From the IMG/VR virus record IMGVR_UViG_3300003322_000571, positions 286,090 through 350,089 of that record: DNA of 64,000 nucleotides; one strand, given 5' to 3'. Below are positions 1 to 64,000 of this stretch, one piece after another. Position 1 is the first letter of the stretch; every line of letters starts with the position of its first letter. A model generated the notes under the pieces. It did no database searches, was not told where the DNA came from, and was given only the letters and a program-made list of their open reading frames with translations. The translations under genes were made by a program, and so were the position numbers.

Positions 1-209
1 CGGAAAGAGCGGCAATGGTTTCGCTCATCCCTTCCTTGATGTCGTCAATTTGCTGGAAGTAGTGAGTAACCGTAGCGAGAGCCGATTTGAACTTCTTACG
101 AATTTCCGGATCAGCCAACAGATTACCCTTCGATTCCTTTTCCTTCTTTGCAAACTTAGCCATTTATTGTTCTCCTTATTAGGCTTTTTATATGCGTATG
201 TTACGGTGT

Positions 210-920
210 TTAATACCGTTGCGTCAACTGTAACCCGTTGTTGCGGTTAAATTGACGCACCACAGTTTCGAGTTTACGCTTGACCTCTTGGACATAGCCA
301 TACTCACTGTGATTGTCGATCTTTTGTGCACCACCGATTCCCATGTTGTATGCGGCAACAGCTCGGTTCCAGTCACCGCCCGACAACTGCATGTACAGTT
401 TGAAGTGATACGCTGCGATACGAACGTTTGCTTCGTCGTTTGACAACAACAAGGCGATGATTTCTTCGTCCATCAAAGAGCCGTATTTGCGGCCTTCGAA
501 GTACTTGTCAAGTAGAACTGGAAACCGTTCAAGGACCGATCGTGCAGCAACAACTTGAACTTGCATCAAGCCGTAAGAACGCTTGCCAATCGGTGCATTC
601 TTGTTGCCAATTCGTTCCGAACGTCCACCGTTCGTTTCTTGCATCAGAATCGCTTGAAGCGTTTCTGGATTGCCGACTTCACGACCAACCATGAACACAG
701 TCTTCAGGTGGTCTGTCATACCTTCCGGTACATCGACAGATGGTTGCACGGTTTGTTCAACGACTTGAATAGGTCGTGTGAACTCCGACGCTGCGCGGAG
801 CCTTGAAGAAGGGTCCGTGAAAGTAACTTGCCCAGTTGCTGTTGCAAAACCACACAGCAACAATACTGCCAGGAATGTCAAAACCGCAGCGACTGAGGTG
901 AATTGCAGACGATTGCTCAT
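210..920 (-). CDS. lytic transglycosylase (SLT domain) with N-terminal signal/TM segment
   Basis: AILMQETNGG catalytic Glu motif, SYGLMQV, AAYNMG; AGGAG RBS favours start at 920. Confidence 0.85.
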   Translation of the reverse strand: MSNRLQFTSVAAVLTFLAVLLLCGFATATGQVTFTDPSSRLRAASEFTRPIQVVEQTVQPSVDVPEGMTDHLKTVFMVGREVGNPETLQAILMQETNGGRSERIGNKNAPIGKRSYGLMQVQVVAARSVLERFPVLLDKYFEGRKYGSLMDEEIIALLLSNDEANVRIAAYHFKLYMQLSGGDWNRAVAAYNMGIGGAQKIDNHSEYGYVQEVKRKLETVVRQFNRNNGLQLTQRY

Positions 921-1028
921 CTCTGGTTCTCCTTTTGTCAGTGAAAGAATATCCATTAGGTGTTAACAAAAACACCATGCAGGATATGACAGCCTTGGAA
1001 AATAGAAAACGGGTCAGCTTGAAAAGCG

Positions 1029-1643
1029 TTATTGCCCGAACCAAGACAGATAGTTACCCTGAAACTTCGTAGGATCATACAGATATGGCACCTTTGCGCA
1101 AATCTGAATGCGTGCTTGATATGCGTCTCCGACGTGTACAAGCGAAGTCAGGTTGATAAAGTGCGGATCGCTTGGAAAAACGATCAGCGTCCCACGTTGC
1201 GGATTAAATCCGAAACGGTGCTGGGGGAATTCGAGTTTCCCACCATACACTTCATACTCCGAATCAAACGGAGGCTGTTCTTGATAATCATTGAGGAAAA
1301 GGACGGCAGTCAAATCGCGTTGATGAATGCGAGCCCACTTTCCTGAAACATACATTGAGTTTTCTGCCTGAGGAGCACTGCTGCTACCTTCAGGAAACCA
1401 CTCAAAACGAATTCGTTCTGTTCCTTTGTACTCCAAACCGTAGTAATGTTCGAGAGTAGGAATCAGTTGCTGTAGACGGCGATATACGATGTCTTGAGCG
1501 AGGTCGTGTGTCTTAACTGTCTTGACTTCGTCACCATCTTTGTTCTTGTCAGGCACTGTAAAATCACAAGTGTCAATCAGATCCTCGCACATCAACGGCG
1601 ACATGAAATCTTCAACAACAAGAAATGGTGACTTAACCGACAT
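1029..1643 (-). CDS. 2OG-Fe(II) oxygenase / prolyl-4-hydroxylase-like fold, metal ligands apparently degenerate
   Basis: RDLTAVLFLND, GGKLEF, PQRGTLIVFPS motifs; HxD appears as QAE. Confidence 0.75.
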   Translation of the reverse strand: MSVKSPFLVVEDFMSPLMCEDLIDTCDFTVPDKNKDGDEVKTVKTHDLAQDIVYRRLQQLIPTLEHYYGLEYKGTERIRFEWFPEGSSSAPQAENSMYVSGKWARIHQRDLTAVLFLNDYQEQPPFDSEYEVYGGKLEFPQHRFGFNPQRGTLIVFPSDPHFINLTSLVHVGDAYQARIQICAKVPYLYDPTKFQGNYLSWFGQ

Positions 1644-1644
1644 T

Positions 1645-2193
1645 TTAATCCTTAATTTCGTTTACTGCTAGGGTACGAAGATATGTAACTAGATCACTCA
1701 ATGTTACGCCATTTTCCACTAGCACTGCAACAGCTTCGAGTACCTTCTTGTCGTCACGAAGATGTGTCACTGCTTCTGTCACGTCTGCACTCGAATGTTC
1801 CTTCTCACTTCGAGAGGGGTCAATGATGAATCCCGCGTCCTGTAGAATATTTTGTCCGATTAGAACATGGCTATCCATACCGCTACGGTCGTTCAAATTG
1901 AATGATGCGTTGCGAATCAACTTGCCGTCAACTTCTACGTCGAGTGTGACGATTGGACGTGTAACACCACCAGCATCTGCAGAGTGAACTTCTTGAGATC
2001 CGTCGAGTGGCAATGTCAGATAGTTGTCTGACAGCATAGGACAGCGAAACCGTACTTGACCTCGCCCTTGCTGAATATCTTCAGCGTGCAGAGACGACGT
2101 TGTTGCACCTGTGTCAACTTTGCCCTCCACACCACGTCCACCAAGTGACAAGAACGTCACTTGTGCTGTGTTTCCGATTACTTTCTTGTCCAT
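1645..2193 (-). CDS. retropepsin-like (RimK-associated putative ATP-dependent Zn protease family) peptidase
   Basis: KVDTGATTSSLHA, RPIV, LNDRSGM, VLIGQN motifs. Confidence 0.8.
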   Translation of the reverse strand: MDKKVIGNTAQVTFLSLGGRGVEGKVDTGATTSSLHAEDIQQGRGQVRFRCPMLSDNYLTLPLDGSQEVHSADAGGVTRPIVTLDVEVDGKLIRNASFNLNDRSGMDSHVLIGQNILQDAGFIIDPSRSEKEHSSADVTEAVTHLRDDKKVLEAVAVLVENGVTLSDLVTYLRTLAVNEIKD

Positions 2194-2861
2194 TATTTCA
2201 CTCCAAATTTGCGGTGATACGTATTTATGCGCTCTAGAAGCGGACGGACGTAAGGTTCCACCGGTTGTTTGAAGATCAATGGGACGGCACCCTTCTCACT
2301 AGACATCAAGATAACAATATTGTCAATCTTGATTCCGTACCTCTCTTCACACATCAAAGCATAAGCAGTCGTCTGAAGATAGTAGTCACCAATCTTATCA
2401 GACGACTTGTCATTTGTAGAGGTTTTGAAGTCGATGATCGACAGCTTACCGTCGTATTCGCCGATGCAGTCAACACGACCTGCAACACGCATAACGTCAC
2501 TCCACAGAGCCGTTTCTTGCGTGACAATGTTGTTGACTTTGCGTAGAGGGAGGCGAAGCTGATTGAAACCGACGATGTGTTCTGGTTTGTGCCCAGCTGT
2601 CGGCTTCGGATCATTGTTGAGGAGGTTCTCGATCATCGCATGAATCGCTGTGCCTCGATCGGCAGCACGTTTCATTTCCTTATCAGCGCGATCCGCACCA
2701 AGCGAATTACGCCAATCAGTTAACCATGGTTTCTCTTCGGAACCTAGAATTGTCGTGATCGAAGGATACTTGTTCCCTTCCGGGGTTACATAGAAGCGAC
2801 CTTTAGGTCCTTCGATCGTCTTGAGTTCTACAGGATTTACGTTATTCAGGTGTACGTACAC
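2193..2861 (-). CDS. PD-(D/E)XK exonuclease (Cas4/RecB-like)
   Basis: YPSITTIL, RGTAIH, AGRVDC, IIDFKTS, YYLQ..AY. Confidence 0.85.
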   Translation of the reverse strand: MYVHLNNVNPVELKTIEGPKGRFYVTPEGNKYPSITTILGSEEKPWLTDWRNSLGADRADKEMKRAADRGTAIHAMIENLLNNDPKPTAGHKPEHIVGFNQLRLPLRKVNNIVTQETALWSDVMRVAGRVDCIGEYDGKLSIIDFKTSTNDKSSDKIGDYYLQTTAYALMCEERYGIKIDNIVILMSSEKGAVPLIFKQPVEPYVRPLLERINTYHRKFGVK

Positions 2862-2869
2862 AGCAAGCC

Positions 2870-3199
2870 TTATTGAGTCTGCGAAGCAGAACCAGGCGTT
2901 GCAGCACCGGCGCTACCCGGTGTCGTAGTTTGGTTGTTAGCTTGCATCTGCTGACCTTGTTGAGCCTGCGGATTAGCTTGTGTACCTGCCTTCTTCTGTT
3001 CTGCTTGTAGTTGTTCTTGTTTTTGAGCAAGCATTGTCTGAAGCTGCTGTTTACGAGCGAGAAGCGGCTTGTTTTGCTGTGCAATACGTGCATCCAAAGC
3101 ACTGATTTGCGCTTGCAAATTCTGCACGTCTGCCGCTGTATCTTCAACCAATGGTTTATTTACAATACCCAAGTATTGCTTAAATGTCAACTTGTTCAT
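2870..3199 (-). CDS. hypothetical Gln-rich coiled-coil protein
   Basis: 109 aa ORF tightly packed in minus-strand operon. Confidence 0.7.
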   Translation of the reverse strand: MNKLTFKQYLGIVNKPLVEDTAADVQNLQAQISALDARIAQQNKPLLARKQQLQTMLAQKQEQLQAEQKKAGTQANPQAQQGQQMQANNQTTTPGSAGAATPGSASQTQ

Positions 3200-3201
3200 G
3201 G

Positions 3202-4320
3202 TTACTTCACTCGGTTAAGGATGTAGCTCGCAATCTCGTGTGGATGAACTTTGCCACGAATAGGAGGAACTTTCTTTGGGGTGTGTTGAACGGGTGCTGA
3301 CCTAACACGTGGTTGAGGCATCGGCACTTCTTCATCTTCTTGATCAACTGACAGACTACGCTTTTCAGTAACTTCAAAGTCGTCATCATTGTCGTGACCC
3401 ATTTCGCTACGGAACTTGGACAACTGAGCAAGACGCTTGACTTCGCGTTCTTCTTCTTTCTTAGCCTTGTTGTACTGCTCCATGTCAAGCAGTTGTTCTT
3501 CCTGCTTTACTTTCAGGGAAGCACGGCGGGCGATCGAATCTGCTTCCTTCGTCTTAGCTTCAGCTTCACGAGCGCGGGCATCAGCTGTACGCGCTTCAGC
3601 GTCAGCCATCATCATGTCGATTACTTTGTTGAGCAGAGACTTCGCGTCTTCATCGTCACCTGTATCGGCTGGGAGTTCCGCATCAACATCGTCCATTCCT
3701 TCCATGTCGCCTTCAGGCGGAACTTCACCGTCTGCACCTTGCAAGTCGACGTTTTCTTCTTCGTCTTCTTGAACTTCAGGCCATTGAACGTCGACGATGT
3801 CGAAACGGTCCTTCAGCTTGAACAACACTTCAGCAATTTCAGGTGGTGCTTCATCTTCTTCGACGTCAGCCAAAAATGCTTGGAGTGCTTTTTCGAAGTC
3901 TTCAGCTTGTTCGTGCTTAACGACAACACGAACAAGACCACGTTCGTCATCTTCCAAACCGAACGTGACTGTATCACGATGATCTTGCTCTTCGCGGCTT
4001 TCTAGGCCTTTCAGCTTTGCAATAACACCTGCTGTGTCAAAAGTCTTGTTACCGCCGTACGTATTACCTTGGCCTTCTCCGTCTTGCGAGAATTCGACCA
4101 GTTTAGCATACTGTTCTTTGAGCGACTTCTTTTTTGTAGCCTTGGAAGTCTCTTCTTCGTCACCGACGAACGTTTCTTCCTTGTCGGCTTGAGGCTTTGT
4201 ACGCTTTACCAGAACGGAGAAAAGCGGCATGGCCATTCCTCCAGCCATACCGCCTGCGCCTACAGCTCCGCCAGCTGCGTCTTCTTTGACAAGCGCGTTG
4301 ATCTTTTTGATTAGTTCCAT
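3202..4320 (-). CDS. hypothetical acidic coiled-coil protein
   Basis: long ORF; start moved to MELIKK downstream of CATAAATA motif. Confidence 0.75.
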   Translation of the reverse strand: MELIKKINALVKEDAAGGAVGAGGMAGGMAMPLFSVLVKRTKPQADKEETFVGDEEETSKATKKKSLKEQYAKLVEFSQDGEGQGNTYGGNKTFDTAGVIAKLKGLESREEQDHRDTVTFGLEDDERGLVRVVVKHEQAEDFEKALQAFLADVEEDEAPPEIAEVLFKLKDRFDIVDVQWPEVQEDEEENVDLQGADGEVPPEGDMEGMDDVDAELPADTGDDEDAKSLLNKVIDMMMADAEARTADARAREAEAKTKEADSIARRASLKVKQEEQLLDMEQYNKAKKEEEREVKRLAQLSKFRSEMGHDNDDDFEVTEKRSLSVDQEDEEVPMPQPRVRSAPVQHTPKKVPPIRGKVHPHEIASYILNRVK

Positions 4321-4392
4321 TGTTGTCCCAATCCTAGGTGATTTTGCTAGGTATTTATGGAACAACTACGGAAAGCAACGCGCTACGTGTGG

Positions 4393-4686
4393 TTACTTCA
4401 GTCCGGCTACCTTGAAAGTACGCCACTTCAAATCATAACTGACGCCCTGAGTATGTTCGAGCCAGTCTTCGAAGTTGAACATGCGATTGACGAACGATTC
4501 CTTGTATTCAGCGTATTCCTTATACAAAGCTGCGATTTCTTGTCGTTCAGCAGGTTCGAGTTCAGTAACATCGATCGCCTTCACGGCGTCTGTTGGTACG
4601 TATGTGGGAATAATTACACGATCAGAAGTTTCAGACGTGCTCTTTTCATATACGACAGGCGTAACGGTTGCTTCAACTAGTTTCAT
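4393..4686 (-). CDS. hypothetical protein
   Basis: GAAGGAG RBS before MKLVEA; abuts upstream stop. Confidence 0.7.
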   Translation of the reverse strand: MKLVEATVTPVVYEKSTSETSDRVIIPTYVPTDAVKAIDVTELEPAERQEIAALYKEYAEYKESFVNRMFNFEDWLEHTQGVSYDLKWRTFKVAGLK

Positions 4687-4687
4687 A

Positions 4688-5011
4688 TCACTCTCCTTCA
4701 GGAGTCTTGCTTTCATTCAGGAACTTTTCGACGTCGATTTCTGTTGGTGCCTGAGGTGCCTTAGGCAGCAAACCAAGAGCTTCTGCTGCCTTAACAGCGG
4801 CTTCGCGTTCCTTTGAGATCGTTTGGACCAGTTCGTTTTGCAAGTGCTTGAGAGCAGCTTGGACGAGCAACAGTTCAGAACTAGCATCAAACTCACGCTC
4901 ACGCCATCGGTCGAAGTGAGAAATCATTGCTTTGACTTCATCACTCATCTTTTCGACTTCAAACACATTTCCGTCAATGGTAATAGTCGTAGTGGGAACT
5001 ACTTTGGACAT
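4688..5011 (-). CDS. hypothetical coiled-coil protein
   Basis: 107 aa ORF with GGAG RBS downstream of helicase. Confidence 0.7.
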   Translation of the reverse strand: MSKVVPTTTITIDGNVFEVEKMSDEVKAMISHFDRWREREFDASSELLLVQAALKHLQNELVQTISKEREAAVKAAEALGLLPKAPQAPTEIDVEKFLNESKTPEGE

Positions 5012-5044
5012 TCAAAATTCTCCTTGTTATAGTTATGTTGATGA

Positions 5045-6379
5045 TTAATCATCCATATCCATTAGATCGAGAACGGATTTAGGCCTATTCTTTCCCGCTT
5101 TAACAGCTTGGATCTTTTGGGTGATAACTCCGTCGTCGTCAACGTCTTCATTATCCTTGTTATCTAGGTTCTCAATCAACAGCCTGTTGTTATTCCATTT
5201 AAGGTATGCCGTCTTACCCACACCGTCGCTGCTACGAGTCTTAAGGAAGACAAACCCGATTTCCCCTGCAGCCTTCATAGTTGGTGACAAAACAATCGAA
5301 ACGTACCAGTCGACAGTGTTAACCTTTGTCAAACCACCTGCGATGTGCCCTTGGTTGAGTTCCTTCGCTTCGATAGCACTGCGGTTTTGCTGAGAAGCAG
5401 TAGCAATGTACATATTGTAGTCAAAACCAATGTCACGAAGCTGTTCTGCAGCGCGTTTATCCTTCTCGGAGATGTTATCAGCGGAAACTGATTCGTTAGA
5501 TCCCATGATGTCCAGGTAGTCAACAATCAACAAGTCCGGCACAAAACCGTACTTCAGTTCAAATTCTTTGATGTACGCACGAATTTGGTTTGCTGTTGTT
5601 CCGGAGTTCATCCGTTTAATAAACAGCTTGCCAGTCTTCTTGCCGATGTTCTTAACAGCTGTTGCGATCTCACGGTAGTTTTGCTGCCAAGCAACAGTTG
5701 GCACACCCGTGATCATTGTGTCAAACCGTTGACCAACGAGTTCTTCAGACAGTTCAAGCGAAATGTACAAGACATTCAACCCTTGCTGCGTGAAATTCAA
5801 ACCCAAGTTGGCAAGAGCAATCGATTTACCACCACCCGAATTGGCACTGAACAGAATCATTTCTGTGCGGGCAAGACCTCCGTTGAGAAGGCTATCAACA
5901 TCGCGCCACAGTGTTGGTGTACGCTGTGGAGTTTCGGCCATTTTCTCAAGACGCTTGAGAGGATCGGAGAAGTAGTCAAGACCGAGGTCGCGGTTAAGCG
6001 ACACAAGCATTGCGTCCTTAATCAGCGTTTCAATTCCACCGTCTTTTCCCTCTGCAAGCAGTTTGCTAGATTTGACAATCGCCTGTTCCATTGCCTTTTT
6101 GCGGCAGAACTGTTCGATTTCGTTTGAGCAATACGAAATCTGATCGCGCGTAACCTGATGTGTCTTGAGTTTGACATCAGTTTCCGCTTCGATCTGATCA
6201 GTAGACGGAGTGGTGTTGTATTTGTCGTAGTACTCGTTAATGAAGCCAACCGTCTGCCTAAATTCTGGGTTGAAGTATTCAGGCTTGACGATTGACTTAC
6301 ACAGAGCAAATGTATCAGCGGACGAGATTAGATACTCGATCAGCAATTGTTGTTTTTTATCGTTGTTATTCAATTGCAA
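5045..6379 (-). CDS. dnaB: replicative DnaB-like helicase (T4 gp41-like)
   Basis: Walker A ANSGGGKS, YISLELSE, Walker B LIVDYLD, ATASQQNR. Confidence 0.93.
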   Translation of the reverse strand: MQLNNNDKKQQLLIEYLISSADTFALCKSIVKPEYFNPEFRQTVGFINEYYDKYNTTPSTDQIEAETDVKLKTHQVTRDQISYCSNEIEQFCRKKAMEQAIVKSSKLLAEGKDGGIETLIKDAMLVSLNRDLGLDYFSDPLKRLEKMAETPQRTPTLWRDVDSLLNGGLARTEMILFSANSGGGKSIALANLGLNFTQQGLNVLYISLELSEELVGQRFDTMITGVPTVAWQQNYREIATAVKNIGKKTGKLFIKRMNSGTTANQIRAYIKEFELKYGFVPDLLIVDYLDIMGSNESVSADNISEKDKRAAEQLRDIGFDYNMYIATASQQNRSAIEAKELNQGHIAGGLTKVNTVDWYVSIVLSPTMKAAGEIGFVFLKTRSSDGVGKTAYLKWNNNRLLIENLDNKDNEDVDDDGVITQKIQAVKAGKNRPKSVLDLMDMDD

Positions 6380-6412
6380 CTCCTATTGCAAGGAGCATAC
6401 GATCGAAACTGA

Positions 6413-7408
6413 TTAACCAACAACTAGAATCTGTGGATACGTTGTCTTTACTGCGGACGGGCTTACAAACCCCTTCCCGCCTGTGATATACGTCTGTGGA
6501 GACGTCTTATCAACGTAGTACGCATCGACATACCTGTCGTAGATGCGGTCGACTGAGGCGAAAGGAGATGTTCCTAGAACATAAAGCACTCGTCCTGGCG
6601 TTAATGGTTGAGTACTAATTGCACTCAAGTAGAACCCAGCTCCGTTGGGAATAATTCCCTGTGAGAAATACGGAGGTGCTAACGGAGACGTCAGTAGGTT
6701 GAAACTACGCAGTGTGTACATCTTGCCATTGATGATCGCTTTCTGAGCGTTGACCCACGGAGAGTCTACCGATACAACGTTGTCAATATTGATGTAATCG
6801 ACAATCACGTCGCCTTGTGGCGACAAATAGGTGATTGTGATGCCAACGGTTGTAGAGGAATCCAATGTTGCAATTGTTACTTCACCATTATCGCTAGACA
6901 ATTGCAGAACATCGGCTGGAACGGCAGCAGGATTAATGCTGTCAGCATTCGTTGTATTCTGAGAAGCAAGTGAAATACACTGAGCTGTACCTGAATATGC
7001 TGTACGGAACGTCAGCAGTGTCGTATTCAGGTCGATAGTTTCGATCGACAACGGTTCCTCCGTTACAAGAACAGATTCTCCGTCAATCACTTTGTATACG
7101 TATGCGTGAATTACTGGCTTGTTTGCCAGGTCGTGCTTGATCAGCCATTGGCTGTCAGCAATTGTTTGGTTGTATGTGAAGAGAACTCGTCGCTGAATCC
7201 AATCTTCAATACCAGCAATCTCCGGCGGATTTGCTGGCGTGTTATTGATGTCACGAATCAATGTGACGCGACGAAGCTTCCCGAGGCAACCAAGGGTGAT
7301 GTTGCAGTTTGGTAGAACATCGAGCCCCTGTTTATTCTCAGGCACGCGATTTCGACGGTTGCACGTATCACATTCGTATACGTGTTCACCCCTGGTTGTC
7401 GTAGCCAT
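6413..7408 (-). CDS. hypothetical beta-rich protein, possibly virion structural
   Basis: 331 aa Thr/Ser-rich ORF with N-terminal CxxC. Confidence 0.7.
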   Translation of the reverse strand: MATTTRGEHVYECDTCNRRNRVPENKQGLDVLPNCNITLGCLGKLRRVTLIRDINNTPANPPEIAGIEDWIQRRVLFTYNQTIADSQWLIKHDLANKPVIHAYVYKVIDGESVLVTEEPLSIETIDLNTTLLTFRTAYSGTAQCISLASQNTTNADSINPAAVPADVLQLSSDNGEVTIATLDSSTTVGITITYLSPQGDVIVDYINIDNVVSVDSPWVNAQKAIINGKMYTLRSFNLLTSPLAPPYFSQGIIPNGAGFYLSAISTQPLTPGRVLYVLGTSPFASVDRIYDRYVDAYYVDKTSPQTYITGGKGFVSPSAVKTTYPQILVVG

Positions 7409-7722
7409 TAGTTCAGTTTACCTTCCCATTCGTTCAGAGTCTGAGCGATGATGATACTAGATGTGCGTTCTTGGTATGCCTTAGCGAGTTGCTCAGGCAC
7501 ATCAACAGATTGACTAACAATCTGTGCGCGGAAGAATTTATGTTCGCCTTCTGGATTTGCAAGGCTATGCGGGAACAGGTCAAGTGCATATTCGCCGTTC
7601 TGACGTTGAATCGGACGAATAACAAGTGGATGTTCCACAACGATAAAGTTAGCGTCATGTGCGACAACTTTAGCAATAAGTTCAGCGCCTCCCGGCAGGC
7701 TGAATAGAATCTGATCAGTCAT
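7408..7722 (-). CDS. hypothetical protein (Sm-like fold possible)
   Basis: AAGGA RBS before MTDQ; ELIAKV...VEHPLVI pattern. Confidence 0.65.
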   Translation of the reverse strand: MTDQILFSLPGGAELIAKVVAHDANFIVVEHPLVIRPIQRQNGEYALDLFPHSLANPEGEHKFFRAQIVSQSVDVPEQLAKAYQERTSSIIIAQTLNEWEGKLN

Positions 7723-7745
7723 GGTTTTCCTTATAGTTCTTTTTA

Positions 7746-8315
7746 TCACACGTCGAACAGAGACGTGTAACCATTTACAGCAGTTGCTTTGACTGCATAA
7801 TAGTACGGGATTCCGTACAAAATTACTTCAGCGTGAGATTCAATTCCCTCGCGAAGGTTTGTTGAAGAATATGTGTACTTCAACATGTCAGTAACAACTT
7901 CAGATGCCTTTAGGCTGTCTCCGAAGTGTTCAAACAAAGTATCGACGACACGTCGGTAGTCGTGACTCGAATTCGTCACTTCCTTGCTATACAGGAAGTG
8001 GTATCCATTGATCGGGAACACGTAGAACAACTCTTGTTGTGATTCTACGAGCGGGGGCTGCGTATATGTAAACACAGCCCGCTGACGAAGGTTAGTGAAC
8101 TTCTCACGAAACGCTTCGTTGAAAATCTCACCTACGACGTCATTTCGCTTTTGTTGGCGAACTTTAACCTTCTGGAAAGGAAGGTATGTCGAAGGGAGTG
8201 GCTTTAAAAGCGGCAAGCCCGCAGACTCTTTCAAGAACTGCGAGCATTCCGCTTTGATCAACGATGATTCACGAGTGCCAAAACTAGGCGTGCCAATGAT
8301 GTCTTCAAATAGCAT
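7746..8315 (-). CDS. hypothetical protein
   Basis: 189 aa ORF preceded by CATAAATA. Confidence 0.75.
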   Translation of the reverse strand: MLFEDIIGTPSFGTRESSLIKAECSQFLKESAGLPLLKPLPSTYLPFQKVKVRQQKRNDVVGEIFNEAFREKFTNLRQRAVFTYTQPPLVESQQELFYVFPINGYHFLYSKEVTNSSHDYRRVVDTLFEHFGDSLKASEVVTDMLKYTYSSTNLREGIESHAEVILYGIPYYYAVKATAVNGYTSLFDV

Positions 8316-8362
8316 GCAATACCTCTTTTCAGAGGTATTTATGGCGGACTCAATCGTTGGAT

Positions 8363-8677
8363 TTACGCCTGAGGTTGTTCACCCTGTGACAGGTCTTGAA
8401 CGACTCGGTCGATGAACTCATTGCATTCTGCAATGTTGCGTTGCAGGACGCAACGCGGACCTTGCACGACTTCGTTCAGCAGATATGCGAACTCGGTTTG
8501 CAGGACGTAGGCGTAGTTGGGGCCGTTCTTGCCGCGATGTGCACGCTCGAGACGAGCGGTTGCTTGGTTGAACGTGGAGGAGAGATAGCGGACGATCTGA
8601 CCGATGTCCTTTTCGTTACGAACTTCTGCCATAATGGTTCCTTGAGGCAGTTGATGAAATCGCTTTGTTTGTTTCAA
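8363..8677 (-). CDS. hypothetical protein
   Basis: 104 aa ORF; true start may be internal MAEV. Confidence 0.6.
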   Translation of the reverse strand: MKQTKRFHQLPQGTIMAEVRNEKDIGQIVRYLSSTFNQATARLERAHRGKNGPNYAYVLQTEFAYLLNEVVQGPRCVLQRNIAECNEFIDRVVQDLSQGEQPQA

Positions 8678-8775
8678 AGCGGGCTTAACATGTAGCTCAC
8701 TTTACTGATATTCTTTTTACCTTCAACGTTGTTGACCCTACCTGTTTTTAAGACAATGTGCGTCAAGGAGCTTAC

Positions 8776-9225
8776 ATGAAACTAAGACAAATTATCGCTC
8801 ATATGGATGCAGCTCATGTATACGCAGGGCTATCGTATTGTAATCGACGTAAGGTCGGTTCTGTCATCGTCAAAGATAACCGAATCATCTCTATCGGCTA
8901 CAATGGTACACCACCCGGTGCATGTAACTGCTGTGAAGGTGAGGACGGCAAAACACTACCAAATGTGATTCACGCTGAGGACAATGCGATCCGCAAGCTG
9001 AAGAATTCGCCTGAAACAGGCGTTGGTGCTACGATGTTCATCACAACAGCACCGTGTGAACCATGCGCTCAAATGATTATTGACGCTGGGATTGTTCACG
9101 TTGTTTACGACCAAAGTTATACGAATGACCACGGTATTGTCTTCCTACGCGAACGAGGCGTAACTGTTGACAATATTACCCAATTAGTGGATAGTGCTCT
9201 CATTGATAACAAGGAACAACAATGA
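8776..9225 (+). CDS. dCMP deaminase
   Basis: HAEDNA and PCEPC zinc motifs, GYNGTP; AGGAG RBS. Confidence 0.93.
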   Translation: MKLRQIIAHMDAAHVYAGLSYCNRRKVGSVIVKDNRIISIGYNGTPPGACNCCEGEDGKTLPNVIHAEDNAIRKLKNSPETGVGATMFITTAPCEPCAQMIIDAGIVHVVYDQSYTNDHGIVFLRERGVTVDNITQLVDSALIDNKEQQ

Positions 9226-9737
9226 CACAATTGATTTTGCCGGAACAATACGAAATCAACGTTGACTTAGACGGCGTTCTCGTTGACTTCCAAGCAAAGG
9301 CGTTCGAAATCGCTGGCTTGCGTCCGTCTGATGATCCTGCTGACAAGCAACTCCGTCGTGACTTCTGGAAGAGGATCGAAATGCATGTCCGTAAGGGCGG
9401 CTCGTTCTTCGAAGACATGAAGCCGATGGTTGATGCTTTTGTCTTGTGGGACTACATCAAGCACCGTAGTCCGACGATTTGTTCTGCGACCGGCCACGTT
9501 GTCGGTGCAGCGCAGGAAAAGCGCAACTGGGTTCGTCGCCATCTTGGCGTTGAAACCGCTAACTCTGCTCGGTTTGTTCGTGATGGCCGCATGAAGGCTC
9601 AATACGCACATCCGCTCGCAATCCTGATCGATGACCGCAAGAAGGTTCTCGATCCGTGGATTGAAGCTGGTGGTATTGGTATTCTTCATACGTCTGCTGA
9701 CCGTACGATCGCACAACTTAAGGAGATGGGTCTGTGA
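9222..9737 (+). CDS. HAD-family 5'(3')-deoxyribonucleotidase
   Basis: DLDGVL motif I, ILIDD motif IV. Confidence 0.85.
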   Translation: MTQLILPEQYEINVDLDGVLVDFQAKAFEIAGLRPSDDPADKQLRRDFWKRIEMHVRKGGSFFEDMKPMVDAFVLWDYIKHRSPTICSATGHVVGAAQEKRNWVRRHLGVETANSARFVRDGRMKAQYAHPLAILIDDRKKVLDPWIEAGGIGILHTSADRTIAQLKEMGL

Positions 9738-10141
9738 CCTATGAAGCATTCGTCCTGACGCCCGAATCACGGGCACAAATCCTCGCTCACTACCCCCCGA
9801 AGCATCCGAACGTCATCGCTCACCATGTGACGCATGCGTTCGGTGTCAAGGAAGGGCACAGCGTAGGCACGCTGATCAACAAGATCAAGTTGGAATACGG
9901 TCTGTTGTACACACCGATCAAAGTGCTCGGTCATGTGTTCAACGGAGGTGTTCAGGCAGTAATTGTTGAAGTCGTCGGTGCTGAACGTCGTCCTGACGGT
10001 AAGCGCTACCACATCACGATTTCCATTGATCAAGATCGTGGCTACAAGCCAGCCGACTCGAATAAACTGATCGCAGACGTTGGCGAGAACTTTGAACGCG
10101 AAGATCAAACGTTCGTCGCGGGTACCTTCGAGTACATTTGA
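9734..10141 (+). CDS. 2H phosphoesterase-like protein
   Basis: two HxT motifs (HVT, HIT) ~70 aa apart. Confidence 0.65.
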   Translation: MTYEAFVLTPESRAQILAHYPPKHPNVIAHHVTHAFGVKEGHSVGTLINKIKLEYGLLYTPIKVLGHVFNGGVQAVIVEVVGAERRPDGKRYHITISIDQDRGYKPADSNKLIADVGENFEREDQTFVAGTFEYI

Positions 10142-10156
10142 CAGCGACAGCTAAAC

Positions 10157-10182
10157 AAAAAGCCCACCTAGGTGGGCTTTTT
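10157..10182. terminator. bidirectional intrinsic terminator
   Basis: AAAAA-GCCCAC-CTAG-GTGGGC-TTTTT between convergent genes. Confidence 0.85.
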
Positions 10183-10491
10183 TCATTGGACAATTATCGT
10201 GATCTCAATTGGCTTTTCACACACTTGATACCAGTACGTGAATAGTTGACGATGTTTACCGGACCTCTTTTGGTATGATCTCCATCCCGGAGTATATCCC
10301 TGCGCCTTACAGTCGTTGACAAACTTTTGTTGTGCTTCAAGTTCAGCTAATCGTCGCCGTTCCATTGCCGGTTTGACGTTGTACTCATGATTGTACCACA
10401 TCCATCCAAACAGGACGCCGATCACTAGAAGTATTGAACCAAACAAGAACAGGATGTCGTAGTCGGCTTCGTCCATATTAGAACCAATCAT
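10183..10491 (-). CDS. hypothetical membrane protein
   Basis: N-terminal TM helix. Confidence 0.6.
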   Translation of the reverse strand: MIGSNMDEADYDILFLFGSILLVIGVLFGWMWYNHEYNVKPAMERRRLAELEAQQKFVNDCKAQGYTPGWRSYQKRSGKHRQLFTYWYQVCEKPIEITIIVQ

Positions 10492-10646
10492 CGGCGTGGC
10501 GATCGAGCATGTCTTGGTATTCTTCTGGCGTTAACGCCCATTGAAGCCACAAGTCATTGAGGATCAAGTAGGCGAATAGGCCTATGATGCATAGCAAACA
10601 TGCGCCTATTACCTTAGCGAACTCCAATACCTGAGACCAATCGATA

Positions 10647-11654
10647 TCAATCACGGGTGAATCCTATACCGCGGCCGAACGCTTCACTGGAATTCGGACG
10701 TGCATCCATCATCGTTTTGAGACGAGTGACTGCATCTTCGAGCGGGACATCGAATACTTCGACTGACACAATCAGTTCCTTCAGATGTGCAATTGAGAAG
10801 TTCTTCGTTTTCGCCACCCATTCTTCCAATTCAGCTGGGTCATCGGCGAGGCGAACGTTCTTTGCCAGCAAGTACGTCTTGCGTGCACGTTCGTCAGGCA
10901 TCCCGATCTTCTTGACAATGTCAAAACGGCTAGGACGGTTGATAAACCGCTTGTCGAGACGTTCAGGATAGTTTGTCGTTGCAACGAACACGACATTGTC
11001 GATCTGAAGCTCGCCGTCCATGATTGCGAGCAAGTCGCTCTCGCCATACACGTCAATGATCGAGTCAATGTCTTCGAGCATGACGATCAACGGACGAGTG
11101 GGTTCTACTTGACGAAGCAGTTTGAGACCACGTGCGGCGCGCCCTGGATGATCGACATACAGTGAGATCCCACCGTGACTAATCACTTTTTGAGAGATCA
11201 CTTGTAGTGTAGACGTTTTGCCGGAACCCGGAGGACCCCACATCAACACACCACGCTTCCACAGAAAACCGAACTTACGGAAGTGTTGTTCCTTCGTCCA
11301 AAACGTCTCAATTTCGCCGATCACTTGCTCCGACACGGAGTCGGGTAGATCAATCAAATCATCAAGATTGATGTCGGTTTTTTGGAAGAACAACCCAAGT
11401 TGTTCACTAACTTGGATCGTATATTGACCAGGCGGTAGAATAGGAACGGACTTTTCGCACGCGCTGTAGTTGCGATCCCCGTAAACAGCCCACATCTGAG
11501 CGTTGACTGCGGGAGCTGTTGATTTAGTTGGACTTGATTCGCTAGCGTCTTCGTACGCTGGCTTAGCAGGAATCGCACGCGAAACTTTATTTGAATCAGA
11601 TCCGCCAGCAACGCGGTCGTTAAACTCTTGCAAGTCTTCAATGTCGCTCATCAA
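10647..11654 (-). CDS. AAA+ ATPase
   Basis: GPPGSGKT, MLEDID, ATTNYPERLD..RPSRFD. Confidence 0.9.
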   Translation of the reverse strand: MMSDIEDLQEFNDRVAGGSDSNKVSRAIPAKPAYEDASESSPTKSTAPAVNAQMWAVYGDRNYSACEKSVPILPPGQYTIQVSEQLGLFFQKTDINLDDLIDLPDSVSEQVIGEIETFWTKEQHFRKFGFLWKRGVLMWGPPGSGKTSTLQVISQKVISHGGISLYVDHPGRAARGLKLLRQVEPTRPLIVMLEDIDSIIDVYGESDLLAIMDGELQIDNVVFVATTNYPERLDKRFINRPSRFDIVKKIGMPDERARKTYLLAKNVRLADDPAELEEWVAKTKNFSIAHLKELIVSVEVFDVPLEDAVTRLKTMMDARPNSSEAFGRGIGFTRD

Positions 11655-11671
11655 TATCTTTCTGATATGGT

Positions 11672-11905
11672 TTAATATCCACCGTCGTCGTACTTCGACT
11701 TCTTACCCATCTTCGACCAACAGCCGTACTGGTCTTCGTCGTCTTGTTCGTCCATCGCTCTAGCCCATTCGACTAGCGATGAATAAAATTGCTTCTCTAC
11801 TGGATCGTAGACACGTCCGTCTGTACGGATCTGGATTCCGTAAAACTCTTCCAGCTCTTCAGCTGTCATTTCTTCTACGTCATCAATGACTCTGTGGTTG
11901 TGCAT
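11672..11905 (-). CDS. hypothetical acidic protein
   Basis: ORF in operon context. Confidence 0.6.
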   Translation of the reverse strand: MHNHRVIDDVEEMTAEELEEFYGIQIRTDGRVYDPVEKQFYSSLVEWARAMDEQDDEDQYGCWSKMGKKSKYDDGGY

Positions 11906-11975
11906 TTCTTTCTGGGTAAGATAACATTGGTAGGTGATCATCAATGTTCCATGATCACCCCAATTTAGTCAACAA

Positions 11976-13328
11976 TTAGTCGTCGTAAGCGCCCTTCTTG
12001 TACTTCTGGAGGATCGCTTGTAGCTCCGTAATGTACACTTTCTTTCGCAGGTCTTCCGAACCGATCAGAGCTTCGTATTCGGCAAGCTGTTCAAGTGCTT
12101 CCTTGATACGTTGTTCGTTCTTCGTATACTCTTCTTCTGTGAATCTGTAGACGGGTAGATCGGCGATGTAGTCCGTATAAACAATACTGATCGTATCCAA
12201 AAACTCACGCAGTTCGCTACGAGAGGCCGTCTTCTTGGCAACACCGCCAACGTTGTTCTTAATTGCTGTACGAATGTCGTAGTAACGCTGAAGGTCGACC
12301 TTCAGCAGGTCACGAAGTCGTTCGTAACGCTTAACATACCATGTGAGGCGCCAATCAGTGAAATCTTTGATCAGTTCTGATGGAGATTGTGTGTACGACT
12401 TGACGTACTGACCATCGATACTGAGCACGTTTAGGTTCTCAATATGACGGACAGCAAGACCTGTCAATTCAAGCAACTCATCTTGTTCAACAGTCGCCAA
12501 GAAACCGCGTTTGAACTTCAGTGTGATCGAGATGACATCCTTGGAATCGTCGACGTATCCCGTCAATGTTCCGCTTTCAACTAGAGCGTCAAGCTTTGCG
12601 ATTACCTTGTCGTGACTTTGTCCGAAAGGTAGACGCGTAATTTCAGCAGTCGTAGTATTCTTGATGTCAATTTCGCCGTTGAAGTAGTACGCAATTCCGC
12701 GGGCGGTTTCTTCTTTTGCGTGTGATGCTGATTCAATCGGATGGAAGATTGGCATCGGATCTTCGATCTTTTTGACGCCCTTCAGATGATTGATCTGGCA
12801 TGTAATCACATCAGCAAGATCGCGCGGAAGGATGTTCGTTGCATAACCAATCGCCACACCTTCTGCAGGGTTCAGCAATACTGTCGGAACGATTGGCAGG
12901 AAGTGGACAGGTTCTTCAAGAGTACCGTCGTAGTTTTCTTGCATCGGTACGATTTCGATGTCGGCATACATCACATCTTTCGTGAACGCTGACGCACTGA
13001 CAGTCGTATAACGACTTGCGGAGTATTCGTTTGGCTTAAGCAATGTACCGAACGCACTATCTCCCTTGAAATACGGAAGGTTGTTCCCGTACTGTGCCGT
13101 CAGCGTATCAATTGCACCTTCTGGAGCTCCGTGCGGATGGATAGGCATCGTTGCACCAGCGAGTGTTGCAGCTTTGTACTTCTTACCGTCGCGTGCCGTC
13201 CATAGAACACGGCGACCGCCCGACTTCATACCGTCAGTTAGTGCTGGAATCGCACGCATGCGAATCACATAGAGGGAATACTCTCGTCGTTGGTCGTTAA
13301 TATATTGTGTCGATTCTGCTTTTTTCAT
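11976..13328 (-). CDS. DNA topoisomerase II, GyrA/ParC-like subunit (T4 gp52-like)
   Basis: DGMKSGGRR, HPHG, SASRYT active-site Tyr, PTVLLN. Confidence 0.93.
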   Translation of the reverse strand: MKKAESTQYINDQRREYSLYVIRMRAIPALTDGMKSGGRRVLWTARDGKKYKAATLAGATMPIHPHGAPEGAIDTLTAQYGNNLPYFKGDSAFGTLLKPNEYSASRYTTVSASAFTKDVMYADIEIVPMQENYDGTLEEPVHFLPIVPTVLLNPAEGVAIGYATNILPRDLADVITCQINHLKGVKKIEDPMPIFHPIESASHAKEETARGIAYYFNGEIDIKNTTTAEITRLPFGQSHDKVIAKLDALVESGTLTGYVDDSKDVISITLKFKRGFLATVEQDELLELTGLAVRHIENLNVLSIDGQYVKSYTQSPSELIKDFTDWRLTWYVKRYERLRDLLKVDLQRYYDIRTAIKNNVGGVAKKTASRSELREFLDTISIVYTDYIADLPVYRFTEEEYTKNEQRIKEALEQLAEYEALIGSEDLRKKVYITELQAILQKYKKGAYDD

Positions 13329-14005
13329 TGGGACAACATCAATTCACGAAGATTAATAGGTGCGTAATTTGTATGTTCAACACAGATGTTGACATGCCCT
13401 TTTGAAGGAGCTGGGTGCTGGTGGATATGTCCGTGAACATTCCAACAGTTATCCGGCACGCGGTCAAGAGGGTAGTGTGTGAACAACAATTGTGTACCGT
13501 TCCAGTCAACGATCTTACAAAGATGGCGTTCGTTGAAAGCCAAACTAAGCAGGTTGCCTCGACGATCGATGTCGTGATTGCCAATGATTTGGATCTTGTA
13601 ACCGGGAAGCAGATTGAGGATATCGTTTGTTTCGTTGACGTTCATGAACGTAATATCGCCTCCGAAAATGACGATGTCACGGTCCTTGACAACATTAAGA
13701 TAGTTGCCAATCAAACAGTCATTCATCAGCGATGCTGAAGGATAAGGACGACCCGAATACTTCATGATGTTTTTGTGGCCGAAGTGAATGTCACTCCACA
13801 CCCACACATCGCGAGAGTAGTCGTCTAGGTCGATCTCAATCAGAGGGTCGCCTGTTAGCGATTCGCTCGTTAGGATTGCTTTCCAGTGTTCGATGTTGCG
13901 GACTTTCAACGCACGATTGTGCGTTGGGTCGCCTGTAAATTCTAAGTCATGCAAATAATGCTGACGGAAAGATTCAGATGTAAATTTCATTTTGCTGTCA
14001 GCCAT
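13325..14005 (-). CDS. calcineurin-like metallophosphoesterase
   Basis: SDIHFGH, GGD, GNHD, THYP, HGHIH. Confidence 0.9.
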   Translation of the reverse strand: MADSKMKFTSESFRQHYLHDLEFTGDPTHNRALKVRNIEHWKAILTSESLTGDPLIEIDLDDYSRDVWVWSDIHFGHKNIMKYSGRPYPSASLMNDCLIGNYLNVVKDRDIVIFGGDITFMNVNETNDILNLLPGYKIQIIGNHDIDRRGNLLSLAFNERHLCKIVDWNGTQLLFTHYPLDRVPDNCWNVHGHIHQHPAPSKGHVNICVEHTNYAPINLRELMLSQ

Positions 14006-15885
14006 TCTTTACGAGCGTCAGAGTCGTTGCCGAATAGCAGTTCCATAACTTGTTTTGTGTCCTCGTCTGCGACAATCGGGATCATTGTGTCAGTTTCACC
14101 GGACAAGCACATATCCCAATCTTCCTTGCTCATAGAGCCCAGACCCTTGTAATATCGTACTTCATAACCCTTGTACTTGTCTTTGACTTTTTCGTAATCG
14201 GCACGGCGTGGGAAATGGACGCGTGTTTTCCCTTTAACCAAGCAGACGTTAGGAGCAATCATTCGGAACAAGAACGGTGGCTGTTTTGGATCGAGCAGTT
14301 CAGGCCAGAACTTGTAGAATAGGTTTGTCAACAATGTGAAGATGTCGGAGCCGTCGTAGTCAGCGTCGGTTGCGATGATCACTTGACCGAAGTTGAGTTC
14401 ACTACGAACAGCTTTCTTACCAGGGATCAGTCCAATCGCTTGCAACATGTCCTTGACTTTGACCATCTTCAGTACTTGCGCAGGAGTAGCGTCGTACACG
14501 TTGTTGATCTTACCAGTCAATGCAAACGCAGCCGTTGTTTTTGGATCGCGAGACATCGAGATCTGTCCTGCAGCAGAATTACCTTCTGTGATCAGAACGC
14601 GACATTCTGCACGGTTCGTGCTCGTTGCATCGAGCAGACCGTCAACCTTCTTACCGATTTTTTTCGCGTGTTCCTTTTGTGCATCAGCATCTGCTTGAGC
14701 GTGGTGGCGGTTGTTGGCACGGAACAGAATATCTTCAAGCCACAACTCCGAACGCTTAGCGAACATCTTCCACTGAGCGTCGATCATTCCCGTCATTTCC
14801 TTGCGGAGATCGGGACCTGTCAGGCGGGTTTTAGCTTGACTATCGTATTCTGGATTACGGACTTTAAGGTTTGCAAGAACAAGCAATCCACGACGAATGT
14901 CGTTGTTTGTAATCTCGGACTTAGTCTTCTTAGCAGCTTTTTCCAGGTGATTTTGTACACGGCTATACAGTGCGTTGAGGAACTGCGTGTTGCATTTACC
15001 GCCGTCAAACAACAACGAACTGTTGACCCAAGTGAACATCTGTTCGTCGATACCGTCATGTGCATTAAGGACAACAAACACTTCGCCAACGAGTGTTGGC
15101 TCGTTGACTTCAAAGCAGTAGAACTGTTTATCGCCAGCGATCTGAGCGACGAGGTCAAGCAGTCCCTTCTTGAACCTGTACTTTTCACCGTTATATTCAA
15201 CAGTGACATCCGGGTTTGTCATCGCAATTTCGATAGCGCGATTGCGGACAAGTTCGTCAGGAAGGGTTACATTCTTGAATACGAGCGGATCGAGCTGGAA
15301 TGATACCTGTGTCCCGGAAGGTGTATTGTCAGGAACAGAAGTGATTTTTGGTGATGAGGCCTTATCAGCACCGTCAACGAATCGCTGAACGTACTTTTTG
15401 CCGTCGCGGTGAATGACAACGTCAAATTCACTCGAGCAATAGTTAGTACATGCTGCGCCAACACCGTTTTGACCGATGACGCCGACTTCCTTATCATCAG
15501 TGAAGTTGCGTCCGGCTTTCAAGCTACCGAGAGCGACTTCTGGTGTGCGCTTCCCTGTAGCGTGCATATCAATCGGAATGCCGCGGCCGTTATCGCCAAC
15601 AGAATACCAGCCAATGTCTGGCTTAGCGTCAAACTTGAGTAGTTTGATTCGAGATGTTGTTTGGGAGAATTCGTCGAGCGCGTTATCAACGACTTCGTTG
15701 ATAGCTTTGAATACAGACGGGATGAATTCGACTTCGCGAATTTCTAGTTTATCCGCCGTAAGCAGTGGAATTCGATAGGTGGTGGGGTTCATGTTCCCCA
15801 GGTAGATCTGAGTTCGTAGACGAACGTGATCCCTATCCGACAATGCAACGATGTCATTGCCGGTGTAGTTCTTGTCCTTAGCCAT
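13987..15885 (-). CDS. DNA topoisomerase II, GyrB/ParE-like subunit (gp39+gp60 unsplit)
   Basis: EVVDNALDE, DNGRGIP, GQNGVG, TEGNSA, ATDADYDG, YYKGLGS. Confidence 0.95.
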   Translation of the reverse strand: MAKDKNYTGNDIVALSDRDHVRLRTQIYLGNMNPTTYRIPLLTADKLEIREVEFIPSVFKAINEVVDNALDEFSQTTSRIKLLKFDAKPDIGWYSVGDNGRGIPIDMHATGKRTPEVALGSLKAGRNFTDDKEVGVIGQNGVGAACTNYCSSEFDVVIHRDGKKYVQRFVDGADKASSPKITSVPDNTPSGTQVSFQLDPLVFKNVTLPDELVRNRAIEIAMTNPDVTVEYNGEKYRFKKGLLDLVAQIAGDKQFYCFEVNEPTLVGEVFVVLNAHDGIDEQMFTWVNSSLLFDGGKCNTQFLNALYSRVQNHLEKAAKKTKSEITNNDIRRGLLVLANLKVRNPEYDSQAKTRLTGPDLRKEMTGMIDAQWKMFAKRSELWLEDILFRANNRHHAQADADAQKEHAKKIGKKVDGLLDATSTNRAECRVLITEGNSAAGQISMSRDPKTTAAFALTGKINNVYDATPAQVLKMVKVKDMLQAIGLIPGKKAVRSELNFGQVIIATDADYDGSDIFTLLTNLFYKFWPELLDPKQPPFLFRMIAPNVCLVKGKTRVHFPRRADYEKVKDKYKGYEVRYYKGLGSMSKEDWDMCLSGETDTMIPIVADEDTKQVMELLFGNDSDARKEWLTAK

Positions 15886-15890
15886 TCTAG

Positions 15891-16142
15891 TTAGTCTTTC
15901 TTCTTTTTGTTCGAAGTTGCCTGATTGATCAGTTCTGTTAGTACGTCTGAAGCGTGTTGTAGTGCTGCGTGCATCCCTGCCATGCTTTCAACTGCAAAGC
16001 CGCCTGAGCGCATAGACGCAACGGCATTGATTCTGTTCAACACAAGAGCTTGTTGGTTCAACAGTTCATGGAGGTTCATGTCTTGCCACAAATCTGATCG
16101 AATTGCGGTCTCTGGATTGGTATCGTCAGGATAGATGTTCAT
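15891..16142 (-). CDS. hypothetical protein
   Basis: start at MNIYP after upstream stop. Confidence 0.6.
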   Translation of the reverse strand: MNIYPDDTNPETAIRSDLWQDMNLHELLNQQALVLNRINAVASMRSGGFAVESMAGMHAALQHASDVLTELINQATSNKKKKD

Positions 16143-16149
16143 TTTGTTA

Positions 16150-16590
16150 TCAGTATTCTTCCCGCAGCGGGAGGCCCGTTGCTTCAAAAATCCTTGGTTG
16201 CCAAGAATGAAAACGTTTTCCGTGTCCCATTCGTCCGTATGCTTGGTATTCCCAAGCATGAACCATTTCGTGTACTAGTACAGTCAAAAATAGTCGCCTA
16301 GACTCATAGAACGGTTGCATCGACAGGTCGACTTTCTTCCCTGTCGTAGCTCCGAAAGCCCAAGCATGTTCGTGTTCGTGTTCAACGAATTTGACACTGC
16401 CAGGCGTAGGAAGAATGTCGTTGAAAATAGCTACATTCAACGTATTCCACCAGTATTTAACCATTTTTGACGACAGGGTTACCGATTGATGTCCGTACTT
16501 ACGAATGTGCTTTTTTATTCTTCTTTGCGCTTTGCTTGCCGTAATCTTCACAGTAAATCCCAAGCTGTGAGCGGGCGTAAAAACCGTCAC
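16150..16590 (-). CDS. SprT-like zinc metalloprotease
   Basis: LVHEMVHAW ... HGKRF; start uncertain (overlaps primase end). Confidence 0.8.
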   Translation of the reverse strand: MTVFTPAHSLGFTVKITASKAQRRIKKHIRKYGHQSVTLSSKMVKYWWNTLNVAIFNDILPTPGSVKFVEHEHEHAWAFGATTGKKVDLSMQPFYESRRLFLTVLVHEMVHAWEYQAYGRMGHGKRFHSWQPRIFEATGLPLREEY

Positions 16591-17545
16591 AAGTGTTTTC
16601 CTTTACTGTCATCAACGTATACATTTCACCGTACTTCAATACAGCTGCATTAATGTCCTTACAAGATCCAATATCTGGATAGCTTACAGACCAACCGAGC
16701 TCAAGAGCTTGCTCAGCCAACAGAAATCCTTCACCGAACTTGTCAGGTATGACGACCTTTTGTCTGGGTGATTGATTAATCCATTTCGTTTGAGCAGGCG
16801 TCATCTTGCTACCAAAGATAGCAACACCGTTCAAATGGTACGCATCAAACCACCCTTCGGTAATATATAGTGGTTCGTCTGTGTACCGTGAAATCTCGGA
16901 ATATCCGCTTAACACTGCATCTTTGATTATGCTTGGGCTCAGGTACTTCTTGACCATTGAGTCAGTCAAGTCTCTCCCTTGCCAAAACACAACATTGCCA
17001 TCCTTGTATGTTGGGATGATTAGACGTCCATACCACCTTGCATTATCCGGATGATCCGCTTTTCTGACAAGATGGAACGGATGTTTCTTCCAGTCGATCT
17101 TACGACTTGTTAGGTAGTAGATCGCTTCTTCGGCCCATACATCGTTTGGATCGTCCGTCAACGGATAAAAGTAGTCCGGCATCTGAAGGACAGGTGGTTC
17201 GATACTCTTAAATTCTTCTTTGAGAGCTCGTTCTTGTTCGTTCGATAGCATTGCATCAAACAACACAGGACCCCAGTCCACTTCCTGAACACCAAAGCTA
17301 TCGAGGACAACAACCATGTCCTTAGGCATCGTCTTATGTTTGTATGGATCAAACCCAGCACTATGGCCGCAGTTAAAGCAGTTATATCCTACTGCTTTTC
17401 CTTCGAACTTGAATCCGGCTCGCGGTCCTTTCTTGCCGTGGTCATTACACACTTTACACAAGACGGAGAAAAACCCGCGACTATTAGGCCGCGGGTTCAA
17501 CGAAATGTGCTGTCGAATGACTTGCTCAAGAGTTGGTGCGTTCAT
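16499..17545 (-). CDS. DNA primase (T4 gp61-like)
   Basis: N-terminal CxxC...CxxC zinc ribbon, RLIIP, YITEGWFDA TOPRIM, KDIN. Confidence 0.9.
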   Translation of the reverse strand: MNAPTLEQVIRQHISLNPRPNSRGFFSVLCKVCNDHGKKGPRAGFKFEGKAVGYNCFNCGHSAGFDPYKHKTMPKDMVVVLDSFGVQEVDWGPVLFDAMLSNEQERALKEEFKSIEPPVLQMPDYFYPLTDDPNDVWAEEAIYYLTSRKIDWKKHPFHLVRKADHPDNARWYGRLIIPTYKDGNVVFWQGRDLTDSMVKKYLSPSIIKDAVLSGYSEISRYTDEPLYITEGWFDAYHLNGVAIFGSKMTPAQTKWINQSPRQKVVIPDKFGEGFLLAEQALELGWSVSYPDIGSCKDINAAVLKYGEMYTLMTVKENTCDGFYARSQLGIYCEDYGKQSAKKNKKAHS

Positions 17546-17565
17546 ACACCAACACTATACGAGGG

Positions 17566-18366
17566 TTAATCCGTACCTTCAACTTCCTTCTTTACACGTG
17601 GACGACGTGGAGCAGCTTTCTTAGCTGGCTTGCGGGGTGTACGTTTTGGTTTAACCTCGACTTCAACTTCTTGCTCCGCGGCATCTGCTGCGATTGCTTG
17701 TTCAATTGCTTTTTCGATCGCCTTTTCCTGCTTTTCGATTTCTGCAATCATGTTTTGCAAGCGAGTACGAATCTCAGGCGATTGCATCCAGAAGTCTTCT
17801 CCCTTAGCGATTCGAGTGAATTCTTCTTCTGAAATGAACGGAACATAAATGTCGCGTGCAAGGGATGCGAACCACTTGATAGTAGCTTCGAGTTCCGACA
17901 CAAGTTCGTTGCCCTTACCGATCAGACCACCGTTAAAGTTGTGGAACATCATCATGCAGTTGTCGTTGACGACCATCTCATCACCAGCCAAGAAGATTAG
18001 CGTTCCGAGAGAGTATGCACTACCTTCAAGGATTGTAACAATCTTCGCTTGGGAATTCTGCATTGCATTGACGATTTGCACGCCAGTATCAAGTTGACCG
18101 CCGGGTGTATTCAGGTGAATGAAAATTGTATCAGACGGTCCAGCGCACGTGATGCGGTAGATCATGTCTGTGTAATCACCAGGAGCGCCAATACTTTCGC
18201 TGATGTAGTAGTGGACGTGCTGTGCCGTAAATGTCTGAGCGTACTCTTTGTACGGCTTCTTGTTCATGGCGATAAGCGGAAGCCCTGTTTGGTCCTCGCC
18301 GCTCTCTTCTTCATCGTTTGCACGCTTAGGTGCGAGTTTCGACTTATACGTGTACGAGTATACCAT
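17566..18366 (-). CDS. clpP: ClpP-like serine peptidase with basic C-terminal tail
   Basis: LNTPGG, GSAYSLG nucleophile, MFHN His, DFW. Confidence 0.88.
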   Translation of the reverse strand: MVYSYTYKSKLAPKRANDEEESGEDQTGLPLIAMNKKPYKEYAQTFTAQHVHYYISESIGAPGDYTDMIYRITCAGPSDTIFIHLNTPGGQLDTGVQIVNAMQNSQAKIVTILEGSAYSLGTLIFLAGDEMVVNDNCMMMFHNFNGGLIGKGNELVSELEATIKWFASLARDIYVPFISEEEFTRIAKGEDFWMQSPEIRTRLQNMIAEIEKQEKAIEKAIEQAIAADAAEQEVEVEVKPKRTPRKPAKKAAPRRPRVKKEVEGTD

Positions 18367-18449
18367 TGGTTCTCCTTTGCTCTGTACGAAACTATTTACG
18401 CTGGAGAAATAGCAGTGATCTTTACCCGTATACCCAGGGACCGGAAATG

Positions 18450-18473
18450 AAGGAAGGCGCCGAAGCGCCTTCC
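18450..18473 (-). terminator. GC-rich hairpin ending tmRNA transcript
   Basis: AGGAAGGCGC-TTCG-GCGCCTTCCT. Confidence 0.7.
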
Positions 18474-18795
18474 TATGATACTGTTGTTATCGGGGTATCA
18501 TGCCCTCAGTCAAGCATTAAGCTGCGAGACGGAAGTTACCTTCATTTGCATTTAGGTTGTTTTCTTGAGTTACGGTCTTCGCCACCGGCATGCGCCATCC
18601 ATCTCAGTAACTCTGTCGAAACCAGGGCAGGCCCATGACAGAAGATTCAACGCTACGTTACTTTTCGAGGGCCTAGGTTCCCTTTAACCGTTTCACGCAG
18701 CACTAAACCTTCTGTGGTGGACCTGGCGGGAATCGAACCCGCGTCCAAAATCCTTCAACATCAGTCGAATTACATGCTTCATCTGCTTGCGCAGA
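18450..18795 (-). ncRNA. ssrA: circularly permuted (two-piece) tmRNA; tag ANEGNFRLAA
   Basis: acceptor piece ...GACGCGGGTTCGATTCCCGCCAGGTCCACCA (ends 18715) precedes coding piece GGGCCTGCCCTGGTTTCGAC (starts 18634); 7-bp acceptor stem with G3-U; tag codons 18549-18517. Confidence 0.93.
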
Positions 18796-18827
18796 TACGT
18801 CTATTTAAGCATAGAACCCTAAAACTA

Positions 18828-19040
18828 TCAACACGTGCAGTTCAACGACTCACGTTTGACCATTTTCCATCCAGGCTCGTTGTTGTCATTGCAAAATTGG
18901 TAGTGCATTCGAACGACACCAAAGCAAACAGGGCACATCTTCGGCCGTGTCTCGATGTCTCCGACCTTGTTCTGGTATGTTCGTCGGAGGATTTGACCAT
19001 TCAAATGCGTCTCTTGCACCCAATCAATCGTCGTTTCCAT
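18828..19040 (-). CDS. hypothetical protein with CxxC
   Basis: 70 aa, CPVC. Confidence 0.55.
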   Translation of the reverse strand: METTIDWVQETHLNGQILRRTYQNKVGDIETRPKMCPVCFGVVRMHYQFCNDNNEPGWKMVKRESLNCTC

Positions 19041-19212
19041 TTAGTTGTTCCTGTACTTGGCGTTTACCTAGCGTTCTGTCGTGTTTGTGAATGAAACGTT
19101 TAAGTTGTCTGCGTGCTTCTCGAATCTCTTTGCGGTTCGATGCTGTTTCAGCGTCAGCAAGGAGTTCAAATTGTTCCTTAAGCAGTGCGTCCGTCTTGTC
19201 CTTTGGCTTCAT
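19024..19212 (-). CDS. hypothetical basic protein
   Basis: start moved to MKPKD to avoid large overlap. Confidence 0.55.
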   Translation of the reverse strand: MKPKDKTDALLKEQFELLADAETASNRKEIREARRQLKRFIHKHDRTLGKRQVQEQLNGNDD

Positions 19213-19372
19213 CAGTTTTCTCCCATCCAAATACTTCAGCAAGGCATTTGTGCAGCCTTGCTTTACTTTCCTCAGTCCAAGGAGGAATGTCAGCAGGGTC
19301 ACATGACCAAACGCTGATTTCTCCTCGTTCATATGCAGCCATCATTTGTTGTCGGATAGATTCTTCTGTCAT
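19178..19372 (-). CDS. hypothetical protein
   Basis: start moved to MTEES. Confidence 0.5.
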   Translation of the reverse strand: MTEESIRQQMMAAYERGEISVWSCDPADIPPWTEESKARLHKCLAEVFGWEKTDEAKGQDGRTA

Positions 19373-19418
19373 TTCATTCTCGTATATAGAAAGAGACGCC
19401 GAAGCGTCTCTCTTTACC

Positions 19419-21116
19419 TTATTGACATGCGACGCATTCGTCTTTGTCTTTGGAAGCCTGAACACCAGCCTTACTGTACACGTAGTACAAACCAAGAATG
19501 TCGTCGTTCAGGATCGCTTCGCGGTGAACATCGTTGATGTACGATTCATCTTCACCAGCAGAGAAGAACACATTCAAACTCTGCCATTGATCGATGTATT
19601 TACCGCGCGTAGCTGCCATGCGAATAACTGCATGCTGATTGATTTCGAAAGCAGTTTTGAACACGTCTTTCTCGTGATCAGTCAGCCAGCTAACGCCCTG
19701 GACAGAGCCCATTGCATCGCGCACTTCTTCGATATTCTTCTTGTTGTACACGCCCTTCTTCTTCATCAAGTCGAGCAAGAACGGGTTGACACGGTCAACT
19801 TCACCGCCAGCTGTACGTTGTGTGAACACCATAGCCGTATCAGGATTGATACCTTCTGAGTAACCACCCATAATCAGAGCAGTACTCTTTGTCGGCGCAA
19901 CTGCCAGCAAGTGGCTATTTGCACGACCGTATCCCTTCAACCATTCTGGTTCGCCCCACCATTCAGCGAGCTTCTTCGTTGCGATCTCAGCTTCCGAGCG
20001 CATGTGCTTGAAGATTTCTGCGTTTAGCAGGCTGGCATCAAGCGACTCGAACGGCATCATTTCCTTTTGGAACAGCGAATGCAATCCAAGCAAACCAAGG
20101 CCGAGAGCACGTGACTTCTTCGTGAATGCAACAGCACGTTCAAGACCACGAATGTTCTTAGCACGTTCAATGAATTCCTGTGCGACAGCGTCAAGGAACA
20201 CAATACCGACTTGAACCAAGTCCGTATCCTTCCAGTCGTGGTAGAATACTGCATTGACGCTAGCGAGGACGCACGTATATGTGTAGTCTACGCTGGAATG
20301 CAATGTAATTTCGTTACACAGCTGGGCAGCCTTAACATCGAGTCCGTGGTCAAGATACCACTGAGGACGCTTTGCGTTGACCTTGTCAGGGAAGAAGAAG
20401 TAGCCCTTGCCGGTAACCATCTTCGTCTTCATCACTTTAGCGTAACGCTTCAGTGCTTCAGGATCGCGTGCCGTTAGACGTTCAATGAACTTGTTCGACA
20501 GGTTCCAACCAATGTTGTTACCGTCTGGGTTTTGTTCAAGATACGTGACTACTTCGTAGAAGTCACCGTGATCGATTGGTACGTAGCCAGCCCAAGAACC
20601 ACGACGTGCGGTACCTTGCGAAACATACTCCATGTCCTTCTGGAAACCTTCGATGATAGGAAGGATACCAGACGACTTGCCACCACCAAAGATTTCAGCA
20701 CCGCGAGGACGAACGTCACCAAGATATCCAGAAGTTCCAAAGCCATACTTCGTCAGCATAGCTGTTTCAAGTTTAGCTTGGTAGATTCCGTAGATTGAAT
20801 CGTCAACGTACGTACCAGCACACGAAACAGGCAAACCTCGCGTCGTACCAACGTTAGCGAGAACAGGAGTAGAAGGGCTGAGCCAACCTTTCCACATTAC
20901 GTCGAAGAACTTCTTCGTCCACAGTTCAGGATCCTTCGTATGCGTTGCCAAAGTACGTGCAATTCGCATGTATTGTTCGTACGGATTGGCAGCCTGGTAC
21001 AGGTACTTTTCTTTGAAAAGCTGCCACCCACCTGTACTCCACCATTCAGGCATTAGACCTTCTGCCTGTAGTTTCTTTCGCTCCTCCGAGAGCTGACGGT
21101 AAATGTTATCACTCAT
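19419..21116 (-). CDS. nrdA: ribonucleotide reductase class Ia alpha subunit (no ATP cone)
   Basis: SPSTPVL, VSC, QLCNEI, AVAPTKS, C-terminal CVACQ. Confidence 0.95.
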   Translation of the reverse strand: MSDNIYRQLSEERKKLQAEGLMPEWWSTGGWQLFKEKYLYQAANPYEQYMRIARTLATHTKDPELWTKKFFDVMWKGWLSPSTPVLANVGTTRGLPVSCAGTYVDDSIYGIYQAKLETAMLTKYGFGTSGYLGDVRPRGAEIFGGGKSSGILPIIEGFQKDMEYVSQGTARRGSWAGYVPIDHGDFYEVVTYLEQNPDGNNIGWNLSNKFIERLTARDPEALKRYAKVMKTKMVTGKGYFFFPDKVNAKRPQWYLDHGLDVKAAQLCNEITLHSSVDYTYTCVLASVNAVFYHDWKDTDLVQVGIVFLDAVAQEFIERAKNIRGLERAVAFTKKSRALGLGLLGLHSLFQKEMMPFESLDASLLNAEIFKHMRSEAEIATKKLAEWWGEPEWLKGYGRANSHLLAVAPTKSTALIMGGYSEGINPDTAMVFTQRTAGGEVDRVNPFLLDLMKKKGVYNKKNIEEVRDAMGSVQGVSWLTDHEKDVFKTAFEINQHAVIRMAATRGKYIDQWQSLNVFFSAGEDESYINDVHREAILNDDILGLYYVYSKAGVQASKDKDECVACQ

Positions 21117-21130
21117 TGTTGTTCTTGTTG

Positions 21131-22129
21131 TTAGAATGTGAACGCAGCTTCGTTCCAGTCGCGCTGGTATTGGTTACCTTGTGAGCTGAAGAAGTCTTGC
21201 ATCTGGTAGCCGTTGATTCCCTTGTAGAACCATTCAGCAATTGGGTTGTATTCAACCTTGTACAGGTTCTCGTAGCCGAGGTTACGGAGGCACAGGTTGA
21301 TACGTGATTGAACGAAGTGTTCGAGTTGGACTTCTGTGATCGAAGCAATCTTGCCCTTCTCGAACAGCTTTTTGATGATCTGTACTTCGTGCTCAAACAC
21401 CGTCTTAGCAGCAAGATAGATGTCAGCCTTCAGTGATTCTTGTTCTTCCTCAGACAAAAGTCCAAGTTCGATCAGTTCTTGCTTGAGTGTGCGGAATAGC
21501 CAACCTGCAGCTTCAGCATGGAGATTCTCGTCGCGCGATGAGAAATTAATGCCGCTGACGATGTTGAGGGCTTTGTTCTTACCTTGGCTCTGGAAGTGCT
21601 TGAGGAACGCGAAGCTGCTATACAAAATAGCACCCTCACCGAACGTGAATGCACCGAGAGCACGCAAGTCATCCTTGTTATCGAGGACAGAACGAAGGAA
21701 GTCAACACGGTCCTTTAGAACTGGATCGTTTGTGTATTCGTTATAGAAATCATCTGTTGCAAGGCCGAGTTCTTCGTTAATCTTCGAATAGAACTTAGCG
21801 TGTACTGCGAGTTCCATGGCAGCGAACAAAGCAGCCATAGGCTGAATGTCGGCAGCGCGGGGGAACTTCTTGAACACAAAGTTGAGCCAGAATTCATCAC
21901 CGATGATCTGTTCGTACTTCGTGAATAGTTTGAGCGTCGTAATCGTCGCGTGACGCTCTGCTTCCGTCATGTTGACGAGAATGTCTTGTTTGTCCTTGTG
22001 GACCTTCACTTCTTTCCATGGCCAGAACACAGCTGCTTGTTGATCAGCGTATTCGCATGCTTCTGGATAGTCGACGGTGAATGTTGCTTTTGGTTGTTGA
22101 ATCCTTGGGAGGATGGTTGAGGTAGTCAT
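21131..22129 (-). CDS. nrdB: ribonucleotide reductase class Ia beta subunit
   Basis: FWPWKE, ELAVHAKFY, GEGAILYSSF, SRDENLH. Confidence 0.95.
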   Translation of the reverse strand: MTTSTILPRIQQPKATFTVDYPEACEYADQQAAVFWPWKEVKVHKDKQDILVNMTEAERHATITTLKLFTKYEQIIGDEFWLNFVFKKFPRAADIQPMAALFAAMELAVHAKFYSKINEELGLATDDFYNEYTNDPVLKDRVDFLRSVLDNKDDLRALGAFTFGEGAILYSSFAFLKHFQSQGKNKALNIVSGINFSSRDENLHAEAAGWLFRTLKQELIELGLLSEEEQESLKADIYLAAKTVFEHEVQIIKKLFEKGKIASITEVQLEHFVQSRINLCLRNLGYENLYKVEYNPIAEWFYKGINGYQMQDFFSSQGNQYQRDWNEAAFTF

Positions 22130-22216
22130 GCTAACAGCGCAATCCTTGTAGTTATTTTTGTTTGGATCGCCGGAGGAACCGGGGACACTTGAGTGAAGAT
22201 AATTGAGGCGAGCGGC

Positions 22217-22224
22217 TATTTATA
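22217..22224 (-). promoter_or_regulatory. T4-type late promoter TATAAATA upstream of nrdB
   Basis: exact TATAAATA on minus strand. Confidence 0.6.
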
Positions 22225-22391
22225 ACCCGTCTTCAAGACCTCAAAAAAGGTTTAGTAACCCCTTGATCTTCAATGTGTCATTCTTATTGTTGTTCAATCT
22301 TACGTCAAAATTGAACAACCTAAAACAGGAAAGGCCGCACAAGGCGGCCTTTCGTTTATTAGTTGAGTTTCGCTCAACCGAATGTGTTTAA

Positions 22392-22745
22392 TTACTGAAC
22401 GGTTGGTGGTTCACGTTCCGCGAGATCAGCGATTGCTGATGCAACAAAACCTTGCAGCTCATCTTCAGTCAGCTCGTGGACAGCTGGTGGGTGTCCAGCT
22501 AGCACTTCACCATCAAGTCCGATAGAATACAGGCCACCGTCAGTAACTCTCTTCTTATCTTCTGACAAGTTAACGAGAACGAGATGTTGGAAAGTCAGTT
22601 CCGTGTAACGATCGCCTTCAGGCACGGTAAACACTTGACCTTCTTCGGCTACCTTGTTTTGTTCGTCAAGAGGGAAGCAAGCAAATGAGATGTCGTGTCC
22701 GGCTTGTGTCGGAATGCGAAAGATAATTGAGTTTACTTGTGTCAT
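22392..22745 (-). CDS. hypothetical protein
   Basis: 117 aa followed by hairpin at ~22330-22352. Confidence 0.7.
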   Translation of the reverse strand: MTQVNSIIFRIPTQAGHDISFACFPLDEQNKVAEEGQVFTVPEGDRYTELTFQHLVLVNLSEDKKRVTDGGLYSIGLDGEVLAGHPPAVHELTEDELQGFVASAIADLAEREPPTVQ

Positions 22746-22754
22746 ATTGTTTTC

Positions 22755-23285
22755 TTATTTGGTAGATTTGCTTGCCCAGTCAAGGTCTAAGTCTTCGCCG
22801 TATTCGTCTACGATTTTGATCTCACCTAGAAACTTCGTAACATCCGGCAATTCCTTTTCATCAAGGTCGCCAATATCATATGATAGCGTGATGTGTGGCA
22901 AATAGTCTGGGAAGTCGTAAGATGCGTTGTGCTCATCCATTAATGATTTGTGACGGTCACTTAGTTCAGTGCACTTGTACTTCAAAACGAGACATCGTTT
23001 CTCAGGTTCGTCACGGTTCTTCCCTTTTGTTGGCCATACATCTAGCTCAGACGGTGTTCCAATCCACGGAGGACTGATTTTGCCTTGAGCTGTGTAGTCT
23101 GGACAATATTTCCGACTATACAACAACGTTGTGTGCATCTTCCCAGGTGCCACACCGTTTGGAATGTTGTTTTCGTGGATATAGTCCTGCAATGCATCGA
23201 CAGTTGCTTTGTCGAATTTCACTGCTGCGTATGTTCCGCGTGTTTCTTCAGTTTGCTCTTTTTCGTATAGGTCAGACCACTTCAT
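22755..23285 (-). CDS. acb1: Acb1-like 2H phosphodiesterase (anti-CBASS; T4 gp57B-like)
   Basis: GTYAAV, MHTTLLYSRK and YLPHITLSY HxT motifs. Confidence 0.85.
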   Translation of the reverse strand: MKWSDLYEKEQTEETRGTYAAVKFDKATVDALQDYIHENNIPNGVAPGKMHTTLLYSRKYCPDYTAQGKISPPWIGTPSELDVWPTKGKNRDEPEKRCLVLKYKCTELSDRHKSLMDEHNASYDFPDYLPHITLSYDIGDLDEKELPDVTKFLGEIKIVDEYGEDLDLDWASKSTK

Positions 23286-23394
23286 TCCTTTATTCTTTCG
23301 TGGTGTTACTGACGTTTTTGTCAGTAAGGCCCTCGTTAAGAGTGTTGGGCACCACTAGATCAACCTCGTACGAGGTTGATCTATTTACGACTGT

Positions 23395-24477
23395 TTAGTT
23401 GTCAACTTCGAATCCCGTGAGGCCCTCTTTCAAGCCGTTTGGAATAACCTTTTGCCCCATCATCCAGTGTTGGGTCGTTTGAATATGATTAGCTCGGACG
23501 TATTTGCCAACCATTGATTTGAACTGACTGTAGTGGAAAGGCTCGTCAACGCGTATGACGTAGCCTTCAATTTCGCCACCAGCAGCTTTTCGTTCTTTCT
23601 CGAGTTTGGCGTAGATACTTTCGATCTTTTGACGATCATATTCACCCCAGTAAATGACTGGGCACGGTTTAATACCCAGCAACTGGAACCATTCCAGTTG
23701 TTGAGTCCAATCAAGCATCACATTCTTATCGTTCCATACGGCGAATCCGTATGCGTACGTTTCCAAATCTTCATACTTGATCGAATGCTTTGCGTACACG
23801 TTTTCAACGTTAATACGCCATCCTTCGGGAATATCTCCTTGAATCCGGCCGTGCAAGGCACGAACCCAGTTTCGAGAAGGATGCCCTCCAGATGTTACAC
23901 TACGTGCATGAATATGATCATTATACATCGTAGTGTTTTCACCATCAAGTTTCTCCATCACAACGACGCGTTTACCGTTGAAGACGTTAACATCAGGCAT
24001 CATCCGGTCGTCACTGTGCATACCAGGACTCCACGGCAGATGATACGTCCGTGGGTACTTGACATGTTGGACGAACAGTCCAAGAACACCGCCCTTGTCG
24101 AGGATCTTTTGAACACTTTCGTCTTCAAACAGGTCACCACGGAGACGAGTTCCGTTATCCATGATAATATTACCCCACTTGTCATACACTTGATCCTCGT
24201 ACAGATGAGGTGGCAAGACGGGTTTGGTAATACCAAGTAGTGCTCTGATATTTTCAACAGAGAACGTGTCATGAGTTGTCATTTCACATTCAAGATGATG
24301 TTCCTCGCAGACGGAAGCACCATTGTTCAAATAGTAGCCGCCGTCAGGGAAGAGTCGTCGTTCGAGAATGTGATGTGCATCGACTGCAGGTTTATCGCAG
24401 AAGATGCAAGTGTGTTTGTCACGTGCGAACACACCTTCGCGGAATTGATCCCGCGTAAGGAGTTTTGTTCCATCCAT
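23395..24477 (-). CDS. HNH-like domain fused to ATP-dependent RNA ligase (Rnl2-like)
   Basis: CIFC..DAHHILERR..NGASVCEEHH, then KYPRTYHLPWSPG, EKLDGEN, EGYVIR, KYVR. Confidence 0.8.
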   Translation of the reverse strand: MDGTKLLTRDQFREGVFARDKHTCIFCDKPAVDAHHILERRLFPDGGYYLNNGASVCEEHHLECEMTTHDTFSVENIRALLGITKPVLPPHLYEDQVYDKWGNIIMDNGTRLRGDLFEDESVQKILDKGGVLGLFVQHVKYPRTYHLPWSPGMHSDDRMMPDVNVFNGKRVVVMEKLDGENTTMYNDHIHARSVTSGGHPSRNWVRALHGRIQGDIPEGWRINVENVYAKHSIKYEDLETYAYGFAVWNDKNVMLDWTQQLEWFQLLGIKPCPVIYWGEYDRQKIESIYAKLEKERKAAGGEIEGYVIRVDEPFHYSQFKSMVGKYVRANHIQTTQHWMMGQKVIPNGLKEGLTGFEVDN

Positions 24478-24478
24478 T

Positions 24479-24691
24479 TTAGTAATCTCTATAGTCGTGC
24501 TCAGACGTACAGTTATTCTGTGCCTTAGCGTCGTTATATGCACAACTCCAAATTGAAGCAACTAGTACGCCGAGTATTACGAATGGCATGCTGTCTGACG
24601 CATAGACGCATACAGCAACGATCGCACCAATTATAATAGCCAGTACAATTAGATAAACTGTGGCTTGGACAGCAGCTTTTTTATCCATCAC
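24479..24691 (-). CDS. small two-TM membrane protein
   Basis: hydrophobic 70 aa ORF. Confidence 0.55.
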   Translation of the reverse strand: MMDKKAAVQATVYLIVLAIIIGAIVAVCVYASDSMPFVILGVLVASIWSCAYNDAKAQNNCTSEHDYRDY

Positions 24692-24900
24692 ATTTCATCC
24701 TCCAAATAGTGTCTTTAGTATTTCTTGTTAACCCAAATGCATACGTACGAAGATCCAGATTAATCCAAATACTGCTGCAAACATCAGTATAGCGAGTAAC
24801 CACGGATATAGAACAGTAAGCATTGCCACACCTATGATCAAGGTAGCAAGAAGTCCCATGATGCCAAGCGTAATCAGTGTCGTCCGCAGGATGATGTTCA

Positions 24901-25572
24901 TCACTTTCTCTTCCAGACAGTGAATTTCAGGTCAGGAGCACCTTCGTGCTTGAACTCCTGAGTAATATCAAAGTGCTTCAGCGTGTAGGCAATCGGAAAC
25001 TTACGATCGCCTTCAACGTCCTTGTTGACGACAGTGATGTACAGTGTGTCGCAATAAGCGATACCTTCACTGTAAATCCCTTCACCACCGCAAATAAACA
25101 CCGTTTTCGTTTCACGTTCCTCGAACGACAGATGCTTCTCCAATTCGCCAAGGTTGGCGATCGCAATAGCGTTGTCCTTTTCAAGCGGGCGAGACGTAAC
25201 AACGAAGCATTTACGTCCGGGAAGGACGCTCTTTGCAGCTTTGTCGCCGAGGTGATTTGTGATATCTTCGTACGTCGTGCGACCCATCACACAAATGTGA
25301 CCTTGAGTCTTACCTTGGAACCACTTGAAATCTTCAGGGTAATTCCACGGAATCTTGCCATCCTTAGCGAATGAACCAGCAAGGTCGACGGCAACAATTG
25401 CAGCGTACTTTGTCCGCGGCATATTGTTGATTTCGTTTTGTGTGACTTGTGCCCATCGTTGTGCGTCTTGCACCTTCCGTTGGAATTCAAGTTGTTCAGC
25501 GTGCACACGTTGCATGTACTCTTGGTACAACCGGTGCATTTCTGCTTCTTGTTGCTTTTGCTCGTCGTTCAT
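24901..25572 (-). CDS. folA: dihydrofolate reductase with ~50 aa N-terminal coiled-coil extension
   Basis: AIVAVD, GKIPWN.PEDFKWF, VMGRTTY, LPGRK, FICGGEGIY, GDRKFP. Confidence 0.92.
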   Translation of the reverse strand: MNDEQKQQEAEMHRLYQEYMQRVHAEQLEFQRKVQDAQRWAQVTQNEINNMPRTKYAAIVAVDLAGSFAKDGKIPWNYPEDFKWFQGKTQGHICVMGRTTYEDITNHLGDKAAKSVLPGRKCFVVTSRPLEKDNAIAIANLGELEKHLSFEERETKTVFICGGEGIYSEGIAYCDTLYITVVNKDVEGDRKFPIAYTLKHFDITQEFKHEGAPDLKFTVWKRK

Positions 25573-25817
25573 TTCTTTTTGGGCTTAAGGATTCGAACAG
25601 TTCCGGTTTTACCGTGGACGTTAACTTTGTACAGTTCGTACATTTCATTGAAATCGTTCCGCTTCAGCTGTTTTACTTCCAGCGTGAAGTTGCCGATCTC
25701 TTCAATGATTGCCTCACGCGACTTGCCTGCAGCAATCAGTTCACGTTTACGGCCTTCAACAATCACGCTGTACATGCTGCTGACGCCTTCGCCATAAACC
25801 ATCATTTCGAACACCAT
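25569..25817 (-). CDS. hypothetical protein
   Basis: 3' part of ORF 25569..26030; translationally coupled to folA. Confidence 0.55.
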   Translation of the reverse strand: MVFEMMVYGEGVSSMYSVIVEGRKRELIAAGKSREAIIEEIGNFTLEVKQLKRNDFNEMYELYKVNVHGKTGTVRILKPKKK

Positions 25818-25872
25818 CAGTGAATTGATCTTGACGTGATTTTCGTCGAACAAAGCAACCGAATCAACAAAT

Positions 25873-25898
25873 AAAAAAGGGGCCACGAAGGCCCCTTT
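25873..25898 (-). terminator. intrinsic terminator
   Basis: AAAGGGGCC-TTCGT-GGCCCCTTTTTT on minus strand. Confidence 0.8.
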
Positions 25899-25921
25899 GA
25901 TGAACAGGCAACAGTTGATGA

Positions 25922-26473
25922 TCAGTTCGCCTCGAACACGTACGGGTTCGGGTTGTCGCTGCTTGACCAAGACGCGTAGTCGAGGACGAACATCCAGTTG
26001 ATCTGGTACGGAACGCCGTTGTACGACCACACGACACCTTCCCAGTGACCACTCGTGGTGATCTGCATATTGCTGCCTCCCGGCGAGCGTTGAATACCAG
26101 ACGAACCACCACTGCCAGACTTGCCTGCGGCACTGACATTGATGTAGTTCTTTCCGGTCGACCAGTAGTTGTCAGTCGACACACCAACGGCACCACGGAA
26201 CGCTTCCCAGCGATACGTGTACACGCTGTCGTACTTCACTTGATAGCAGTAGTGGCCGTTGCAGACGTCAACGACGTCGTTGTTGCTCGGCTGGAAGTTC
26301 GACGGGAACGTATCGTTCGCGAACTTCACGAGTGCGTCGATTTGTGCGTTGGTGATCCCCGACGACGGGATCGTGCACTCAGGACACCACAGCGCGCCGA
26401 TGGCGGCTGCGTTTGCGAAAGGAGCCGAGGCGACGAACGCCAAGGCTGCCAGGAACTTGATGACAGCTTTCAT
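25922..26473 (-). CDS. secreted Cys-containing hypothetical protein
   Basis: Sec signal MKAVIKFLAALAFVASAPFANA; GGAG RBS. Confidence 0.75.
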   Translation of the reverse strand: MKAVIKFLAALAFVASAPFANAAAIGALWCPECTIPSSGITNAQIDALVKFANDTFPSNFQPSNNDVVDVCNGHYCYQVKYDSVYTYRWEAFRGAVGVSTDNYWSTGKNYINVSAAGKSGSGGSSGIQRSPGGSNMQITTSGHWEGVVWSYNGVPYQINWMFVLDYASWSSSDNPNPYVFEAN

Positions 26474-26503
26474 GTTTCTCTCCGAAAAAAGTATGGTTTA
26501 ACG

Positions 26504-27334
26504 TTATTGCTTCTGGGTCAGGCGACCCAGAGCCTTGCCATCGCGAACTGCCTGTTCAATTTGCTCGCGACTCAAGCTCTGTTCAGAGGACTTGATCAAC
26601 CCGACCATTGCGCCCTCCAGTTGTACTTGGTTCCTCGGTGACGACAGACGCGATGCTTCGATCGACGCAATCTTGTACGTGAGGAAGTCTTGGTAACGAC
26701 CAGGCTCCTGATACAGGATGCCTGCAGCGATCTGAATCGCATCGATGTCGCCATGATTGGCGGAATCGGTCAGCAGCGACAACGCTTCTTGGTACCATTG
26801 CTGGTAATTCGGATCTTTGCGTGCTTTGTTGAGCGTCGTGCCGTCAGCAGTCTCACCGATATACAGTTGTGCTGCTCCGGGATAACGGCTCTTTGCCAAG
26901 GCAGCGATCACGTTGAAACGCTGACTCATTTGGACGTTCGTCACGCCATCGCACGTCGCTTGCATCTCTTGATACAGCGAACCGGCTTGTGCGGGAAGCG
27001 TCTTTGCCAGGTCTGCAACGTCGCGTTGTGCACGGACGCACTTGAGAACCGCCTTATAACCGTCTAAACGGTCAGCTGGGTTCGAGGACACAAGCAGACG
27101 ATCGATCATCTGCGTGCGCGTTTCTTGAATGGGAGAGGAAGGGGTGGGTTGGGAAGAGGCCTGTTGAGCAACAGGGACTTCTGGCAACGGATCAGAACTG
27201 AGGCGAGCCCAGGGCGAGCTCGCACTTTCCGTCACCTTGATTTGTTCGTTTTCGACAGACGATACGAACCAGGATCCGCCAGACACGGCGAGGATGATGG
27301 CAATGGCTGCCATCCATTGTTTAGATCGTTGCAT
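26504..27334 (-). CDS. membrane-anchored helical (Sel1-like) hypothetical protein
   Basis: N-terminal TM, Pro/Ser linker, ..A..GD..A.. helical repeats. Confidence 0.7.
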   Translation of the reverse strand: MQRSKQWMAAIAIILAVSGGSWFVSSVENEQIKVTESASSPWARLSSDPLPEVPVAQQASSQPTPSSPIQETRTQMIDRLLVSSNPADRLDGYKAVLKCVRAQRDVADLAKTLPAQAGSLYQEMQATCDGVTNVQMSQRFNVIAALAKSRYPGAAQLYIGETADGTTLNKARKDPNYQQWYQEALSLLTDSANHGDIDAIQIAAGILYQEPGRYQDFLTYKIASIEASRLSSPRNQVQLEGAMVGLIKSSEQSLSREQIEQAVRDGKALGRLTQKQ

Positions 27335-27468
27335 GTTTCCACCTAGAAGTTAAAAACTGGTAGGGAGAATAGCTTGACCCGTACTAGCGACAGCCATTTC
27401 CATAACTGCTTATATTTGAAGCAGTTTGAGGATAATAGATACTGATCAGTATCTTTTCAACAGGGCAA

Positions 27469-27909
27469 TTACAAAATATCGCCGACACCGTCTGGTAGAA
27501 GAGGGAGTAGATCGGACATTAAAGCAGTTTGGAATGCTTCAGATCTTGCAGCAAGAGCGACATCAACGAAAACACGATTGAATGTCGCTCCGCATAACGT
27601 ACTTTTCATTTGTTGGACGCTTCTGCAGATTAAGCGTTGGTTCATTTCACCAAAATACGCCGTATCATACGTCCTTTGCGTCGGAGTGATTCCACATTCT
27701 GAAAGCCGTTTCAGAATTCGGCTGAGCGTTTGCTCACCGATTGCGCGTGTCTCAGCAATGTACAGATAAGTGTTGCCGTAGTCGCCAAGTAGAATCTCTC
27801 CAACGATCAATTCAACGTAAGCAGAGGTAATCTCGGCTGACCTGCGCAGCCGAGGTGCTTTGTTGATGATCAGTTCAACCGCATTGTGTAGTTTGTCGAT
27901 GTCAGTCAC
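27469..27909 (-). CDS. hypothetical protein
   Basis: 146 aa coupled to ligA. Confidence 0.65.
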   Translation of the reverse strand: MTDIDKLHNAVELIINKAPRLRRSAEITSAYVELIVGEILLGDYGNTYLYIAETRAIGEQTLSRILKRLSECGITPTQRTYDTAYFGEMNQRLICRSVQQMKSTLCGATFNRVFVDVALAARSEAFQTALMSDLLPLLPDGVGDIL

Positions 27910-29849
27910 AGCATTCCTTTGAGCTCCTCGACGCTGATCACCGTAACTCCCAGCTCGCGCGCCTTTTGCGCTTTGCCAGACGTGCTGTTCGGTTCAGCGG
28001 TCACAAGATATGTAGTCTTGCTGCTGACACTGCTGCCCATCTTTCCACCAACTTCGACAATCTTCTTTTCAAGATCGCCGTTGCGGAAGCCAGTGAACAC
28101 GAACGTTTTACCGCTCAGAGAGCCGGTCTTTGGCGGCTCATACTTTGCCAAAGTAACGAAACGTTCAATCTTGGCAAGGAACTCTTGGAACGGCTGATAA
28201 CCAGCAGCAATCTTCGATGCAGTCTTGTGCTCGAAGCCTTCCACCTGAACGATGTCGACCACGTTCGCACACTTCGACATATCGCCTTGGAATGCCTCCC
28301 ACAGCTTAAGCATCTTCCGCTTGCCGACACCACGACCAAACGCACTGTGCGATCCCATCAGGACGTACAGAGGGATGTTCGTGAACTTGGCACGCATATT
28401 GTCGAAAATCTTCTTGCCAATCGGACGCGAACCAACCAAACTTTGGATGTCTTCCAGAGTCAGTGTGATAATCGATTCCGGTGTGTCGAACCCCATATCA
28501 AACATCTGACGGAGGTTTCCTTCACCGAGATGAGGAACGTCAATCGAAGCAAAGAAGTCGTTAAGACGCTCAAACTTGACCGTTGCATTGTCGTTGACGT
28601 TCGCAACGACGATATCAACGCCAGTGCTCGTCCAAACAAAGTCATCGTCAGGCAGTTGAGGTTCGGCACGTTCGACGACCTCAAGGATGAACGGGATCAC
28701 ATCACCAGAACGAGTGATCTTGATCTTAGCACCAGGACCAATGCCGTTCTCTTGAATAAACTTCGCATTGAAGCCAGTAGCGTGCTTGACGGTGACGCCA
28801 ACCAGTTCAACAGGGTCGATCTTGACGCGAGGTTTGTAGTAACCGTCCTTAGACAGATTCCACTCAACCTCTTTGACGGTCGCGACAGCAAGGTTGGACG
28901 CATCAGCGACCTTGAACTTGCGTGCATAGCCGGGATTGAGCGAGCCGGGGTTGGCCAGACGTGCGCGAGTAGTGGGATCATTGACTTCAATCACAATCCC
29001 GTCAAGTTCGTACGGAGAGAACTTACGACGCTCGTTAAGGATTTTCGTCCATTCGTCATCGTTCATCTCACCAGCAACATGAGCACGATACGGGACGACA
29101 CTGAAGCCGAGCTGTTTCAGCTTCTTCAGCTGTTCGACCTTCGACAGCGATGAGCCGACGATTTCATATGCGATCACGTCGATGTACTGATAGACCGTGT
29201 CGTTCAGTTCAGACGAATTCATCATGCCAGAAGCGGCATTACGCGGGTTCTTGTATTCGCGACGAAGTGTGCCCTTAGGAAGCTGAAGCAGTTCCTTGAA
29301 CCGTGCAGGAGAGATGATCGTTTCTGCACGAACGGTGATTGGCTCACCGTTGTTATCGATCTTCTTAGGGACGTTGTGGATCCGGCTGATGTGACGAGTG
29401 ATGTCAGCTCCACGTTCGCCGTCGCCGCGCGAGTATGCGATCTGCAGGTTCCCACCTGCATTATACAGCATCATGTTCGATGCACCGTCCAGTTTGTCGG
29501 TGTCGACCACAGTTTCGTTACTGAGTTTGTTGTCAGCAACCCACTTCTGGTAATCGCCTTGATACACTTGATCGAGCGATCCCATCGTGAACGGCAGCTT
29601 GAGCTTGCCGCCACGAACAGCACTACCAACGCCCGTGAAATATACATCTGTCGGTGCAAGACGCTGTGCATATTGCTTGAGCGCATCGTACTGAGCATCA
29701 TCCATCACAAGTTCGCTCGATTCCTCATTGAAATAGAGGTCGTCAGCGAGTGTGAGGATTTCGATAATCCGTGCTACGGGCGTTTCTTCAAACGAACCGA
29801 GGACGAACATTTCAGTAACTGTGCGCTTTGCATCGCTCAAGGTGGACAT
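27906..29849 (-). CDS. ligA: NAD-dependent DNA ligase
   Basis: KLDG, SRGDG, KNPRNAASG, LDGIVI, HATGFN, C-terminal BRCT (FVFTG..VSSKTTYLV). Confidence 0.95.
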   Translation of the reverse strand: MSTLSDAKRTVTEMFVLGSFEETPVARIIEILTLADDLYFNEESSELVMDDAQYDALKQYAQRLAPTDVYFTGVGSAVRGGKLKLPFTMGSLDQVYQGDYQKWVADNKLSNETVVDTDKLDGASNMMLYNAGGNLQIAYSRGDGERGADITRHISRIHNVPKKIDNNGEPITVRAETIISPARFKELLQLPKGTLRREYKNPRNAASGMMNSSELNDTVYQYIDVIAYEIVGSSLSKVEQLKKLKQLGFSVVPYRAHVAGEMNDDEWTKILNERRKFSPYELDGIVIEVNDPTTRARLANPGSLNPGYARKFKVADASNLAVATVKEVEWNLSKDGYYKPRVKIDPVELVGVTVKHATGFNAKFIQENGIGPGAKIKITRSGDVIPFILEVVERAEPQLPDDDFVWTSTGVDIVVANVNDNATVKFERLNDFFASIDVPHLGEGNLRQMFDMGFDTPESIITLTLEDIQSLVGSRPIGKKIFDNMRAKFTNIPLYVLMGSHSAFGRGVGKRKMLKLWEAFQGDMSKCANVVDIVQVEGFEHKTASKIAAGYQPFQEFLAKIERFVTLAKYEPPKTGSLSGKTFVFTGFRNGDLEKKIVEVGGKMGSSVSSKTTYLVTAEPNSTSGKAQKARELGVTVISVEELKGML

Positions 29850-29909
29850 AAAAAGGCTCCGATATTAGATTCGGAGTGATTATACTTCCACCCTGAGTTT
29901 TCGTCAACG

Positions 29910-30965
29910 TTAGACTGCTACGTCCATCTTGATCAGAGGTCCGGGCGTATATCCTGTAATTACAAAGTCATCCAGGACAAATCCATCGATATCTTCCACC
30001 TTACGCTTAAAGTGCAAAGTTGGCGACGGCTTAAATGGATTCTTCAATTGCTCACGCAATTGTTCAACGTGATTTTCGTAGATGTGGACATCGCCACCGT
30101 TCCAGATAAACTCACCCGGAAGCATATTTGTCACTTCACAAAGCATGCGTAGCAACATGCTGTATTGGACGATATTAAATGGCACACCAAGTCCAACGTC
30201 TGCACTACGCTGGTTAAGCATCATCGACAAACGGTATGTAGGAATATCCGCTTCCGTCAATGCTTGCTCTTGTTCGCTGTCAGTAGCTTCAATGAAGTCC
30301 TGAGGATTTGACGTAGTAATACGAAGGAACTCAGACACTCGCTCTTGTTTAGACAAAGGCCTTGCATATACTTGGAACAGATAGTGACAAGGCGGGAGAG
30401 CCATATCAGGTAGATCTGCAACGTTCCATGCACTGACAATCAACCGACGGTCATTCGGATTTGTCTTTAGCTTATGTACGAGTTCAGCTAGTTGATCAAC
30501 TGGTTGATCTTCTACGAAATACTCTGTGATCGGACTTGCCAGAATTCCTGAATCGATCGGATCTGGACGCTCGTATTGTGTATGCGCGTATTTGTACTTC
30601 TTCCATTTACGCCATTGCACACCATATACTGGTCCGAGATTACCGGCATGATCAGCCCATTCATCCCAAATCCGTACATTCTGTTGTTGGATGTTCTGAA
30701 TGTTTGATTCACCTGCGACAAACAGATCGAGTAGTTCGACGATCGTTCCACGCGTGAACATTTTCTTCGTCGTTAGCATCGGTATCGTAAAGTCGCTCAG
30801 ATTAAACCGCATTTGATATCCAAAAACGGAGTATGTACCAATGCCAGTGCGATTCGGTTTATACACACCGTTATCGAGGACGTACTTAACGAGCTTCAGA
30901 TACTCTGGATCATGACTAGCAGGTGGAAACCCAAACTTTACTTGAGTGTTGATAGTTTCTGACAT
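29910..30965 (-). CDS. thyA: thymidylate synthase
   Basis: RTGIGT, GPVYGVQWR, RRLIVSAWN, LPPCHY, QRSADVGLGVPFN. Confidence 0.96.
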   Translation of the reverse strand: MSETINTQVKFGFPPASHDPEYLKLVKYVLDNGVYKPNRTGIGTYSVFGYQMRFNLSDFTIPMLTTKKMFTRGTIVELLDLFVAGESNIQNIQQQNVRIWDEWADHAGNLGPVYGVQWRKWKKYKYAHTQYERPDPIDSGILASPITEYFVEDQPVDQLAELVHKLKTNPNDRRLIVSAWNVADLPDMALPPCHYLFQVYARPLSKQERVSEFLRITTSNPQDFIEATDSEQEQALTEADIPTYRLSMMLNQRSADVGLGVPFNIVQYSMLLRMLCEVTNMLPGEFIWNGGDVHIYENHVEQLREQLKNPFKPSPTLHFKRKVEDIDGFVLDDFVITGYTPGPLIKMDVAV

Positions 30966-31288
30966 TTGTATTCTTGTTCTGCTGCTTTTTTAGCGCCTTT
31001 CTTCGTCAGATAGGCAATACCTTTATAGTAGGCGGTTCCATCATCCATGACGGTCACAGTTGCATAAATCTGTTCTGTCACGGGATCAACCATCAGAAAG
31101 CGTTTATTGACTTCGTGCCATTCAACTGCTACCTTTTCCGTCTCTTTAATCGCTTCTGTAATACGGACAAAATCAGACGTCCGCTTGGTTTTTGGTTTGC
31201 AAAATGGGCATACGCCATTTACCAAATTTCCAGGAGCTGCTCCGCAGCTCCCACAATAGCCTGGACGGCATTCATCGTAATGTCCCAT
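30938..31288 (-). CDS. hypothetical zinc-ribbon protein
   Basis: CGSCG...CPFC. Confidence 0.6.
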   Translation of the reverse strand: MGHYDECRPGYCGSCGAAPGNLVNGVCPFCKPKTKRTSDFVRITEAIKETEKVAVEWHEVNKRFLMVDPVTEQIYATVTVMDDGTAYYKGIAYLTKKGAKKAAEQEYKCQKLSTLK

Positions 31289-31291
31289 AGT

Positions 31292-31486
31292 TTAACTCAC
31301 TACAAAAAGTACGTTTTGACGAACCCACTTCTTCCACGTACCGACTGTAGTGTCGACGGGTGTGATTTCGTATTTGATATCGATCTTGCCCGAAGGCAAG
31401 GTTTGTTGCGATTTTCGGCCTGTTTTTTGTACTTCGACGTCTTCAAACACGTATGTTTGAAGAACGTCTTCTTCGTCAGCGTTCAT
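31292..31486 (-). CDS. hypothetical protein
   Basis: 64 aa in operon. Confidence 0.6.
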   Translation of the reverse strand: MNADEEDVLQTYVFEDVEVQKTGRKSQQTLPSGKIDIKYEITPVDTTVGTWKKWVRQNVLFVVS

Positions 31487-32283
31487 TAGATTGTCAACAG
31501 AAGATCCGCCACTTCTTCTAATTCTTGTTGTTCAGCGGGTGTTCGGAGATGCTTTCCGACGTAGTTCCGATCTTGCGAGAAGATTGGAATGTCGTCATCA
31601 ATATGTAGTCCCTTAACGTCGGGCGCTGACGATCTCGTGATGCATGAACCGCGTTTCATCCAGGTAGGCAAGTCGTTCCAGTTGACGCCTTTTTCCAGCA
31701 TCAACATGTCGTGAACTTCACTGTTCTTCTTGCCATGCATCTGTTTTTGGCTGAAGTGATAGTGGCCGAGCATTTGAACGCTGTTACGCGATGCATCGTT
31801 CTGACGCCAGATGAAGTAGTTTACGACTTCTTCTTTCGGAAGGTTGTAAACGCGTGCATCAAACTTAGCGTAGTCGCTTAGCTTTTCCGGTTTTTGATAT
31901 TCGTGGAACTTGAAGTTGAAACCGTTCGTGCACGTCGATGCAGCGATCGACACCATCTTCTGGACGTTGTTGCCGAACCAGGATTGTGTTTCAAGTGTAT
32001 CCCAATCGCGGATCAGGATCGAAATCTCATCAGACTGCGTGTATGTTAGTGTAGCGTTCTGCACTTCTGTATGGACGGCAAGAGCCGCGGCCTGCATAGC
32101 ATTTTTCATCATGCTACTGAAAGGCACGGTCTTTAGGTCTGGATCGAGGTGTTTGAGTCGCTTCGTAAACGTGTGAAACGCTTTACCGTCAAGACGAATG
32201 ATGACGGGCATGCGACGGATGAGATGTGTTTGGGAGACGGCTTCGTATTCCTTCATACGATCGCCAAGAGAGTCGTGACTCAT
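31486..32283 (-). CDS. thg1: tRNA(His) guanylyltransferase Thg1-like protein (3'-5' polymerase)
   Basis: RLDGKAFHTFT, YTQSDEIS, FDAR, YFIWRQ.D..RNS, GVNWND. Confidence 0.92.
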   Translation of the reverse strand: MSHDSLGDRMKEYEAVSQTHLIRRMPVIIRLDGKAFHTFTKRLKHLDPDLKTVPFSSMMKNAMQAAALAVHTEVQNATLTYTQSDEISILIRDWDTLETQSWFGNNVQKMVSIAASTCTNGFNFKFHEYQKPEKLSDYAKFDARVYNLPKEEVVNYFIWRQNDASRNSVQMLGHYHFSQKQMHGKKNSEVHDMLMLEKGVNWNDLPTWMKRGSCITRSSAPDVKGLHIDDDIPIFSQDRNYVGKHLRTPAEQQELEEVADLLLTI

Positions 32284-32337
32284 GGTGGGTATCCTTCTAC
32301 TAAGAATTAACCCACCTATTGTCTCACATTGTGGTTA

Positions 32338-32718
32338 CTAAGTCAACAAATGGTCTTCTTGGGTAACAAGCGACTGTTTGTCTTTGTTTTGCTTCTTCCA
32401 CCAACGTACAAGCGTCAATGATGTAGGAATCAAATAAGCGCTGTAGAATACGTTGATTACGACGATTGCGTCTGCGATTGTTGAAGCAAGATATGGCTCG
32501 CAGATCAAGTAAACAGCCATTAGCAAATTGGCTGCGATCATGAATTTGACGTTGCTCTTATCGGTTGGCCTGCAATGACGATTGCACTTTGTTGCAAAAC
32601 GAATCATGTTGCCATACGCAAACATCGCGTATGTTCCCCACGAAAGTACGAGAGCAGACCACAACGACAGAACGGTAGGTAGATTACTGAGAATCGCTTC
32701 CGTTGTAAGAGTATCCAT
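32338..32718 (-). CDS. multi-TM membrane protein
   Basis: AGGAG RBS; ends TAG TAA. Confidence 0.65.
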   Translation of the reverse strand: MDTLTTEAILSNLPTVLSLWSALVLSWGTYAMFAYGNMIRFATKCNRHCRPTDKSNVKFMIAANLLMAVYLICEPYLASTIADAIVVINVFYSAYLIPTSLTLVRWWKKQNKDKQSLVTQEDHLLT

Positions 32719-32896
32719 CCTGGTCTCCTGTCTTTTTCTGAGTTTCTGCAGCGGCCTTAGCTGCGAGTTGAGCGTAGTAAGGCTTGTGTTGCGTATGCAG
32801 GTACTGCACACTGAAACCAATGCAAATAGCACCCAAAACCACGATTCCAATAGCGCGCAACACTTGCACTACCAGCGAGCGTGAAGATGTGTTCAT
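32684..32896 (-). CDS. small membrane protein
   Basis: one TM helix; CATAAATA upstream. Confidence 0.55.
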   Translation of the reverse strand: MNTSSRSLVVQVLRAIGIVVLGAICIGFSVQYLHTQHKPYYAQLAAKAAAETQKKTGDQDGYSYNGSDSQ

Positions 32897-32996
32897 AAAG
32901 TATCCCTCCGGACTGTGAGGTTATTTATGGGATAAGGGTGAAACACTGAAAAAACAGGTTTGCCCCCATAAATATCTTCAAGGTAGGGAGAAAATC

Positions 32997-33314
32997 ATGG
33001 CAACGAAACCTAGGAGCCAAAGTAATGGGGTTGCGATCCGATTCCCAGAGATGCTTACACTAAAGGACCTGATTACAATCGTGTCGTTTGCTGTGTCTTT
33101 GACGGTCGCTTGGGGTGTGTTCAGCACACGTATTGCACTGTTAGAAAAGGAAGTCGTTACATTGCAGGCGGTTGACGCCAGCAAGACTGCATCTATTGAA
33201 AAATTGCAATCGCAGGTCCGTCGTCTGGAAGCTCACCAGCAAGATGATGAATTGATCTTAGACCAAGCGTTTATGATTATGCGTCGTCCACCTCCACTAC
33301 GTCGTGCAGAATAA
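32997..33314 (+). CDS. TM plus coiled-coil protein (holin/XhlA-like possible)
   Basis: TM helix then coiled coil; CATAAATA at 32967. Confidence 0.65.
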   Translation: MATKPRSQSNGVAIRFPEMLTLKDLITIVSFAVSLTVAWGVFSTRIALLEKEVVTLQAVDASKTASIEKLQSQVRRLEAHQQDDELILDQAFMIMRRPPPLRRAE

Positions 33315-33315
33315 G

Positions 33316-33340
33316 AAAAACCGGCCTAGGCCGGTTTTTT
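33316..33340. terminator. bidirectional terminator
   Basis: AAAAA-CCGGCC-TA-GGCCGG-TTTTTT. Confidence 0.8.
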
Positions 33341-33346
33341 GTTGTG

Positions 33347-34141
33347 TTAAGCGTCTTCTGCTTCAATGTCTTCAGCCGCGATAATCCACGCTTTGACGAA
33401 TCCACTACGGAGAATGTCGTACTTTGTGAACAAGATGCTTGCAAAGTTACCTGTCCTCTCCATTACACGTAGTGCCTTAGGGAAGCCGGACTCGTCACCC
33501 TTCTTGCGAAGGTCCTTCTGTGGCAAGTCGCCTGCAAAGATCACACGACTGTTCTTACCGAGACGAGTCATGATCGTGTTGATTTCTTCCCAGTTCATGT
33601 TTTGACCTTCGTCAACAACAACGATTGCATTGTCCCATGTCAAGCCACGTGCAAACGACGTTGATTCGAACTGAACAATCTCAGCTTCCTTCATATCTTC
33701 ATACGTTGATGTACGACCGAATAGTTCCTTGAAGATGTTGACGTATGGCTTTTCATACACAGCCATCTTTTCTTCGTCTGTACCTGGCAAGTGGCCAATT
33801 TCACGGGCTGGGACAGCTGAGCGAACAATGATCAAACGTTCTGCATCTGTATCCGGATTGAGAATCTCGTTCATTGCAAGCCAGATAGCTCCCATCGTCT
33901 TACCTGTACCTGCAGAACCGTGAGCTGCAATATTGTCTCCGTTGAAGAATGCTTCATACATTTCACGAAGTGGAGGTGTGACGGGTTTGAGAACTTTCAG
34001 ATCATGGCGTGTCCATGTCTTACGCTTTGGTCCAGTTTCGATGGCCCTGCCGTTAGAGACAAGAGCTTGTTCGAGTTGAAATACATTGTTACGGTGTGAC
34101 TTGCTGCCGCGGAATGCCTTGAGGGCACGGTTTCTGGACAT
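33347..34141 (-). CDS. phoH: PhoH-like ATPase
   Basis: GSAGTGKT, IGHLPG, RGLTWDN, VVDEGQN, GDLPQ.D. Confidence 0.93.
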   Translation of the reverse strand: MSRNRALKAFRGSKSHRNNVFQLEQALVSNGRAIETGPKRKTWTRHDLKVLKPVTPPLREMYEAFFNGDNIAAHGSAGTGKTMGAIWLAMNEILNPDTDAERLIIVRSAVPAREIGHLPGTDEEKMAVYEKPYVNIFKELFGRTSTYEDMKEAEIVQFESTSFARGLTWDNAIVVVDEGQNMNWEEINTIMTRLGKNSRVIFAGDLPQKDLRKKGDESGFPKALRVMERTGNFASILFTKYDILRSGFVKAWIIAAEDIEAEDA

Positions 34142-34356
34142 AGGAATAGCCTCCTGGTGTTAGTGGAGTAGTTGCTTTGGGGGAGAGCATGCGGAAGGAC
34201 TCCGCATGTAGGGGCGGGCTGATGTGTGGAAAGCTGAGCGAAAGAGGATCGTCATTAACATCGTGCCGAGAAGTGAATTACTGAGGCAAACGTATTTATC
34301 ACTTCTGTTTTCTAACGGCCAAAACATACGAAAAGAGCGGGATATACCCGCTCTTT

Positions 34357-34944
34357 TTAGCTCAACTTTTGTTCAAGCAGTCCACGCTCCGCTTCGACGT
34401 CACGATTGATTGTCGCTTCGGCGTTGAATGTCGCTCCTTTGTTGCGAGCGCGGAGTTTGGCAATATTAGTCTCCTGAACCTTTTCCCAATCACCACCAAG
34501 TGCATCGATTGCAATTGCGTGATACCAGTTCAAGTCACCGAGTTCTTCTAGAATGTTGACACCGTCAATAGGTTGTCCGCTGTGAATTGATTGCCACAGG
34601 GCTTCCAGCAATTCTACCGATTCAGTTGCCAAGCCGATAATGGCATGAGCAAGACGTGGATCAACTTGAGGAATTGCTACTGGTGCAGTAGCACTGGACA
34701 GTTGGACGTTCGTGTTTGCGTCGTTCAACAGCTGTGTGTTAATTGCAAGGCGTTGTTCACGCTGAGCGTACTTCGTTGCGTCTTTGGGAAGACCGTAGTA
34801 CGTGTCCTTCTTGATCACATCAAGAAGGTTGCCTGCAGCAATCACTGCTTGCAGGACGTTAACGAGACGGGTTGCATCTGTTACGAATGCTGGAAGACGG
34901 CTTTCGGTTTGAATGGCGGCTGCCGTGTATTCTTGCAGGTTCAT
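34357..34944 (-). CDS. MazG-like NTP pyrophosphohydrolase
   Basis: HAIIGLATESVE, EELGDLNWY, NIAKL.AR. Confidence 0.8.
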   Translation of the reverse strand: MNLQEYTAAAIQTESRLPAFVTDATRLVNVLQAVIAAGNLLDVIKKDTYYGLPKDATKYAQREQRLAINTQLLNDANTNVQLSSATAPVAIPQVDPRLAHAIIGLATESVELLEALWQSIHSGQPIDGVNILEELGDLNWYHAIAIDALGGDWEKVQETNIAKLRARNKGATFNAEATINRDVEAERGLLEQKLS

Positions 34945-35013
34945 AAGAGTCCTTATTGTTATAGTTATGGTGCTTATGATCTAGCAATCAGGAACGGGTC
35001 ACAACAGCAAAAG

Positions 35014-35038
35014 AAAAAGCCCACCGAAGTGGGCTTTT
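35014..35038 (-). terminator. terminator after tRNA-Gly
   Basis: GCCCAC-TTCG-GTGGGC-TTTTT on minus strand. Confidence 0.8.
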
Positions 35039-35043
35039 GTTTG

Positions 35044-35116
35044 AGCGGGCAAAGAGACTCGAACTCTCGACATTCACCTTGGCAAGGTGATGCTCTACCA
35101 ACTGAGCTATACCCGC
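35044..35116 (-). tRNA. tRNA-Gly(GCC)
   Basis: full cloverleaf, loop TTGCCAA; no encoded CCA. Confidence 0.92.
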
Positions 35117-35173
35117 ATGAAGGTATATATGATTGGTCACTCGAAAGTCACCAATCATTTCCTTGGGTCACCG

Positions 35174-35764
35174 TCAATTCAGTTTGATTGGCTTGAGGAT
35201 ACGGCTATCCTTACCGACCATCTTTGACAAGAATTCCATTTGATCCGCAAGGATGTTGCGGTTCATCAGGATCAGATATTCAGCACGATTCGGTGTGTAC
35301 GGGACATACAACAGCTTCATACCTGCTTCTTCGAGCGTACGGTCATCCTTACGCTTGTTGCAGTTGCCGCAAGCAGTGACAACGTTTGTCCATACGTCAG
35401 GACCGCCCTTCGAACGTGCTTGGACATGGTCGCGAGTCAACTTTTCAGGCTTGAACTCACCACCGCAGTAAGCGCAGATATGCTGGTCACGACGGAACAG
35501 CGCTTTGTTCGTCAGTGTTGGAACACGGAACAAGCCCTTATCGCCAACTTCACCCTTGACCGCAATGATCGTGTTCATGTCCATGAACGATTGCGTACCT
35601 GTGATTCGGTTTTCACCACCATAAATGGTGAATTGCGATTCAGTAGGTGTCCACGCAACGAGATCCTTTGCGTAGTAGTACGCAGCGTCTTCGTACGAGA
35701 TCCAGCGGCATGGATTGCCGCCTGCGTCAAGTTGTAGGATTAGCGGGTGTTCTCTCGCCATCAT
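35174..35764 (-). CDS. HNH endonuclease (McrA-like)
   Basis: CAYCG, TRDHV, GGPDVWTNVVTACGNCN.RK. Confidence 0.88.
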   Translation of the reverse strand: MMAREHPLILQLDAGGNPCRWISYEDAAYYYAKDLVAWTPTESQFTIYGGENRITGTQSFMDMNTIIAVKGEVGDKGLFRVPTLTNKALFRRDQHICAYCGGEFKPEKLTRDHVQARSKGGPDVWTNVVTACGNCNKRKDDRTLEEAGMKLLYVPYTPNRAEYLILMNRNILADQMEFLSKMVGKDSRILKPIKLN

Positions 35765-35856
35765 AGTTCTCCTTTGGGGGGTTGGGGGTTTAACACCGCT
35801 TGTATTTACAGTATTAACTTCCCCACTATCCCGCTTAGTTACCTTTTTATCAACAG

Positions 35857-36162
35857 TTACTCTTTCAGTAATGAGTAACGACGTAGTGGTCGACGGCGTT
35901 CACCACTGAGAGGTTCAGTAGCAATTGCTGTGTAGCCAGTGTCGTAATCAGGCTCGTAAAACATCCGGTACTTGATACCATTTTGGTCCAAGTGTGCAGC
36001 TGCTTTAAGCAAGTCCTGTTCGTTGTTGATCCCGAGCAGCGCCATATGTGAGTGACGACCAAAGTGTTCACCCGCCTCATGTGCTGCATGAGCTGTTTGC
36101 ACGATTCGCTGAGGACCAGTAAGGTCCTTGCGAATGAACAAATACGTATACGGCGTTTCCAT
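35857..36162 (-). CDS. peptidyl-tRNA hydrolase (Pth2)-like protein
   Basis: FIRKDL..QTAHAA, FYEPD.D.GYTAIAT. Confidence 0.7.
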   Translation of the reverse strand: METPYTYLFIRKDLTGPQRIVQTAHAAHEAGEHFGRHSHMALLGINNEQDLLKAAAHLDQNGIKYRMFYEPDYDTGYTAIATEPLSGERRRPLRRYSLLKE

Positions 36163-36163
36163 G

Positions 36164-36508
36164 TTAGTTCGAATTCATCAGAGCACCATACAGGCGCTTG
36201 AATTCTTCGTCTGGAATGTCGAAGCCGTACGTCTTCTGAAACTGTTCCCTGTTACGCAATCCACCGTACTGCAGGTTGCCCTTGGCAGTAAGGTATGAGT
36301 AACGGGGATTTGTTCCGTTGGTCAGCTTGGTTTTGTTGGTGACAGCCGTGAATCCACGATCAGCAGGCAACTGACGAATCAAATTGTGCAAGACAATTTC
36401 AGACGGCGTCAACGAACGTTGAGCAGCTAGAGCGTGGAAACGGTTACGAAGAGCGCGGAACGATTCGCGCGAGAGGAATGTAGTATCGAAAGTCATGTTA
36501 ATCTCCAA
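36164..36508 (-). CDS. hypothetical protein
   Basis: 114 aa, GGAG RBS. Confidence 0.65.
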   Translation of the reverse strand: MEINMTFDTTFLSRESFRALRNRFHALAAQRSLTPSEIVLHNLIRQLPADRGFTAVTNKTKLTNGTNPRYSYLTAKGNLQYGGLRNREQFQKTYGFDIPDEEFKRLYGALMNSN

Positions 36509-36645
36509 AAGTTAATGTTCACATTGCATGTACACGGACAAACGTCCGAAACTTTGGGATTAACAGGTGGGCCGGTTGAGCGGCAGATCTACAGCTTGGT
36601 CATGAGGATTGCTCCTTGGTTAGTGATGATGTCAGTATATATGCG

Positions 36646-37032
36646 TTAGTTACTTTTAGCAACCTGGTTGGGGTGAAATGGGTTGATGATGCCGTGAATT
36701 GTGATTTCGCTTTTTGACATATCTTTGCGAACACCAATAAACATTTCTGTAATTGCATATGCTTCGTATGCAATCATTTCGTCGACATCATGATATACAG
36801 CGATTGGCTCAAGATCGAAGTCTTCAATCAATGTGTACATCATACCGCTTTGGAAGTCATCGAATTGACCCCACTTCGGTTCCGTCAACGTTGGGAACAG
36901 TTGTTTCCATTCCTCTTGTTGCTCACGTGTTCCAAACAGTAGTTCATGTTCACGTTGGGTAAGTTTGTTCAACTGGTCCGCCTTCAGGGTAGTGATCAAT
37001 GATTTCATTGACAGTGAATTGGTCACTGCCAA
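36646..37032 (-). CDS. hypothetical protein
   Basis: 128 aa; start uncertain. Confidence 0.55.
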   Translation of the reverse strand: MAVTNSLSMKSLITTLKADQLNKLTQREHELLFGTREQQEEWKQLFPTLTEPKWGQFDDFQSGMMYTLIEDFDLEPIAVYHDVDEMIAYEAYAITEMFIGVRKDMSKSEITIHGIINPFHPNQVAKSN

Positions 37033-37264
37033 TAGCTCCGATTAACTGGTAATATTTTCCGTCGACCTTATAGCAGATATCCCAAGCTTGGAGAGAGGAG
37101 CCTTGATGGAACGGTTCAATTGACTGCTGATCAATTGCCTCGAGTACTTTGGTACGTGTTGCTTGATCGACTTCAACTTCTTCAAACCGAGCGATCGTTT
37201 TGCGAGCCCACTCGGAGATCCGATGTTGTTCATCTTTCGTTAGTTCGTCCCACGTCTTCATCAC
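36950..37264 (-). CDS. hypothetical protein
   Basis: 104 aa coupled to prs. Confidence 0.6.
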   Translation of the reverse strand: MMKTWDELTKDEQHRISEWARKTIARFEEVEVDQATRTKVLEAIDQQSIEPFHQGSSLQAWDICYKVDGKYYQLIGAIGSDQFTVNEIIDHYPEGGPVEQTYPT

Positions 37265-38274
37265 TTATCCATGATTTCCGAAATTGAACGACCGGTGTGA
37301 ATTCGGTTGATTGCCTCTGCGAGAGTATGTGCACAGCTGATCTGACGAACTTTCGACTTACTTTGAACGATCGTTGCTTCTTCGCGATCGTCCTCAGAAA
37401 TCTGAATCAGATTGACCGTTTCGAATTCAGAACGAAGCGGAATCGAGTCAGTGACAATCAGTTCTTCCAATAGGCTATTGTTCAGATTCTCGACAGCTGC
37501 GCCTGACAAAACACCGTGAGTTGCATACGCGATCACTCGGCGAGCACCGCCACGTTCAATAAGTGCGTTAGCAGCTTTAGCAAGAGTACCAGCGGTATCG
37601 ACCATGTCGTCAATAATGATGCAAGTGCGGTCGGTAACATCACCAATGATGTTCATCACTTCGGACACGTTTGCCTTCGGCCGACGCTTATCAACGATTG
37701 CAAGATCGATATCCTGTGCTAGTTTTGCAACATGCCGCGCACGCGCGACGCCACCAACGTCAGGAGAAACGATGATCGGATTTTCATCACGCCACTTGTG
37801 ATAGATGTCCGACACGAACAAATTGCTTGCAGTCAGATTGTCAACGGGAATGTGAAAGAAGCCTTGGATCTGTGTTGCATGCAGGTCAATCACCATTACA
37901 TGATCGACACCTGCACTTTGCAGAATGTCTGCAGTAACACGAGCAGAGATTGGAACGCGACTGAAACCCGGCCGGCGATCTTGCCGTGCATATCCGTAAT
38001 AAGGAATGACAGCAATCACTTTCTGTGCAGCTGAACGCTTGAGGGCGTCTGCCATTAGAGCAAGTTCCATCAGCGTATCGTTCGCAGGAGCACACGTTGG
38101 TTGAATCACATATGCATGGCAGCCACGAACGTTGTCACGAAGTTCGACACGAATCTCACCATCACTGAAGCGAGTGACTTCTGTTCGTTCCAGTTTGACG
38201 CCCAGTTTTTTCGCGACACCTTCGGCCAGTTTCGGGTTTGCAGTTCCCGCAAACAACTTCATTTCACCATTCAT
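37261..38274 (-). CDS. prs: ribose-phosphate pyrophosphokinase (class I PRPP synthetase)
   Basis: RFSDGE, PYYGYARQDR, DLHA.QIQGFF, SPDVGG, IDDMVDTAGTL. Confidence 0.95.
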   Translation of the reverse strand: MNGEMKLFAGTANPKLAEGVAKKLGVKLERTEVTRFSDGEIRVELRDNVRGCHAYVIQPTCAPANDTLMELALMADALKRSAAQKVIAVIPYYGYARQDRRPGFSRVPISARVTADILQSAGVDHVMVIDLHATQIQGFFHIPVDNLTASNLFVSDIYHKWRDENPIIVSPDVGGVARARHVAKLAQDIDLAIVDKRRPKANVSEVMNIIGDVTDRTCIIIDDMVDTAGTLAKAANALIERGGARRVIAYATHGVLSGAAVENLNNSLLEELIVTDSIPLRSEFETVNLIQISEDDREEATIVQSKSKVRQISCAHTLAEAINRIHTGRSISEIMDK

Positions 38275-38397
38275 ATATTGCTCCAGATCACTTTTTGGAG
38301 CGTGCATATTACACGGTGAATTTTCACCTTAAAACGAGCTTGAGTTGCTATATACATTAGCAAAGCACGTGTTTTACACACATATACAGGAGCTACA

Positions 38398-38967
38398 ATG
38401 GCAAGTTTTGACAAAGCGATTCCAGTCATCCTCCAACATGAGGGCGGATGGGTGAATAATCCAAATGATCCAGGTGGAGCAACGAACTACGGCATCTCAC
38501 TTCGTTTCTTGGCAGAACATCCGGAAGACGGTGACTTTGATGGAGACGGTGATGTTGATGCTGAGGACATCAAAGGAATGTCTGTGGACGATGCTAAGAA
38601 AATCTACAACAAGTACTGGTGGGTTAAGTACGGCTACGGCAAGTTGAACGATCAGACGATTGCTACAAAAGTATTTGACTTTTCTGTTAATATGGGAGCA
38701 TCACGTGCTCACAAACTTCTTCAGCAAGCTCTCAATAAGGCTTTTGGTTTGAAGTTGACAGTTGACGGGATCCTTGGTCCTGCGTCATTCAGCGTACTCA
38801 ATTCAATTGCTGATGGTGACCAAGAACAGAAACTGATCACTGCTTATTGTAATGAAGCGTGGGCATTCTACCAAGGTTTGGTAGCTAATAACCCTAAACT
38901 CGCTGTGTTCCAAAAAGGCTGGAAGAATCGCGCGTACAGCATCTCTGTTGCAAATACGTATAGTTGA
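38398..38967 (+). CDS. glycoside hydrolase family 108 endolysin with PG-binding domain
   Basis: HEGGWVN.PNDPGGATNYGI; VDGILGP; GWKNR. Confidence 0.92.
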   Translation: MASFDKAIPVILQHEGGWVNNPNDPGGATNYGISLRFLAEHPEDGDFDGDGDVDAEDIKGMSVDDAKKIYNKYWWVKYGYGKLNDQTIATKVFDFSVNMGASRAHKLLQQALNKAFGLKLTVDGILGPASFSVLNSIADGDQEQKLITAYCNEAWAFYQGLVANNPKLAVFQKGWKNRAYSISVANTYS

Positions 38968-39025
38968 TTTGGTCAGTTGATGTGATCTAATATAGCCTCC
39001 AACATCTAATATTGGAGGCTTTTTT

Positions 39026-39481
39026 ATGCCTGATTTTCCTACGTCTGTAGTGTTCCGCAAGTCTGATATCGGTATCGATATCGATGCTGTGGAGAAGCAC
39101 TATAACGCCACATTTGTTGGTGACTTTTGCTTGAAAGACCGCAATGGTCAATATGTCGAGCGAACTGTCGCTATCTTCTGGCAAGAGAAACCTCCTGTAG
39201 AAGGCTATAGTCATTATTTCGGTTTGCTAGTCAATATGAATGGCAATTTGGTAATCACATCCGGTCAATCGGCGTTTGACAAGGAGATTACTGCGCTCGT
39301 CACACCAGCGGGTGAAGTAGTATACAGCCGTCACCGTTGGGATTGTCGACAAGCTGAGACAGCCGGTTTCATGATCGACGGTGGTCGTGATTACACACGA
39401 ATTGTCGGTGATATTGGTCAGAGCCGTTGGGCTACACTCAAAATTGATGGTCCAACGATTAACATCGAGTACGCACCATGA
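39026..39481 (+). CDS. conserved phage hypothetical protein
   Basis: YSRHRWDC, MIDGGRDY. Confidence 0.7.
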   Translation: MPDFPTSVVFRKSDIGIDIDAVEKHYNATFVGDFCLKDRNGQYVERTVAIFWQEKPPVEGYSHYFGLLVNMNGNLVITSGQSAFDKEITALVTPAGEVVYSRHRWDCRQAETAGFMIDGGRDYTRIVGDIGQSRWATLKIDGPTINIEYAP

Positions 39482-40053
39482 AAATCGTCATCACAGGTAA
39501 CATTGGTTGCGGTAAGTCAACAGCGACTCGCGTAATCCATAGGATGCTGCCTGATTACTATCTGTTTGATTTTGATCATGTCGTGGCTAGTTTATATAGC
39601 GACGAAATTGTCCGAATGCAGCTGATCAATGCGTTTGGTACAGCAGATAAAGGACAAATCAGTGATATTGTGCATGCTGATCAAAAAGCAATGTTAAAAT
39701 TGCGCAGTATTACTGATGCAGCTATTTTGACCGCAATTTACTCAGCGAATAAAAGGGTTGATGTTATTTTTGACATCCCTTTGTATTTTGAGTTCAATGA
39801 TCTAATGCGTCTTAACCCTGACGCAGTTATTTGTGTCACTGCTGACGAAGCCAGTCAGATTGAGCGCGTAAAGGCGCGCAGCGGATTCTCTGAGGAAAAG
39901 ATTCGGTCTATCATTGCAAAACAGCTTCCTCAAGACGAGAAAGTTGCCAGAAGTGATTACCTTCTGCATAATGATGCTCCTTCAGCAGAAGTATTTGAGC
40001 AGGATGTCGCTGAGTTTATTGTGTTTCACCAAAACTTTGGATTTTTACGATGA
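39478..40053 (+). CDS. coaE: dephospho-CoA kinase
   Basis: ITGNIGCGKS, DIPLYFE, QIER..AR.G, QLP..EK. Confidence 0.85.
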   Translation: MKIVITGNIGCGKSTATRVIHRMLPDYYLFDFDHVVASLYSDEIVRMQLINAFGTADKGQISDIVHADQKAMLKLRSITDAAILTAIYSANKRVDVIFDIPLYFEFNDLMRLNPDAVICVTADEASQIERVKARSGFSEEKIRSIIAKQLPQDEKVARSDYLLHNDAPSAEVFEQDVAEFIVFHQNFGFLR

Positions 40054-40577
40054 AAACAGGTGTGATTGCTGGATCGTTTGATCCAATTACGAATGGTCAT
40101 CTTGGCTTGATTCATCAGGCTATTATGGCTGTTGACAAACTTCATATTGTTGTTGGCCACAATCCAACGAAGAAGTACATGTTTACCAGTGAAGAACGTC
40201 AGAAACTGATTCAAGATGTTCTTTTTCACAAATATGGTGAAGTTGCCGCCAAGGACATCAAGGTTGTGATTGCTGAACACGAATTGCTCGTCAATTATGC
40301 AGCTCGTGTTGGGGCGAGGTATTTGATCCGTGGTATTCGTAACGGTGCTGATTATCAGTACGAAGCGGAAATGGAACGGATTAATAAGGATATCAATCCG
40401 AGCATTGAAACGATGTTCTTTATGCCGACTCCTCGTATGTCGCAAATTAGCTCGTCGTCAGTTAAGGGACTTGTTGATTTCGAAGGCGCTGAGTCAACTG
40501 TTAAGAAATATGTGCACTCGATCGTGTACAAAGCAATGAAAGAGAAGATCAAACATGAGCGACAATCAAAGCGATAA
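40050..40577 (+). CDS. coaD: phosphopantetheine adenylyltransferase
   Basis: GSFDPITNGH, IRGIR...DYQYE, ISSSSVK. Confidence 0.92.
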   Translation: MKTGVIAGSFDPITNGHLGLIHQAIMAVDKLHIVVGHNPTKKYMFTSEERQKLIQDVLFHKYGEVAAKDIKVVIAEHELLVNYAARVGARYLIRGIRNGADYQYEAEMERINKDINPSIETMFFMPTPRMSQISSSSVKGLVDFEGAESTVKKYVHSIVYKAMKEKIKHERQSKR

Positions 40578-41067
40578 TTCTTCGTGGAGTGACTACACGG
40601 TTTATCCTAATCATCTTCATGCTATGCATCGTCGCAGTGAGGAGATTCAGAAGGAGTCGTGGCTCAATCTCAAAACCGATCCGAAGGTACTCGACAAAAT
40701 CGAACGAGCTGTCGAACAATCTCGACCGATGTTCACTCGCGAAACTGACACAAAGTACAATGCAGAACACGCTCTTCGTGAACTGCCTGACTTCGGCACG
40801 ATTAAGGTGGTCAAGTTGACGCCTAACACGTTCAAGCTAATGGACTCTGCAGTGTCGTACTGGGTGTTCAATTCGTACGGTGTTGGGATTGACGTACCGA
40901 CAGGTATCAACATTCTGCACCTACCTAAAGGACTTCAAGACGTTGATCAGTACCTCGAAAGCGGTATGTTTAACAATGCTGTGATTTACGTTATTGGTCG
41001 TGCTGAAGATGTATTCCGGTTGCAGCAACGATTCCCTAACCTCGACATTACGTTGTTGTTCGTATGA
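40555..41067 (+). CDS. hypothetical protein
   Basis: 170 aa coupled ORF. Confidence 0.65.
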   Translation: MSDNQSDNSSWSDYTVYPNHLHAMHRRSEEIQKESWLNLKTDPKVLDKIERAVEQSRPMFTRETDTKYNAEHALRELPDFGTIKVVKLTPNTFKLMDSAVSYWVFNSYGVGIDVPTGINILHLPKGLQDVDQYLESGMFNNAVIYVIGRAEDVFRLQQRFPNLDITLLFV

Positions 41068-41267
41068 GTATCTGTAGTGCTCATCGCGTAGCGCGAGATG
41101 ACTGTCCTCAATGCCAGGCAACGATCTATGATTTGATTCCAAACTTCGATCAGTTGCTTGCAGAGGCGGAAGCGTCAGGAAAGACGACTTGCCATTGTGG
41201 GTTCACTTACTACAACACAACTCCCTCTTGCCCTAAGTGTTGCAGAGGTTCACCTAAAGTAGAATAA
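41064..41267 (+). CDS. small Cys-rich (zinc finger) protein
   Basis: CPQC, CHC, CPKC. Confidence 0.55.
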   Translation: MSICSAHRVARDDCPQCQATIYDLIPNFDQLLAEAEASGKTTCHCGFTYYNTTPSCPKCCRGSPKVE

Positions 41268-41269
41268 TT

Positions 41270-41745
41270 CTTTAGGTTAATTAGACAGCGAAGACTGTCC
41301 GCTGAAACAAACAGCGTATAACTAGAAACGTCAGGAGTGCATGTCCTAACTGCCTCCGGAGTGGGAACAGGTCGCGTGGAGCCGCGACAACGAGCCCGTG
41401 GTATGAAGTCCACAGAAGTTGACCCGCTTGGAAGAGATGCCCACTTGTCTACGACTAAACTTGTAATGTCCAGGTCGCGAGGTATCTTCCAAATCAGCTG
41501 CGTTAACGCGGGGCAGGGGATTGTGATTGATACGGCTTACCTACGCTAATGTGTATTTTGCAGATACAGTCTATCCTCTGTACTTCCGCTAGGTATTCCA
41601 TAATGCCGGCATGTGATGCTGAAGATGTAGCTTGAGTGCAAACGAAAGCTACATCTGATCCGTAGGTATATCCCGCTTCGTTGTTCTCCTTATTGGGTTT
41701 GCTTAATATATACCTCATGAACTGGATAGACCAGTTCGTCTCCAT
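41270..41745 (+). ncRNA. unassigned structured RNA / long 5' leader upstream of nadM-nudix
   Basis: ~470 nt without credible ORF; many helices; group I R/S-like motifs at 41448 and 41561. Confidence 0.5.
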
Positions 41746-41762
41746 CAATGAAAGGATCTTTC

Positions 41763-42803
41763 ATGTCTTACAAGTACGACTTCCTCGTATTCATCGGCCG
41801 TTTCGAGCCATTCCATGTTGGCCACCTCCAGGTCATTCAATCTGCACTAAACCAAGCACAGAACGTAATTGTTCTTGTTGGCAGCAGCAATCAACCTCGA
41901 ACAGAAAAGAATCCGTTCACGTACGATGAACGTGTATCGATGATTTACTGGTCTTTGGAGGACTTGAATCCTGACCTTTCAGGTCGTGTCGAGGTAGTTC
42001 CTCTTCGTGACCAGAAGTATAATGACCAGAAATGGGCAGTTAACGTCCAGTCGATTGTTGATCACCGCGTCAAGTTCGTAACCCAAGGTGTGCAACGCAG
42101 TGCACGAGTTGGCTTGATTGGCCACACCAAGGATGAAAGCTCGTATTACCTGAAGATGTTTCCGCAGTGGGATCTGGTGGAACACGAGATGAACGAGGAA
42201 ATCAACGCAACTGATCTTCGTCGCTTGATCTACGAAGGTAAGAGTTTGAAGTTCCTGCAAGGTGTCGTGCCTCCAGCAGTTCACAGTCTTATCGAATCGT
42301 TCGTCAAGACACCTGAGTATCAATTGCTTGTCTCTGAGTACGAGATGATCAAGAAGTACAAGAAAGCATGGGAAGTCGCGCCATATCCACCGATTTTCGT
42401 CACTACCGATGCAATCGTTGTTCAGTCTGGTCACGTGCTATTGGTCGAGCGAGGTGCTGCACCAGGTAAAGGATTGTGGGCGTTGCCGGGTGGTTTCTTG
42501 GAGCAGAACTTGACTGTTCAACAGAACATGATTAAGGAGCTGCGTGAGGAAACGAAGCTGAAAGTGCCTGAGCCAGTATTGATTGGTAATATCAGGCAGT
42601 GGCGTGTGTTTGATCGCCCTGATCGCAGTGCTCGTGGACGTACAGTGACGCACGCAGCTCACATTGAACTTCCTGCTGGACCTCTTCCCCTTGTTAAGGG
42701 AGGCGACGATGCAGCGAAAGCACGGTGGGTGCCAATCGCAGAACTGCGCGAAGATAATATGTTCGAGGATCACTGGCACATCTTGATGCACTTCCTTGGA
42801 TAA
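41763..42803 (+). CDS. nadM: bifunctional NMN adenylyltransferase / ADP-ribose pyrophosphatase (NadM-Nudix)
   Basis: IGRFEPFHVGH, Nudix box PGGFLE...RELREET, GGDDAAKARW, FEDH. Confidence 0.94.
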   Translation: MSYKYDFLVFIGRFEPFHVGHLQVIQSALNQAQNVIVLVGSSNQPRTEKNPFTYDERVSMIYWSLEDLNPDLSGRVEVVPLRDQKYNDQKWAVNVQSIVDHRVKFVTQGVQRSARVGLIGHTKDESSYYLKMFPQWDLVEHEMNEEINATDLRRLIYEGKSLKFLQGVVPPAVHSLIESFVKTPEYQLLVSEYEMIKKYKKAWEVAPYPPIFVTTDAIVVQSGHVLLVERGAAPGKGLWALPGGFLEQNLTVQQNMIKELREETKLKVPEPVLIGNIRQWRVFDRPDRSARGRTVTHAAHIELPAGPLPLVKGGDDAAKARWVPIAELREDNMFEDHWHILMHFLG

Positions 42804-42808
42804 CCAAC

Positions 42809-42836
42809 AAAGGGGCTGTATGCCCCTTTTCTTTTT
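42809..42836 (+). terminator. intrinsic terminator
   Basis: GGGGC-TGTAT-GCCCC-TTTT. Confidence 0.75.
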
Positions 42837-42892
42837 GCTTTACATTAAGGTTACGTTGTTGTAACATAGTGTTTTCAATTACGGAGCCTTAA

Positions 42893-43345
42893 ATGGACTA
42901 TTTGGTTGGTATTGCAATGGTTGTGATGTTGTTCATCGCATGTATTCACATCGTTGCACAACTCAGCTTGGAAGACAAAGCACAGCGATGGAATCCCGTT
43001 GCAGCCCGTTACCGCAGTGCTGGAATGCAATTGATTTGTTTCACAGCACTCGCGTTTGTTCTGTTCGGTAGCCGGATGTTCCTTCGTCCCGACGTGTCGA
43101 TTGCGTACAGTGACATTGAAATCGGCGTGTACAAAAATGTCACCCAAAATGACAAGTTGCAAGACGTAATCGAAACGAAGACAATCGCAGGTTGTCAGGT
43201 CACTTTGAAAAAGACGTATCCTTTGTTCGTCACCATTGGATCGGATACCAAAGAGATCAAGTACAAGCTCCCTTGTGATCGACTTGCACCTGAGATGAAG
43301 ACTGACATCGCAAGTGTCGTCAGCTATCTCAAAGAAGAGAAGTAA
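42893..43345 (+). CDS. hypothetical two-TM membrane protein
   Basis: GGAG RBS, two hydrophobic helices. Confidence 0.7.
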   Translation: MDYLVGIAMVVMLFIACIHIVAQLSLEDKAQRWNPVAARYRSAGMQLICFTALAFVLFGSRMFLRPDVSIAYSDIEIGVYKNVTQNDKLQDVIETKTIAGCQVTLKKTYPLFVTIGSDTKEIKYKLPCDRLAPEMKTDIASVVSYLKEEK

Positions 43346-43351
43346 TGATTG

Positions 43352-43381
43352 TTGACATGTTGAGGGTAACGCATATATAGT
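43352..43381 (+). promoter_or_regulatory. sigma70-type promoter
   Basis: TTGACA-18-TATAGT. Confidence 0.65.
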
Positions 43382-43452
43382 TCTCTCAATGTTGAACAAA
43401 GCGCTCTTAATTGAGCGCTGCTTTCAAATTAAGTTGGTCAATTTTACCCTTG

Positions 43453-43481
43453 TTGACTTAATTTGAAAGCAGTGATAAAGT
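43453..43481 (+). promoter_or_regulatory. sigma70-type promoter for large ncRNA
   Basis: TTGACT-17-TAAAGT. Confidence 0.6.
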
Positions 43482-43487
43482 TCACTC

Positions 43488-44425
43488 ATCGATTCAAACA
43501 ACGAAGTTAATTCAGCGATGTTTGATCAAAGCCAAGCTGTGAAGGGACTGGTTCGATTCCAGGTGTGAGTAACAGAAGCTCTATCAAGGACGGAGCGTCA
43601 TTGTTTGGTACGTTCTTTACAATTCAAGATTTGGGGCATAGCCCGGATAACTCCAGTGATGGAGCCAAAGCCTTAATGCTACATTATGGCGCCAGAAATG
43701 GTCAATCTATGCAAGCTCAGTTCTCTCCAGAAATGGAGGCTTCGTCGGGTTATCTGGCGGAGATAACTAGGAAATGAGTGTTGTGGAAAGAACACGAGGT
43801 CAAGTGCCACGCAAGTGGGAACACAACTGAGTGGAAAGCTGGGTGGTACCGGCTTCACAACAAACCAAACTCATCAGTAGGTAAGAACAAGAGTAGTGTC
43901 AATGTCCAAGCCGGCAAGCGAGGGCTATGATGCAGTTTGAGAGGTTAGTGGTGTGTGAAACATCATTGGTCTTGAAAAACAGTTGAGTAAGCGGCAGCTG
44001 AAAGACATGGAGGTGTGTTGTATTTTGGTGGTCAAAAGCCATCGAAGCAACTGGACGCACACATCTTCGTAGCGATTTCCGGTTAAAAACCGGGTAATTC
44101 ACGGTTTATGAATATCTTTAACGCAAAAGTTGCGTCCGGTGTTGTGTGAAAGTGGCTTAATTCTGTGGCAGCAATGTAACACAGACGTCTGAAGCTCGCA
44201 AGGCAGAGGATGTTGAAAGTGAGTCGCACGTTTGGCTAGGCATAGTCGAGCGGTAGACAAACTTCGAATAGCACAACGCGACGAGGTAACCGCCAACCTC
44301 TAAATAAGGCAGTCATGCAAGGTACTCTCATGAGAGAGTGGATAAGTGTAGAACCAATGGTGTAGCAGCCAAAGGATAATGACACAAAAGTCTTGTACCA
44401 ACCGATGTAATCTCAGTCGTTTGAC
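43488..44425 (+). ncRNA. large (~940 nt) ornate noncoding RNA (GOLLD/ROOL-like class candidate)
   Basis: no credible ORF between promoter and terminator; many short hairpins (GCAA, GAAA and ATGA loops) and a T-arm at 43548-43563. Confidence 0.7.
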
Positions 44426-44464
44426 CTAACCGAACAGCATTCTGTGTTGTTCGGTTAGTCTTTT
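44426..44464 (+). terminator. terminator closing large ncRNA
   Basis: CTAACCGAACAGCA/TGTTGTTCGGTTAG 14-bp stem then TCTTTT. Confidence 0.75.
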
Positions 44465-44476
44465 ACAGATACGTAT

Positions 44477-44767
44477 ATGAACTTCGACAACATCCGAAAG
44501 GCGTGGCGTCGAGCAAAAAGCTTCAAGCTGGTCGGCAGTGTACAATTCACACCGTACAATCCCGTTGGAGCTGAAATCGCAGCAGCTAACTACTGCTTGT
44601 TGATCGACGCTGAAGGCGATCTTGTTGATGACTTAGTCCTCTTCGATAGTTGGGCTCAAAGCATTAACCGTGCATGTGATGCACGAATGATCGTCGATAG
44701 TCCAGACATTCAACACTCTCTTCGGTGCTTTGCTTCAAGGCTCTGGGTTGATCCTGAACGTCTTTGA
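44477..44767 (+). CDS. hypothetical protein
   Basis: 96 aa ATG ORF. Confidence 0.55.
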   Translation: MNFDNIRKAWRRAKSFKLVGSVQFTPYNPVGAEIAAANYCLLIDAEGDLVDDLVLFDSWAQSINRACDARMIVDSPDIQHSLRCFASRLWVDPERL

Positions 44768-44815
44768 CTAAATAGAAAGTCGGGAGACCCACTACCCTAA
44801 GTGTGGAACTTTAAA

Positions 44816-44942
44816 TACAAATGTGGTGAGCAATCACCGCCGAATGCAAACCCAACCACGTAAGTGGATGAAAGCTTCGATTACCGTAGTTAAATGGGAC
44901 TACGGAGTAGGTCTGGTTCGGAATCGCTGCCAGACATTTGTA
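44816..44942 (+). ncRNA. unassigned multi-hairpin RNA
   Basis: closing TACAAATGT/ACATTTGTA plus GCAA and GTAA tetraloop hairpins. Confidence 0.5.
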
Positions 44943-44949
44943 TACGATT

Positions 44950-45018
44950 GCGGGCGAGTGTGATGGAAGCACGTAAGGCTCATAACCTTAAGGACCTGTT
45001 CGATTCAGTGGCCACGCA
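44950..45018 (+). pseudogene. degenerate tRNA-like element, CAT anticodon
   Basis: TAAGG-CTCATAA-CCTTA arm and TTCGATT loop, bulged acceptor/T stems. Confidence 0.5.
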
Positions 45019-45114
45019 TCAAATAACATGACTTCGAGTGTTGGCATAGTGCGAATGCTCATATAACCGACTTTAATTTGCGTCCTTAGTCGGTGGGCGG
45101 TAAAAGTAGGAATC

Positions 45115-46011
45115 ATGATGTATAGCAACAAGCTAGCCGTCGCTGTGAAAGCGAGCGGCAAGGTTCTCCGTGAATTCGGAGATAAAGTGTACGTGCCATT
45201 CGGCAGTGAATACACAATCCTGATCAAGAACCTCAACAGTGTTCGTGTCCAAGTTCGTGTGACGATCGACGGAACTGACGCTACTGAAGGAACTTCTCTT
45301 GTCATCGGGGCAAATCAAGAACTAGAACTGCAACGGTTCATTAAGAACGGTAACCTCCGTGAGGGCAACCGATTCAAGTTCATCGAACGCACTTCCAAGA
45401 TTGAAAATGGACCGCGCGGTGCGAAGGTTGACGATGGTTTGATTCGTATTGAGTACGAATTTGAAAAGGTCGTTCAGCCGATCGAACCTCTAGTTTTCAA
45501 AGAAAAATGGATCAAGACGTACGAAGTTGAACGTCCCAATCCGTGGAAGACGTACCCTGACGTATGGTGCAGCACAAATAATCAGATCATCGGTTCGATC
45601 GCAAATGGCGAAGGGATGCTGATGAATACGTCGGTGACGAATGCGAATTATCTTGCTGTTGCACAAAACACTGCATCCGTTCAACCTGCGTCGTCGATCA
45701 CGATCACGACGACTGCACCGGTAAAAACCAAAGGTGCTCTCCGTTGTGCTACAAAACCACAATTGAATGAAACAGGTATTACCGTTGCTGGCAGTAAGAG
45801 CGAACAGCAATTCAGAACAGTTTCATCATTCCCTGTGGAGTCAACAACGCATTCACTTGTTATCCACTTGCTTGGTGAGACAGAGACAGGAAAGTCGGTA
45901 AGGGAAGCTGTAACCGTTAAGGCAAAGCCGAAATGCACGACTTGCGGACACTTGAACAAAGCTACTGCTAAGTTCTGTACAGAATGTGGAACCGCACTAG
46001 AGATCATCTAA
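45115..46011 (+). CDS. hypothetical protein with C-terminal double zinc ribbon
   Basis: CTTCG...FCTECG; conserved-looking beta-rich N-terminus. Confidence 0.8.
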   Translation: MMYSNKLAVAVKASGKVLREFGDKVYVPFGSEYTILIKNLNSVRVQVRVTIDGTDATEGTSLVIGANQELELQRFIKNGNLREGNRFKFIERTSKIENGPRGAKVDDGLIRIEYEFEKVVQPIEPLVFKEKWIKTYEVERPNPWKTYPDVWCSTNNQIIGSIANGEGMLMNTSVTNANYLAVAQNTASVQPASSITITTTAPVKTKGALRCATKPQLNETGITVAGSKSEQQFRTVSSFPVESTTHSLVIHLLGETETGKSVREAVTVKAKPKCTTCGHLNKATAKFCTECGTALEII

Positions 46012-46014
46012 ACG

Positions 46015-46042
46015 AAAAAAGAGCGCCAATTGGCGCTCTTTT
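46015..46042. terminator. bidirectional terminator
   Basis: AAAAAA-GAGCGCC-AATT-GGCGCTC-TTTT. Confidence 0.85.
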
Positions 46043-46691
46043 ACATTGCGGCTTCTGTTCCCGCTAAGAATTGTCTAACAAGAGTGGCTCGTGTACTAAG
46101 AACAAACCAATTTTGTTGTTGACCAACGGTGAACATCGGCGGGCCAATGTCAATTACAGCCAACCCTTTGATCACACCAAACAGCTTGTATTGGCCATTT
46201 TCCTTACCAAACAATGCTCCACCTGACCCTCCAGGTGCTGTTGGTGTTGTTGAAATGATACTATTACCGTATAGTCCTTGGATCGTTCCCAGTGTCAATG
46301 TTTGAATCTTATAGTCAAGAAACATTGGGAAACCTACTGCGTACACAGGATCATCGATGATCACTTTGTTAGCAGTACTGATCGATGCACAAGGGCACTT
46401 GACATCTGCTGCAAGTAGAGCAAGATCATTGACTTGATCAACCTTGATCACACGAGCTGGCTTAAGACCATTGTCGTTGATATAAGCAATCTGCTTAGAT
46501 TTCGGTACTACGTGTGCGACAGTTAGCACATAACCTTCTTTAATCACGGTTCCCGACCCACTGGCTACGATATTCGTTTTTTCATCGCTAATCAACACCG
46601 GATAGACGTATTTCCTGGTGACAGAATAGTCGGCGGCCTGCGCCGAAGAAACAGCGAACAAGAGCATTGCGAAAAGTAGCCTGACAAACAT
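46041..46691 (-). CDS. secreted trypsin-like serine protease
   Basis: signal peptide; TVAHV, DLALL, PGGSGG triad motifs. Confidence 0.85.
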   Translation of the reverse strand: MFVRLLFAMLLFAVSSAQAADYSVTRKYVYPVLISDEKTNIVASGSGTVIKEGYVLTVAHVVPKSKQIAYINDNGLKPARVIKVDQVNDLALLAADVKCPCASISTANKVIIDDPVYAVGFPMFLDYKIQTLTLGTIQGLYGNSIISTTPTAPGGSGGALFGKENGQYKLFGVIKGLAVIDIGPPMFTVGQQQNWFVLSTRATLVRQFLAGTEAAM

Positions 46692-46778
46692 AGCTGTTCC
46701 CTAATATTGTTAACAAATATTTAGGTAAAAGGATGTTGAAAACGTGATAGGGTAAGCCTATCGTGATGTTTCTTTCAA

Positions 46779-46855
46779 GCTCTCTTAGCTCAATTGGTTA
46801 GAGCGGCGGTCTCTAAAACCGACGGCTACGGGTTCGAATCCCGTAGAGGGCACCA
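46779..46855 (+). tRNA. amber suppressor tRNA (anticodon CTA)
   Basis: full cloverleaf, loop CT-CTA-AA, encoded ACCA. Confidence 0.88.
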
Positions 46856-46878
46856 CACTATTCCTCATAGGAGTTTCC

Positions 46879-48210
46879 ATGACAGTTTCTACACGTAAGA
46901 TGTACGTGGGTATTGCTCGCGACCATTCTAGTTCAATGGGCAGCCTGCGTGCACCCGCAATGCGCGACTTCAACAGACAAGTCGATGATCTGATTCAACA
47001 GGCGAATCTGCACGGTATCGACGTTGTCGCCAGCGTTGTGTCGTTTGCTGACACTGTTAAGCGTGAAGTGACGATTTCGTCGATCAATGCGCTCAAGAAG
47101 CTGACGTCGTATCCTACGTCTGGCTGGACTGCACTGTACGATGCGATCAATGATCTGCACACGCAATTTAGCGCAATGCCTGACTTCAACAACGAAGACG
47201 TTCAGGTCGTCATCTTCGCGATCACTGACGGTGAAGAAAATGCTTCATCGATCAAGGCAACCGAACTTCGCGCCAAGCTGCAGAAGTTCCACGCTACCGG
47301 CCGCGGCACTGTCGTCATTCGTGTTCCGAACGGTCATCGCTCCAGCATCGCATATAGCCTCGGTATTCCCGAAGGCAATATCGACGAATGGGACCAGAAC
47401 GAACGCAGCCTCAACGAATCGTCTGCCAAGACGTCAGCTGGCGTCGCCAAGATGTTCAGTGATGCGAAGGCAGGTATCAAGTCGACGACCGGCTTCTACA
47501 CCGACCTGAGCAATGTCACTGCAAAGGACGTCAAGGCTGTTGCCAAGGACATCAGTGGTGAAGTTTCGCTGTGGACGGTCAAGAACGCAACGGAAGGCAA
47601 CACAATCCGTGGCTTCTGCGAACTGAAGAGTGGTAAGCCGTTCCTCAAGGGTGGCGCTTACTACCAGCTGATGAAGCCGGAAAGCGAAGTCCAAGACTAC
47701 AAGCAGATCGCTCTTCGCGACAAGACGACTGGTCATGTGTATGCCGGTGACGGTGTTCGTGCACTGCTCGGCTTGCCTGCACACGGCACGGTTAAGGTTG
47801 TTCCTGGTGACCACGGCAACTACGACATCTTCATCCAGTCGACGTCGGTCAACCGTAAGCTGCCTGTTGGCACGACGGTTCTGTACCGCACGAGCACTGG
47901 TGTCGCGTACAAGGAAGGCGCCAGCGCTCCAAAGACGAACCTGCCGACGCCGGTGCAAGCAACCGCACCTGCAACTTCGAAGGCGACAGCGTCTCCGTAC
48001 GCAGCTGTGAAGCCAGCACCGGCTCCGAAGCCTGTTGTTCCAGCAAAGACAGCAGTTGCTCAAGGTCGTCGTCTTGACGTGTACACGATGGGCTACAAGG
48101 ATGGTCGTGGCAAGAAGAAGAACCGTAAGGCGGACTTCAGCGCACTGGAAACGACAATCTACCAAGAAGGTTTCGCTGACGGTAAGGCGAAGAAGCCAAG
48201 CAAGTACTGA
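46879..48210 (+). CDS. von Willebrand factor A domain protein with Pro/Ala linker and basic tail
   Basis: MIDAS DHSSSM, TALYDAI, ITDGEEN. Confidence 0.85.
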   Translation: MTVSTRKMYVGIARDHSSSMGSLRAPAMRDFNRQVDDLIQQANLHGIDVVASVVSFADTVKREVTISSINALKKLTSYPTSGWTALYDAINDLHTQFSAMPDFNNEDVQVVIFAITDGEENASSIKATELRAKLQKFHATGRGTVVIRVPNGHRSSIAYSLGIPEGNIDEWDQNERSLNESSAKTSAGVAKMFSDAKAGIKSTTGFYTDLSNVTAKDVKAVAKDISGEVSLWTVKNATEGNTIRGFCELKSGKPFLKGGAYYQLMKPESEVQDYKQIALRDKTTGHVYAGDGVRALLGLPAHGTVKVVPGDHGNYDIFIQSTSVNRKLPVGTTVLYRTSTGVAYKEGASAPKTNLPTPVQATAPATSKATASPYAAVKPAPAPKPVVPAKTAVAQGRRLDVYTMGYKDGRGKKKNRKADFSALETTIYQEGFADGKAKKPSKY

Positions 48211-48440
48211 TGGACTTCGATGTTACACCTAGCGCAAAGCCGTGGATTCTGCTGACAGCACCCGCGGCGCTCGGTAACCGGGAAAGGGTGCAAGCCCTTT
48301 CCCGTCACTTTGACCTCATTATTGTCCCCGTTGAATATTTCGACCAGGCGATTGATGTCTTAGATCACCTAAAACAAGAACCAGAAAATGGTCAACAAGA
48401 CGAAGTACTACAAACTACCGACGGGCCAAGTAACGACTAA
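48210..48440 (+). CDS. hypothetical protein
   Basis: coupled ORF. Confidence 0.5.
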   Translation: MDFDVTPSAKPWILLTAPAALGNRERVQALSRHFDLIIVPVEYFDQAIDVLDHLKQEPENGQQDEVLQTTDGPSND

Positions 48441-48780
48441 CGTTGATGAGTACATCGACAGTTGGCGTCAAATAAGCGATCCAATCTGCAACGCCTTCGG
48501 GATGGAGGTAGTAGGTTTTGATCCAGGAATTGCCTTCCGTAAAGGCAGTCCTTATTCTGCGCAAGCGGCATACTTCGACATGCCGCTGTGGTTTGCTAAA
48601 ATCCTATCGGCAACACTGCAAAGTAACGCAGATCGTCACAATAACACAGCGGGTGTTTTGATGGCGGTACAAGAACAGTTCCGAATCCACGGTAACAACT
48701 TCCCCGACGAGTTCGACACGCGCGTGTTTAACTGGGTTGACGATACGTTAGCCGGAACTCCTCCGAATTTGAGGGGTTAA
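48388..48780 (+). CDS. hypothetical protein
   Basis: 130 aa. Confidence 0.6.
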   Translation: MVNKTKYYKLPTGQVTTNVDEYIDSWRQISDPICNAFGMEVVGFDPGIAFRKGSPYSAQAAYFDMPLWFAKILSATLQSNADRHNNTAGVLMAVQEQFRIHGNNFPDEFDTRVFNWVDDTLAGTPPNLRG

Positions 48781-48782
48781 AC

Positions 48783-49700
48783 ATGGGTTGCTGGAATGGT
48801 TCATGTGGCCTAACAGGCCTCCCTATTTTTGCTGGCGACGAAGTTGTTGTGTTCACATTGATTCAGCAACGTCCGCAAGGTGATCACTGCTATCCGGAAA
48901 CGTATTGGCAGCCGTTGATCTATACGTTCGACGCACAGTATGACGATTACGGTGGTGCAGATGAATGCAAAGGTCCATTACTAGAACGAATTCTCGAAGT
49001 AATCCGTGACAATCTTGTTGAACTGGACATCGGTGAAAACAAGTATCACGATATCGCAGTCAAGAAGACTGACTTTGATGTAAGCAAATACTTCGAAGCA
49101 GCTCACGAATCGCGATTGTTCGTCGCTCACGACTGGAAAACGAATGATGCGTTTAAGACGCTCAGCGTGTTCCCGTTGATGGTTCATAAGTCGGTCGTTA
49201 AACAACTGCTAGAACAGTACAAAGTCGACGATTGGCGGAAAGGACGATACGGCTACGGAGAGATCGTTGAGGATGGATATCAGTATGTCACCGGTCTACA
49301 ACAGGTCCTTGCTAAAGATATCACACTCAACGGTCGTAGTGATATTCCGTTACGACTGAAATTGACCTTGATTTCAGATAACGAAGATGCATATAGTAGG
49401 TTCACGGACTTACAACATGTGTTCAGGTTACCTGACTACATCCGTTACGTTGATGATATGAGTAAGGCGGTCGAGTCGGGCAATATTGATCTAGCGAACG
49501 CGATCGTCGAACAAGTAGCACAGATGGCGATCATCAAAGCGTACATGCAATCCTCACGTCGAATGTGGACGCCGATGTCAGGTGCAGGTTCACAAGATGG
49601 AAGCACTAAGGCACACCGCCTTATGGCTGAAATTACAGTGACAAAAGCAACTGAGATTGACGAACAATGGGGTGACGAAGAAGATGACCTCGATGAATAA
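48783..49700 (+). CDS. hypothetical protein (MGCW..C N-terminus)
   Basis: 305 aa, GAGG RBS. Confidence 0.75.
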   Translation: MGCWNGSCGLTGLPIFAGDEVVVFTLIQQRPQGDHCYPETYWQPLIYTFDAQYDDYGGADECKGPLLERILEVIRDNLVELDIGENKYHDIAVKKTDFDVSKYFEAAHESRLFVAHDWKTNDAFKTLSVFPLMVHKSVVKQLLEQYKVDDWRKGRYGYGEIVEDGYQYVTGLQQVLAKDITLNGRSDIPLRLKLTLISDNEDAYSRFTDLQHVFRLPDYIRYVDDMSKAVESGNIDLANAIVEQVAQMAIIKAYMQSSRRMWTPMSGAGSQDGSTKAHRLMAEITVTKATEIDEQWGDEEDDLDE

Positions 49701-49717
49701 TTAAGGAATCACTACAA

Positions 49718-50008
49718 ATGTTTTCAAATGATGTAATCTCTATCCGTTGGAATGCGATCAAAGAAAAAGACCTTGATCCGTTTCACGACCTGCTTGTTGA
49801 CATTTATGATCGCGAATACACATTCGAGAACATGATTGAGATCCTTAAGCTAGTTCCAAAATATCTGGTTGTAGAAGCGTGCAACTGGGGATTCGATACG
49901 GAAGTTCGCGAAAAGCTGCACACTACGCTCAGTGATGTTGCGTACAGGGGCTTGATCGAAGATCCTAACTTCATGAACAAAAATGTTTCCACTCAGCAAA
50001 CGAGTTGA
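49718..50008 (+). CDS. hypothetical protein
   Basis: 96 aa, AAGGA RBS. Confidence 0.6.
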   Translation: MFSNDVISIRWNAIKEKDLDPFHDLLVDIYDREYTFENMIEILKLVPKYLVVEACNWGFDTEVREKLHTTLSDVAYRGLIEDPNFMNKNVSTQQTS

Positions 50009-50453
50009 CATTCCAAGAGCCGGTCATCCCGGCTCTTTCGGTTTCCGTCGCAAAAACCACATCCATGAAGGGATTGACTTGTACGGCAATCCTGGAGATC
50101 CCGTATACGCAATTCAATCAGGCTACGTACTGACGAGTTATCCTTTCACAGGCGAACAAGTAGGAATGCCGTGGTGGCACAATACTGATGCGATCGCAAT
50201 CGCTGACGAGAATGGCACGTGGGTATATGGCGAGATGGAAGTTGAACGATTAACTCCCGGCACATATGTCAACGAAGGTGATATCGTTGGTTATCTGAAG
50301 ACTGTCCTCAAGAAGGACAAAGGTCGTCCGATGACAATGCTTCATATTGAGCGTTGGAAGCCGGAATATATTCCGCATACAATGCTATGGCAACTTGATC
50401 AACCACAGCCTGATTTCTTAATTGACCCAACAGAATTACTGGAAGTACTATGA
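49983..50453 (+). CDS. M23 family peptidase
   Basis: HEGIDL, VYAIQSG, LHIE. Confidence 0.8.
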   Translation: MFPLSKRVDIPRAGHPGSFGFRRKNHIHEGIDLYGNPGDPVYAIQSGYVLTSYPFTGEQVGMPWWHNTDAIAIADENGTWVYGEMEVERLTPGTYVNEGDIVGYLKTVLKKDKGRPMTMLHIERWKPEYIPHTMLWQLDQPQPDFLIDPTELLEVL

Positions 50454-50692
50454 CACATTACAATACAGCGATCCCACCACTGCATGAATATTATGTTGCT
50501 GGTGTCATTGACGACAAAGGTCCAGCATACGTATATGCAATGGGTGCTCAGGATCCAGAGCCACATGCGTACATTCGCGACCTAACATATGCCTGTAATT
50601 GGCCTTCACTTGAAGCACTTGAGAAACAACAAGAGTGTTATCCGTGTTTGAAGCCTATGCAACGGTTCAAGGTCACGGTTACTCCTATTTGA
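50450..50692 (+). CDS. hypothetical protein
   Basis: coupled ORF. Confidence 0.55.
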   Translation: MTHYNTAIPPLHEYYVAGVIDDKGPAYVYAMGAQDPEPHAYIRDLTYACNWPSLEALEKQQECYPCLKPMQRFKVTVTPI

Positions 50693-50756
50693 CCCTGTTG
50701 ACCCAAAAGTGACTTACTAATAAAGTGGTCAAACTTTTACTCAACAGAGACCTAAA

Positions 50757-51884
50757 ATGGAACTGTACAATCAACTGATGGCGCTGACGCAAGATGGCGA
50801 TGCTTTCTACTTCCAGGACTTCGAACTGGATCGTGTGAAGTATCGTATCTTCAACTACCGTCTCGCTTCGTACAGCGACTTCCTGAAGCCAGGCGCTCTG
50901 GAGTGCCGTGGCATCATGTTTGATATCACCGACGGTATTGCTGAACTTGTTGCACGTCCGATGCAGAAGTTCTTCAATCTGAACGAAAATCCGATGACGA
51001 TGAACCTCGATCTGTCGCAAGTCGACACGGTTGAGCTGAAGGCTGACGGTTCGTTGATGTCAACGTTCATTCATTGGACTGATTCTGGTCCGATGCTTCG
51101 TCTCAAGTCGAAGGGTTCGCTGTTCTCTGAACAAGCAATCGACTCGCTGAAGTGGCTCACTGACCACGATCCGGAACTGAAGCATCATCTGTTCATGGTG
51201 ACGCTCGATGGCTACACGGTCAATCTCGAGTGGTGCGCTCCGTTCAACCGGATCGTGATTGGTTATGAAAAGCCGCACCTGAAAATCCTGAACGTTCGCA
51301 AGATGGAAACCGGCGAATACATGCCGCGTGTTGTGATCGAAGATCGTTTCCGTAACCCGGATTGGATCATCGACCGCGTCCGTACAGACGGCCTCAACAC
51401 GGCTGATTTCGTCAAGTCGATCCCTGCGCTGCAAGACGACATTGAAGGTTACGTGTGCCGTATCGGTGACCTGTGGTTCAAGGTCAAGACCGAGAAGTAC
51501 ATGTCGCTTCACCACGCGAAGGATTCTGTCAACAATCCACGTCGTCTGTTTGAAGCAATCATCGACGAAGGAATCGATGACCTTCGCTCAATGTTTGCAC
51601 AAGATGCACTCGCGATGAAGTTGATCGACGAGATGCAAGAGAAGGTTACACGGATGTACAACAGTGTTGTTCGTCAAGTGGAAGACTACTACAGTGCGAA
51701 CAAGGCGAAGGAACGCAAGGATTATGCGATCGGTGCACAGACGCTGTCGATTGACGGTGTCAAGCTGATGTCACTCGCGATGAACCTGTACATCGGCCGT
51801 GATCCTGGTTTCAAGGACTTCCTCAAGGGGAAGTACAAGGAACTCGGCTTCAAAGATACGTCGGTTGACAAGAAAGAAGACTGA
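50757..51884 (+). CDS. RNA ligase 1 (T4 Rnl1-like)
   Basis: IFNYRLASY, LECRG, PMQKFFNLNE, KADGSL, EGYV, WFKVKT. Confidence 0.92.
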   Translation: MELYNQLMALTQDGDAFYFQDFELDRVKYRIFNYRLASYSDFLKPGALECRGIMFDITDGIAELVARPMQKFFNLNENPMTMNLDLSQVDTVELKADGSLMSTFIHWTDSGPMLRLKSKGSLFSEQAIDSLKWLTDHDPELKHHLFMVTLDGYTVNLEWCAPFNRIVIGYEKPHLKILNVRKMETGEYMPRVVIEDRFRNPDWIIDRVRTDGLNTADFVKSIPALQDDIEGYVCRIGDLWFKVKTEKYMSLHHAKDSVNNPRRLFEAIIDEGIDDLRSMFAQDALAMKLIDEMQEKVTRMYNSVVRQVEDYYSANKAKERKDYAIGAQTLSIDGVKLMSLAMNLYIGRDPGFKDFLKGKYKELGFKDTSVDKKED

Positions 51885-51946
51885 CCTGTAGAACTATAAC
51901 CTGAAAAGGGTTATAGTTCTTTTCATTAAGTCAACCAGGAATAGAA

Positions 51947-53047
51947 ATGTACTTCCTGCTTATTGCGTTCATTCCGATGATCCTTCCGTGGATCGCCAAG
52001 GCTGTGTGGCCTCACGAAATCAAGTGGGCTGAAATGGCCGTTGCAAGTGTCCTTGCAATCGTCGTTGCTGGTGCCGTGTATGGTTTCGGCTTGTATGACC
52101 AGACTGCAGACCAAGAAATCTGGAACGGTCAGCTTGTGTCGAAGCAACGTATCCATGATACGTATGAGCAGTCGTATGAATGCAACTGCACTTCGTCAAC
52201 TGATTCGAAAGGTAACACTACTCGTAGTTGCCAAACGTGCTACGAAACGCATTACACGGTTGAATGGCTGTGTAACACGACAATCGGCACGTTGCAATAC
52301 GACAAGCTCGATAGTACGAGCCGTAGTGTGTACAAGAAACCCGATCCGTTCCTGTACACGCGCGCACAGGTTGGTGACCCCGTGTCGCGATCTGTAGCAT
52401 TCACCAACTACGTCAAAGCTGTACCGGACAGTTTGTTCCATCAGCACGACATCCAGAAGTTTGAGAAGCTGATCCCGCCGTATCCTGGCAACATTTATGA
52501 GTTGTACCGTATCAATCGTGCACTCGCTGCAGGCGTGATGATTCCTGATCTCGCTGACTGGAATCAGGACATTTCGTTGATTTTGCGTAAGCTTGGTCCT
52601 CAGAAACAGGCGAATGTGATCACAGTGTTTGTCAACACGAACGACATGAACTATGTTCAAGCACTCGAAGGCAAATGGATCGGCGGTAAGAAGAATGACA
52701 TCATCGTGATCATGGGTGTTACGCAGTATCCAAAGATTGATTGGGTTGCTGTGTCGAGCTGGACTGATAGCCAGATTTTCAAGGTTCAACTGCGCGATGC
52801 GATCACTGAAATTGGTGTCGTCGATCGCTCGAAGATCATAGCTGCAATCGAACAACACACGATGAAGAGCTTCGTTCGCAAGAAGATGAAGGACTTCGAA
52901 TACCTCAAGGCGCAAATTGAACCATCTGCGACCGTGTTGACCCTTGCTGTGATTCTCAGTATGCTTGCTTCAATCGGGTCAACGTTCTACTTCTACAAGT
53001 ACGATCCGTTTGGCTCTTCATACAGGTCTTCACGTCGTCGGTTCTAA
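51947..53047 (+). CDS. membrane protein with TPM-like domain
   Basis: N- and C-terminal TMs, W.GGKKND.I..G motif. Confidence 0.7.
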   Translation: MYFLLIAFIPMILPWIAKAVWPHEIKWAEMAVASVLAIVVAGAVYGFGLYDQTADQEIWNGQLVSKQRIHDTYEQSYECNCTSSTDSKGNTTRSCQTCYETHYTVEWLCNTTIGTLQYDKLDSTSRSVYKKPDPFLYTRAQVGDPVSRSVAFTNYVKAVPDSLFHQHDIQKFEKLIPPYPGNIYELYRINRALAAGVMIPDLADWNQDISLILRKLGPQKQANVITVFVNTNDMNYVQALEGKWIGGKKNDIIVIMGVTQYPKIDWVAVSSWTDSQIFKVQLRDAITEIGVVDRSKIIAAIEQHTMKSFVRKKMKDFEYLKAQIEPSATVLTLAVILSMLASIGSTFYFYKYDPFGSSYRSSRRRF

Positions 53048-53085
53048 CTGCAAATTCCCTCAACCACTATGCCCAATGGGCACAT

Positions 53086-53694
53086 ATGCAAATGAAACAA
53101 AATCGTATCAACCAACGTGGCGGTGCTGGTATCGTCGCCCTGATCGTTCTGGCGATCGTCCTCGTGATCGGTGGCGGTATCTTCGCTCTGTACGTGTCGA
53201 ACGCGAACTACGGCAACCGGACGGAAGTCCAGATCCAAGGTATCTGGGAAAACAACCAGAACATCCTTGGTCAATACACGCTGAAGGTGCAAGAAATTGC
53301 ATCGGTGCCGGAGATGTACAAGAATGACCTGAAGGAAGTGATGACTTCCGTCATGCAGGCTCGTCAAGGTCCAGATGGCAGCAAAGCAGCGTTCCAGTTC
53401 TTCAAGGAACACAACATCAACATTGACACGGCGATGTACACGAAGATCCAACAAGTGATCGAAGCCGGTCGTAACGACTTCCAAACGAATCAGACGCGCC
53501 TGATCGACACGAAGAAGGTGTACCGTGAGCAGCTCGGTTCGATCCCGAAGGGTTGGTTCCTGTCGATGGCTGGCTACCCGAAGATCAAGATCGGTTATCC
53601 GAACATCAACGATGATGACTACAAGCCGGTCGTTGCTGAAGACACCCGTGACGTGTTCAAGAGCGGCGTCCAGAAGCCGGTCAAGCTGCGCTAA
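53086..53694 (+). CDS. LemA-like membrane-anchored protein
   Basis: TM anchor, helical bundle, GRNDF..NQ.RL.D..Y...P.G.F..AGY. Confidence 0.65.
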   Translation: MQMKQNRINQRGGAGIVALIVLAIVLVIGGGIFALYVSNANYGNRTEVQIQGIWENNQNILGQYTLKVQEIASVPEMYKNDLKEVMTSVMQARQGPDGSKAAFQFFKEHNINIDTAMYTKIQQVIEAGRNDFQTNQTRLIDTKKVYREQLGSIPKGWFLSMAGYPKIKIGYPNINDDDYKPVVAEDTRDVFKSGVQKPVKLR

Positions 53695-53711
53695 GTAACT
53701 GCGCATGAAAC

Positions 53712-53740
53712 AAGGCCCCTCTAGAGGGGCCTTTTCTTTT
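53712..53740 (+). terminator. intrinsic terminator
   Basis: AGGCCCCT-CT-AGAGGGGCCT-TTT. Confidence 0.8.
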
Positions 53741-53785
53741 GCCTGTTCATAAATATCTGATCCAACTCGTCTAAAGGACCAGATA

Positions 53786-55006
53786 ATGAACAAACAAGGT
53801 TTTGTAATCGCTAAAAACAAGGGCGTAGATGCATTCTTCACGTCACAGAGTTCTTACGACCGTCCAAAGTGGGTTGCTGTTACTGAATCGAAGGTATACG
53901 CAACCGTAGAGCTTGCCGAAACAGCAGCTAAGAAATTGTACCGTTATGGTGCGTATGAAGCACGTATTGTTCCTCTTGCGGAGGCAATGGCATTTGAGAT
54001 GCCAGATGAAGACCTCGATGATGAAACAAACGTAGCGTCTGTTCCTGAAGACGACGATAAAACTGAAATGGTTGCTATCGTTCGTGGTGAAGACGGCGTT
54101 GACATTCCGCAAGGCGACGAAACAGCAGATATCGAAGGTATGGTTGATGCTGACCTCGGTATTGCTGACGATGTTGACAAGCAAGCTATCACGACGACGA
54201 TTGATGCTGAGATGGACCTGGGTGATGAGGATTTGGACCTTGAACTTGATGATGAAGACGAAGTCGGTCTTCCAAACGGCGATCAAGTAGCAGGTGGTCC
54301 AGACGGTGCGCCAATTACACGTATGGAGTCCGCTATCGTTAACGAGCTGTCGCTTGATACAGTCAAATCGTATGCAAACAAGTCGGGTCGCTCAATTGCA
54401 CAACTTCGTGCAAAAGCTGACCGTGGCGATGTAGCAAGCGATCGTAAGCGTCAGCAGCGTAAGCAAGGCAATGTGCGTGCGATCAACCGTATCTTCTCGA
54501 ACAGTCAATACAACGAATCAGAAACGATGCCAGCTAAGCCACCTTTGGATGCTAAGCCGTCAGAGAACAAAGACACGGCTCTTGACACAAAGAAGGCTGA
54601 AGTAATTAAGTACAAGGATCAGGCTGTTGACTTCAATGACACTGATACCAAGCTTGACAAATCAGGTGCATGGCCACATGATGCTAAGGTGAAAACGCCA
54701 GCTAATGTGTTGTCGGATCTCCGTAAGGCAATTGAAGATCACAAGAAGAGTGCTAAGGAATCCGAACGCTCGAACACAGAACGTGCCTCGTTCTGCTTAA
54801 CAGTCGCCAATGCGTTCGAACAGTTGCTCGCTGACCTCGAACAAGGTACTGGCGAAGGCGTCAAGGCTGCTCAGATTCACATGACGAGCTGGATGAACCC
54901 TATCACGGCATACTTGCCACAGTCTGTACAACAGTACGTTTACCTTGGTGGTCGTAAGCCTTCGTTGAAGGACTTCTACACAAAGGCACAAAAGGCTGGA
55001 GAATAA
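53786..55006 (+). CDS. acidic hypothetical protein, possible internal head protein
   Basis: 406 aa; CATAAATA at 53748; NELSLDTVKSY motif. Confidence 0.75.
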   Translation: MNKQGFVIAKNKGVDAFFTSQSSYDRPKWVAVTESKVYATVELAETAAKKLYRYGAYEARIVPLAEAMAFEMPDEDLDDETNVASVPEDDDKTEMVAIVRGEDGVDIPQGDETADIEGMVDADLGIADDVDKQAITTTIDAEMDLGDEDLDLELDDEDEVGLPNGDQVAGGPDGAPITRMESAIVNELSLDTVKSYANKSGRSIAQLRAKADRGDVASDRKRQQRKQGNVRAINRIFSNSQYNESETMPAKPPLDAKPSENKDTALDTKKAEVIKYKDQAVDFNDTDTKLDKSGAWPHDAKVKTPANVLSDLRKAIEDHKKSAKESERSNTERASFCLTVANAFEQLLADLEQGTGEGVKAAQIHMTSWMNPITAYLPQSVQQYVYLGGRKPSLKDFYTKAQKAGE

Positions 55007-55009
55007 CAA

Positions 55010-55408
55010 ATGAAACTACGTTCGATTTTGGAAGCAAAGAAGCTGTTGACGCAGGACGAGTTGGAAGCGATCAACAAGCAAGCTTTGAAAGATGACATCA
55101 GAAACAATGAAATCGCCTTGCAAAAGGCGATTGAAGATGGTGATGACGAATCTGCCGCTGAATATCGTGAAATTCTCAAGGCTTGCCGTGCTGAATTGAA
55201 CGAAGACATGGGCCAAACAGCTGAAGCATCACAAGCATATGCTGCCCACATGGGTGCTATTAGGCAAATGTTGACTGAATTGGGGAAAAGTCTTGACAAT
55301 CATGCTAAACGTCAAGCACTCGATAAAGGCAACTGGGGTTACGCAGGTGACCTTGAGTCTGTCGCAGAGAAATTGAAGGATGTTCTTGAAGGTTTCAGCC
55401 AATTCTAA
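55010..55408 (+). CDS. hypothetical protein
   Basis: GGAG RBS; MKLRSILE N-terminus. Confidence 0.7.
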   Translation: MKLRSILEAKKLLTQDELEAINKQALKDDIRNNEIALQKAIEDGDDESAAEYREILKACRAELNEDMGQTAEASQAYAAHMGAIRQMLTELGKSLDNHAKRQALDKGNWGYAGDLESVAEKLKDVLEGFSQF

Positions 55409-55419
55409 GTAAACGGTTG

Positions 55420-55449
55420 TTGACTTTTTAGGTAACTCTCATATATACT
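55420..55449 (+). promoter_or_regulatory. sigma70-type promoter of tRNA array leader
   Basis: TTGACT-18-TATACT; CATAAATA also at 55519. Confidence 0.7.
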
Positions 55450-55568
55450 TCACGTAACAGTTCAAACACGTCGTCAAAAGCGTGTTTGAACCGATAGGTA
55501 AATTCTGTTGTAACCCTTCATAAATAGAAGTACAGTTACAACAACTTAACGAAACAAGGTTTTCACAA

Positions 55569-55706
55569 ATGCAACACTTCGGTCAACATCACAGCGAGCA
55601 GCTTAGCCTTCAGTGGCAAGGCATGAGCTCCCTGCGTTCCGAATTGTGTGACTATCCTCGATTTGATGAACCTACGACCGCCCTTTGTGGAGGACTTGCA
55701 GCATAA
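55569..55706 (+). CDS. putative 45-aa leader peptide (MQHFGQHHSEQ...CGGLAA)
   Basis: AAGG RBS, open frame to TAA, overlaps antiterminator strand. Confidence 0.6.
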   Translation: MQHFGQHHSEQLSLQWQGMSSLRSELCDYPRFDEPTTALCGGLAA

Positions 55707-55766
55707 TACGCGCAAGAACTGAAACCAAACACAAAGGGCTTAGAGAAATCTAGGCCCTTTCTTTTT
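55680..55766 (+). promoter_or_regulatory. putative attenuator (antiterminator/terminator)
   Basis: GCCCTTTGTG (55680-89) pairs with CACAAAGGGC (55730-39), which is also the 5' arm of terminator AGGGCTTAGA-GAAA-TCTAGGCCCT-TTCTTTTT. Confidence 0.7.
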
Positions 55767-55841
55767 GGTCAAGTTGAAAAACAAAACCTTAATTGTTCTT
55801 TTTACAATTTGGATAAAACCGATGAATCTAGTGTTCATCGG

Positions 55842-55917
55842 GGTGACGTTAGTGTAGTGGTTCGCATTACTGTCTGTGAAACAGTAGGAACGGGTTCAAT
55901 CCCCGTACGTCACCCCA
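55842..55917 (+). tRNA. tRNA-His(GTG) with encoded G-1, C73, CCA
   Basis: cloverleaf; loop CTGTGAA. Confidence 0.92.
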
Positions 55918-55934
55918 ATGAACATTAGAATTAT

Positions 55935-56026
55935 GGAGGCATGGATGAGTGGTTTATATCGCTTCCCTGCTAAGGAAGAGCTCGGCGAAAGTCGGGCCGT
56001 GGGTTCGAATCCCACTGCCTCCTCCA
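55935..56026 (+). tRNA. tRNA-Ser(GCT)
   Basis: long variable arm, CCA. Confidence 0.92.
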
Positions 56027-56039
56027 ATGTGTGTAGTGT

Positions 56040-56111
56040 CAGGGTAGAAGGCGTTTGGTAGCCACTTAGCTTTGGAAGCTTTGAGTCTCAGTTCGATTCT
56101 GAGTATCCTGA
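56040..56111 (+). tRNA. tRNA-Pro(TGG)
   Basis: C1-G72, A73; weak anticodon stem; no CCA. Confidence 0.7.
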
Positions 56112-56129
56112 CAGTGCACATATTACAAT

Positions 56130-56203
56130 AGGGGAATGGTGTAGCGGTAACACAACTGGCTTTGACCCAGTCATCCCAGGTTCGAATCCTGGTTCCCTTG
56201 CCA
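56130..56203 (+). tRNA. tRNA-Gln(TTG)
   Basis: cloverleaf, CCA. Confidence 0.9.
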
Positions 56204-56213
56204 ACTGATTTCT

Positions 56214-56285
56214 AGGGAAGTAGTGTAGCGGCTATCACCTCTGGTTCTGACCCAGACAACACAGGTTCGAGTCCTGTCTTCCCTG
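56214..56285 (+). tRNA. tRNA-Gln(CTG)
   Basis: cloverleaf, no CCA. Confidence 0.88.
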
Positions 56286-56365
56286 CAGAGAAACATGCTT
56301 GCATGTAACGACCGAGTCAACGACATGAACTGTGCAGACGTAGTAGTGTTCTTGATTCATTCCTT

Positions 56366-56436
56366 ACTCACCGCCGTCGGAACGGTTCTGTGTCTACGAA
56401 ACACGGATTTGGAGGTTCGAATCCTCTCGGTGGGTC
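56366..56436 (+). tRNA. tRNA-Arg(ACG), atypical D arm
   Basis: loop CTACGAA, T arm; D arm GCCGT-CGGA-ACGGT. Confidence 0.6.
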
Positions 56437-56440
56437 AAAT

Positions 56441-56514
56441 GTCTCCATAGCTCAGCGGATTAGAGTAACACGCTACGAACGTGTTGGTCGGGGGTTCGAA
56501 TCCCTCTGGAGGCT
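56441..56514 (+). tRNA. tRNA-Arg(ACG)
   Basis: canonical cloverleaf. Confidence 0.92.
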
Positions 56515-56573
56515 CAAAAGAGTTGATATGTAAAAGGTTACAAAGTAAAGTTTACATATCAGTTTCCAAATCT

Positions 56574-56646
56574 GGTGCACTCGGCTCTCTGGGAGACCAC
56601 TTCACTGTCTATGAAGGCTAGACGGGTTCGATTCCCGTGTGCATCG
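56574..56646 (+). tRNA. tRNA-Asp(GTC)
   Basis: loop CTGTCTA, T arm. Confidence 0.75.
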
Positions 56647-56652
56647 CAAATG

Positions 56653-56829
56653 TGTGTTTAAGACTGTCGCACGCCAAAAGGCACAGTGGGTTAAGTCTTA
56701 CTTCATGTCTTTACTTGTTGGCGCAAGTATAACATGTTGTCCATTAGTACAGTGGTAGTACGTCGCCTATAACGGCGAAGACGCGGGTTCGATTCCCGTA
56801 TGGAATTTTTGACGACAGCCTTAAACACA
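56653..56829 (+). ncRNA. end-clamped RNA containing a tRNA-like domain (56740-56804)
   Basis: 17-bp terminal helix (1 mismatch); D, anticodon-like (6-nt loop) and T arms inside. Confidence 0.6.
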
Positions 56830-56830
56830 T

Positions 56831-56875
56831 GGTTCGTTAGCATAGTCTGGCTTAATGCGCTTGCCTGTCACGCAG
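56831..56875 (+). pseudogene. 5' fragment of tRNA-Asp(GTC) truncated by HNH cassette
   Basis: acceptor 5' strand, D arm, CTGTCAC loop; no T arm or 3' strand. Confidence 0.7.
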
Positions 56876-56913
56876 TTCGAAGGTGACAGTCATAAATATC
56901 GTCAGAGGTGTTT

Positions 56914-57330
56914 ATGGAAACAAAAGTGTGTTCGGCTTGTAAGGTTAACAAATCGTTGAGTGAGTACAACAAGTACAAGCGATCAAAGGATGGGTTAGAT
57001 TATCGTTGCAAATTGTGTCAGCGCAATTCAAACAAGAGTTGGGTTGAAAACAATTGGGAGCGTAAGCTAGCACAGCAAACTGATCGACGTTCTCAACTAC
57101 TGACACAGTTGAGAGAGTTCAAAAGAACTGCTGGTTGTAGATGCTGTCCTGAAACCGAGCCGGTGTGCTTGGAACTGCATCACCTTGATCCGAATGAGAA
57201 GGAAATTGATCCTTCAAGTATGGTAAGTCAAGGTTGGAGCTGGGAACGCATGAAGAGTGAAATTGATAAGTGTGTAGTCTTGTGTAGTAACTGTCACAAG
57301 AAAGTACATGCGGGATTGTTGGAAATTTAA
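56914..57330 (+). mobile_element. free-standing HNH homing endonuclease in tRNA array
   Basis: CSAC..CKLC, CRCC..LELHHLDP..KCVVLCSNCHKKVH; CATAAATA at 56891, AGAGG RBS. Confidence 0.85.
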
Positions 57331-57332
57331 TT

Positions 57333-57407
57333 GGTCTCAAGGTGTTCATGGACGCATACGGCACTGTCACTGCTGAGGAGGGGGATCGTTACCCCCTGGG
57401 ACCGCCA
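57333..57407 (+). tRNA. tRNA-Asp(GTC)
   Basis: cloverleaf, variant T loop ATCGTTA, CCA. Confidence 0.85.
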
Positions 57408-57410
57408 AAT

Positions 57411-57583
57411 GTCTTCTTAGTGTAAAGGCTCAATGCTAGCTGTTGAGGTTACGGAAATGAAAGACTACAATTAATCGGTTGTGAATCGGCCGATAACTCA
57501 TCCGCGAGATTGTAGGAGATAATCAACGTGATGCACCTCATTCCCTAAGAATGAATGAGATGGTTCGATTCCATCAGAAGACA
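57411..57583 (+). ncRNA. tRNA-shaped RNA with ~109-nt structured D-loop insertion
   Basis: acceptor GTCTTCT/AGAAGAC, D stem GTGT/GCAC, anticodon arm TCATT-CCCTAAG-AATGA, T arm. Confidence 0.7.
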
Positions 57584-57588
57584 CAAAT

Positions 57589-57670
57589 GTAGTTGCTGTC
57601 CTCGGAGAGACTTGCTCGCGAATACGCTTGCTGAAAAGTACCTGAGTAGGTTCGAATCCTACCAACTACA
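57589..57670 (+). pseudogene. degenerate tRNA-like element
   Basis: acceptor GTAGTTG/CAACTAC and T arm intact; anticodon arm unpaired. Confidence 0.55.
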
Positions 57671-57671
57671 C

Positions 57672-57829
57672 TAATACGTCAATGCGGTATGAACGCAAGC
57701 CGGATGGGAGGTCTACATTCGGTGTCAGACGCTGTCGAGAGAAAGTAGACGTTGACCTCGAAGCGCCCTCGGGGGCTGAGTCAGAGAGTTGGTGCAACAG
57801 GCTGCAATCTGCCAATCCAACACGTATTA
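57672..57829 (+). ncRNA. unassigned structured RNA
   Basis: TAATACGT/ACGTATTA closing helix with internal helices. Confidence 0.5.
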
Positions 57830-57834
57830 AATTT

Positions 57835-57916
57835 GGATCATTATACTCCTATGGACGGAGACCAGATTGTAATCCTGGTGCCTTTGGCTGGGTAGGTTCG
57901 ATTCCTACATGATCCA
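57835..57916 (+). tRNA. tRNA-Tyr(GTA)
   Basis: loop TTGTAAT, variable arm. Confidence 0.75.
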
Positions 57917-57926
57917 CTAAGATGTT

Positions 57927-58117
57927 ATATGTCGGCTCTTGAGACATCGCAACTCGTGAGAGATGCTATTAGCGTCGACATTAATTCCGGGACAACACGA
58001 TGGCGCGCTCAGTCATAACGTAAAACCGGAGCCTATCTGAGCAATAGGTAAAGTCTTCGATTGTACGGCAGGCTTCTATAATAGTGGCCAGGAACTCGAA
58101 GCCAAGAGCCGACATAT
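57927..58117 (+). ncRNA. unassigned ~190-nt RNA closed by a perfect 15-bp helix
   Basis: ATATGTCGGCTCTTG/CAAGAGCCGACATAT. Confidence 0.65.
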
Positions 58118-58124
58118 GACATCG

Positions 58125-58196
58125 GGGGAGGTCGTTTAGCGTTCAAGACACTGGCCACTAAAGCCAGCGACGATGGTTCGAATCCATCCCTCCCCA
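58125..58196 (+). tRNA. tRNA with CTA anticodon and non-canonical A33
   Basis: CTGGC-CACTAAA-GCCAG; full cloverleaf; no CCA. Confidence 0.65.
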
Positions 58197-58202
58197 CAAA
58201 TT

Positions 58203-58285
58203 GGATCGCGAGTGGCATTGGTGACTACAGCTGACTGTAAATCAGCCGCCTTCGGGCATACTAGGTTCGATTCCTAGGCGATCCA
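58203..58285 (+). tRNA. tRNA-Tyr(GTA)
   Basis: loop CTGTAAA, variable arm GCC-TTCG-GGC. Confidence 0.9.
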
Positions 58286-58419
58286 CAAAGTGATGGTCGG
58301 CGAGGTACGCTGTTCAGTCGATCATCGAAATTCCCTACAGGCGTACTGCAAAGGGATGCTTACCAAACTTGAGGCGGCGGAAGCACGACCTCGGAAACTA
58401 GAAGTAGTTTCCAACCTTT

Positions 58420-58503
58420 GTCCCGTGATGACTGCTGGTAACGGTCAGTAGCCTTTCAAGCTACCGCCTTTGTGCTGGGGTTCGATTCCCCCACGGGATA
58501 CCA
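58420..58503 (+). tRNA. tRNA-Glu(TTC) with enlarged variable region
   Basis: GTAGC-CTTTCAA-GCTAC, CCA. Confidence 0.75.
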
Positions 58504-58505
58504 AT

Positions 58506-58581
58506 GATGAGGTAGCTCAGAGAAAGAGTGCTGTCCCCGCAAGGGCAGAGGCCGGAGGTTAAAGTCCTTCTCTCATCTCCA
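58506..58581 (+). tRNA. tRNA-like, anticodon loop of 6 or 8 nt (identity unclear)
   Basis: acceptor, D arm, T loop TTAAAGT, CCA. Confidence 0.55.
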
Positions 58582-58582
58582 T

Positions 58583-58656
58583 GACGTGTTGGCCGATCGG
58601 TTAGGTGTGAAGCTGCAACCTTCACCAGGCAGGTTCGATTCCTGCACACGTCTCCA
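58583..58656 (+). tRNA. tRNA-Cys(GCA)
   Basis: U73, CCA, loop CTGCAAC. Confidence 0.92.
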
Positions 58657-58812
58657 AACTTGATTACGGAAAGTTTATCGTGAAGATGAAATGGAAAGTG
58701 CTGAAACGCATTAACAGCGGTAAATTGTTCGAGTATACGAGTTGGTGTTACGGTTCTGAATCAATCTGCTTCTGGAAGTGGGAGCTTGTGATTCATAACA
58801 GAAGGAAATAAC

Positions 58813-59037
58813 ATGAAGTTGGTTCTTGATCTAGATGATGATCAAATCAAAGCATTGATGGCATTGTCGGACACAACGGATCCAGCGGTTTTGACAAATG
58901 AAAGTTTGTCAATTTTGAAATGGATGATCAAGGAAACTATCAAAGGTCGCGCGATCGTATCGTGTGATTATGATGGTGGCGACTTGAAGCAGTTGAAAAC
59001 ACCTGTGCTGAATCGCACAAAGGCAAAGTTCAATTGA
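58813..59037 (+). CDS. hypothetical protein (RHH-like possible)
   Basis: AAGGA RBS, 74 aa. Confidence 0.6.
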   Translation: MKLVLDLDDDQIKALMALSDTTDPAVLTNESLSILKWMIKETIKGRAIVSCDYDGGDLKQLKTPVLNRTKAKFN

Positions 59038-59042
59038 ACAAT

Positions 59043-59114
59043 GCCCCCGTAGTTTAGTGGCTAGAACGACGCCCTTTCAAGGCGTAGAAGACGGATCGTA
59101 ACCGTTCGGGGGTA
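59043..59114 (+). tRNA. tRNA-Glu(TTC)
   Basis: cloverleaf, T loop ATCGTAA. Confidence 0.85.
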
Positions 59115-59120
59115 CATATT

Positions 59121-59192
59121 GGTAACGAGGCTGAATGGTTAAGCAGGAGTCTCATAAGCTCTGTGTCGTGGGTTCGATTCCCACTGTTACCA
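59121..59192 (+). tRNA. tRNA-Met/Ile2(CAT)
   Basis: loop CTCATAA. Confidence 0.85.
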
Positions 59193-59197
59193 CTAAT

Positions 59198-59270
59198 AGG
59201 TTGTTCGCGGGCCGCGGACTTGTAGTCTCCAAAACTCATAGGGACAGTTCGACTCTGTCACAGCCTGCCA
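59198..59270 (+). tRNA. tRNA-Trp(CCA)
   Basis: loop CTCCAAA, G73, CCA; short D arm. Confidence 0.75.
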
Positions 59271-59272
59271 TT

Positions 59273-59345
59273 CCCCTCCTAGCTAATCTGGTGAGAGCGA
59301 CCGTTTGAAACGCAGTAGAGACTGGTTCGATTCCAGTGGTGGGGA
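59273..59345 (+). tRNA. tRNA-Phe(GAA)
   Basis: loop TTGAAAC; mismatches in stems. Confidence 0.7.
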
Positions 59346-59348
59346 CAT

Positions 59349-59819
59349 ATGAATCCAAGATACAGTAAGCAACGTCGCGCAACCACGTGTGGACCAACTG
59401 CTGTGATCAATGCGATGAAGTGGAAGGATCCACGGATTTCGTACACAAAAATAATTGACAAGGTTGCGAAACAGTGTAAACAGCAGAAAGATGGAAGCAG
59501 TTACACTAATATTGCTTCAGCGTGCCGTGCTAACGGGTTCAAAGCGTTTATTCGCAGGTATCCATCGATTGATTTTATTCGCCAGCAATTGTTGAAAGGA
59601 AAGTCAATCATTTTGTTGTACAGACATCCAAAAGACTTTTGGCCTGAATATAACCATTTTGTATTCATTCCTGAGTACAATAAAGAGTTTACAGTAGTCA
59701 ACGGTCATGTGTATGACAACCTTGAAGAAGAACGAGAGACGGTTGTGATGTATGACGATCATACGTTCAACAATAGAATATCAAAGAGACAACGTCACGC
59801 TGTGATTGTGTTGTCGTAA
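59349..59819 (+). CDS. C39-like cysteine peptidase
   Basis: Q..TTCGPTAVINA, NHFV, N. Confidence 0.7.
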   Translation: MNPRYSKQRRATTCGPTAVINAMKWKDPRISYTKIIDKVAKQCKQQKDGSSYTNIASACRANGFKAFIRRYPSIDFIRQQLLKGKSIILLYRHPKDFWPEYNHFVFIPEYNKEFTVVNGHVYDNLEEERETVVMYDDHTFNNRISKRQRHAVIVLS

Positions 59820-59821
59820 CT

Positions 59822-59894
59822 GCCGCTTAAGCTAATCTGGTGAAAGCGCTAGTTTGAAACACTAGAGAGACAGGCTCGAAACCTGTAGGCGGCA
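59822..59894 (+). tRNA. tRNA-Phe(GAA)
   Basis: CTAGT-TTGAAAC-ACTAG. Confidence 0.85.
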
Positions 59895-59907
59895 CAAAGG
59901 AATAAGT

Positions 59908-60090
59908 ATGAACACATTACTTGCTTGGAGTCATTTTGCAATTGGCGACTTTTTCTGTCGTTTATTGTCCCTAAATGACGATAACGAAAAATGGGTGAAT
60001 ATGTTCTTCGGCTTGTATCAATATCATATGAGTCGGAGTGTTGAAATCCAAGATCAGTTTGGCTTAGCTGGACCTTGGGATCCTAAATAA
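59908..60090 (+). CDS. hypothetical protein
   Basis: AAGGA RBS, 60 aa. Confidence 0.5.
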   Translation: MNTLLAWSHFAIGDFFCRLLSLNDDNEKWVNMFFGLYQYHMSRSVEIQDQFGLAGPWDPK

Positions 60091-60108
60091 GGCAACGGAG
60101 GTTGTCTT

Positions 60109-60267
60109 ATGAAGATCAAAGAGCTAATTCGTGAGTTTGTCGAACAACGCAACGGTAAGTGGGTAGTGCTTGATCACACCAAGAAAAAGGTGTTGGGAAC
60201 GCATGATACCAAAGACGAAGCGGACAGGCAGCTTGCAGCTATTGAGATCAATAAGCACAAACACTAA
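60109..60267 (+). CDS. small hypothetical protein (MKIKELIREF...)
   Basis: GGAGG RBS, TAAATA at 60084; 52 aa. Confidence 0.6.
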   Translation: MKIKELIREFVEQRNGKWVVLDHTKKKVLGTHDTKDEADRQLAAIEINKHKH

Positions 60268-60347
60268 CCCTTCGTGGCAAATGTAAATTGGTACAGCTAC
60301 TACGTTCAGACCGTAGGCTTTTGTCGGTTCGAATCCGACCGAAGGGA
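60268..60347 (+). tRNA. tRNA-Leu(CAG)
   Basis: CTACG-TTCAGAC-CGTAG. Confidence 0.88.
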
Positions 60348-60352
60348 CAAAG

Positions 60353-60604
60353 ATGAGTAAGGCTTCAGAAATTGAGCGAACACTTCACTGTTTGATCGAC
60401 ACACTCGAAAAGCTAGATCCAAAAGGTGATCCACTCGCTTGTAATTATGCAAAGATGCTGATCGATAAGTCGCACGACTATATGCTCGATGTGATTGCAG
60501 ATTTGGATGATGAGACTGAAGAAGGTAAGCAAGTTGCTGTGGTGATTGATCGTTACCGTAAAACGATCATGTTGCTTGACTCTTACGACAAATGTGAAGT
60601 ATGA
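60353..60604 (+). CDS. hypothetical protein
   Basis: 83 aa. Confidence 0.55.
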   Translation: MSKASEIERTLHCLIDTLEKLDPKGDPLACNYAKMLIDKSHDYMLDVIADLDDETEEGKQVAVVIDRYRKTIMLLDSYDKCEV

Positions 60605-60849
60605 TTTACGTAGATAAGCCAACGTGGAAGAAACCAAACGGACGAAAGTATTTCGCTCATATGGTTGCTGACACTGTTGAAGAGTTACATCAGTTCGCTG
60701 AACTGATTGGTGTGAAGAAACATTTCTTCCATCGCGGTGATAAACCTCACTACGACATCAGTGTGGATCAGCATGCTGCGGCGATAGCAAACGGTGCTGT
60801 CGAAGTTAGTACCAAACAGATCGTTGCGGTAATAACGCAACGGAAGTAA
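60601..60849 (+). CDS. DUF4031-like protein
   Basis: IYVD, HMVADT.EELHQFA..IG, PHYDI. Confidence 0.75.
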   Translation: MIYVDKPTWKKPNGRKYFAHMVADTVEELHQFAELIGVKKHFFHRGDKPHYDISVDQHAAAIANGAVEVSTKQIVAVITQRK

Positions 60850-60932
60850 AGTCTAAAAAAGAAAACGTCATCCAGAACGATATCTGGCTGCTCGAACGGC
60901 AACGGTGAGAGCGTAAGGTGACAGTTGTACAA

Positions 60933-61006
60933 GCGGCCATGGTGTTGAAGGGTTAGCACGAGACCTTGCCAAGGTTTAGGTCCGAGTTCGAATCTCGGTG
61001 GCCGCT
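60933..61006 (+). tRNA. tRNA-Gly(GCC)
   Basis: AGACC-TTGCCAA-GGTTT, U73. Confidence 0.88.
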
Positions 61007-61310
61007 CAGACAGGTTCTCACCCGTTGCTGGGGAGGGTCGGTACGATGGATTGTTCTGCGATACGTACCAACAGACTTCGCGCATTCAAGAGTAAGCGAA
61101 CATGAGGAATGCTGGAACCTGACCAAGATCCCCCACACTTGGAAATGTGTTGACGCGTTCAGTCTATAAAACACTGAACTGGTTGAGACGGATAACCACT
61201 AACTGAAACCGTCTTCGTTTGAGTTTTAGTTCCATATTGGCGGTACGGAAGTCGCTGGTTATGCTGGTAGGTAAAGCTACAAGTTTGTGTAGGATGCACA
61301 GGCGGTCAAT

Positions 61311-61398
61311 GCGGAAGTGATGGAATTGGTAGTCTTGCCATGTTGAGCGCGTGGTGTCCGCTAAGGGCGTGTGGGTTCGAATCCCATCTTCCGCACCA
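61311..61398 (+). tRNA. tRNA-Leu(GAG)
   Basis: long variable arm, CCA. Confidence 0.85.
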
Positions 61399-61412
61399 AT
61401 TAGGAGATGCAA

Positions 61413-61577
61413 ATGGGCAGCAAGTACACTGTCAAGTCTTGGGGCCAACATAATGGACCTGAAGATGTATATTCTTGGAATCAAGAATGGGCGGGTAGGT
61501 CCTTGTGGCAAGCTCTGATCCAAACTTGGCGTGCAAAACGTCGCGGCTTTGGGTGTGTGGTTCTAGAGATTCGCTGA
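61413..61577 (+). CDS. small hypothetical protein
   Basis: AGGAG RBS, 54 aa. Confidence 0.5.
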   Translation: MGSKYTVKSWGQHNGPEDVYSWNQEWAGRSLWQALIQTWRAKRRGFGCVVLEIR

Positions 61578-61580
61578 GAT

Positions 61581-61757
61581 ATGAGAAGTACACCAGTACC
61601 AGCAGGTAACATTAAGCTCCGTGGTAAGAAAACACGGCCGCTGTCATGTATGTGTTGTGTTGCAGTGAACTTCAAAGACATGATTCGTGAGAAAGAAGCG
61701 GACCGTGAGATCAAAAACTTCAAGGAAGGGAAAGACGATGGGACCGACCGGATTTGA
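61581..61757 (+). CDS. small basic hypothetical protein (CMCC)
   Basis: 58 aa coupled ORF. Confidence 0.45.
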   Translation: MRSTPVPAGNIKLRGKKTRPLSCMCCVAVNFKDMIREKEADREIKNFKEGKDDGTDRI

Positions 61758-61949
61758 AGCTGAATACCTCGGTGAAGTTCAGTGGGATACTACAGCAAAA
61801 GTGTTCTTCTCGGTAGTTACCGTAATTACATTAACGTTGCTGGTAATTCTTCTTTTGACGTAAGATGCGACCGACAAACTTCACGATTTATACGTTGTTG
61901 ACAGTCTCAGTACTCCTCACACTGATAACAATTGTAGTTTAAACACCTT

Positions 61950-62033
61950 GCCCAGGTGGCGGAATTGGTAGACGCGTAACATTGAGGGTGTTATGTCCGA
62001 AAGGACGTGCAGGTTCGAGTCCTGTCTTGGGCA
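61950..62033 (+). tRNA. tRNA-Leu(GAG)
   Basis: canonical type II cloverleaf. Confidence 0.9.
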
Positions 62034-62120
62034 CAAACGCAAGTGCATGCTGGCTAAAACAGTAGCACAGAAACTGAGTGATGACGACATCAGTTGCAAG
62101 AGATGTGAGCTCTCTACAAT

Positions 62121-62201
62121 GCCCGAGTGGTGTAATGGTAGCCACAGGAGACTCAAAATCTCCCGCCTCACAGCGTGTCGGTTCGAATCCGACCTCGGGT
62201 A
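62121..62201 (+). tRNA. tRNA-Leu(CAA)
   Basis: GGAGA-CTCAAAA-TCTCC. Confidence 0.9.
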
Positions 62202-62355
62202 CAAAGTAACGGTTCAGTGTTAGCGCATTGGACATACCAGTCTGGCCAGACGGATGATATGTACGGCCGTACGTTGAGTCTTATTTGTGAATTGGTTCTT
62301 GCGTTCGAATCGCAGGTCACAATAGGTAACGTTACTAACATATTAGGAAAAGTAG

Positions 62356-62907
62356 ATGCGAGTTAAAATTGGTCCATATCTGACGTGGTGGGGTCCTTAC
62401 CAAATTGCAGATCTGCTCCAATACGTAGGCGTATCAGAAGATCGATGCCAGAAAATTGGTCGTTGGTTGTCTAATACTCGATTGAATGATCTGTGTCAAT
62501 GGATTTACGACAAGCGACAACGAACAATCAAGGTCAAGATTGATTATCACGATGTGTTTTCTGCTGATTACACACTTGCGTTGATCATTCTCCCAGTGTT
62601 GAAGCAGTACCGTGAAAAGTTAAACGGGTCACCGTGGACAGATGATCAAGATGTACCTGATCATCTGCGTTCAACAAACGCACCACCGTTCAACCCAGAA
62701 AATGGTGAAACAGACGAACTATTTCACCAGCGATGGGAATGGATGGTTGACGAAATGATCTGGGCGTTCGAACAGATCATTGACGATGATAATGATGCTC
62801 AATTTCATGTCAATGGTTACGATCACGAATCACACATGAAACATGAACAACGTATCAAGAATGGTACGACACTGTTCGGCAAATACTATCGTGGTATTTG
62901 GCTGTAA
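62356..62907 (+). CDS. conserved phage hypothetical protein
   Basis: 183 aa; W.W.VDEMIWAFE motif. Confidence 0.75.
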   Translation: MRVKIGPYLTWWGPYQIADLLQYVGVSEDRCQKIGRWLSNTRLNDLCQWIYDKRQRTIKVKIDYHDVFSADYTLALIILPVLKQYREKLNGSPWTDDQDVPDHLRSTNAPPFNPENGETDELFHQRWEWMVDEMIWAFEQIIDDDNDAQFHVNGYDHESHMKHEQRIKNGTTLFGKYYRGIWL

Positions 62908-62913
62908 CAAAAT

Positions 62914-62999
62914 GGAGAGGCAGGCCGTGATGTATGTACGGCACCAGCAGGAACAGCTGGCGTCTCTGACTAACGGTGGTTAAATTCCATCACTCTCCA
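62914..62999 (+). pseudogene. degenerate tRNA-like element
   Basis: acceptor, D arm, CCAGC-AGGAACA-GCTGG, T loop TTAAATT. Confidence 0.5.
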
Positions 63000-63042
63000 C
63001 TAAAACAATGAGATAAATAGTGTACACCAAGGAGCACTGTTT

Positions 63043-63378
63043 ATGTTGTTGTCGGAACTGTATCAAGAGCACAAGGGAAGTTCGTTCACCCATGATGGTG
63101 AAAAGTATGACCTTAATAAAGTGTTGAAGGCAGTTGATAAAGATCCTGAGGAAGAATTTGATGTCGATGAACTTAAATGGGTTCTCGATTATGATTCTCC
63201 TGACGATAAACGTGTACGCAAAGCAGACCTAACCACACCAATCTTGGTAACAAGATGGGAAGGAAAACTAGTTGCTATTGATGGTCTTCATCGCCTACAA
63301 AAGGCGGTCGACGAGGGTAGGAAGAAGTTGCCTGGTAAGATGGTTTCGAAGAAAGTATTGAACAGCGCAAAGAAATAA
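63043..63378 (+). CDS. ParB/Srx N-terminal-like protein
   Basis: PILV....LVAIDGLHRL. Confidence 0.7.
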   Translation: MLLSELYQEHKGSSFTHDGEKYDLNKVLKAVDKDPEEEFDVDELKWVLDYDSPDDKRVRKADLTTPILVTRWEGKLVAIDGLHRLQKAVDEGRKKLPGKMVSKKVLNSAKK

Positions 63379-63384
63379 TGAATT

Positions 63385-63464
63385 GTCCTCTTGGCTAGGG
63401 TAAATTGGTACAGCCACTACGCTCAAACCGTAGGCTCTTGCGGGTTCGAATCCCGCAGAGGACA
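63385..63464 (+). tRNA. tRNA-Leu(CAA)
   Basis: CTACG-CTCAAAC-CGTAG. Confidence 0.88.
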
Positions 63465-63477
63465 CAAAGGTTAAACA

Positions 63478-63717
63478 ATGGAAATCAAGATCATTACGCA
63501 TTTCCCGACAGACGACGAAGATTGTAACGGCGATTACTACGACGTTGAAGTTCAAATCGATGGTAAAGTTGTTGCTAGCTTCGGTGATTACTACCACGAC
63601 AAAGGTCAGGATAAGGCAGAGGCGTGGAAAGATGGGTACATTGCTGCAATGGAACAGCTTGCACCGACGACGCAGGTTACAGTTGATTACGATTCCGTTG
63701 CAGATCGAGACGATTGA
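63478..63717 (+). CDS. hypothetical acidic protein
   Basis: 79 aa. Confidence 0.6.
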   Translation: MEIKIITHFPTDDEDCNGDYYDVEVQIDGKVVASFGDYYHDKGQDKAEAWKDGYIAAMEQLAPTTQVTVDYDSVADRDD

Positions 63718-63724
63718 AATTAAT

Positions 63725-63811
63725 GGATAGTTGTTCGCTTGGAGCGTAACTACTTTGGAACAGTAGTCCACTTGTGAAAAGCAGGTGAGAGTTCGATTCT
63801 CTAACTATCCT
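63725..63811 (+). tRNA. tRNA-Ser(GGA)
   Basis: CTACT-TTGGAAC-AGTAG, long variable arm. Confidence 0.75.
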
Positions 63812-63936
63812 CATACATTGTTGCGTAGATAACAGTTACTTCTTTTATTTTGCTTATAAAAAGGACGGGGTTCGATTCCCTGTTTGGAAGCTGGGTGCCA
63901 CATGTGCACTGTTGTCGACTTCATCTCAATGTTATT

Positions 63937-64000
63937 CGGAGTGTAGCGCAGTCTGGCTAGCGCAACTGCTCTGGGAGCAGTGGGTCGGGGGTTCGAATCC
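63937..64000 (+). tRNA. tRNA-Pro(TGG), truncated by window edge
   Basis: CGGAGTG-TAGCGCAGTCTGGCTAGCGC, loop TCTGGGA. Confidence 0.8.

What the first reader, a model, noticed from the sequence alone, without database searches (positions are those of the whole stretch)
41270..41745. ~470-nt pseudoknotted RNA with group I intron R/S-like core upstream of nadM-nudix
Seen: there is no credible ORF. TCTACGACTA (41448-57) and CAGATACAGTCTA (41561-73) resemble group I R and S elements and pair as a P7-like helix with a bulged C next to a G-C pair. Crossing helices AGTGGG/CCCACT (41360/41440) and TTGGAAGA/TCTTCCAA (41428/41485) form a pseudoknot. There is an 11-bp stem at 41623/41646 and an 8-bp stem at 41664/41708. 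I could not place a canonical P4-P6 domain, P1 splice site or interrupted gene. Inference: a rearranged group I-like ribozyme, or a large riboswitch-like leader for the NAD enzyme.
Basis: partly seen in the sequence, partly recalled or inferred. Interest (0 to 1): 0.7.

Follow-up and report, generated by a model that had tools for sequence, protein, structure and literature searches.

The report
New pseudoknotted RNA family in jumbo phages
The gene-free stretch upstream of the NAD-salvage gene encodes a real, strongly conserved, roughly 400-nt folded RNA of a family not found in Rfam. It occurs in two copies per genome in a small group of soil jumbo phages, is neither a group I intron nor a riboswitch, and has no known function.

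Summary

**What it is**
- Window 41284 to about 41677 (+) belongs to a family of about 30 unique sequences, found only in viral and metagenomic contigs.
- A second, 73%-identical copy lies 77 kb away on the other strand of the same 350-kb phage genome.
- No member matches any Rfam 15 family.

**Evidence for structure**
- Over 29 members, 96.8% of cells in 24 modelled pairs are paired (71.0% in shuffles).
- 19 of the 24 pairs show compensatory changes.
- G·U cells outnumber A·C cells 18 to 2, so the + strand is the functional one.

- The TTGGAAGA/TCTTCCAA pseudoknot is conserved in 23 of 23 members tested.
- The 11-bp stem is a family-wide hairpin.
- The R-like and S-like elements lie in a variable linker and a copy-specific insert.
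- AGTGGG/CCCACT is displaced by a covarying alternative helix.

**Why not a riboswitch**
- 41681–41762 is not part of the RNA. It holds a conserved σ70-type promoter, a small leader hairpin and the ribosome-binding site of the NMNAT-NUDIX gene.
- Most copies follow a RuvC-like gene and have no downstream gene.

**Best reading:** a stand-alone, doubly pseudoknotted phage RNA, comparable in kind to GOLLD and ROOL, which lie nearby. Its function is unknown and no expression data exist.

The parts
41284..41299 (+). P0 hairpin (GACAG/CUGUC), found only in the NMNAT-proximal 'type A' copies
   Evidence: Read by eye from the sequences printed: the hairpin sits at the same place with different stem sequences in L071 (CCAC/GUGG), L110 (GCCU/AGGC) and L147 (GGCCAC/GUGGCC). 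No formal pair count was made.
41300..41316 (+). P1 hairpin CGCUG/CAGCG with conserved loop AAACAAA
   Evidence: Compensatory changes (GCUG/CAGC, ACUG/CAGU, GUUG/CAAC, GUUA/UAAC) in the MAFFT alignment (pairs 7-20, 8-19 and 9-18 with 5, 2 and 1 double changes).
41317..41331 (+). J1/2, the nearly invariant single-stranded block AUAACUAGAAACG
   Evidence: Invariant or >=90% columns in A2 and A4. Retained even in the most divergent members.
41332..41359 (+). P2 (41332-37 with 41354-59, conserved mismatch at position 2). Its loop carries UCCU (41344-47), the 5' arm of pseudoknot PK2.
   Evidence: Top-ranked stack in the unbiased scan. In A11 its inner pairs show 4-5 standard pair types each, with 7-11 sequences changed on both sides.
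41360..41397 (+). P3 (GGG 41363-65 with CCC 41395-97) enclosing AACAG, hairpin P3a (41371-76/41383-88) and AACGAG
   Evidence: The outer P3 pair has GC, AU, GU, UA and UG. All six P3a pairs have compensatory changes and 98-100% of cells are paired.
41398..41413 (+). P4 hairpin GUGG/CCAC
   Evidence: Variants GCGG/CCGC and UGGC/GCCA in other members. The MAFFT register there is poor, so the count is only 75% paired.
41416..41446 (+). P5 (AAGU 41416-19/ACUU 41443-46), the 2-bp P5a (41426-27/41439-40) and a loop carrying UUGGAAGA (41428-35), the 5' arm of pseudoknot PK1
   Evidence: P5a shows GC, CG and AU at its first pair. The PK1 core is present in 23 of 23 members.
41447..41458 (+).
   Evidence: Columns here are mixed or gapped in A5, and the stretch is unalignable with the paralogue.
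41459..41475 (+). P6 hairpin ACUUG/CAGGU
   Evidence: All four modelled pairs have compensatory changes. Third-ranked stack in the unbiased scan.
41476..41502 (+). P7 (CGC-[G bulge]-AG 41476-81 with CU-GCG 41498-502). Its loop holds UCUUCCAA (41485-92), the 3' arm of PK1.
   Evidence: The third pair is C-G in 13, U-A in 13 and U.G in 1 of 29 members. The other pairs are invariant or nearly so.
41503..41513 (+). J7/8 (UUAAC) and the nearly invariant GCGGGG. GGGG 41510-13 is the proposed 3' arm of PK2.
   Evidence: RNAalifold selects CCCU/GGGG. 98% of cells are paired but almost invariant. L137 keeps pairing by a register shift (CCGC/GCGG, read).
41516..41675 (+). P8 (GGGAU 41517-21 with AUCCC 41670-74).
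   Evidence: In other members P8 is a short local hairpin GGGA..UCCC. The insert is absent from the paralogue.
41623..41656 (+).
   Evidence: A comparable long hairpin, with an unrelated stem and a loop of the type GAGUGAAGCGAA, is seen in most members examined.
41681..41709 (+). Not part of the RNA: σ70-type promoter of the NMNAT-NUDIX gene (TTGTTC, 17 nt, TAATAT)
   Evidence: TTGNNN-17-TACTAT (TAATAT in the window) at a fixed 42-43 nt before the leader hairpin loop in all five type-A copies. The scanner calls it in L152. The TATATAC motif occurs only once in the 64-kb window.
41719..41737 (+). Not part of the RNA: leader hairpin P10 (GAACUGG/CCAGUUC, loop AUAGA) of the NMNAT-NUDIX mRNA
   Evidence: The stem differs in sequence across type-A copies and L154. 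The hairpin is also present upstream of the gene in the RNA-less genome G008.
41752..42803 (+). Ribosome-binding site AAGGA (41752-56) and the NMNAT-NUDIX (NadM-like) gene, ATG at 41763
   Evidence: Pfam CTP_transf_like 9e-14 and NUDIX 2.5e-18.

Best explanation
Window 41284 to about 41677 (+) encodes a stand-alone, highly structured non-coding RNA. It belongs to a family that is not in Rfam.

**Fold**
- The conserved core of about 230 nt runs from P1 to P8.
- Two long-range pairings close it into a compact fold. The loop of P5 pairs with the loop of P7 (PK1). The loop of P2 pairs with the invariant GGGG that follows P7 (PK2).
- Nearly invariant purine-rich junctions (AUAACUAGAAACG, GGAACAG, AACGAG, GAGGU, UCAG) surround these helices.
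- A long hairpin with a conserved loop (P9) and variable 3' modules follow the core.

**Genomic setting**
- The phage keeps two diverged copies. One follows its RuvC-like resolvase gene. The other sits in the stable-RNA neighbourhood, just upstream of the NMNAT-NUDIX promoter and near GOLLD and the tRNAs.

**Inferred, not shown**
- The RNA is made by read-through from the upstream gene, because no conserved σ70-type promoter precedes it.
- It acts in trans through its folded core, as a binding scaffold or a catalyst, like the large ornate phage RNAs GOLLD and ROOL. It is not a cis-regulator.
For: **A real family**
- A paralogue exists in the same genome.
- About 30 unique members were found in viral and metagenomic contigs.

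**Structure**
- On a structure-blind MAFFT alignment, 16 of 24 RNAalifold pairs carry double changes, and the top stacks of an all-against-all scan are P2, P3a and P6.
- On 29 members, 96.8% of cells are paired against 71.0% in shuffles. 19 of 24 pairs are compensatory. Covariation is 0.522 against 0.137 (0 of 500 shuffles) and at most 0.105 for slid partners.
- Strand: 18 G.U cells against 2 A.C cells.

**Not coding:**

**Not a known family**
- No Rfam hit for the window region at E<=10, nor for 11 other loci.

**Not a leader**
- A conserved promoter lies between the RNA and the NMNAT gene.
- Type-B copies face a convergent gene.
- RNA-less relatives keep NMNAT-NUDIX, and one keeps the leader hairpin.

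**Context:** the order RNA, NMNAT-NUDIX, GOLLD, tRNAs is syntenic in three genomes.
Against: - No transcript evidence of any kind. The only 'RNA' run holds a 64-nt match from a relative and is flagged as probably DNA.
- No promoter or defined ends for the RNA.
- PK1 and PK2 are conserved but lack compensatory changes.
- The alignments behind searches were fitted to the model, and members are phylogenetically related, so the shuffle control overstates significance.
- The trans-acting, scaffold-or-catalyst role is inference from size, complexity and neighbourhood only.
- The family is dispensable: related jumbo phages, including one complete 363-kb genome, lack it.
Confidence: 0.6

Rival explanations
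1. A processing or stability element of the upstream mRNA. This could be a self-cleaving ribozyme, or a 3'-UTR structure that defines the 3' end of the RuvC message (type B) or of the small-ORF operon (type A).
For: - Type-B copies begin 10-45 nt after the RuvC stop codon on the same strand.
- No independent σ70-type promoter was found.
- In several members P9 is followed by a U-rich tract, and in L071 P8 is called terminator-like.
- The size and the conserved junctions would be compatible with catalysis.
Against: - A doubly pseudoknotted core of about 230 nt is far larger than any known self-cleaving motif.
- RuvC homologues 44-52% identical have no such element.
- No known self-cleaving ribozyme family matched in Rfam.
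Confidence: 0.15
2. A giant riboswitch-like or protein-responsive leader that controls the NMNAT-NUDIX gene.
For: - Five type-A copies and L154 lie directly upstream of the gene.
- L154 has the order RuvC, RNA, NMNAT, which may be ancestral.
Against: - A conserved, fixed-register promoter lies between the RNA and the gene.
- At least 20 unique copies have no downstream co-directional gene.
- The gene exists without the RNA in G008 and G009.
- No match to the Rfam NAD+ riboswitch models.
Confidence: 0.06
3. A rearranged group I-like ribozyme.
For: The strand order of PK1 and P7 (5' arm, P7 5' strand, 3' arm, P7 3' strand) resembles the P3-P7 pseudoknot of group I introns, and P7 has a bulged base next to conserved C-G/G-C pairs. 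The comparison with group I topology rests on established knowledge, not on a tool result.
Against: - No Intron_gpI hit.
- The R-like and S-like strings are not conserved.
- There is no P8 between the PK1 3' arm and the P7 3' strand, and no P4-P6 domain.
- No interrupted gene or exon junction.
Confidence: 0.02
4. An RNA partner of the adjacent RuvC-like protein, forming a ribonucleoprotein in the way ωRNAs sit next to TnpB or IscB.
For: Same-strand adjacency to a RuvC-fold gene in most members.
Against: - The protein is a 159-aa ordinary resolvase-type RuvC (PF02075) with no extra domains.
- Type-A copies and the L145 group are not next to RuvC.
- RuvC homologues commonly lack the RNA.
- The complex prediction was not run by the tool, so it gives no evidence either way.
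Confidence: 0.04
5. A DNA-level single-strand structure, for example a priming or replication signal, rather than an RNA.
For: - Two inverted copies 77 kb apart.
- GCGAAGC-type mini-hairpin motifs recur in and after P9. Such motifs are known from phage single-strand origins; that point rests on my own knowledge.
Against: - The complexity of the fold, two pseudoknots and conserved junctions, is typical of RNA.
- The element is co-directional with flanking genes in every locus.
- G.U-type wobble is frequent.
Confidence: 0.04

Closest known systems
GOLLD RNA (RF02032) and ROOL RNA: large ornate phage/prophage RNAs
   Same: - Phage-encoded, several hundred nucleotides, multiple pseudoknots, conserved junctions, modular with variable regions, function unknown.
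- Located near tRNA islands. GOLLD and ROOL are described this way in PMC12286853.
- Here the type-A copy lies 2.3 kb from a bona fide GOLLD (207 bits), with tRNAs nearby.
   Different: - No sequence or structure match to either model.
- Smaller: about 330-400 nt, against about 600-800+ nt.
- Two paralogous copies per genome.
- Oligomerisation is untested. The palindromic AUGCCGGCAU motif in the 3' region is not palindromic in all members.
Group I intron catalytic core (P3-P7 pseudoknot)
   Same: The crossing topology of PK1 and P7, and a bulged nucleotide in P7.
   Different: No P4-P6, no P8, no P1 or splice sites, no interrupted gene and no Rfam match.
NAD+ riboswitches (nadA and pnuC motifs) and other large riboswitch aptamers
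   Same: Some copies lie upstream of an NAD-metabolism gene, and the pseudoknotted core is conserved.
   Different: - A promoter separates the RNA from the gene.
- Most copies have no downstream gene.
- The core is several times larger than the known NAD+ aptamers (a comparison from my own knowledge).
- No Rfam match.
ωRNA of TnpB/IscB (OMEGA systems)
   Same: A structured, pseudoknotted RNA immediately downstream of, and co-directional with, a RuvC-fold gene.
   Different: - The protein is a minimal Holliday-junction-resolvase-type RuvC, not a TnpB/IscB nuclease of about 400 aa.
- No transposon ends or guide region were identified.
- The RNA also occurs away from any RuvC gene.

Membership tests
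Group I intron | Match to the Rfam Intron_gpI covariance model | tested here: not met
   No hit in 41000-44600 at E<=10 with permissive filters, nor in 11 other member loci.
Group I intron | Conserved P7 guanosine-binding helix formed by the R and S elements | tested here: not met
   The proposed R (41448-57) lies in a variable linker and the proposed S (41561-73) in a copy-specific insert.
Group I intron | P4-P6 domain and P1 with a splice site, with an interrupted host gene | tested here: not met
   No such domain appears in the consensus structure. The flanking RuvC and NMNAT-NUDIX genes are intact.
Group I intron | GTP-dependent self-splicing | not testable with these tools
   Needs in-vitro transcription and a splicing assay.
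GOLLD / ROOL | Match to the family covariance model | tested here: not met
   No hit in the region, while the true GOLLD at 44008-44419 scores 207 bits in the same search.
GOLLD / ROOL | Homo-oligomeric assembly | not testable with these tools
   Needs native gel, SEC-MALS or cryo-EM.
Riboswitch / cis-regulatory leader | Lies within the 5' UTR of the regulated gene | tested here: not met
   A conserved σ70-type promoter lies between the RNA and the gene in all five type-A copies. Type-B copies have no downstream gene.
Riboswitch / cis-regulatory leader | Ligand-dependent structural change | not testable with these tools
   Needs in-line probing or ITC.
ωRNA (OMEGA) | Association with a TnpB/IscB/IsrB-type nuclease | tested here: not met
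   The neighbour is a 159-aa protein matching only Pfam RuvC (PF02075). The association is not universal.
Conserved structured RNA (general) | Compensatory base changes that preserve helices across homologues | tested here: met
   19 of 24 pairs, with 96.8% of cells paired against 71.0% in shuffles. Also seen on structure-blind alignments.
Conserved structured RNA (general) | Transcribed | tested here: inconclusive
   No informative RNA library holds it. The strand is inferred from the G.U/A.C asymmetry.

The most novel reading that the evidence does not exclude
This is a new class of large functional RNA, either a ribozyme or a self-assembling RNA-only particle. Jumbo phages would keep it in two copies and deploy it alongside their tRNA, tmRNA and GOLLD repertoire. 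The doubly pseudoknotted core with invariant purine junctions would be an active site or an assembly interface.
Probability: 0.15. Interest if true: 0.85.

Novelty: new variant of a known kind. Interest (0 to 1): 0.6.

Why it matters
Large RNAs with intricate, covariation-supported folds are rare. Those that have been characterised have mostly turned out to be ribozymes, ribonucleoprotein scaffolds or, as shown recently for GOLLD, ROOL and OLE, RNA-only assemblies.

A further unrelated family sits next to GOLLD and a tRNA island in uncultured soil jumbo phages and is duplicated within each genome. This suggests that these phages carry a wider set of complex RNAs than is currently catalogued.

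At 330-400 nt, with a well-defined core, the family is a tractable target for structure determination and for biochemical screens. The result also corrects the annotation of the region: the NMNAT-NUDIX gene has its own promoter and a small conserved leader hairpin.

Tried and rejected
- **Similarity searches against deposited phage genomes.** Nucleotide searches found nothing. At protein level the RuvC neighbour has no relative above 40% identity.
- **Pattern GGGAACAG..AACGAGCC.** It was too loose and gave mostly chance hits.
- **Window-based best-helix test with a cross-sequence control.** Too much register slack made it uninformative.
- **mafft-qinsi.** Not installed.
- **RNAalifold on plain MAFFT alignments.** It missed P2 until the alignment was started at P2 and cut before GCGGGG.
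- **Cellular genomes.** Three pattern hits, all chance.
- **Expression.** No usable RNA run.
- **TATATAC as a phage-wide promoter motif.** Rejected, because it occurs only once in the window. It is the -10 region of the NMNAT promoter.
- **Anti-Shine-Dalgarno reading of the UGUUGNUUUCC tail.** Rejected in favour of the -35 element.
- **Conserved protein upstream of type-A copies.** None found.
- **A σ70 promoter for the RNA itself.** None conserved.
- **RuvC-RNA complex prediction.** The tool did not fold it, so there is no evidence either way.
- **RNase P RNA, considered from memory.** Rejected: the GAAGUCC..ACAGAA resemblance lies in a variable hairpin (P4) and no Rfam family matched.
- **Literature.** No description was found. 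The supplementary tables of the IMG/VR structured-RNA survey (PMC10690425) are not held. The family could therefore be among its roughly 10,000 unnamed candidates.

Full report
**Setting.** The window is the last 64 kb of a 350,089-bp virus record with direct terminal repeats. It comes from root, rhizosphere and soil metagenomes. An Rfam scan of the window finds a GOLLD RNA at 44008-44419 (207 bits), a tmRNA at 18448-18817 on the minus strand, and about 20 tRNAs. Nothing in 41270-41745 reaches any Rfam threshold, even at E<=10 with permissive filters. The region is flanked by a 67-aa ORF ending at 41267 and by an NMNAT-NUDIX (NadM-like) gene. That gene's true start is the ATG at 41763, read. 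Folding energy alone is unremarkable on either strand (z -2.6 and -2.8).

**The element is a family.** The genome holds a second copy, 73% identical over the core. It lies 77 kb away on the other strand, also in a gene-free gap. Aligning the two copies shows long identical blocks separated by hairpins of unrelated sequence. Patterns drawn from these blocks, an nhmmer profile and then a covariance model recovered about 30 unique members. All come from IMG/VR and metagenome contigs. A pattern scan of 185,579 species-representative cellular genomes gave three hits, and all were chance. No member matches an Rfam family. Literature searches found no description. The supplementary tables of the IMG/VR structured-RNA survey are not held, so an unnamed prior listing cannot be excluded.

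**Structure.** On a structure-blind MAFFT alignment, an all-against-all scan for stacked covarying columns ranks P2, P3a and P6 first. RNAalifold on a MAFFT alignment finds 24 pairs, 16 of them with double changes. With 29 members aligned to the resulting model:
- 96.8% of cells are paired, against 71.0% in shuffles.
- 19 of 24 pairs carry compensatory changes.
- The covariation score is 0.522, against 0.137 in shuffles (0 of 500 reach it) and at most 0.105 for slid partners.

That alignment is fitted to the model and the members are related, so these controls are generous. The MAFFT-only results agree with them. G.U cells outnumber A.C cells 18 to 2. The functional strand is therefore the + strand, co-directional with the neighbouring genes.

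**Pseudoknots.** Two long-range pairings cross the nested helices.
- PK1 joins the P5 loop (UUGGGAG) to the P7 loop (CUUCCAA). Its 6-bp core is present in 23 of 23 members, including the distant L145 group. It shows only pair-preserving one-sided changes.
- PK2 joins the P2 loop (CCCU) to the invariant GGGG after P7. RNAalifold selects it, and 98% of cells are paired, but it is almost invariant.

Both pseudoknots are therefore conserved and plausible, but not proven.

- The no-ORF claim holds. The window's 70-aa frame has stop codons in every homologue.
- TTGGAAGA/TCTTCCAA is PK1.
- The 11-bp stem is P9. Most members examined have a long, near-perfect hairpin in that position, with an unrelated stem and a conserved loop of the type GAGUGAAGCGAA.
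- The R-like string lies in the variable P5-P6 linker, and the S-like string in a 150-nt insert unique to this copy.
- AGTGGG/CCCACT is paired in 62% of cells without covariation. Its outer G covaries instead with the base after AACGAG (P3).
- The 8-bp stem uses the -10 region of a promoter as one arm.

**Modularity.** Divergent members keep the 5' half (P1, AAUAGAAACG, P2 with the ACCCU loop, GGAACA, CUUGGGAG) but replace the P6-P7-GCGGGG module. The L145, L146 and L155 variants keep the P6-P7-GCGGGG module and PK1 with a different 5' part. In L145 the element sits next to a tyrosine integrase.

**Context.** Type-B copies are the majority. They follow a RuvC-like resolvase gene (PF02075) on the same strand and face a small conserved ORF and a T4-type baseplate gene. 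Type-A copies (window, L071, L110, L147, L152) precede the NMNAT-NUDIX gene. The order RNA, NMNAT-NUDIX, small genes, GOLLD, tRNAs is syntenic. L154 has RuvC, RNA and NMNAT in one locus.

The associations are not obligatory.
- Many RuvC homologues have a gene directly after the stop codon.
- Five related large records with RuvC 44-52% identical have no copy at all. One of them is a complete 363-kb genome.
- Two of those records still carry NMNAT-NUDIX, and two carry GOLLD.

**The 3' quarter of the finding is not RNA.** All five type-A copies have TTGNNN, exactly 17 nt, then TACTAT (TAATAT in the window). This lies at a fixed 42-43 nt upstream of a small hairpin with loop AUAGA, which is followed by the ribosome-binding site. 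The scanner independently calls the promoter in L152. The same hairpin precedes the gene in the RNA-less genome G008. The window layout is therefore:
- RNA: 41284 to about 41677.
- Promoter: 41681-41709.
- Leader hairpin: 41719-41737.
- RBS: 41752-56.
- ATG: 41763.

This layout, together with the type-B context, argues against a riboswitch-like leader.

**What could not be shown.**
- Transcription. The single 'RNA' run holds a 64-nt identical stretch inside a contig from a copy-B-like relative, and the tool flags it as probably DNA.
- The ends of the RNA and its promoter. No conserved σ70-type site precedes P1.
- Any activity, partner or oligomeric state. The RuvC-RNA complex job was not folded by the tool.

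**Verdict.** This is a real structured RNA of a family not previously catalogued in Rfam. It is doubly pseudoknotted, modular and present in two copies per genome in a narrow clade of uncultured jumbo phages. It is not a group I intron and not the NMNAT leader. The most likely mode of action is as a stand-alone folded RNA acting in trans, comparable in kind to GOLLD and ROOL (PMC12286853). That step is inference.

Noticed in passing
window 44008-44419 (+), terminator-like hairpin 44426-44458: A bona fide GOLLD RNA (RF02032, 207 bits, full model length), followed by a 15-bp terminator-like hairpin. The same GOLLD is syntenic in L071 and L127/L135.
   Followed up: partly
window 18448-18817 (-): A phage-encoded tmRNA. 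It matches both the betaproteobacterial model (126 bits) and the permuted tmRNA model (112 bits).
   Followed up: no
window 55843-64000 (+), plus 35044-35116 (-) and 46779-46852 (+): About 20 tRNA genes, mostly in a dense island at the end of the window. One is cut by the window end.
   Followed up: no
window 43352-43381 and 43416-43474: The best σ70-like promoter of the region (TTGACA, 18 nt, TATAGT; 11 of 12). It is followed by a near-perfect 19-bp palindromic hairpin that matches a microRNA model on both strands. Both lie about 550 nt upstream of GOLLD and may be a regulatory or boundary element for it.
   Followed up: no
window 41719-41737; L315:1430-1450; type-A loci: A small hairpin with the conserved loop AUAGA between G-G and C-C pairs. 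It precedes the NMNAT-NUDIX ribosome-binding site in all type-A loci, in L154, and in the RNA-less phage G008. It is a candidate cis-regulatory or protein-binding element of that mRNA in its own right.
   Followed up: partly
window 40050-40577 (+): A second cytidylyltransferase-like gene (PF01467, 1.2e-17), 1.2 kb upstream of the NMNAT-NUDIX gene.
   Followed up: no
L145:1193-1884, L146, L155: A distant variant of the RNA within about 740 nt of non-coding DNA. It keeps P6, P7, GCGGGG and PK1 but has a different 5' half. In L145 it is directly upstream of a tyrosine integrase in what looks like a temperate element.
   Followed up: partly
L144:1670-1795: At least six tandem copies of a 17-nt unit (GAAATATCCCAGTTCTC) immediately downstream of that locus's copy of the RNA.
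   Followed up: no
P9 loop and the segment after P9 in many members (e.g. L002, L130, L145, L177, L190): GCGAAGC-type mini-hairpin motifs recur, as does a conserved UGCGAAGC after P9. Several members also carry a conserved motif AUGCCGGCAUGG in the 3' region (window 41600-41613). It is palindromic in some members but not all.
   Followed up: partly
window 41405, 41555, 41583, 41733 against 41052-41207: Near-identical strains in other soil and rhizosphere runs show 3 substitutions and 1 insertion in the covered parts of the RNA and leader. One of them (41733 A>G) keeps the leader hairpin paired as G.U. Six substitutions fall in the roughly 160 nt spanning 41052-41207 upstream.
   Followed up: no

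Follow-up and report, generated by a model that had tools for sequence, protein, structure and literature searches.

A divergent GOLLD RNA encoded in an ORF-poor stretch of an uncultured jumbo phage genome

Introduction

The question raised by positions 43488–44464 of the DNA analysed here is what kind of gene occupies a stretch of a phage genome that holds no plausible coding sequence. This DNA, referred to as the window, comprises 64,000 nt and forms the last 64 kb of IMGVR_UViG_3300003322_000571 (350,089 bp), a viral contig of an uncultured jumbo phage. An initial annotation had read the stretch as a structured RNA of ~940 nt bracketed by its own promoter and terminator and had offered two identities for it, either a relative of the giant phage-associated RNAs GOLLD and ROOL or a new class of giant RNA. 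The analysis described below indicates that the stretch is almost certainly a phage gene for a non-coding GOLLD RNA of ~810 nt. The copy is full-length, divergent and new, and it belongs to a family that has already been described and structurally solved rather than to a new class. The family thereby gains a divergent member from an uncultured jumbo phage of 350 kb.

GOLLD RNAs are associated with phages and with tRNA islands, carry tRNAs in a linker and have been reported in a ribosome pull-down (PMC12286853). The member env-38, which originates from a marine metagenome and is 833 nt long, forms a 14-mer cage solved by cryo-EM (PDB 9MEE); residues 1–420 make up its 5' domain and residues 421–833 its 3' domain, and the linker is located inside the solved cage (PMC12286853). 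A second cage is that of the S. agalactiae GOLLD, which is 700 nt long and forms a 12-mer (PDB 9L0R) as summarised in PMC12990946. ROOL, a large non-coding RNA that is likewise associated with phages and tRNAs, also forms RNA-only cages (PMC12286853), but its sequence and fold are unrelated to those of the RNA in the window.

Identification of the GOLLD 3' domain

An Rfam scan of the whole window returned a match to GOLLD (RF02032) on the plus strand at 44008–44419. The match spans the entire model (positions 1–416 of 416), and its 207.3 bits (E 4e-57) exceed the gathering score of 150. RF02032 describes the conserved 3' half of GOLLD only, that is, the 'ring' domain with P14–P27 in the published numbering. 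The first guess of the initial annotation was therefore right as far as GOLLD is concerned, the locus holding a divergent member and not a new class, whereas ROOL, which it had named alongside, does not apply: in 43300–44600 neither ROOL nor OLE, the other family that it had singled out for an Rfam check, is matched even at E ≤ 1. Apart from chance miRNA-type matches on the leader hairpin, no other Rfam family appears in this interval at E ≤ 1 either. In terms of annotation the locus is ordinary, as this GOLLD is detected by a standard Rfam scan.

The alignment to RF02032 recovers the architecture of the 3' domain, with the first long hairpin, the long-range helix that encloses P19–P21 (nine of its ten pairs are formed) and the multi-stem 3' end. 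The 3'-terminal loop motif GTAATCTCAG is conserved, and the terminal loop GUAAUCUCAG is identical to the RF02032 consensus. Every hairpin listed in the initial annotation is present in its place, and two of them (TCTGTG/CACAGA, CTCTC-ATGA-GAGAG) coincide with consensus helices of the Rfam GOLLD model. The AUGA loop at 44333–44336, which stands in place of a GNRA-type loop, was considered as an oddity and dropped, since the loops of typical GOLLDs vary at this position too. The alignment departs from the model at positions 232–246, where a consensus hairpin is deleted, and at positions 308–324, where three inner pairs of a helix are non-standard. Just upstream of this weakened hairpin, a GAGGT is complementary by eye to an ACCTC in its enlarged loop (44283–44306, plus strand), which may perhaps represent the L22-linker pseudoknot described for env-38.

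The score of 207 bits lies well under that of typical GOLLDs (~300 bits). Divergent GOLLDs found elsewhere score between 151 and 218 bits, and the value is thus usual for the divergent group and no mark of decay.

Related GOLLD loci

Other GOLLD loci, to which L numbers are given here, were gathered from IMG/VR with a DNA pattern, from phage genomes with BLAST and from one metagenome contig, each of them being confirmed with Rfam. Closest to the window copy in sequence are L017, which lies on metagenome contig Ga0315287_10031394 and is the closest single relative, and the copies of phiCbK-type Caulobacter phages (BL57 with locus L011, phiCbK, Karma and others); the GOLLDs of Mesorhizobium, Sinorhizobium and Ruegeria phages also belong to the closest group. 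The first 3' hairpin of the window copy is nearly identical to those of BL57 and L017. In the 5' domain the window copy and L017 share 55% identity, and covarying helices are common to the group. Like the phage of the window, the phages of this group are large and tRNA-rich and often have a permuted tmRNA.

The DNA pattern shared with BL57 matched one metagenome contig and no bacterial genome. Searches with the flanking proteins returned only the window's own contig, a megablast of 20 kb against phage genomes gave no match, and the collections searched held no close relatives of the flanking genes. In the BL57 record (PQ287320) the GOLLD itself is unannotated. A CDS of this record, BL57_146c (2627–2833 of L011, a hypothetical protein of 68 aa), lies inside the stretch that aligns with the GOLLD 5' domain and is probably a false call.

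An unbranched P21 arm and a tRNA-free linker

What sets the window copy apart is found in the P21 arm and in the linker. Through the deletion of consensus positions 232–246, P21 (44211–44270, plus strand) becomes an unbranched stem with a single apical hairpin of 10 bp (44229–44252) and a GGCA loop (44239–44242). The arm folds at −22.9 kcal/mol (z = −3.75). Among eleven other GOLLDs that were folded, nine show two apical P21 hairpins, the folds of L011 and L015 being uninformative. In cmscan alignments, the consensus first P21 hairpin is matched in L006, L014, L015, L016 and L017 and is replaced by a 20-nt insertion in BL57 (L011). The closest group therefore differs from the window copy in having two P21 hairpins, as judged from folds or from cmscan alignments, where the window copy has one.

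In env-38, P21a and P21b are both present and both self-kissing between the half-shells, in contrast to the one apical hairpin of the window copy. The first P21 hairpin of env-38 carries nucleotides 656–657, the GC of the L21a self-kissing loop, according to a count by eye in the printed sequence. The S. agalactiae GOLLD, as summarised in PMC12990946, lacks P21b, and a single L21-L21 kissing loop joins its two planes; this RNA still assembles, and the presence of two P21 hairpins is not family-defining. The window copy resembles it in its unbranched P21 without P21b, and the GGCA loop contains a self-complementary GC that could, by analogy, make a kissing contact of the L21-L21 type. The two RNAs differ in other respects, since the S. 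agalactiae GOLLD as summarised there also lacks P9, P11a–c and parts of P7 and P10 and is ~100 nt shorter than the window copy, whose 5' domain is full-sized and of the alphaproteobacterial-phage type, unlike that of S. agalactiae. Furthermore, the S. agalactiae copy resides on a Firmicute chromosome and the window copy in a jumbo phage.

The variable linker (44070–44137, plus strand), which corresponds to unpaired model columns 63–136, contains two small hairpins in the window copy, CCGGTT/AACCGG and ACGCAA/TTGCGT, and neither ARAGORN nor Rfam finds a tRNA in it. In contrast, each of the linkers of L006, L011, L014, L015 and L017 has one tRNA inside, and within the closest group the Ruegeria phage copy (L016) is the only exception to this arrangement. 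GOLLD variants without single contact elements or without the embedded tRNA are useful for asking which of the contacts determine how many copies a cage contains. The window copy drops one of the two equatorial kissing hairpins, and its tRNA-free linker bears on whether the linker tRNA is needed.

The same features could be taken as stages of erosion, in which case the locus would be a decaying, non-functional relic that has a low score, has lost a P21 hairpin and the tRNA of its linker and carries a dead tRNA in its leader. Although the gap between 207 bits and the ~300 bits of typical members, the loss of model positions 232–246, the three broken pairs of one helix and the tRNA remnant upstream of the GOLLD (see below) would all suit such a relic, as would the fact that the closest relative L017 retains both P21 hairpins and the linker tRNA, we consider it improbable. 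Other divergent GOLLDs that are evidently maintained score equally low or lower (151–218 bits), and compensatory changes preserve helices in which every pair of the window sequence is formed (see the following section). Moreover, what remains of the P21 arm is not debris but forms a clean and stable hairpin of 10 bp (z −3.75), the terminator is intact, and an unbranched P21 is also present in the S. agalactiae 12-mer, which assembles, as summarised in PMC12990946. A maintained gene for a divergent GOLLD is hence the reading followed here.

Homology of the upstream half to the GOLLD 5' domain

Since RF02032 represents the 3' half only, the remaining question concerned the identity of the ~520 nt upstream of 44008. 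An nhmmer profile was built from the 500 nt before the 3' domain in five other GOLLD loci, excluding the window, and had its sole match in the 128 kb searched at 43644–44007 on the plus strand (E 1.8e-7). Similarly, a covariance model termed R1, which represents the 3'-most 80 nt of the 5' domain and was likewise derived from five other GOLLDs without the window, matches the window once, at 43931–44011, with 53.2 bits (E 5.5e-12) and with ten of ten pairs standard. In the R1 alignment of seven sequences, 98.6% of cells are paired, compared with 33–53% when the partners are slid, and nine of the ten pairs change on both sides, while none of 500 shuffles reaches any of the observed measures. For the whole 5' domain, RNAalifold applied to six sequences gives 15 pairs in four helices, 12 of the 15 being compensatory. 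The covariation among homologues that the initial annotation had anticipated for a structured RNA is thereby borne out, and conserved base-pairing is shown for at least part of the 5' domain, namely for these four helices.

Other comparisons of the folds vary in the strength of their signal. Single-sequence folds of the last 145 nt agree on one layout of three hairpins for the window, L015, L016 and L006, and L011 shows it in part. When the minimum-energy fold of the window's 5' domain is tested against L017, 70 of 127 pairs are kept versus 44–58 in slid controls, which is a weak signal. The same whole-domain test on the known 3' domain keeps 81 of 127 pairs versus 42–54 when slid, and, as even this known domain yields a moderate signal only, little weight is given to the test. 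Mixed ten-sequence MAFFT alignments gave RNAalifold 0–4 pairs because of register errors, whereas smaller and cleaner sets succeeded. With four helices backed by covariation and a weak whole-domain test, the assignment of the upstream half as a GOLLD 5' domain is, on the grounds of homology, well supported, and a helix-by-helix map is not.

The 5' domain, which forms the 'cap' of the solved cages, would accordingly extend over ~43608–44007 on the plus strand, its 5' edge lying near 43608 with an uncertainty of about ±30 nt. The motif ACGTTCTTTAC at 43610–43620 is common to typical GOLLDs, where it is located upstream of the first hairpin, and the assembling env-38 construct starts at the hairpin equivalent to 43633–43645 (positions counted by eye in the printed env-38 sequence). 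The hairpins CCAC-GCAA-GTGG and AAGCTGG/CCGGCTT lie inside the domain. Of the AGTA-containing segments, which had been noted as E-loop-like, the GAGTA segments are conserved junction motifs. Typical GOLLD 5' domains have no detectable sequence-level similarity to that of the window, and a profile of typical (~300-bit) GOLLD 5' regions alone has zero matches in the window, only the alphaproteobacterial-phage type aligning; this failure is in line with the known variability of the 5' half. As a whole, the RNA (43608–44419) folds at −258.8 kcal/mol (z = −4.3), which is better than all 20 shuffles.

The homology of the upstream half also bears on whether the locus might encode two RNAs independent of each other, one being a 5' RNA of ~500 nt (43488–44007) and the other, downstream of it, a short GOLLD that consists of the 3' domain only. 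Such an arrangement would agree with an Rfam match that begins only at 44008, with a weak promoter-like site at 43937–43966 and with the S. agalactiae 3' domain, which according to the summary in PMC12990946 oligomerises on its own in vitro, into a 10-mer. It is nonetheless very unlikely, given that at least six other GOLLD loci have a homologue of the 5' part directly before their 3' domain, that no terminator lies between the halves and that the Rfam model is known to contain the 3' half only, the 5' domain of env-38 being residues 1–420 (PMC12286853). A single GOLLD RNA of two domains is therefore preferred.

Coding potential and transcription unit

The longest stop-free run in 43488–44464 measures 83 codons, which ranks among the lowest 1.6% of values for segments of equal length in the 64 kb, and the only comparably ORF-poor part of the 64 kb is the tRNA island; the absence of plausible genes that had first drawn attention to the stretch is thus confirmed. 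Stops are distributed across all six frames of the GOLLD region, and the three longest ORFs of 43488–44464 have zero matches in Pfam. Stop-codon reassignment, considered as a cause of the ORF-free appearance in view of two tRNA-CUA genes in the window, was rejected, as none of the alternative stop-codon readings opened a long frame in 43488–44464. A new giant RNA class, the second identity initially offered, or a cluster of small-protein genes, both unrelated to GOLLD, could draw on short ORFs of 50–70 codons and otherwise only on the absence of annotated genes, and is refuted by the Rfam match across the full model (E 4e-57), by the lack of Pfam matches for the ORFs and by the stops in all six frames.

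The length of ~940 nt given initially holds for the unit from promoter to terminator, whereas the GOLLD core accounts for ~810 nt of it (~43608–44419). The terminator had been recognised correctly: the intrinsic terminator at 44426–44464 (plus strand) is strong, with a stem of 15 pairs (44426–44458) followed by TCTTTT and a fold of −22.5 kcal/mol (z = −7.7), and it begins 7 nt past the end of the GOLLD match. The promoter that had been proposed, here called P2 (43453–43481, plus strand), reads TTGACT-17-TAAAGT and has a TG upstream, but it agrees with the consensus at only 9 of 12 positions and does not by itself exceed chance. A stronger promoter-like site, P1 (43352–43381, plus strand; TTGACA-18-TATAGT, 11 of 12 consensus positions), lies 100 nt further upstream, directly 3' of the stop of the upstream 150-aa ORF, and is the best such site in 42800–45200. 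In the 2.4 kb around the GOLLD there are seven promoter-like sites versus 3.1 ± 1.3 expected, and since this is only about twice the shuffle frequency, P1 and P2 are both unproven. Transcription would start from the gene's own sigma-70-type promoter, either P2 or P1, and would stop at the terminator.

Leader and tRNA remnant

Two inverted repeats lie in the leader on the plus strand, a small hairpin, AGCGCTC/GAGCGCT (43400–43419), and a long repeat (43411–43479) with 24-nt arms at 43411–43434 and 43456–43479 that are 88% complementary. The long repeat sits between P1 and P2 and overlaps the −35 hexamer of P2, and its 19-bp stem is the chance miRNA-model match seen with Rfam. These repeats (43400–43479) could act as an operator or as a leader RNA hairpin.

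Further downstream, at 43495–43572 (plus strand), the leader contains the remnant of a decayed tRNA, which comprises a T arm (43548–43562) and a D-arm-like stretch and for which no acceptor stem is possible. The T arm had been counted among the hairpins of the giant RNA; it is real, but it is no element of that RNA. It lies upstream of the core, and the 25 nt around it show 88% identity to 59317–59341, the T arm of a tRNA-Phe located in the window; the D-arm-like stretch also aligns with this tRNA. The T-arm hairpin alone folds no better than shuffles. No tRNA is called at 43495–43572 by ARAGORN or by Rfam RF00005 at E ≤ 1, and, for want of these calls and of an acceptor stem, the T arm was rejected as part of a functional tRNA or as a tRNA-like end. 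Judged from the alignments, it is a decayed tRNA between promoter and GOLLD core and not part of the GOLLD, which fits the habit of GOLLDs of adjoining tRNAs.

Proposed assembly and role

The window RNA resembles env-38 in its layout of two domains of similar size (~400 nt for the 5' domain and ~410 nt for the 3' domain), and in both RNAs the linker separates the first 3' hairpin from the remainder of the 3' domain. Of the consensus 3' helices the window RNA lacks a single one, and it retains both the long-range helix and the terminal loop motif. A tRNA sequence adjoins both RNAs, as env-38 lies downstream of a tRNA-Met (PMC12286853) and the window copy downstream of the remnant.

By homology, the RNA would fold as two separate domains, the variable 5' domain (~43608–44007) and the conserved 3' domain (44008–44419), joined around the flexible linker, and would self-assemble without protein into a closed cage of dihedral symmetry with 12–14 copies. 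In such a cage the two caps would be made of 5' domains and the two rings of 3' domains. Contacts of the kissing-loop and A-minor types would hold the copies together, and the linker would face the interior. The published cages contain 14 copies in env-38 (PMC12286853) and 12 in S. agalactiae (as summarised in PMC12990946), and, by analogy with these, the window RNA probably assembles into a closed cage of its own. Because a full-sized 5' domain occurs together with just one P21 kissing hairpin and with a linker that lacks a tRNA, its cage might differ in copy number or closure from both the 14-mer and the 12-mer; separately, the leader tRNA might be kept as an RNase P/RNase Z handle that sets the mature 5' end. 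Both suggestions are speculative and rather unlikely.

As to the role, support of translation late in infection, by holding or scaffolding tRNAs or ribosome-associated factors, can be put forward tentatively, although it falls somewhat short of being probable. The idea derives from the gene neighbourhood, in which tRNA arrays, tmRNA and RNA-repair ligases recur, and from the reported ribosome pull-down. Several large phages that are unrelated to one another combine GOLLD with tRNA arrays, tmRNA and tRNA-repair ligases, which supports a role in sustaining translation during infection without proving it.

Genome context and the tRNA island

Consistent with the phage location of GOLLDs, the gene lies on a viral contig with phage replication genes and tRNA genes nearby. 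The proteins encoded include topoisomerase II subunits, an NAD-dependent DNA ligase, ribonucleotide reductase and a DnaB-type helicase, and an NMN adenylyltransferase-Nudix protein is encoded just upstream of the GOLLD. The window holds 24 tRNA genes, a tRNA island among them, and a tmRNA. A T4 Rnl1-type RNA ligase (50757–51884, plus strand) and a second RNA ligase (23395–24561, minus strand) share the genome arm with the GOLLD and the tRNA island. RNA ligases of the T4 Rnl1 kind repair cleaved tRNAs.

The tmRNA (18426–18807, minus strand) is of the permuted, two-piece type and encodes the tag ANEGNFRLAA. In Caulobacter phage BL57 (2147–2465 of L011, minus strand) and in Roseobacter phage DSS3P8 (2142–2528 of L016, plus strand), the GOLLD has a permuted tmRNA as its immediate neighbour. 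With a tmRNA in the window, in BL57 and in DSS3P8, GOLLD and tmRNA co-occur in several unrelated large phages.

Two tRNAs with the anticodon CUA (46779–46855 and 58125–58197, plus strand), labelled Pyl by ARAGORN, are amber suppressors. TAG ends 3 of the 48 long open frames in the window, and there is no sign of TAG recoding inside genes, ORFs merging across TAG only antisense to real genes. ARAGORN also reports a 'tRNA-???' with the four-base anticodon ataa at 56738–56807 (plus strand), which scores 44.8 bits with the Rfam tRNA model. Three cloverleaf-like elements on the plus strand (60268–60347, 63385–63464 and 57835–57917) have good acceptor, anticodon and T arms and odd D arms; they are not called at threshold by ARAGORN or Rfam and are probably unusual extra tRNA genes of the island. 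The first two of them are 81-nt repeats with 80% identity. A 21-nt inverted repeat without an Rfam family match (57921–57941/58103–58123, plus strand; 95% complementary) encloses 161 nt and is situated immediately upstream of the second tRNA-CUA gene.

Follow-up and report, generated by a model that had tools for sequence, protein, structure and literature searches.

A conserved candidate amber suppressor tRNA in an XacN1-like jumbo phage with few TAG stop codons

We analyzed a stretch of 64,000 nucleotides (the window) at the very end of a 350,089-bp contig from a root metagenome sample; partial matches occur in rhizosphere and soil runs, and a run search not directed at RNA found DNA metagenomes only. 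An exact search with the SUP1 tRNA described below hit this one viral contig, IMGVR_UViG_3300003322_000571, and exact protein matches put window position w at contig position 286089 + w, so that the window spans contig positions 286090 to 350089. The phage is a T4-superfamily jumbo phage of the clade that holds XacN1, Xoo-sp13, RAS14, and RsoM2USA, relatives that infect Xanthomonas, Stenotrophomonas, and Ralstonia. The capsid protein, aligned over 99% of its length, is 61.6% identical to that of XacN1, 60.6% to that of Xoo-sp13, 57.5% to those of Stenotrophomonas CM1 and RAS14, and 50.2% to that of Ralstonia RsoM2USA; all other capsid matches are at or below 36%. A megablast search with 20 kb found no near-identical phage in GenBank. 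The window covers the replication and nucleotide metabolism region, encoding topoisomerase II subunits, NAD-dependent DNA ligase, ribonucleotide reductase, a DnaB-like helicase, thymidylate synthase, DHFR, PhoH, two RNA ligases, a Thg1-like enzyme, Acb1, NAD salvage functions, and an endolysin. Several of these genes form recognizable sets. A tRNA repair set (31489 to 32283, minus strand; 50757 to 51884, plus strand; 23395 to 24561, minus strand) comprises a Thg1-like tRNA-His guanylyltransferase (Pfam, 5e-29), a T4 Rnl1-type RNA ligase, and a second RNA ligase whose N terminus also matches HNH endonuclease families. A nucleotide and NAD salvage block (37264 to 38307, minus strand; 39478 to 40574, plus strand; 41748 to 42800, plus strand) encodes PRPP synthetase, a CoaE-like kinase, a cytidylyltransferase-like protein, and a NadR-like NMN adenylyltransferase-NUDIX fusion, and these lie in the same order in a close relative (L055, described below). 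The Acb1 anti-CBASS phosphodiesterase homologue is encoded at 22758 to 23285 on the minus strand (Pfam, 4.5e-34).

The features around which the analysis turns, in window positions, are the following.

32335 to 32718 (coding part 32341 to 32718), minus strand: conserved 126-aa membrane protein, the sole TAG-ended gene in the window
38398 to 38967, plus strand: endolysin with GH108 and PG_binding_3 domains, intact in code 11 and ending in TGA (Pfam, gene model)
46041 to 46691, minus strand: trypsin-like peptidase gene, left border of the tRNA slot (Pfam Trypsin_2, 1e-17)
46736 to 46764, plus strand: sigma70-like match TTGAAA-17-TATCGT, ending 14 nt before the 5′ end of SUP1 (consensus scan)
46779 to 46855, plus strand: SUP1, tRNA with anticodon CUA (ARAGORN, Rfam, sequence)
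46879 to 48210, plus strand: vWA-domain protein gene, right border of the slot (Pfam VWA, phrog_26613)
55843 to 64000, plus strand: array of more than 20 tRNAs, several degenerate, cut by the contig end
58125 to 58197, plus strand: SUP2, a second tRNA-CUA inside the array (ARAGORN; Rfam, 57.5 bits)

SUP1, with anticodon cta, is one of 25 RNA genes that ARAGORN calls in the window. It scores 68.4 bits against the Rfam tRNA model (RF00005; gathering threshold, 29) over model positions 1 to 71, the second-best tRNA score in the window. It has all the features of an elongator tRNA: a cloverleaf with a 7-bp acceptor stem, an ordinary D loop carrying G18G19, the T-loop TTCGAAT, and a 7-nt anticodon loop, C32-U33-CUA-A37-A38, that supplies U33 and a purine at position 37. 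Positions 34 to 36 are CUA, the hallmark of an amber suppressor; the discriminator is A73, the CCA end is encoded in the DNA (ACCA), and a G27·A43 mismatch sits at the top of the anticodon stem. The initial annotation had described a complete tRNA with this loop and an encoded ACCA, and ARAGORN, Rfam, and the sequence itself bear that out. The same anticodon loop context, CUA between C32-U33 and A37-A38, is found in E. coli laboratory amber suppressors, which came from mutation or design in TAG-using cells and carry a cost, whereas SUP1 is a natural phage gene in a TAG-purged genome.

ARAGORN's label for this gene, Pyl, is merely its name for the anticodon CUA. A pylT-type tRNA has a small D loop without G18G19, a 3-nt variable loop, and a long anticodon stem, and goes with pylS and pylBCD genes. 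The ordinary D loop with G18G19, 5-nt variable loop, and short anticodon stem of SUP1 exclude that identity, and Pfam scans of 40 window proteins found no Pyl genes. The nearest tRNA types are Lys, Arg, Val, Thr, and Met, at 0.70 to 0.78 with no clear winner; Gln- and Trp-type tRNAs, which have G73, are more distant. Descent from tRNA-Trp by a C35-to-U change was also dropped, since the discriminator is A73 rather than G73 and other types lie nearer than Trp. Amber suppressors of E. coli with U35 tend toward charging with Gln or Lys, and by this analogy, together with the Lys/Thr-like body and A73, our guess is that SUP1 would carry Lys or Gln.

SUP1 is solitary: it lies between the protease and vWA genes, 9 kb upstream of the array. 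The terminator scan gave no match between SUP1 and the vWA gene, so that co-transcription of the two is possible. The slot is shared with a relative represented by 338-kb and 198-kb contigs from ENA and Logan assemblies (L055), whose capsid protein is 94.7% identical to that of this phage and whose vWA protein is only 51% identical. There, too, a tRNA-CUA lies between a minus-strand trypsin-like peptidase gene and a plus-strand vWA gene (orthologue P0021), and a sigma70-like match (TTGACT-17-TAATAT) lies 12 nt before it; matches of this kind, to the consensus only, occur at roughly background frequency, and it is their shared position alone that gives them weight. The two tRNAs are 81% identical. 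Their acceptor stems differ at five positions per strand with pairing kept, and the anticodon and T arms are conserved. More distant vWA relatives in IMG/VR (31 to 43% identical) have no tRNA-CUA within 10 kb.

Suppressor tRNAs of this type have been described in the clade before. XacN1 carries two CUA suppressors per terminal repeat, for which in silico readthrough gave its authors no target (Yoshikawa et al. 2018, PMC5852040), RsoM2USA carries one (PMC8504454), and RAS14 is annotated with a tRNA-Sup-CTA (GenBank OP752703) that is a 74% blastn match to SUP1. The present phage resembles all three in its clade membership (capsid identity, 50 to 62%) and in having one or two tRNA-CUA genes in or near a very large tRNA set, and it resembles XacN1 and RAS14 in its standard code, few amber stops, and a nearby GOLLD RNA. 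It differs from XacN1 and RAS14 in the suppressor sequence, which is only 74 to 80% alike with different stems, and from XacN1 in arrangement: the conserved copy here is solitary, whereas that of XacN1 is a tandem pair inside the array in the terminal repeat. TAG depletion, synteny, and position 27:43 lay outside the tests in the XacN1 and RsoM2USA papers (PMC5852040, PMC8504454).

An alignment of SUP1 with XacN1 copies A and B, RAS14, and the 338-kb relative shows a common anticodon loop, CUCUAAA, mostly A73, and an unpaired 27:43. All five clade copies lack a pair at this position (G·A in SUP1, G·G in the relative, A·C in both XacN1 copies, and G·A in RAS14), and across the fetched loci a nonpair is found in 6 of 13 distinct CUA tRNAs versus 16 of 163 other phage tRNAs (Fisher p = 0.002). 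A 2026 NAR paper (PMC13092985) reports that a Thr-derived CUA tRNA with a natural G27-A43 mismatch, as in SUP1, reads UAG better than one with a 5-bp stem; with 27:43 unpaired throughout the clade, the anticodon arm of SUP1 therefore looks tuned for suppression. The D-arm-plus-loop pattern of SUP1 also occurs on 11 other viral IMG/VR contigs with a similar tRNA-CUA (L037 to L047), which represent a broad type and not close kin. At these loci 20 of 129 ORFs end in TAG by crude gene models and one contig (L044) gains coding density under code 15; some of these may be truly recoded phages.

SUP2 had been overlooked in the initial annotation. SUP2 is noncanonical: it has A33 in place of U33 and lacks both G18G19 and a CCA end, so that U33 and G18G19, two of the elongator features present in SUP1, are missing. 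It is most similar to the phage's own Gln tRNAs (66 to 69%), finds no homologue among GenBank phages or within the covered part of the relative's array, and lacks a counterpart among the suppressors of XacN1, RsoM2USA, and RAS14; it may be a recent or decaying copy. Matches to a 17-mer of its anticodon arm on three other contigs were set aside as chance, none of them being a tRNA. The surrounding array holds other unusual members, such as a tRNA-like gene at 56738 to 56807 (plus strand; Rfam tRNA, 44.8 bits) to which ARAGORN gives the four-base anticodon ataa and which may be either a frameshift-type tRNA or a copy in decay, and a degenerate Asp tRNA at 57333 to 57407 with the T-loop ATCGTTA. 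Far from the array, a very canonical lone tRNA-Gly(GCC) (35043 to 35116, minus strand; 69.9 bits) has an HNH endonuclease gene (35177 to 35764, minus strand) as its neighbor. In RAS14, near an HNH-interrupted tRNA region (L051, 17134 onward), ARAGORN calls an ochre-reading tRNA (anticodon tta) with a poor T-loop. The contig stops inside a tRNA (63937 to 64000), and a test for a terminal repeat located the final 39 nt at no second place in the contig, which gives no sign of a repeat or of circularity. The XacN1 array sits in 66-kb direct terminal repeats, and the assembly here may therefore have broken in, or collapsed, such a repeat.

Other structured RNAs accompany the suppressors in this clade. 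A GOLLD RNA (44008 to 44419, plus strand; Rfam, 207 bits) precedes SUP1 by 2.4 kb, and GOLLD is likewise found 2.4 to 5 kb from tRNA-CUA in XacN1 (L052, 38570 to 38983), RAS14 (L051, 18048 to 18473), and the 338-kb relative (L055, 6690 to 7127), where a tRNA-Gly follows directly. The window also encodes a permuted two-piece tmRNA of the betaproteobacterial type (18426 to 18817, minus strand; beta_tmRNA, 126 bits; tag ANEGNFRLAA), adjoined by a ClpP-like protease gene (17569 to 18366, minus strand). XacN1 shares the permuted tmRNA (L052, 37177 to 37621; tag ANANTFDYALAA), there close to its tRNA-CUA genes, in the order sup-sup-ORF-tmRNA-GOLLD-tRNA-Gly within 3 kb.

Stop codons were counted with a home-made, codon-usage-based gene model that was checked against JGI gene calls. 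The 79 complete genes that it finds in the window end in TAA (50) or TGA (29) and never in TAG. One real gene escaped the model, that of the 126-aa membrane protein, which the source record does call. Here TAG (32338 to 32340) is directly followed on the minus strand by TAA (32335 to 32337), so readthrough adds one residue, and homologues of the protein stop at the same residue; the single TAG stop backed by TAA that had been picked out earlier is thus real. Within genes, TAG occurs 99 and 86 times in the two other frames, and it occurs 501 times antisense and is common between genes as well, which excludes avoidance at the DNA level (e.g., of CTAG) and makes the scarcity specific to stop positions.

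Our reading extended to 128,094 bp of the one contig (to position 221,996), or 37% of the 350,089-bp record. The model places 126 genes there (TAA, 79; TGA, 46; TAG, 1), and with the 126-aa gene added, 2 of 127 genes in the 128 kb end in TAG (1.6%; 95% CI, 0.2 to 5.6%). The independent JGI calls give 1 of 67, a spurious 23-aa ORF in the tRNA array. By the same model, TAG ends 36 of 423 genes (8.5%) in 27 distantly related IMG/VR loci, a baseline of short loci taken regardless of their own suppressor status, and 10 of 97 in 50 kb of XaC1; Fisher p is 0.005 against either. The strength of the result depends on the null, the probability of two or fewer among 127 being 1e-3 at 8.5% and 0.04, a marginal value, at 5%. 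At a GC content of 47%, NAG makes up 46% of sense NAR codons, and the same third-base preference would put TAG at about 37 of the 81 TAR stops. Of the initial annotation's near-total avoidance of TAG, the depletion stands, while "near-total" says too much. The pattern extends to relatives: TAG ends 1 of 74 annotated genes around the RAS14 tRNA-Sup and 2 of 45 genes in the 338-kb relative (2 TAG stops among 16 late genes, despite the same tRNA), and amber stops number 18 of 592 in XacN1 (PMC5852040). The four tRNA-bearing members pool to 23 of 838 (2.7%) versus 36 of 423 (p = 1e-5); TAG depletion is a trait of the clade and may in part be an inherited codon bias.

The second TAG stop lies outside the window and ends a 57-aa ORF (contig 237756 to 237929; L050, 5144 to 5317). 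At its junction (…TAG ATG…), the ATG opens an in-frame 205-aa gene of the late region (pair, contig 237756 to 238544; L050, 5144 to 5935), so that readthrough would give a fusion ending at the normal stop. The tRNA might thus serve programmed readthrough of single phage genes, here producing a 263-aa fusion isoform; the junction keeps both ORFs in one frame, and both are conserved, again in frame, in a relative (L053). In that relative, however, which has the same tRNA, the small ORF ends in TAA and two codons precede the ATG. Homologues of the 205-aa protein are 201 to 219 aa long and never fused, which also means that the pair is not a split gene, and a single in-frame neighbor is expected by chance one time in three. 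We regard programmed readthrough as highly improbable and read both TAG survivors as tolerated contexts, a remark on two cases.

TAG is not a sense codon in any of the conserved genes that we read, whether for replication, head, neck, tail, baseplate, packaging, or the endolysin. In the 64 kb next to the window, code 11 reads straight through each of the following late genes: the large terminase (524 aa), tail sheath (575 aa), gp15-like and gp13-like (982 aa) proteins, major capsid protein Gp23 (473 aa), prohead protease, portal (559 aa), the baseplate genes (T4_baseplate, a 515-aa gp5-like hub, a gp25-like protein, and a 1,127-aa gp6-like wedge), a 990-aa transglycosylase protein, and a 795-aa tail-fiber-like protein. 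The capsid protein aligns with that of XacN1 in one piece over 99% of its length. Also intact is a 3,239-aa ORF (contig 264274 to 273993; L017, 7091 to 16810) that matches "virion structural protein" phrog_10938 (2e-60); homologues of this protein occur on 17 other IMG/VR contigs at 33 to 54% identity. Coding density over 128 kb is 0.8574 in code 11 and 0.8518 in code 15, and the internal TAGs that appear under code 15 are spurious 5′ extensions and one stop-start junction of two separate genes. Neither RF2 nor a dedicated aminoacyl-tRNA synthetase was found among 40 window proteins (Pfam) or in the JGI Pfam marks for contig positions 221996 to 297732. The initial annotation had held that the window does not use TAG as a sense codon, and this holds; it had also offered recoding of TAG in late genes beyond the window, a reading that the intact hallmark genes and the lack of any gain under code 15 leave unsupported, and the rise in density and the phage synthetase or RF2 that it had proposed to look for did not appear in the parts covered.

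Code-15 phages (crAss-like, Lak, and other gut phages; 10.1101/2021.08.26.457843, PMC9523058, PMC13037316) are like this one in carrying a phage tRNA-CUA, in not using TAG as a terminator, and in keeping replication genes in the standard code. TAG could on that model be a sense codon in some genes of the remaining 222 kb, such as a holin, a spanin, or small late genes, with the suppressor timing their translation; recoded phages do often combine standard replication genes with a tRNA-CUA, and gene reading here spans 37% of the contig. The gene classes that such phages recode (portal, capsid, terminase, tail, lysis) are intact here, though, with no in-frame TAG in the structural, packaging, and lysis genes read and no density gain; the window proteins scanned include no release factor or synthetase gene; and GC content is 47% rather than low. 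XacN1, moreover, a cultured and fully annotated relative, reads in the standard code with 592 proteins. We consider code 15 elsewhere in this genome very unlikely.

The account that we favor, at about an even chance with the doubt mostly on the target, is that of a conserved, active suppressor in a standard-code phage that has purged TAG from its own genes, with TAG-ended targets that are not the phage's own. SUP1 would be a genuine, conserved amber suppressor of XacN1-like jumbo phages, probably expressed early and apparently transcribed, along with the vWA gene downstream, from a putative sigma70-type promoter of its own. Its anticodon arm, with C32-U33-CUA-A37-A38 and an unpaired 27:43, would suit efficient reading of UAG. 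That it is charged and active during infection would be the simplest reason for both the TAG purge and the conservation of the gene. As TAG is almost purged as a terminator, with two survivors where readthrough should cost little, the phage proteome would be insulated from its own suppressor. No phage gene that we saw needs SUP1, and the likeliest targets would therefore be TAG-ended host, prophage, or co-infecting-phage messages, whose protein products would be lengthened or translated past their stops. Such a role against the host or a competitor is plausible, although the sequence itself gives no sign of the forced readthrough of host TAG-ended genes that the initial annotation had proposed. 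T4-type phages shut down host gene expression early, and a host-directed suppressor would for that reason achieve less.

Two further explanations do without a dedicated target. Borges et al. (10.1101/2021.08.26.457843) proposed, as precursors of recoding, phages that keep the standard code while one stop is depleted and a suppressor has been gained; by that model TAG would have become rare first, and SUP1 would be near neutral or an insurance that buffers amber mutations, in a lineage poised for, or reverted from, TAG recoding. Such precursor phages have been described, among them standard-code relatives with a TGA suppressor (Agate phage) that resemble the present case in combining the standard code, a depleted matching stop, and the suppressor, and no target was found here or in XacN1. 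Those cases are TGA-based, from low-GC gut phages with close recoded sisters, whereas no recoded member of the present clade is known or was seen, and the model ties depletion to low GC, whereas here GC is 47% and NAG is 46% of NAR codons. The tRNA here is also old enough to be shared across genera: it has stayed in a single slot, its stems compensated, over deep divergence and is present in XacN1, RAS14, and RsoM2USA, which argues for selection over neutrality and makes the precursor or insurance model, in our judgment, rather unlikely. It is less likely still that the tRNA is inactive or does not decode (a decoy, a primer, or an RNA-processing signal), with TAG scarcity an unrelated codon bias of the lineage. 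TAG is the rarest stop in many phages, the depletion reaches just P = 0.04 under the 5% null, and SUP2 and several array tRNAs look degenerate; SUP1, though, is among the best-scoring tRNAs of the window with every canonical feature and a CCA end, its anticodon loop is invariant while the stems covary, and the four tRNA-bearing members pool to 2.7% TAG versus 8.5 to 10% in the outgroups.

To return to a suppressor aimed at messages other than the phage's own, in its strongest form, an improbable one, it would be an offensive tool. With TAG stops kept out of its own genes, the phage would flood the cell with an efficient suppressor, ribosomes on TAG-ended host, prophage, or co-infecting-phage messages would run into 3′ regions, and the tmRNA, the ClpP-like protease, and perhaps the GOLLD RNA would tag and clear, or exploit, the products; the tie of tmRNA and ClpP to readthrough products is speculation.

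The suppressor belongs to a published type, that of XacN1 and RsoM2USA, to which this analysis adds a test of TAG depletion across the clade, a demonstration that hallmark genes are not recoded, the synteny of the slot, and the 27:43 feature. The purge of TAG, the unrecoded hallmark genes, the conservation of the slot, and position 27:43 argue that the tRNA is probably active and under selection and that its target would lie outside the phage's conserved genes. This bears on an open puzzle, namely why a standard-code phage carries a stop codon suppressor at all, and the cultured relatives XacN1, RAS14, and RsoM2USA make the role of the suppressor directly testable. If the offensive reading were true, these phages would interfere through a dialect of the genetic code that is private to them, with no recoding.

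Follow-up and report, generated by a model that had tools for sequence, protein, structure and literature searches.

A predicted leader-ORF attenuator before the tRNA array of uncultured giant phages

How do phages that carry large tRNA arrays control their transcription? Why phages carry such arrays is actively debated (codon supply, replacement of degraded host tRNAs, or escape from tRNA-cleaving defences), and how the arrays are regulated is essentially undescribed. The question is raised by a 64,000-nt stretch of DNA (here, the window) that forms the last 64 kb of a 350-kb IMG/VR contig. An original prediction, made from the sequence alone, held that a translated leader peptide and an intrinsic terminator gate a whole tRNA array by the logic of his/trp attenuation. 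We examined the locus and its relatives computationally, and find that a short open reading frame, whose last codons can pair with the terminator that follows it, sits in front of the tRNA array in a family of uncultured large phages. Its conserved, co-varying design indicates that these phages adjust transcription of their tRNA genes according to how well ribosomes are translating.

The window belongs to an uncultured giant phage, as it encodes T4-type topoisomerase II, a helicase, a primase, ribonucleotide reductase, two RNA ligases, a GOLLD RNA and a tmRNA. The GOLLD RNA (44008-44419, + strand) is full length (207 bits, gathering score 150) and lies about 11 kb upstream of the tRNA array. 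The tmRNA (18448-18817, - strand) matches the beta_tmRNA model at 126 bits and also the permuted-tmRNA model at 112 bits, and ARAGORN gives its tag as ANEGNFRLAA. One ligase, of the T4 Rnl1 type (50757-51884, + strand), lies 4 kb upstream of the leader, and such a ligase is also next to the leader in a related locus (L012, 2-1120), while the second lies elsewhere in the window (23395-24561, - strand). T4 Rnl1 repairs tRNA cut by an anticodon nuclease, which fits a tRNA-damage theme. The features of the leader region are as follows.

55420-55449, + strand: P1, a sigma-70-like promoter, TTGACT-18-TATACT (10 of 12 positions match), 12 nt after the stop of the upstream gene.
55460-55491, + strand: a perfect 11-bp hairpin (GTTCAAACACG / CGTGTTTGAAC) at the 5' end of P1 transcripts.
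55508-55536, + strand: P2, a second promoter-like box, TTGTAA-17-TACAGT, with the conserved spacer CATAAATA.
55556-55559, + strand: a Shine-Dalgarno (SD)-like AAGG, 9 nt before the ATG.
55569-55706, + strand: the leader ORF, 45 codons plus TAA.
55602-55621, + strand: H1, a hairpin inside the ORF (codons 12-18; CUUAGCC / GGCAAGG).
55636-55671, + strand: H2, a hairpin inside the ORF (codons 23-35; GUUC.../...GAAC).
55680-55689, + strand: strand A, the 5' strand of the predicted antiterminator, inside codons 38-41.
55695-55716, + strand: H3, the inner hairpin of the antiterminator, with the stop codon (55704-55706) in its loop.
55730-55739, + strand: strand A', the partner of A, overlapping the 5' arm of the terminator.
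55733-55767, + strand: the predicted intrinsic terminator, a 12-bp stem (hairpin 55733-55760), GAAA loop and U-run (CTTTTT), -17.6 kcal/mol.
55798-55841, + strand: a spacer with the AU-rich conserved motif CTTTTTACAATTTGG (55798-55812), then a hairpin (55819-55841) abutting tRNA-His.
55843-64000, + strand: the tRNA array, beginning with tRNA-His(GTG), with about 30 tRNA genes and inserted ORFs, running to the end of the contig.

The observation behind the original prediction holds in every sequence detail. The ORF encodes exactly the predicted peptide, with 3 His, 5 Gln and 16 amino-acid types; GCCCTTTGTG at 55680-55689 is the exact complement of CACAAAGGGC at 55730-55739; the inner CTTGC/GCAAG pair lies at 55695-55699/55712-55716; and tRNA-His is followed by Ser, Pro, Gln and Gln. 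The pairing is more than chance, as the duplex between the ORF end and the terminator arm has an energy of -20.6 kcal/mol, against -10.5 +/- 2.4 for dinucleotide shuffles (0.4% of shuffles as good), and the whole 326-nt leader folds with z = -5.6. [quoted passage not shown]

Is this arrangement found in other phages? Conservation of the ORF and of the alternative pairing in related phages had been proposed in advance as a way to check the idea, and we searched for relatives. The 132-aa protein encoded immediately upstream has no relatives, an exact DNA search of IMG/VR returned only the source contig, and a first metagenome scan with back-translated peptide patterns found nothing. Instead, a structural protein about 2 kb upstream (53086-53691) led to a related contig, L004 (related loci are designated by L numbers), which has a 45-codon ORF with 38% identical residues, followed by a terminator and a tRNA array starting with tRNA-His. 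A word-indexed search found two more peptides, and a profile search of 1.84 billion representatives found about 20 more (E down to 1e-10 for new members), all 42-50 residues once N-terminal over-calls are trimmed, for a total of about 23 peptide clusters. The contigs of these, with two IMG/VR hits, gave 13 distinct loci. Scans of genome contigs and metagenome contigs for the A/A' pattern returned 120 stretches each, nearly all chance hairpins, of which HMM screening kept only one true member, the metagenome locus L222, bringing the number of loci to 14. No cultured-genome host was found in these scans, and the family is absent from 50,697 GenBank phage records (tblastn of two family peptides); megablast of 20 kb of the window against GenBank phages also gave no match.

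The 14 loci share one layout: one or two sigma-70-like promoters, an SD-like run, an ORF of 42-48 codons and an intrinsic terminator. A tRNA array follows in the 13 loci long enough to show it, L222 ending just after the terminator. tRNA-His is the first gene in 12 of those 13, while L024 has Glu then His. The P1 box, with the same spacing, is seen directly in L012, L015, L020, L021 and L035, partly in L022 (only the -10 half falls in the stretch examined), and as TTGACT-17-TATAAT in L026, but it is absent in the L004/L014 clade; our scan for the P1 motif elsewhere in the window used the wrong spacing, and so says nothing about whether it recurs. P2 aligns with TTGACA-17-TATACT of L004/L014 and with TTGACA/TTGTCA boxes in L012, L015, L020, L022, L026 and L035, making it the only promoter-like element shared by all clades. 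We considered a T4-type late promoter in its conserved CATAAATA spacer; TATAAATA is not enriched in the window (1 found, 0.6 expected), which leaves this reading undecided. The hairpin after P1 is conserved as a structure with a different sequence in each locus (L015, L020, L021, L022 and L035), and it may be a 5' stabiliser or an operator.

The alternative pairing is conserved and co-varies. Each of the 13 loci folded has a predicted terminator of -14 to -21 kcal/mol, with a GC stem, a GNRA loop (nearly always GAAA) and a U-run, starting 23-30 nt after the stop. Strand A pairs with the terminator's 5' arm and the bases just upstream of it, with duplex energies of -14.6 to -24.6 kcal/mol, and in 12 of 13 loci at most a 0.03 fraction of dinucleotide shuffles do as well. 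With A aligned by homology and partners taken from each locus's own minimum-energy fold, 137 of 140 cells of the 10-bp core are paired across the 14 loci. Four columns carry changes on both sides: C-G to U-A in L028 (GCU/AGC) and L018 (GCCUUCU/AGAAGGC), and U-A to C-G in L004 and L014 (CCCC/GGGG) and in L018. Two further changes are U-A to U-G, and L021 has a C.A mismatch in the stem. Four of five substitution events in A are compensated, and because A' must also pair with the terminator's 3' arm, these are three-way changes. The loci are related, however, so the covariation rests on about 4-5 independent events, and pair counts come from an RNAalifold consensus and our own pair table rather than from a formal structure-pair count, which was not run. 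In a swap test, cognate A/A' pairs average -18.7 kcal/mol and permuted partners -16.4, with one in 10,000 permutations doing as well (P about 1e-4; P = 0.0013 with eight non-redundant representatives). In addition, L020 keeps the nucleotides GCCCTTTGTGGAGG but reads them in a shifted frame (SPFVE instead of ALCGG), and L018 and L004 change Leu to Phe or Pro while keeping the pairing. The constraint on this segment is therefore on RNA, not on the peptide.

The geometry is also conserved. Transcripts ending just after A', before the terminator's 3' arm, fold into one long antiterminator stem-loop of -22 to -30 kcal/mol as the minimum-energy structure in 14 of 14 loci, which is more stable than the terminator alone. 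Inside it is a hairpin of unrelated sequence from locus to locus, with the stop codon in or next to the apical loop. Strand A lies 7-34 nt before the stop, and its end is 9-20 nt before the stop. In full-length folds, however, the terminator state is only marginally favoured or disfavoured. Measurements in E. coli show that a ribosome on a stop codon no longer blocks a terminator placed more than about 27 nt downstream (PMC4824070), so that the 23-30 nt seen here is about the minimum distance. In this view, a terminating ribosome would melt the whole antiterminator, yet leave A' and the terminator free to fold.

Several lines of evidence indicate that the ORF is maintained as coding. The frame is open in all 13 loci tabulated, while the other frames carry 0-7 stops; a purine-rich SD-like run precedes the ATG in 12 of the 13, being weak in L035; and of five or more independent indels, all those upstream of strand A are multiples of three. 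The stop is TAA or TGA and never TAG in the 14 leader ORFs, in a phage that carries two tRNAs with a CTA anticodon, the amber-suppressor type (46779-46855 and 58125-58197, + strand). TAG ends only 2 of 53 long ORFs in the window, but reading it as sense does not clearly extend genes. The peptide, however, is mostly a by-product. The blocks that make the family recognizable (LSQxWLG, VRSE...RFEP and ALCGG) coincide with H1, H2 and strand A, and entropy at third codon positions is only slightly higher than at positions 1 and 2 (1.06 against 0.82 and 0.91). H1 has one pair changed on both sides in six sequences, and a hairpin is predicted at this place in all 14 loci, with entirely different stems in L018 and L222. 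H2 is likewise predicted in all 14 loci (GUUCAGAGCG / CGCUUUGAAC type); it is no better than shuffles in the window itself (z about 0) and stronger in the relatives. The C-terminal LAA, which the original prediction took for a degron, is not conserved, as tails differ in nearly every member (GGLAA, DGDGIY, GETLA, VEVV, GGPGI and others); the ending is a coincidence of this window.

It is tempting to ask which amino acids the leader might sense. There are no conserved tandem control codons: only the window has two adjacent His codons, and family members have 0-3 scattered ones. His makes up about 14% of the ten N-terminal residues across 22 members, against 2% in the window's proteins, and Gln is also frequent there. 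In the window, 37 of 45 leader codons can be read by tRNAs of the visible array, against 56.5% of codons in phage genes (p = 2.5e-4), a trend that recurs in other loci, and both the leader and the 30-gene array lack Lys, Asn, Ile and Val. The trend disappears once amino-acid composition is controlled and only synonymous choice is scored (57 of 104 codons served, 52 expected), so codon-level matching to the array is not supported. We treat the match as a composition effect that may stem from the GC-rich hairpins, and as suggestive only.

Transcription of the array from a promoter downstream of the terminator had been named at the outset as a result that would count against the idea. No site matching at least 9 of 12 sigma-70 consensus positions lies between the terminator and the first tRNA in 12 of 13 loci, although phage-specific promoters fall outside such a search. 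The six closest loci (the window, L012, L015, L020, L021 and L035) share the AU-rich motif, with a TACAAT-like box 35 nt before tRNA-His, followed by a hairpin that ends 1-2 nt before the 5' end of tRNA-His and varies in sequence but keeps its structure. By inference, this could be an RNase E-type processing site, which would fit co-transcription, or a weak -10-only promoter that bypasses the terminator. A different element of about 100 nt (GGGCGGYGGTNAGGATGAA ... AGTAAAA), conserved but of unknown nature, lies between the terminator and the tRNAs, or just after tRNA-His, in L004 (4544), L020 (2905), L024 (516) and L026 (1090); it has no Rfam match and is absent from the window. The array itself is more than 8 kb long, with further promoter-like sites and inserted ORFs (for example at 56908-57330), including an HNH endonuclease, and control of the whole array, as first proposed, is unproven. 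The arrays of 24-30 tRNA genes in the window and in L036 (2421-10292) contain no Lys, Asn, Ile, Val or Thr tRNA; several genes (Arg, Asp, Tyr, Glu, Phe, Leu) are duplicated, and two tRNA-like genes have odd anticodon loops (56738-56807, 58506-58581).

Altogether, the best explanation is a two-state, ribosome-dependent transcription attenuator that sets how much transcription from the upstream promoter(s) continues into the tRNA array, a reading that we hold with moderate confidence. In this model, the RNA around the end of the ORF adopts one of two mutually exclusive folds, either the antiterminator, in which A pairs with A' around the inner hairpin, or the terminator, whose 5' arm is A'. Because A and A' are transcribed before the terminator's 3' arm, and their stem is at least as stable as the terminator, the default would be antitermination. 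The antiterminator would stay open only if a ribosome has translated into or through strand A and is at or near the stop codon when RNA polymerase reaches the U-run, so that A' is free, the terminator folds and transcription stops. If the ribosome is slow, stalled or absent, for example because charged tRNAs are short, the antiterminator would form and the tRNA genes would be transcribed. Because the products are tRNAs, this would make a negative feedback loop on translation capacity. The parts, their conservation, the covariation and the geometry are what our analysis demonstrates, while translation of the ORF, termination and readthrough, the polarity of the switch (which rests on a kinetic argument) and the physiological signal are inferred, as there are no expression data of any kind and the response of readthrough to leader translation was not measured. 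The original interpretation is thus partly supported: its core, a translated leader ORF whose 3' end forms an antiterminator competing with an intrinsic terminator, has strong comparative support, but the specific his/trp analogy, the degron and control of the whole array do not.

The main rival, which we consider unlikely, is a self-contained small gene with its own promoter, 45-aa functional protein and terminator, the tRNAs being transcribed from a separate promoter downstream and the A:A' stem being mere 3'-end structure. The peptide family is indeed recognizable by profile search, and the -10-like TACAAT in six loci and possible phage-specific promoters are in its favor. However, the conserved peptide blocks coincide with RNA hairpins, the C-terminal part tolerates a frameshift and amino-acid changes as long as pairing is kept, a strand that co-varies with a terminator arm has no role in a plain 3' end, the element is next to a tRNA array in each of the 13 loci long enough to show it, and no sigma-70-like promoter lies downstream in 12 of 13. 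Still less likely is an RNA-only switch, in which a ligand, protein or tRNA binds the leader (T-box-like or protein-mediated) and the ORF is incidental. The leader is unusually structured, with three or four conserved hairpins, most peptide conservation is explained by RNA, and tRNAs are the effectors of T-box switches. Against this are the coding constraints, with an SD-like run and an ATG at a fixed position and the stop codon keeping its place at the antiterminator apex even where the frame has shifted, and the lack of an Rfam 15 match to T-box, amino-acid leader or sRNA families (nothing near a gathering score in 55300-55900, even at E up to 10; only tRNAs in 12 related loci). The least likely is a reversed, pyrBI-like polarity, in which a ribosome at the stop blocks the terminator: although 23-30 nt is at the edge of the range where this is possible (efficiency varies between 17 and 27 nt; PMC4824070), it leaves the co-varying antiterminator without a role, and, as without a ribosome the antiterminator forms first and is more stable than the terminator, both conditions would give readthrough.

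Among described systems, the closest is the whiB7 uORF attenuator of mycobacteria (bioRxiv 10.1101/2023.06.02.543512), for which the two-state logic is experimentally established. There, efficient translation of a fairly long uORF of mixed composition lets a Rho-independent terminator form, stalling or start-codon loss gives readthrough, and single His or Trp codons suffice, so that it senses translation stress broadly without tandem control codons. There is no sequence relationship, and the element here is in a phage rather than a bacterium, regulates tRNAs that would feed back directly on the sensor rather than a transcription factor, has its stop codon in or next to the apical loop of the antiterminator, and has two conserved hairpins in the ORF. 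The leader-peptide attenuators of enterobacterial amino-acid operons (trpL, hisL, pheL, leuL, thrL; PMC3082878 for pheL) share a short translated leader ORF, an intrinsic terminator, an antiterminator that shares a strand with it, and ribosome position as the deciding factor. Here, however, there are no runs of one regulatory codon, and no 1:2 anti-antiterminator overlaps the antiterminator, as H2 ends about 8 nt before strand A and shares no bases with it. Absence of translation should therefore give readthrough, whereas it gives super-attenuation in trp, and the targets are tRNA genes rather than biosynthetic enzymes. T-box riboswitches also tie a terminator/antiterminator switch to tRNA status, but they bind uncharged tRNA directly and need no ORF. 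The nearest functional parallel for a tRNA array is the 26-gene trn operon of Anabaena PCC 7120, which is induced by translational stress, though through the ribbon-helix-helix repressor TrcR at the promoter; that paper's text mentions no leader ORF, attenuator or terminator (PMC10272220).

If the attenuator reading is correct, what would it mean for these phages? One tentative possibility is a translation-capacity homeostat, in which the phage measures, through a leader ORF built from the same amino-acid set as its tRNA array, whether the infected cell can still decode those codons, and raises transcription of its replacement tRNAs when host tRNAs are depleted or cut by anticodon-nuclease defences, the products then feeding back to shut the array down. 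That the phage senses cleavage of host tRNAs, as first proposed, is a reasonable inference, but nothing in our analysis tests it. Such a homeostat would be the first attenuator whose regulated products are the very molecules that read the sensor. Full-text literature searches found no report of a leader-ORF attenuator in front of a phage tRNA array; what is new is the place (phages) and the class of target (tRNA genes) of a mode of regulation already known from bacteria. A conserved translation-sensing switch directly upstream of the array would mean that these tRNAs are made on demand rather than constitutively, would point to translation stress as the signal, and would provide a compact, testable part of about 200 nt that works with ordinary bacterial polymerase and ribosomes. 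On this reading, it also extends ribosome-mediated attenuation to non-coding RNA genes and to viruses.
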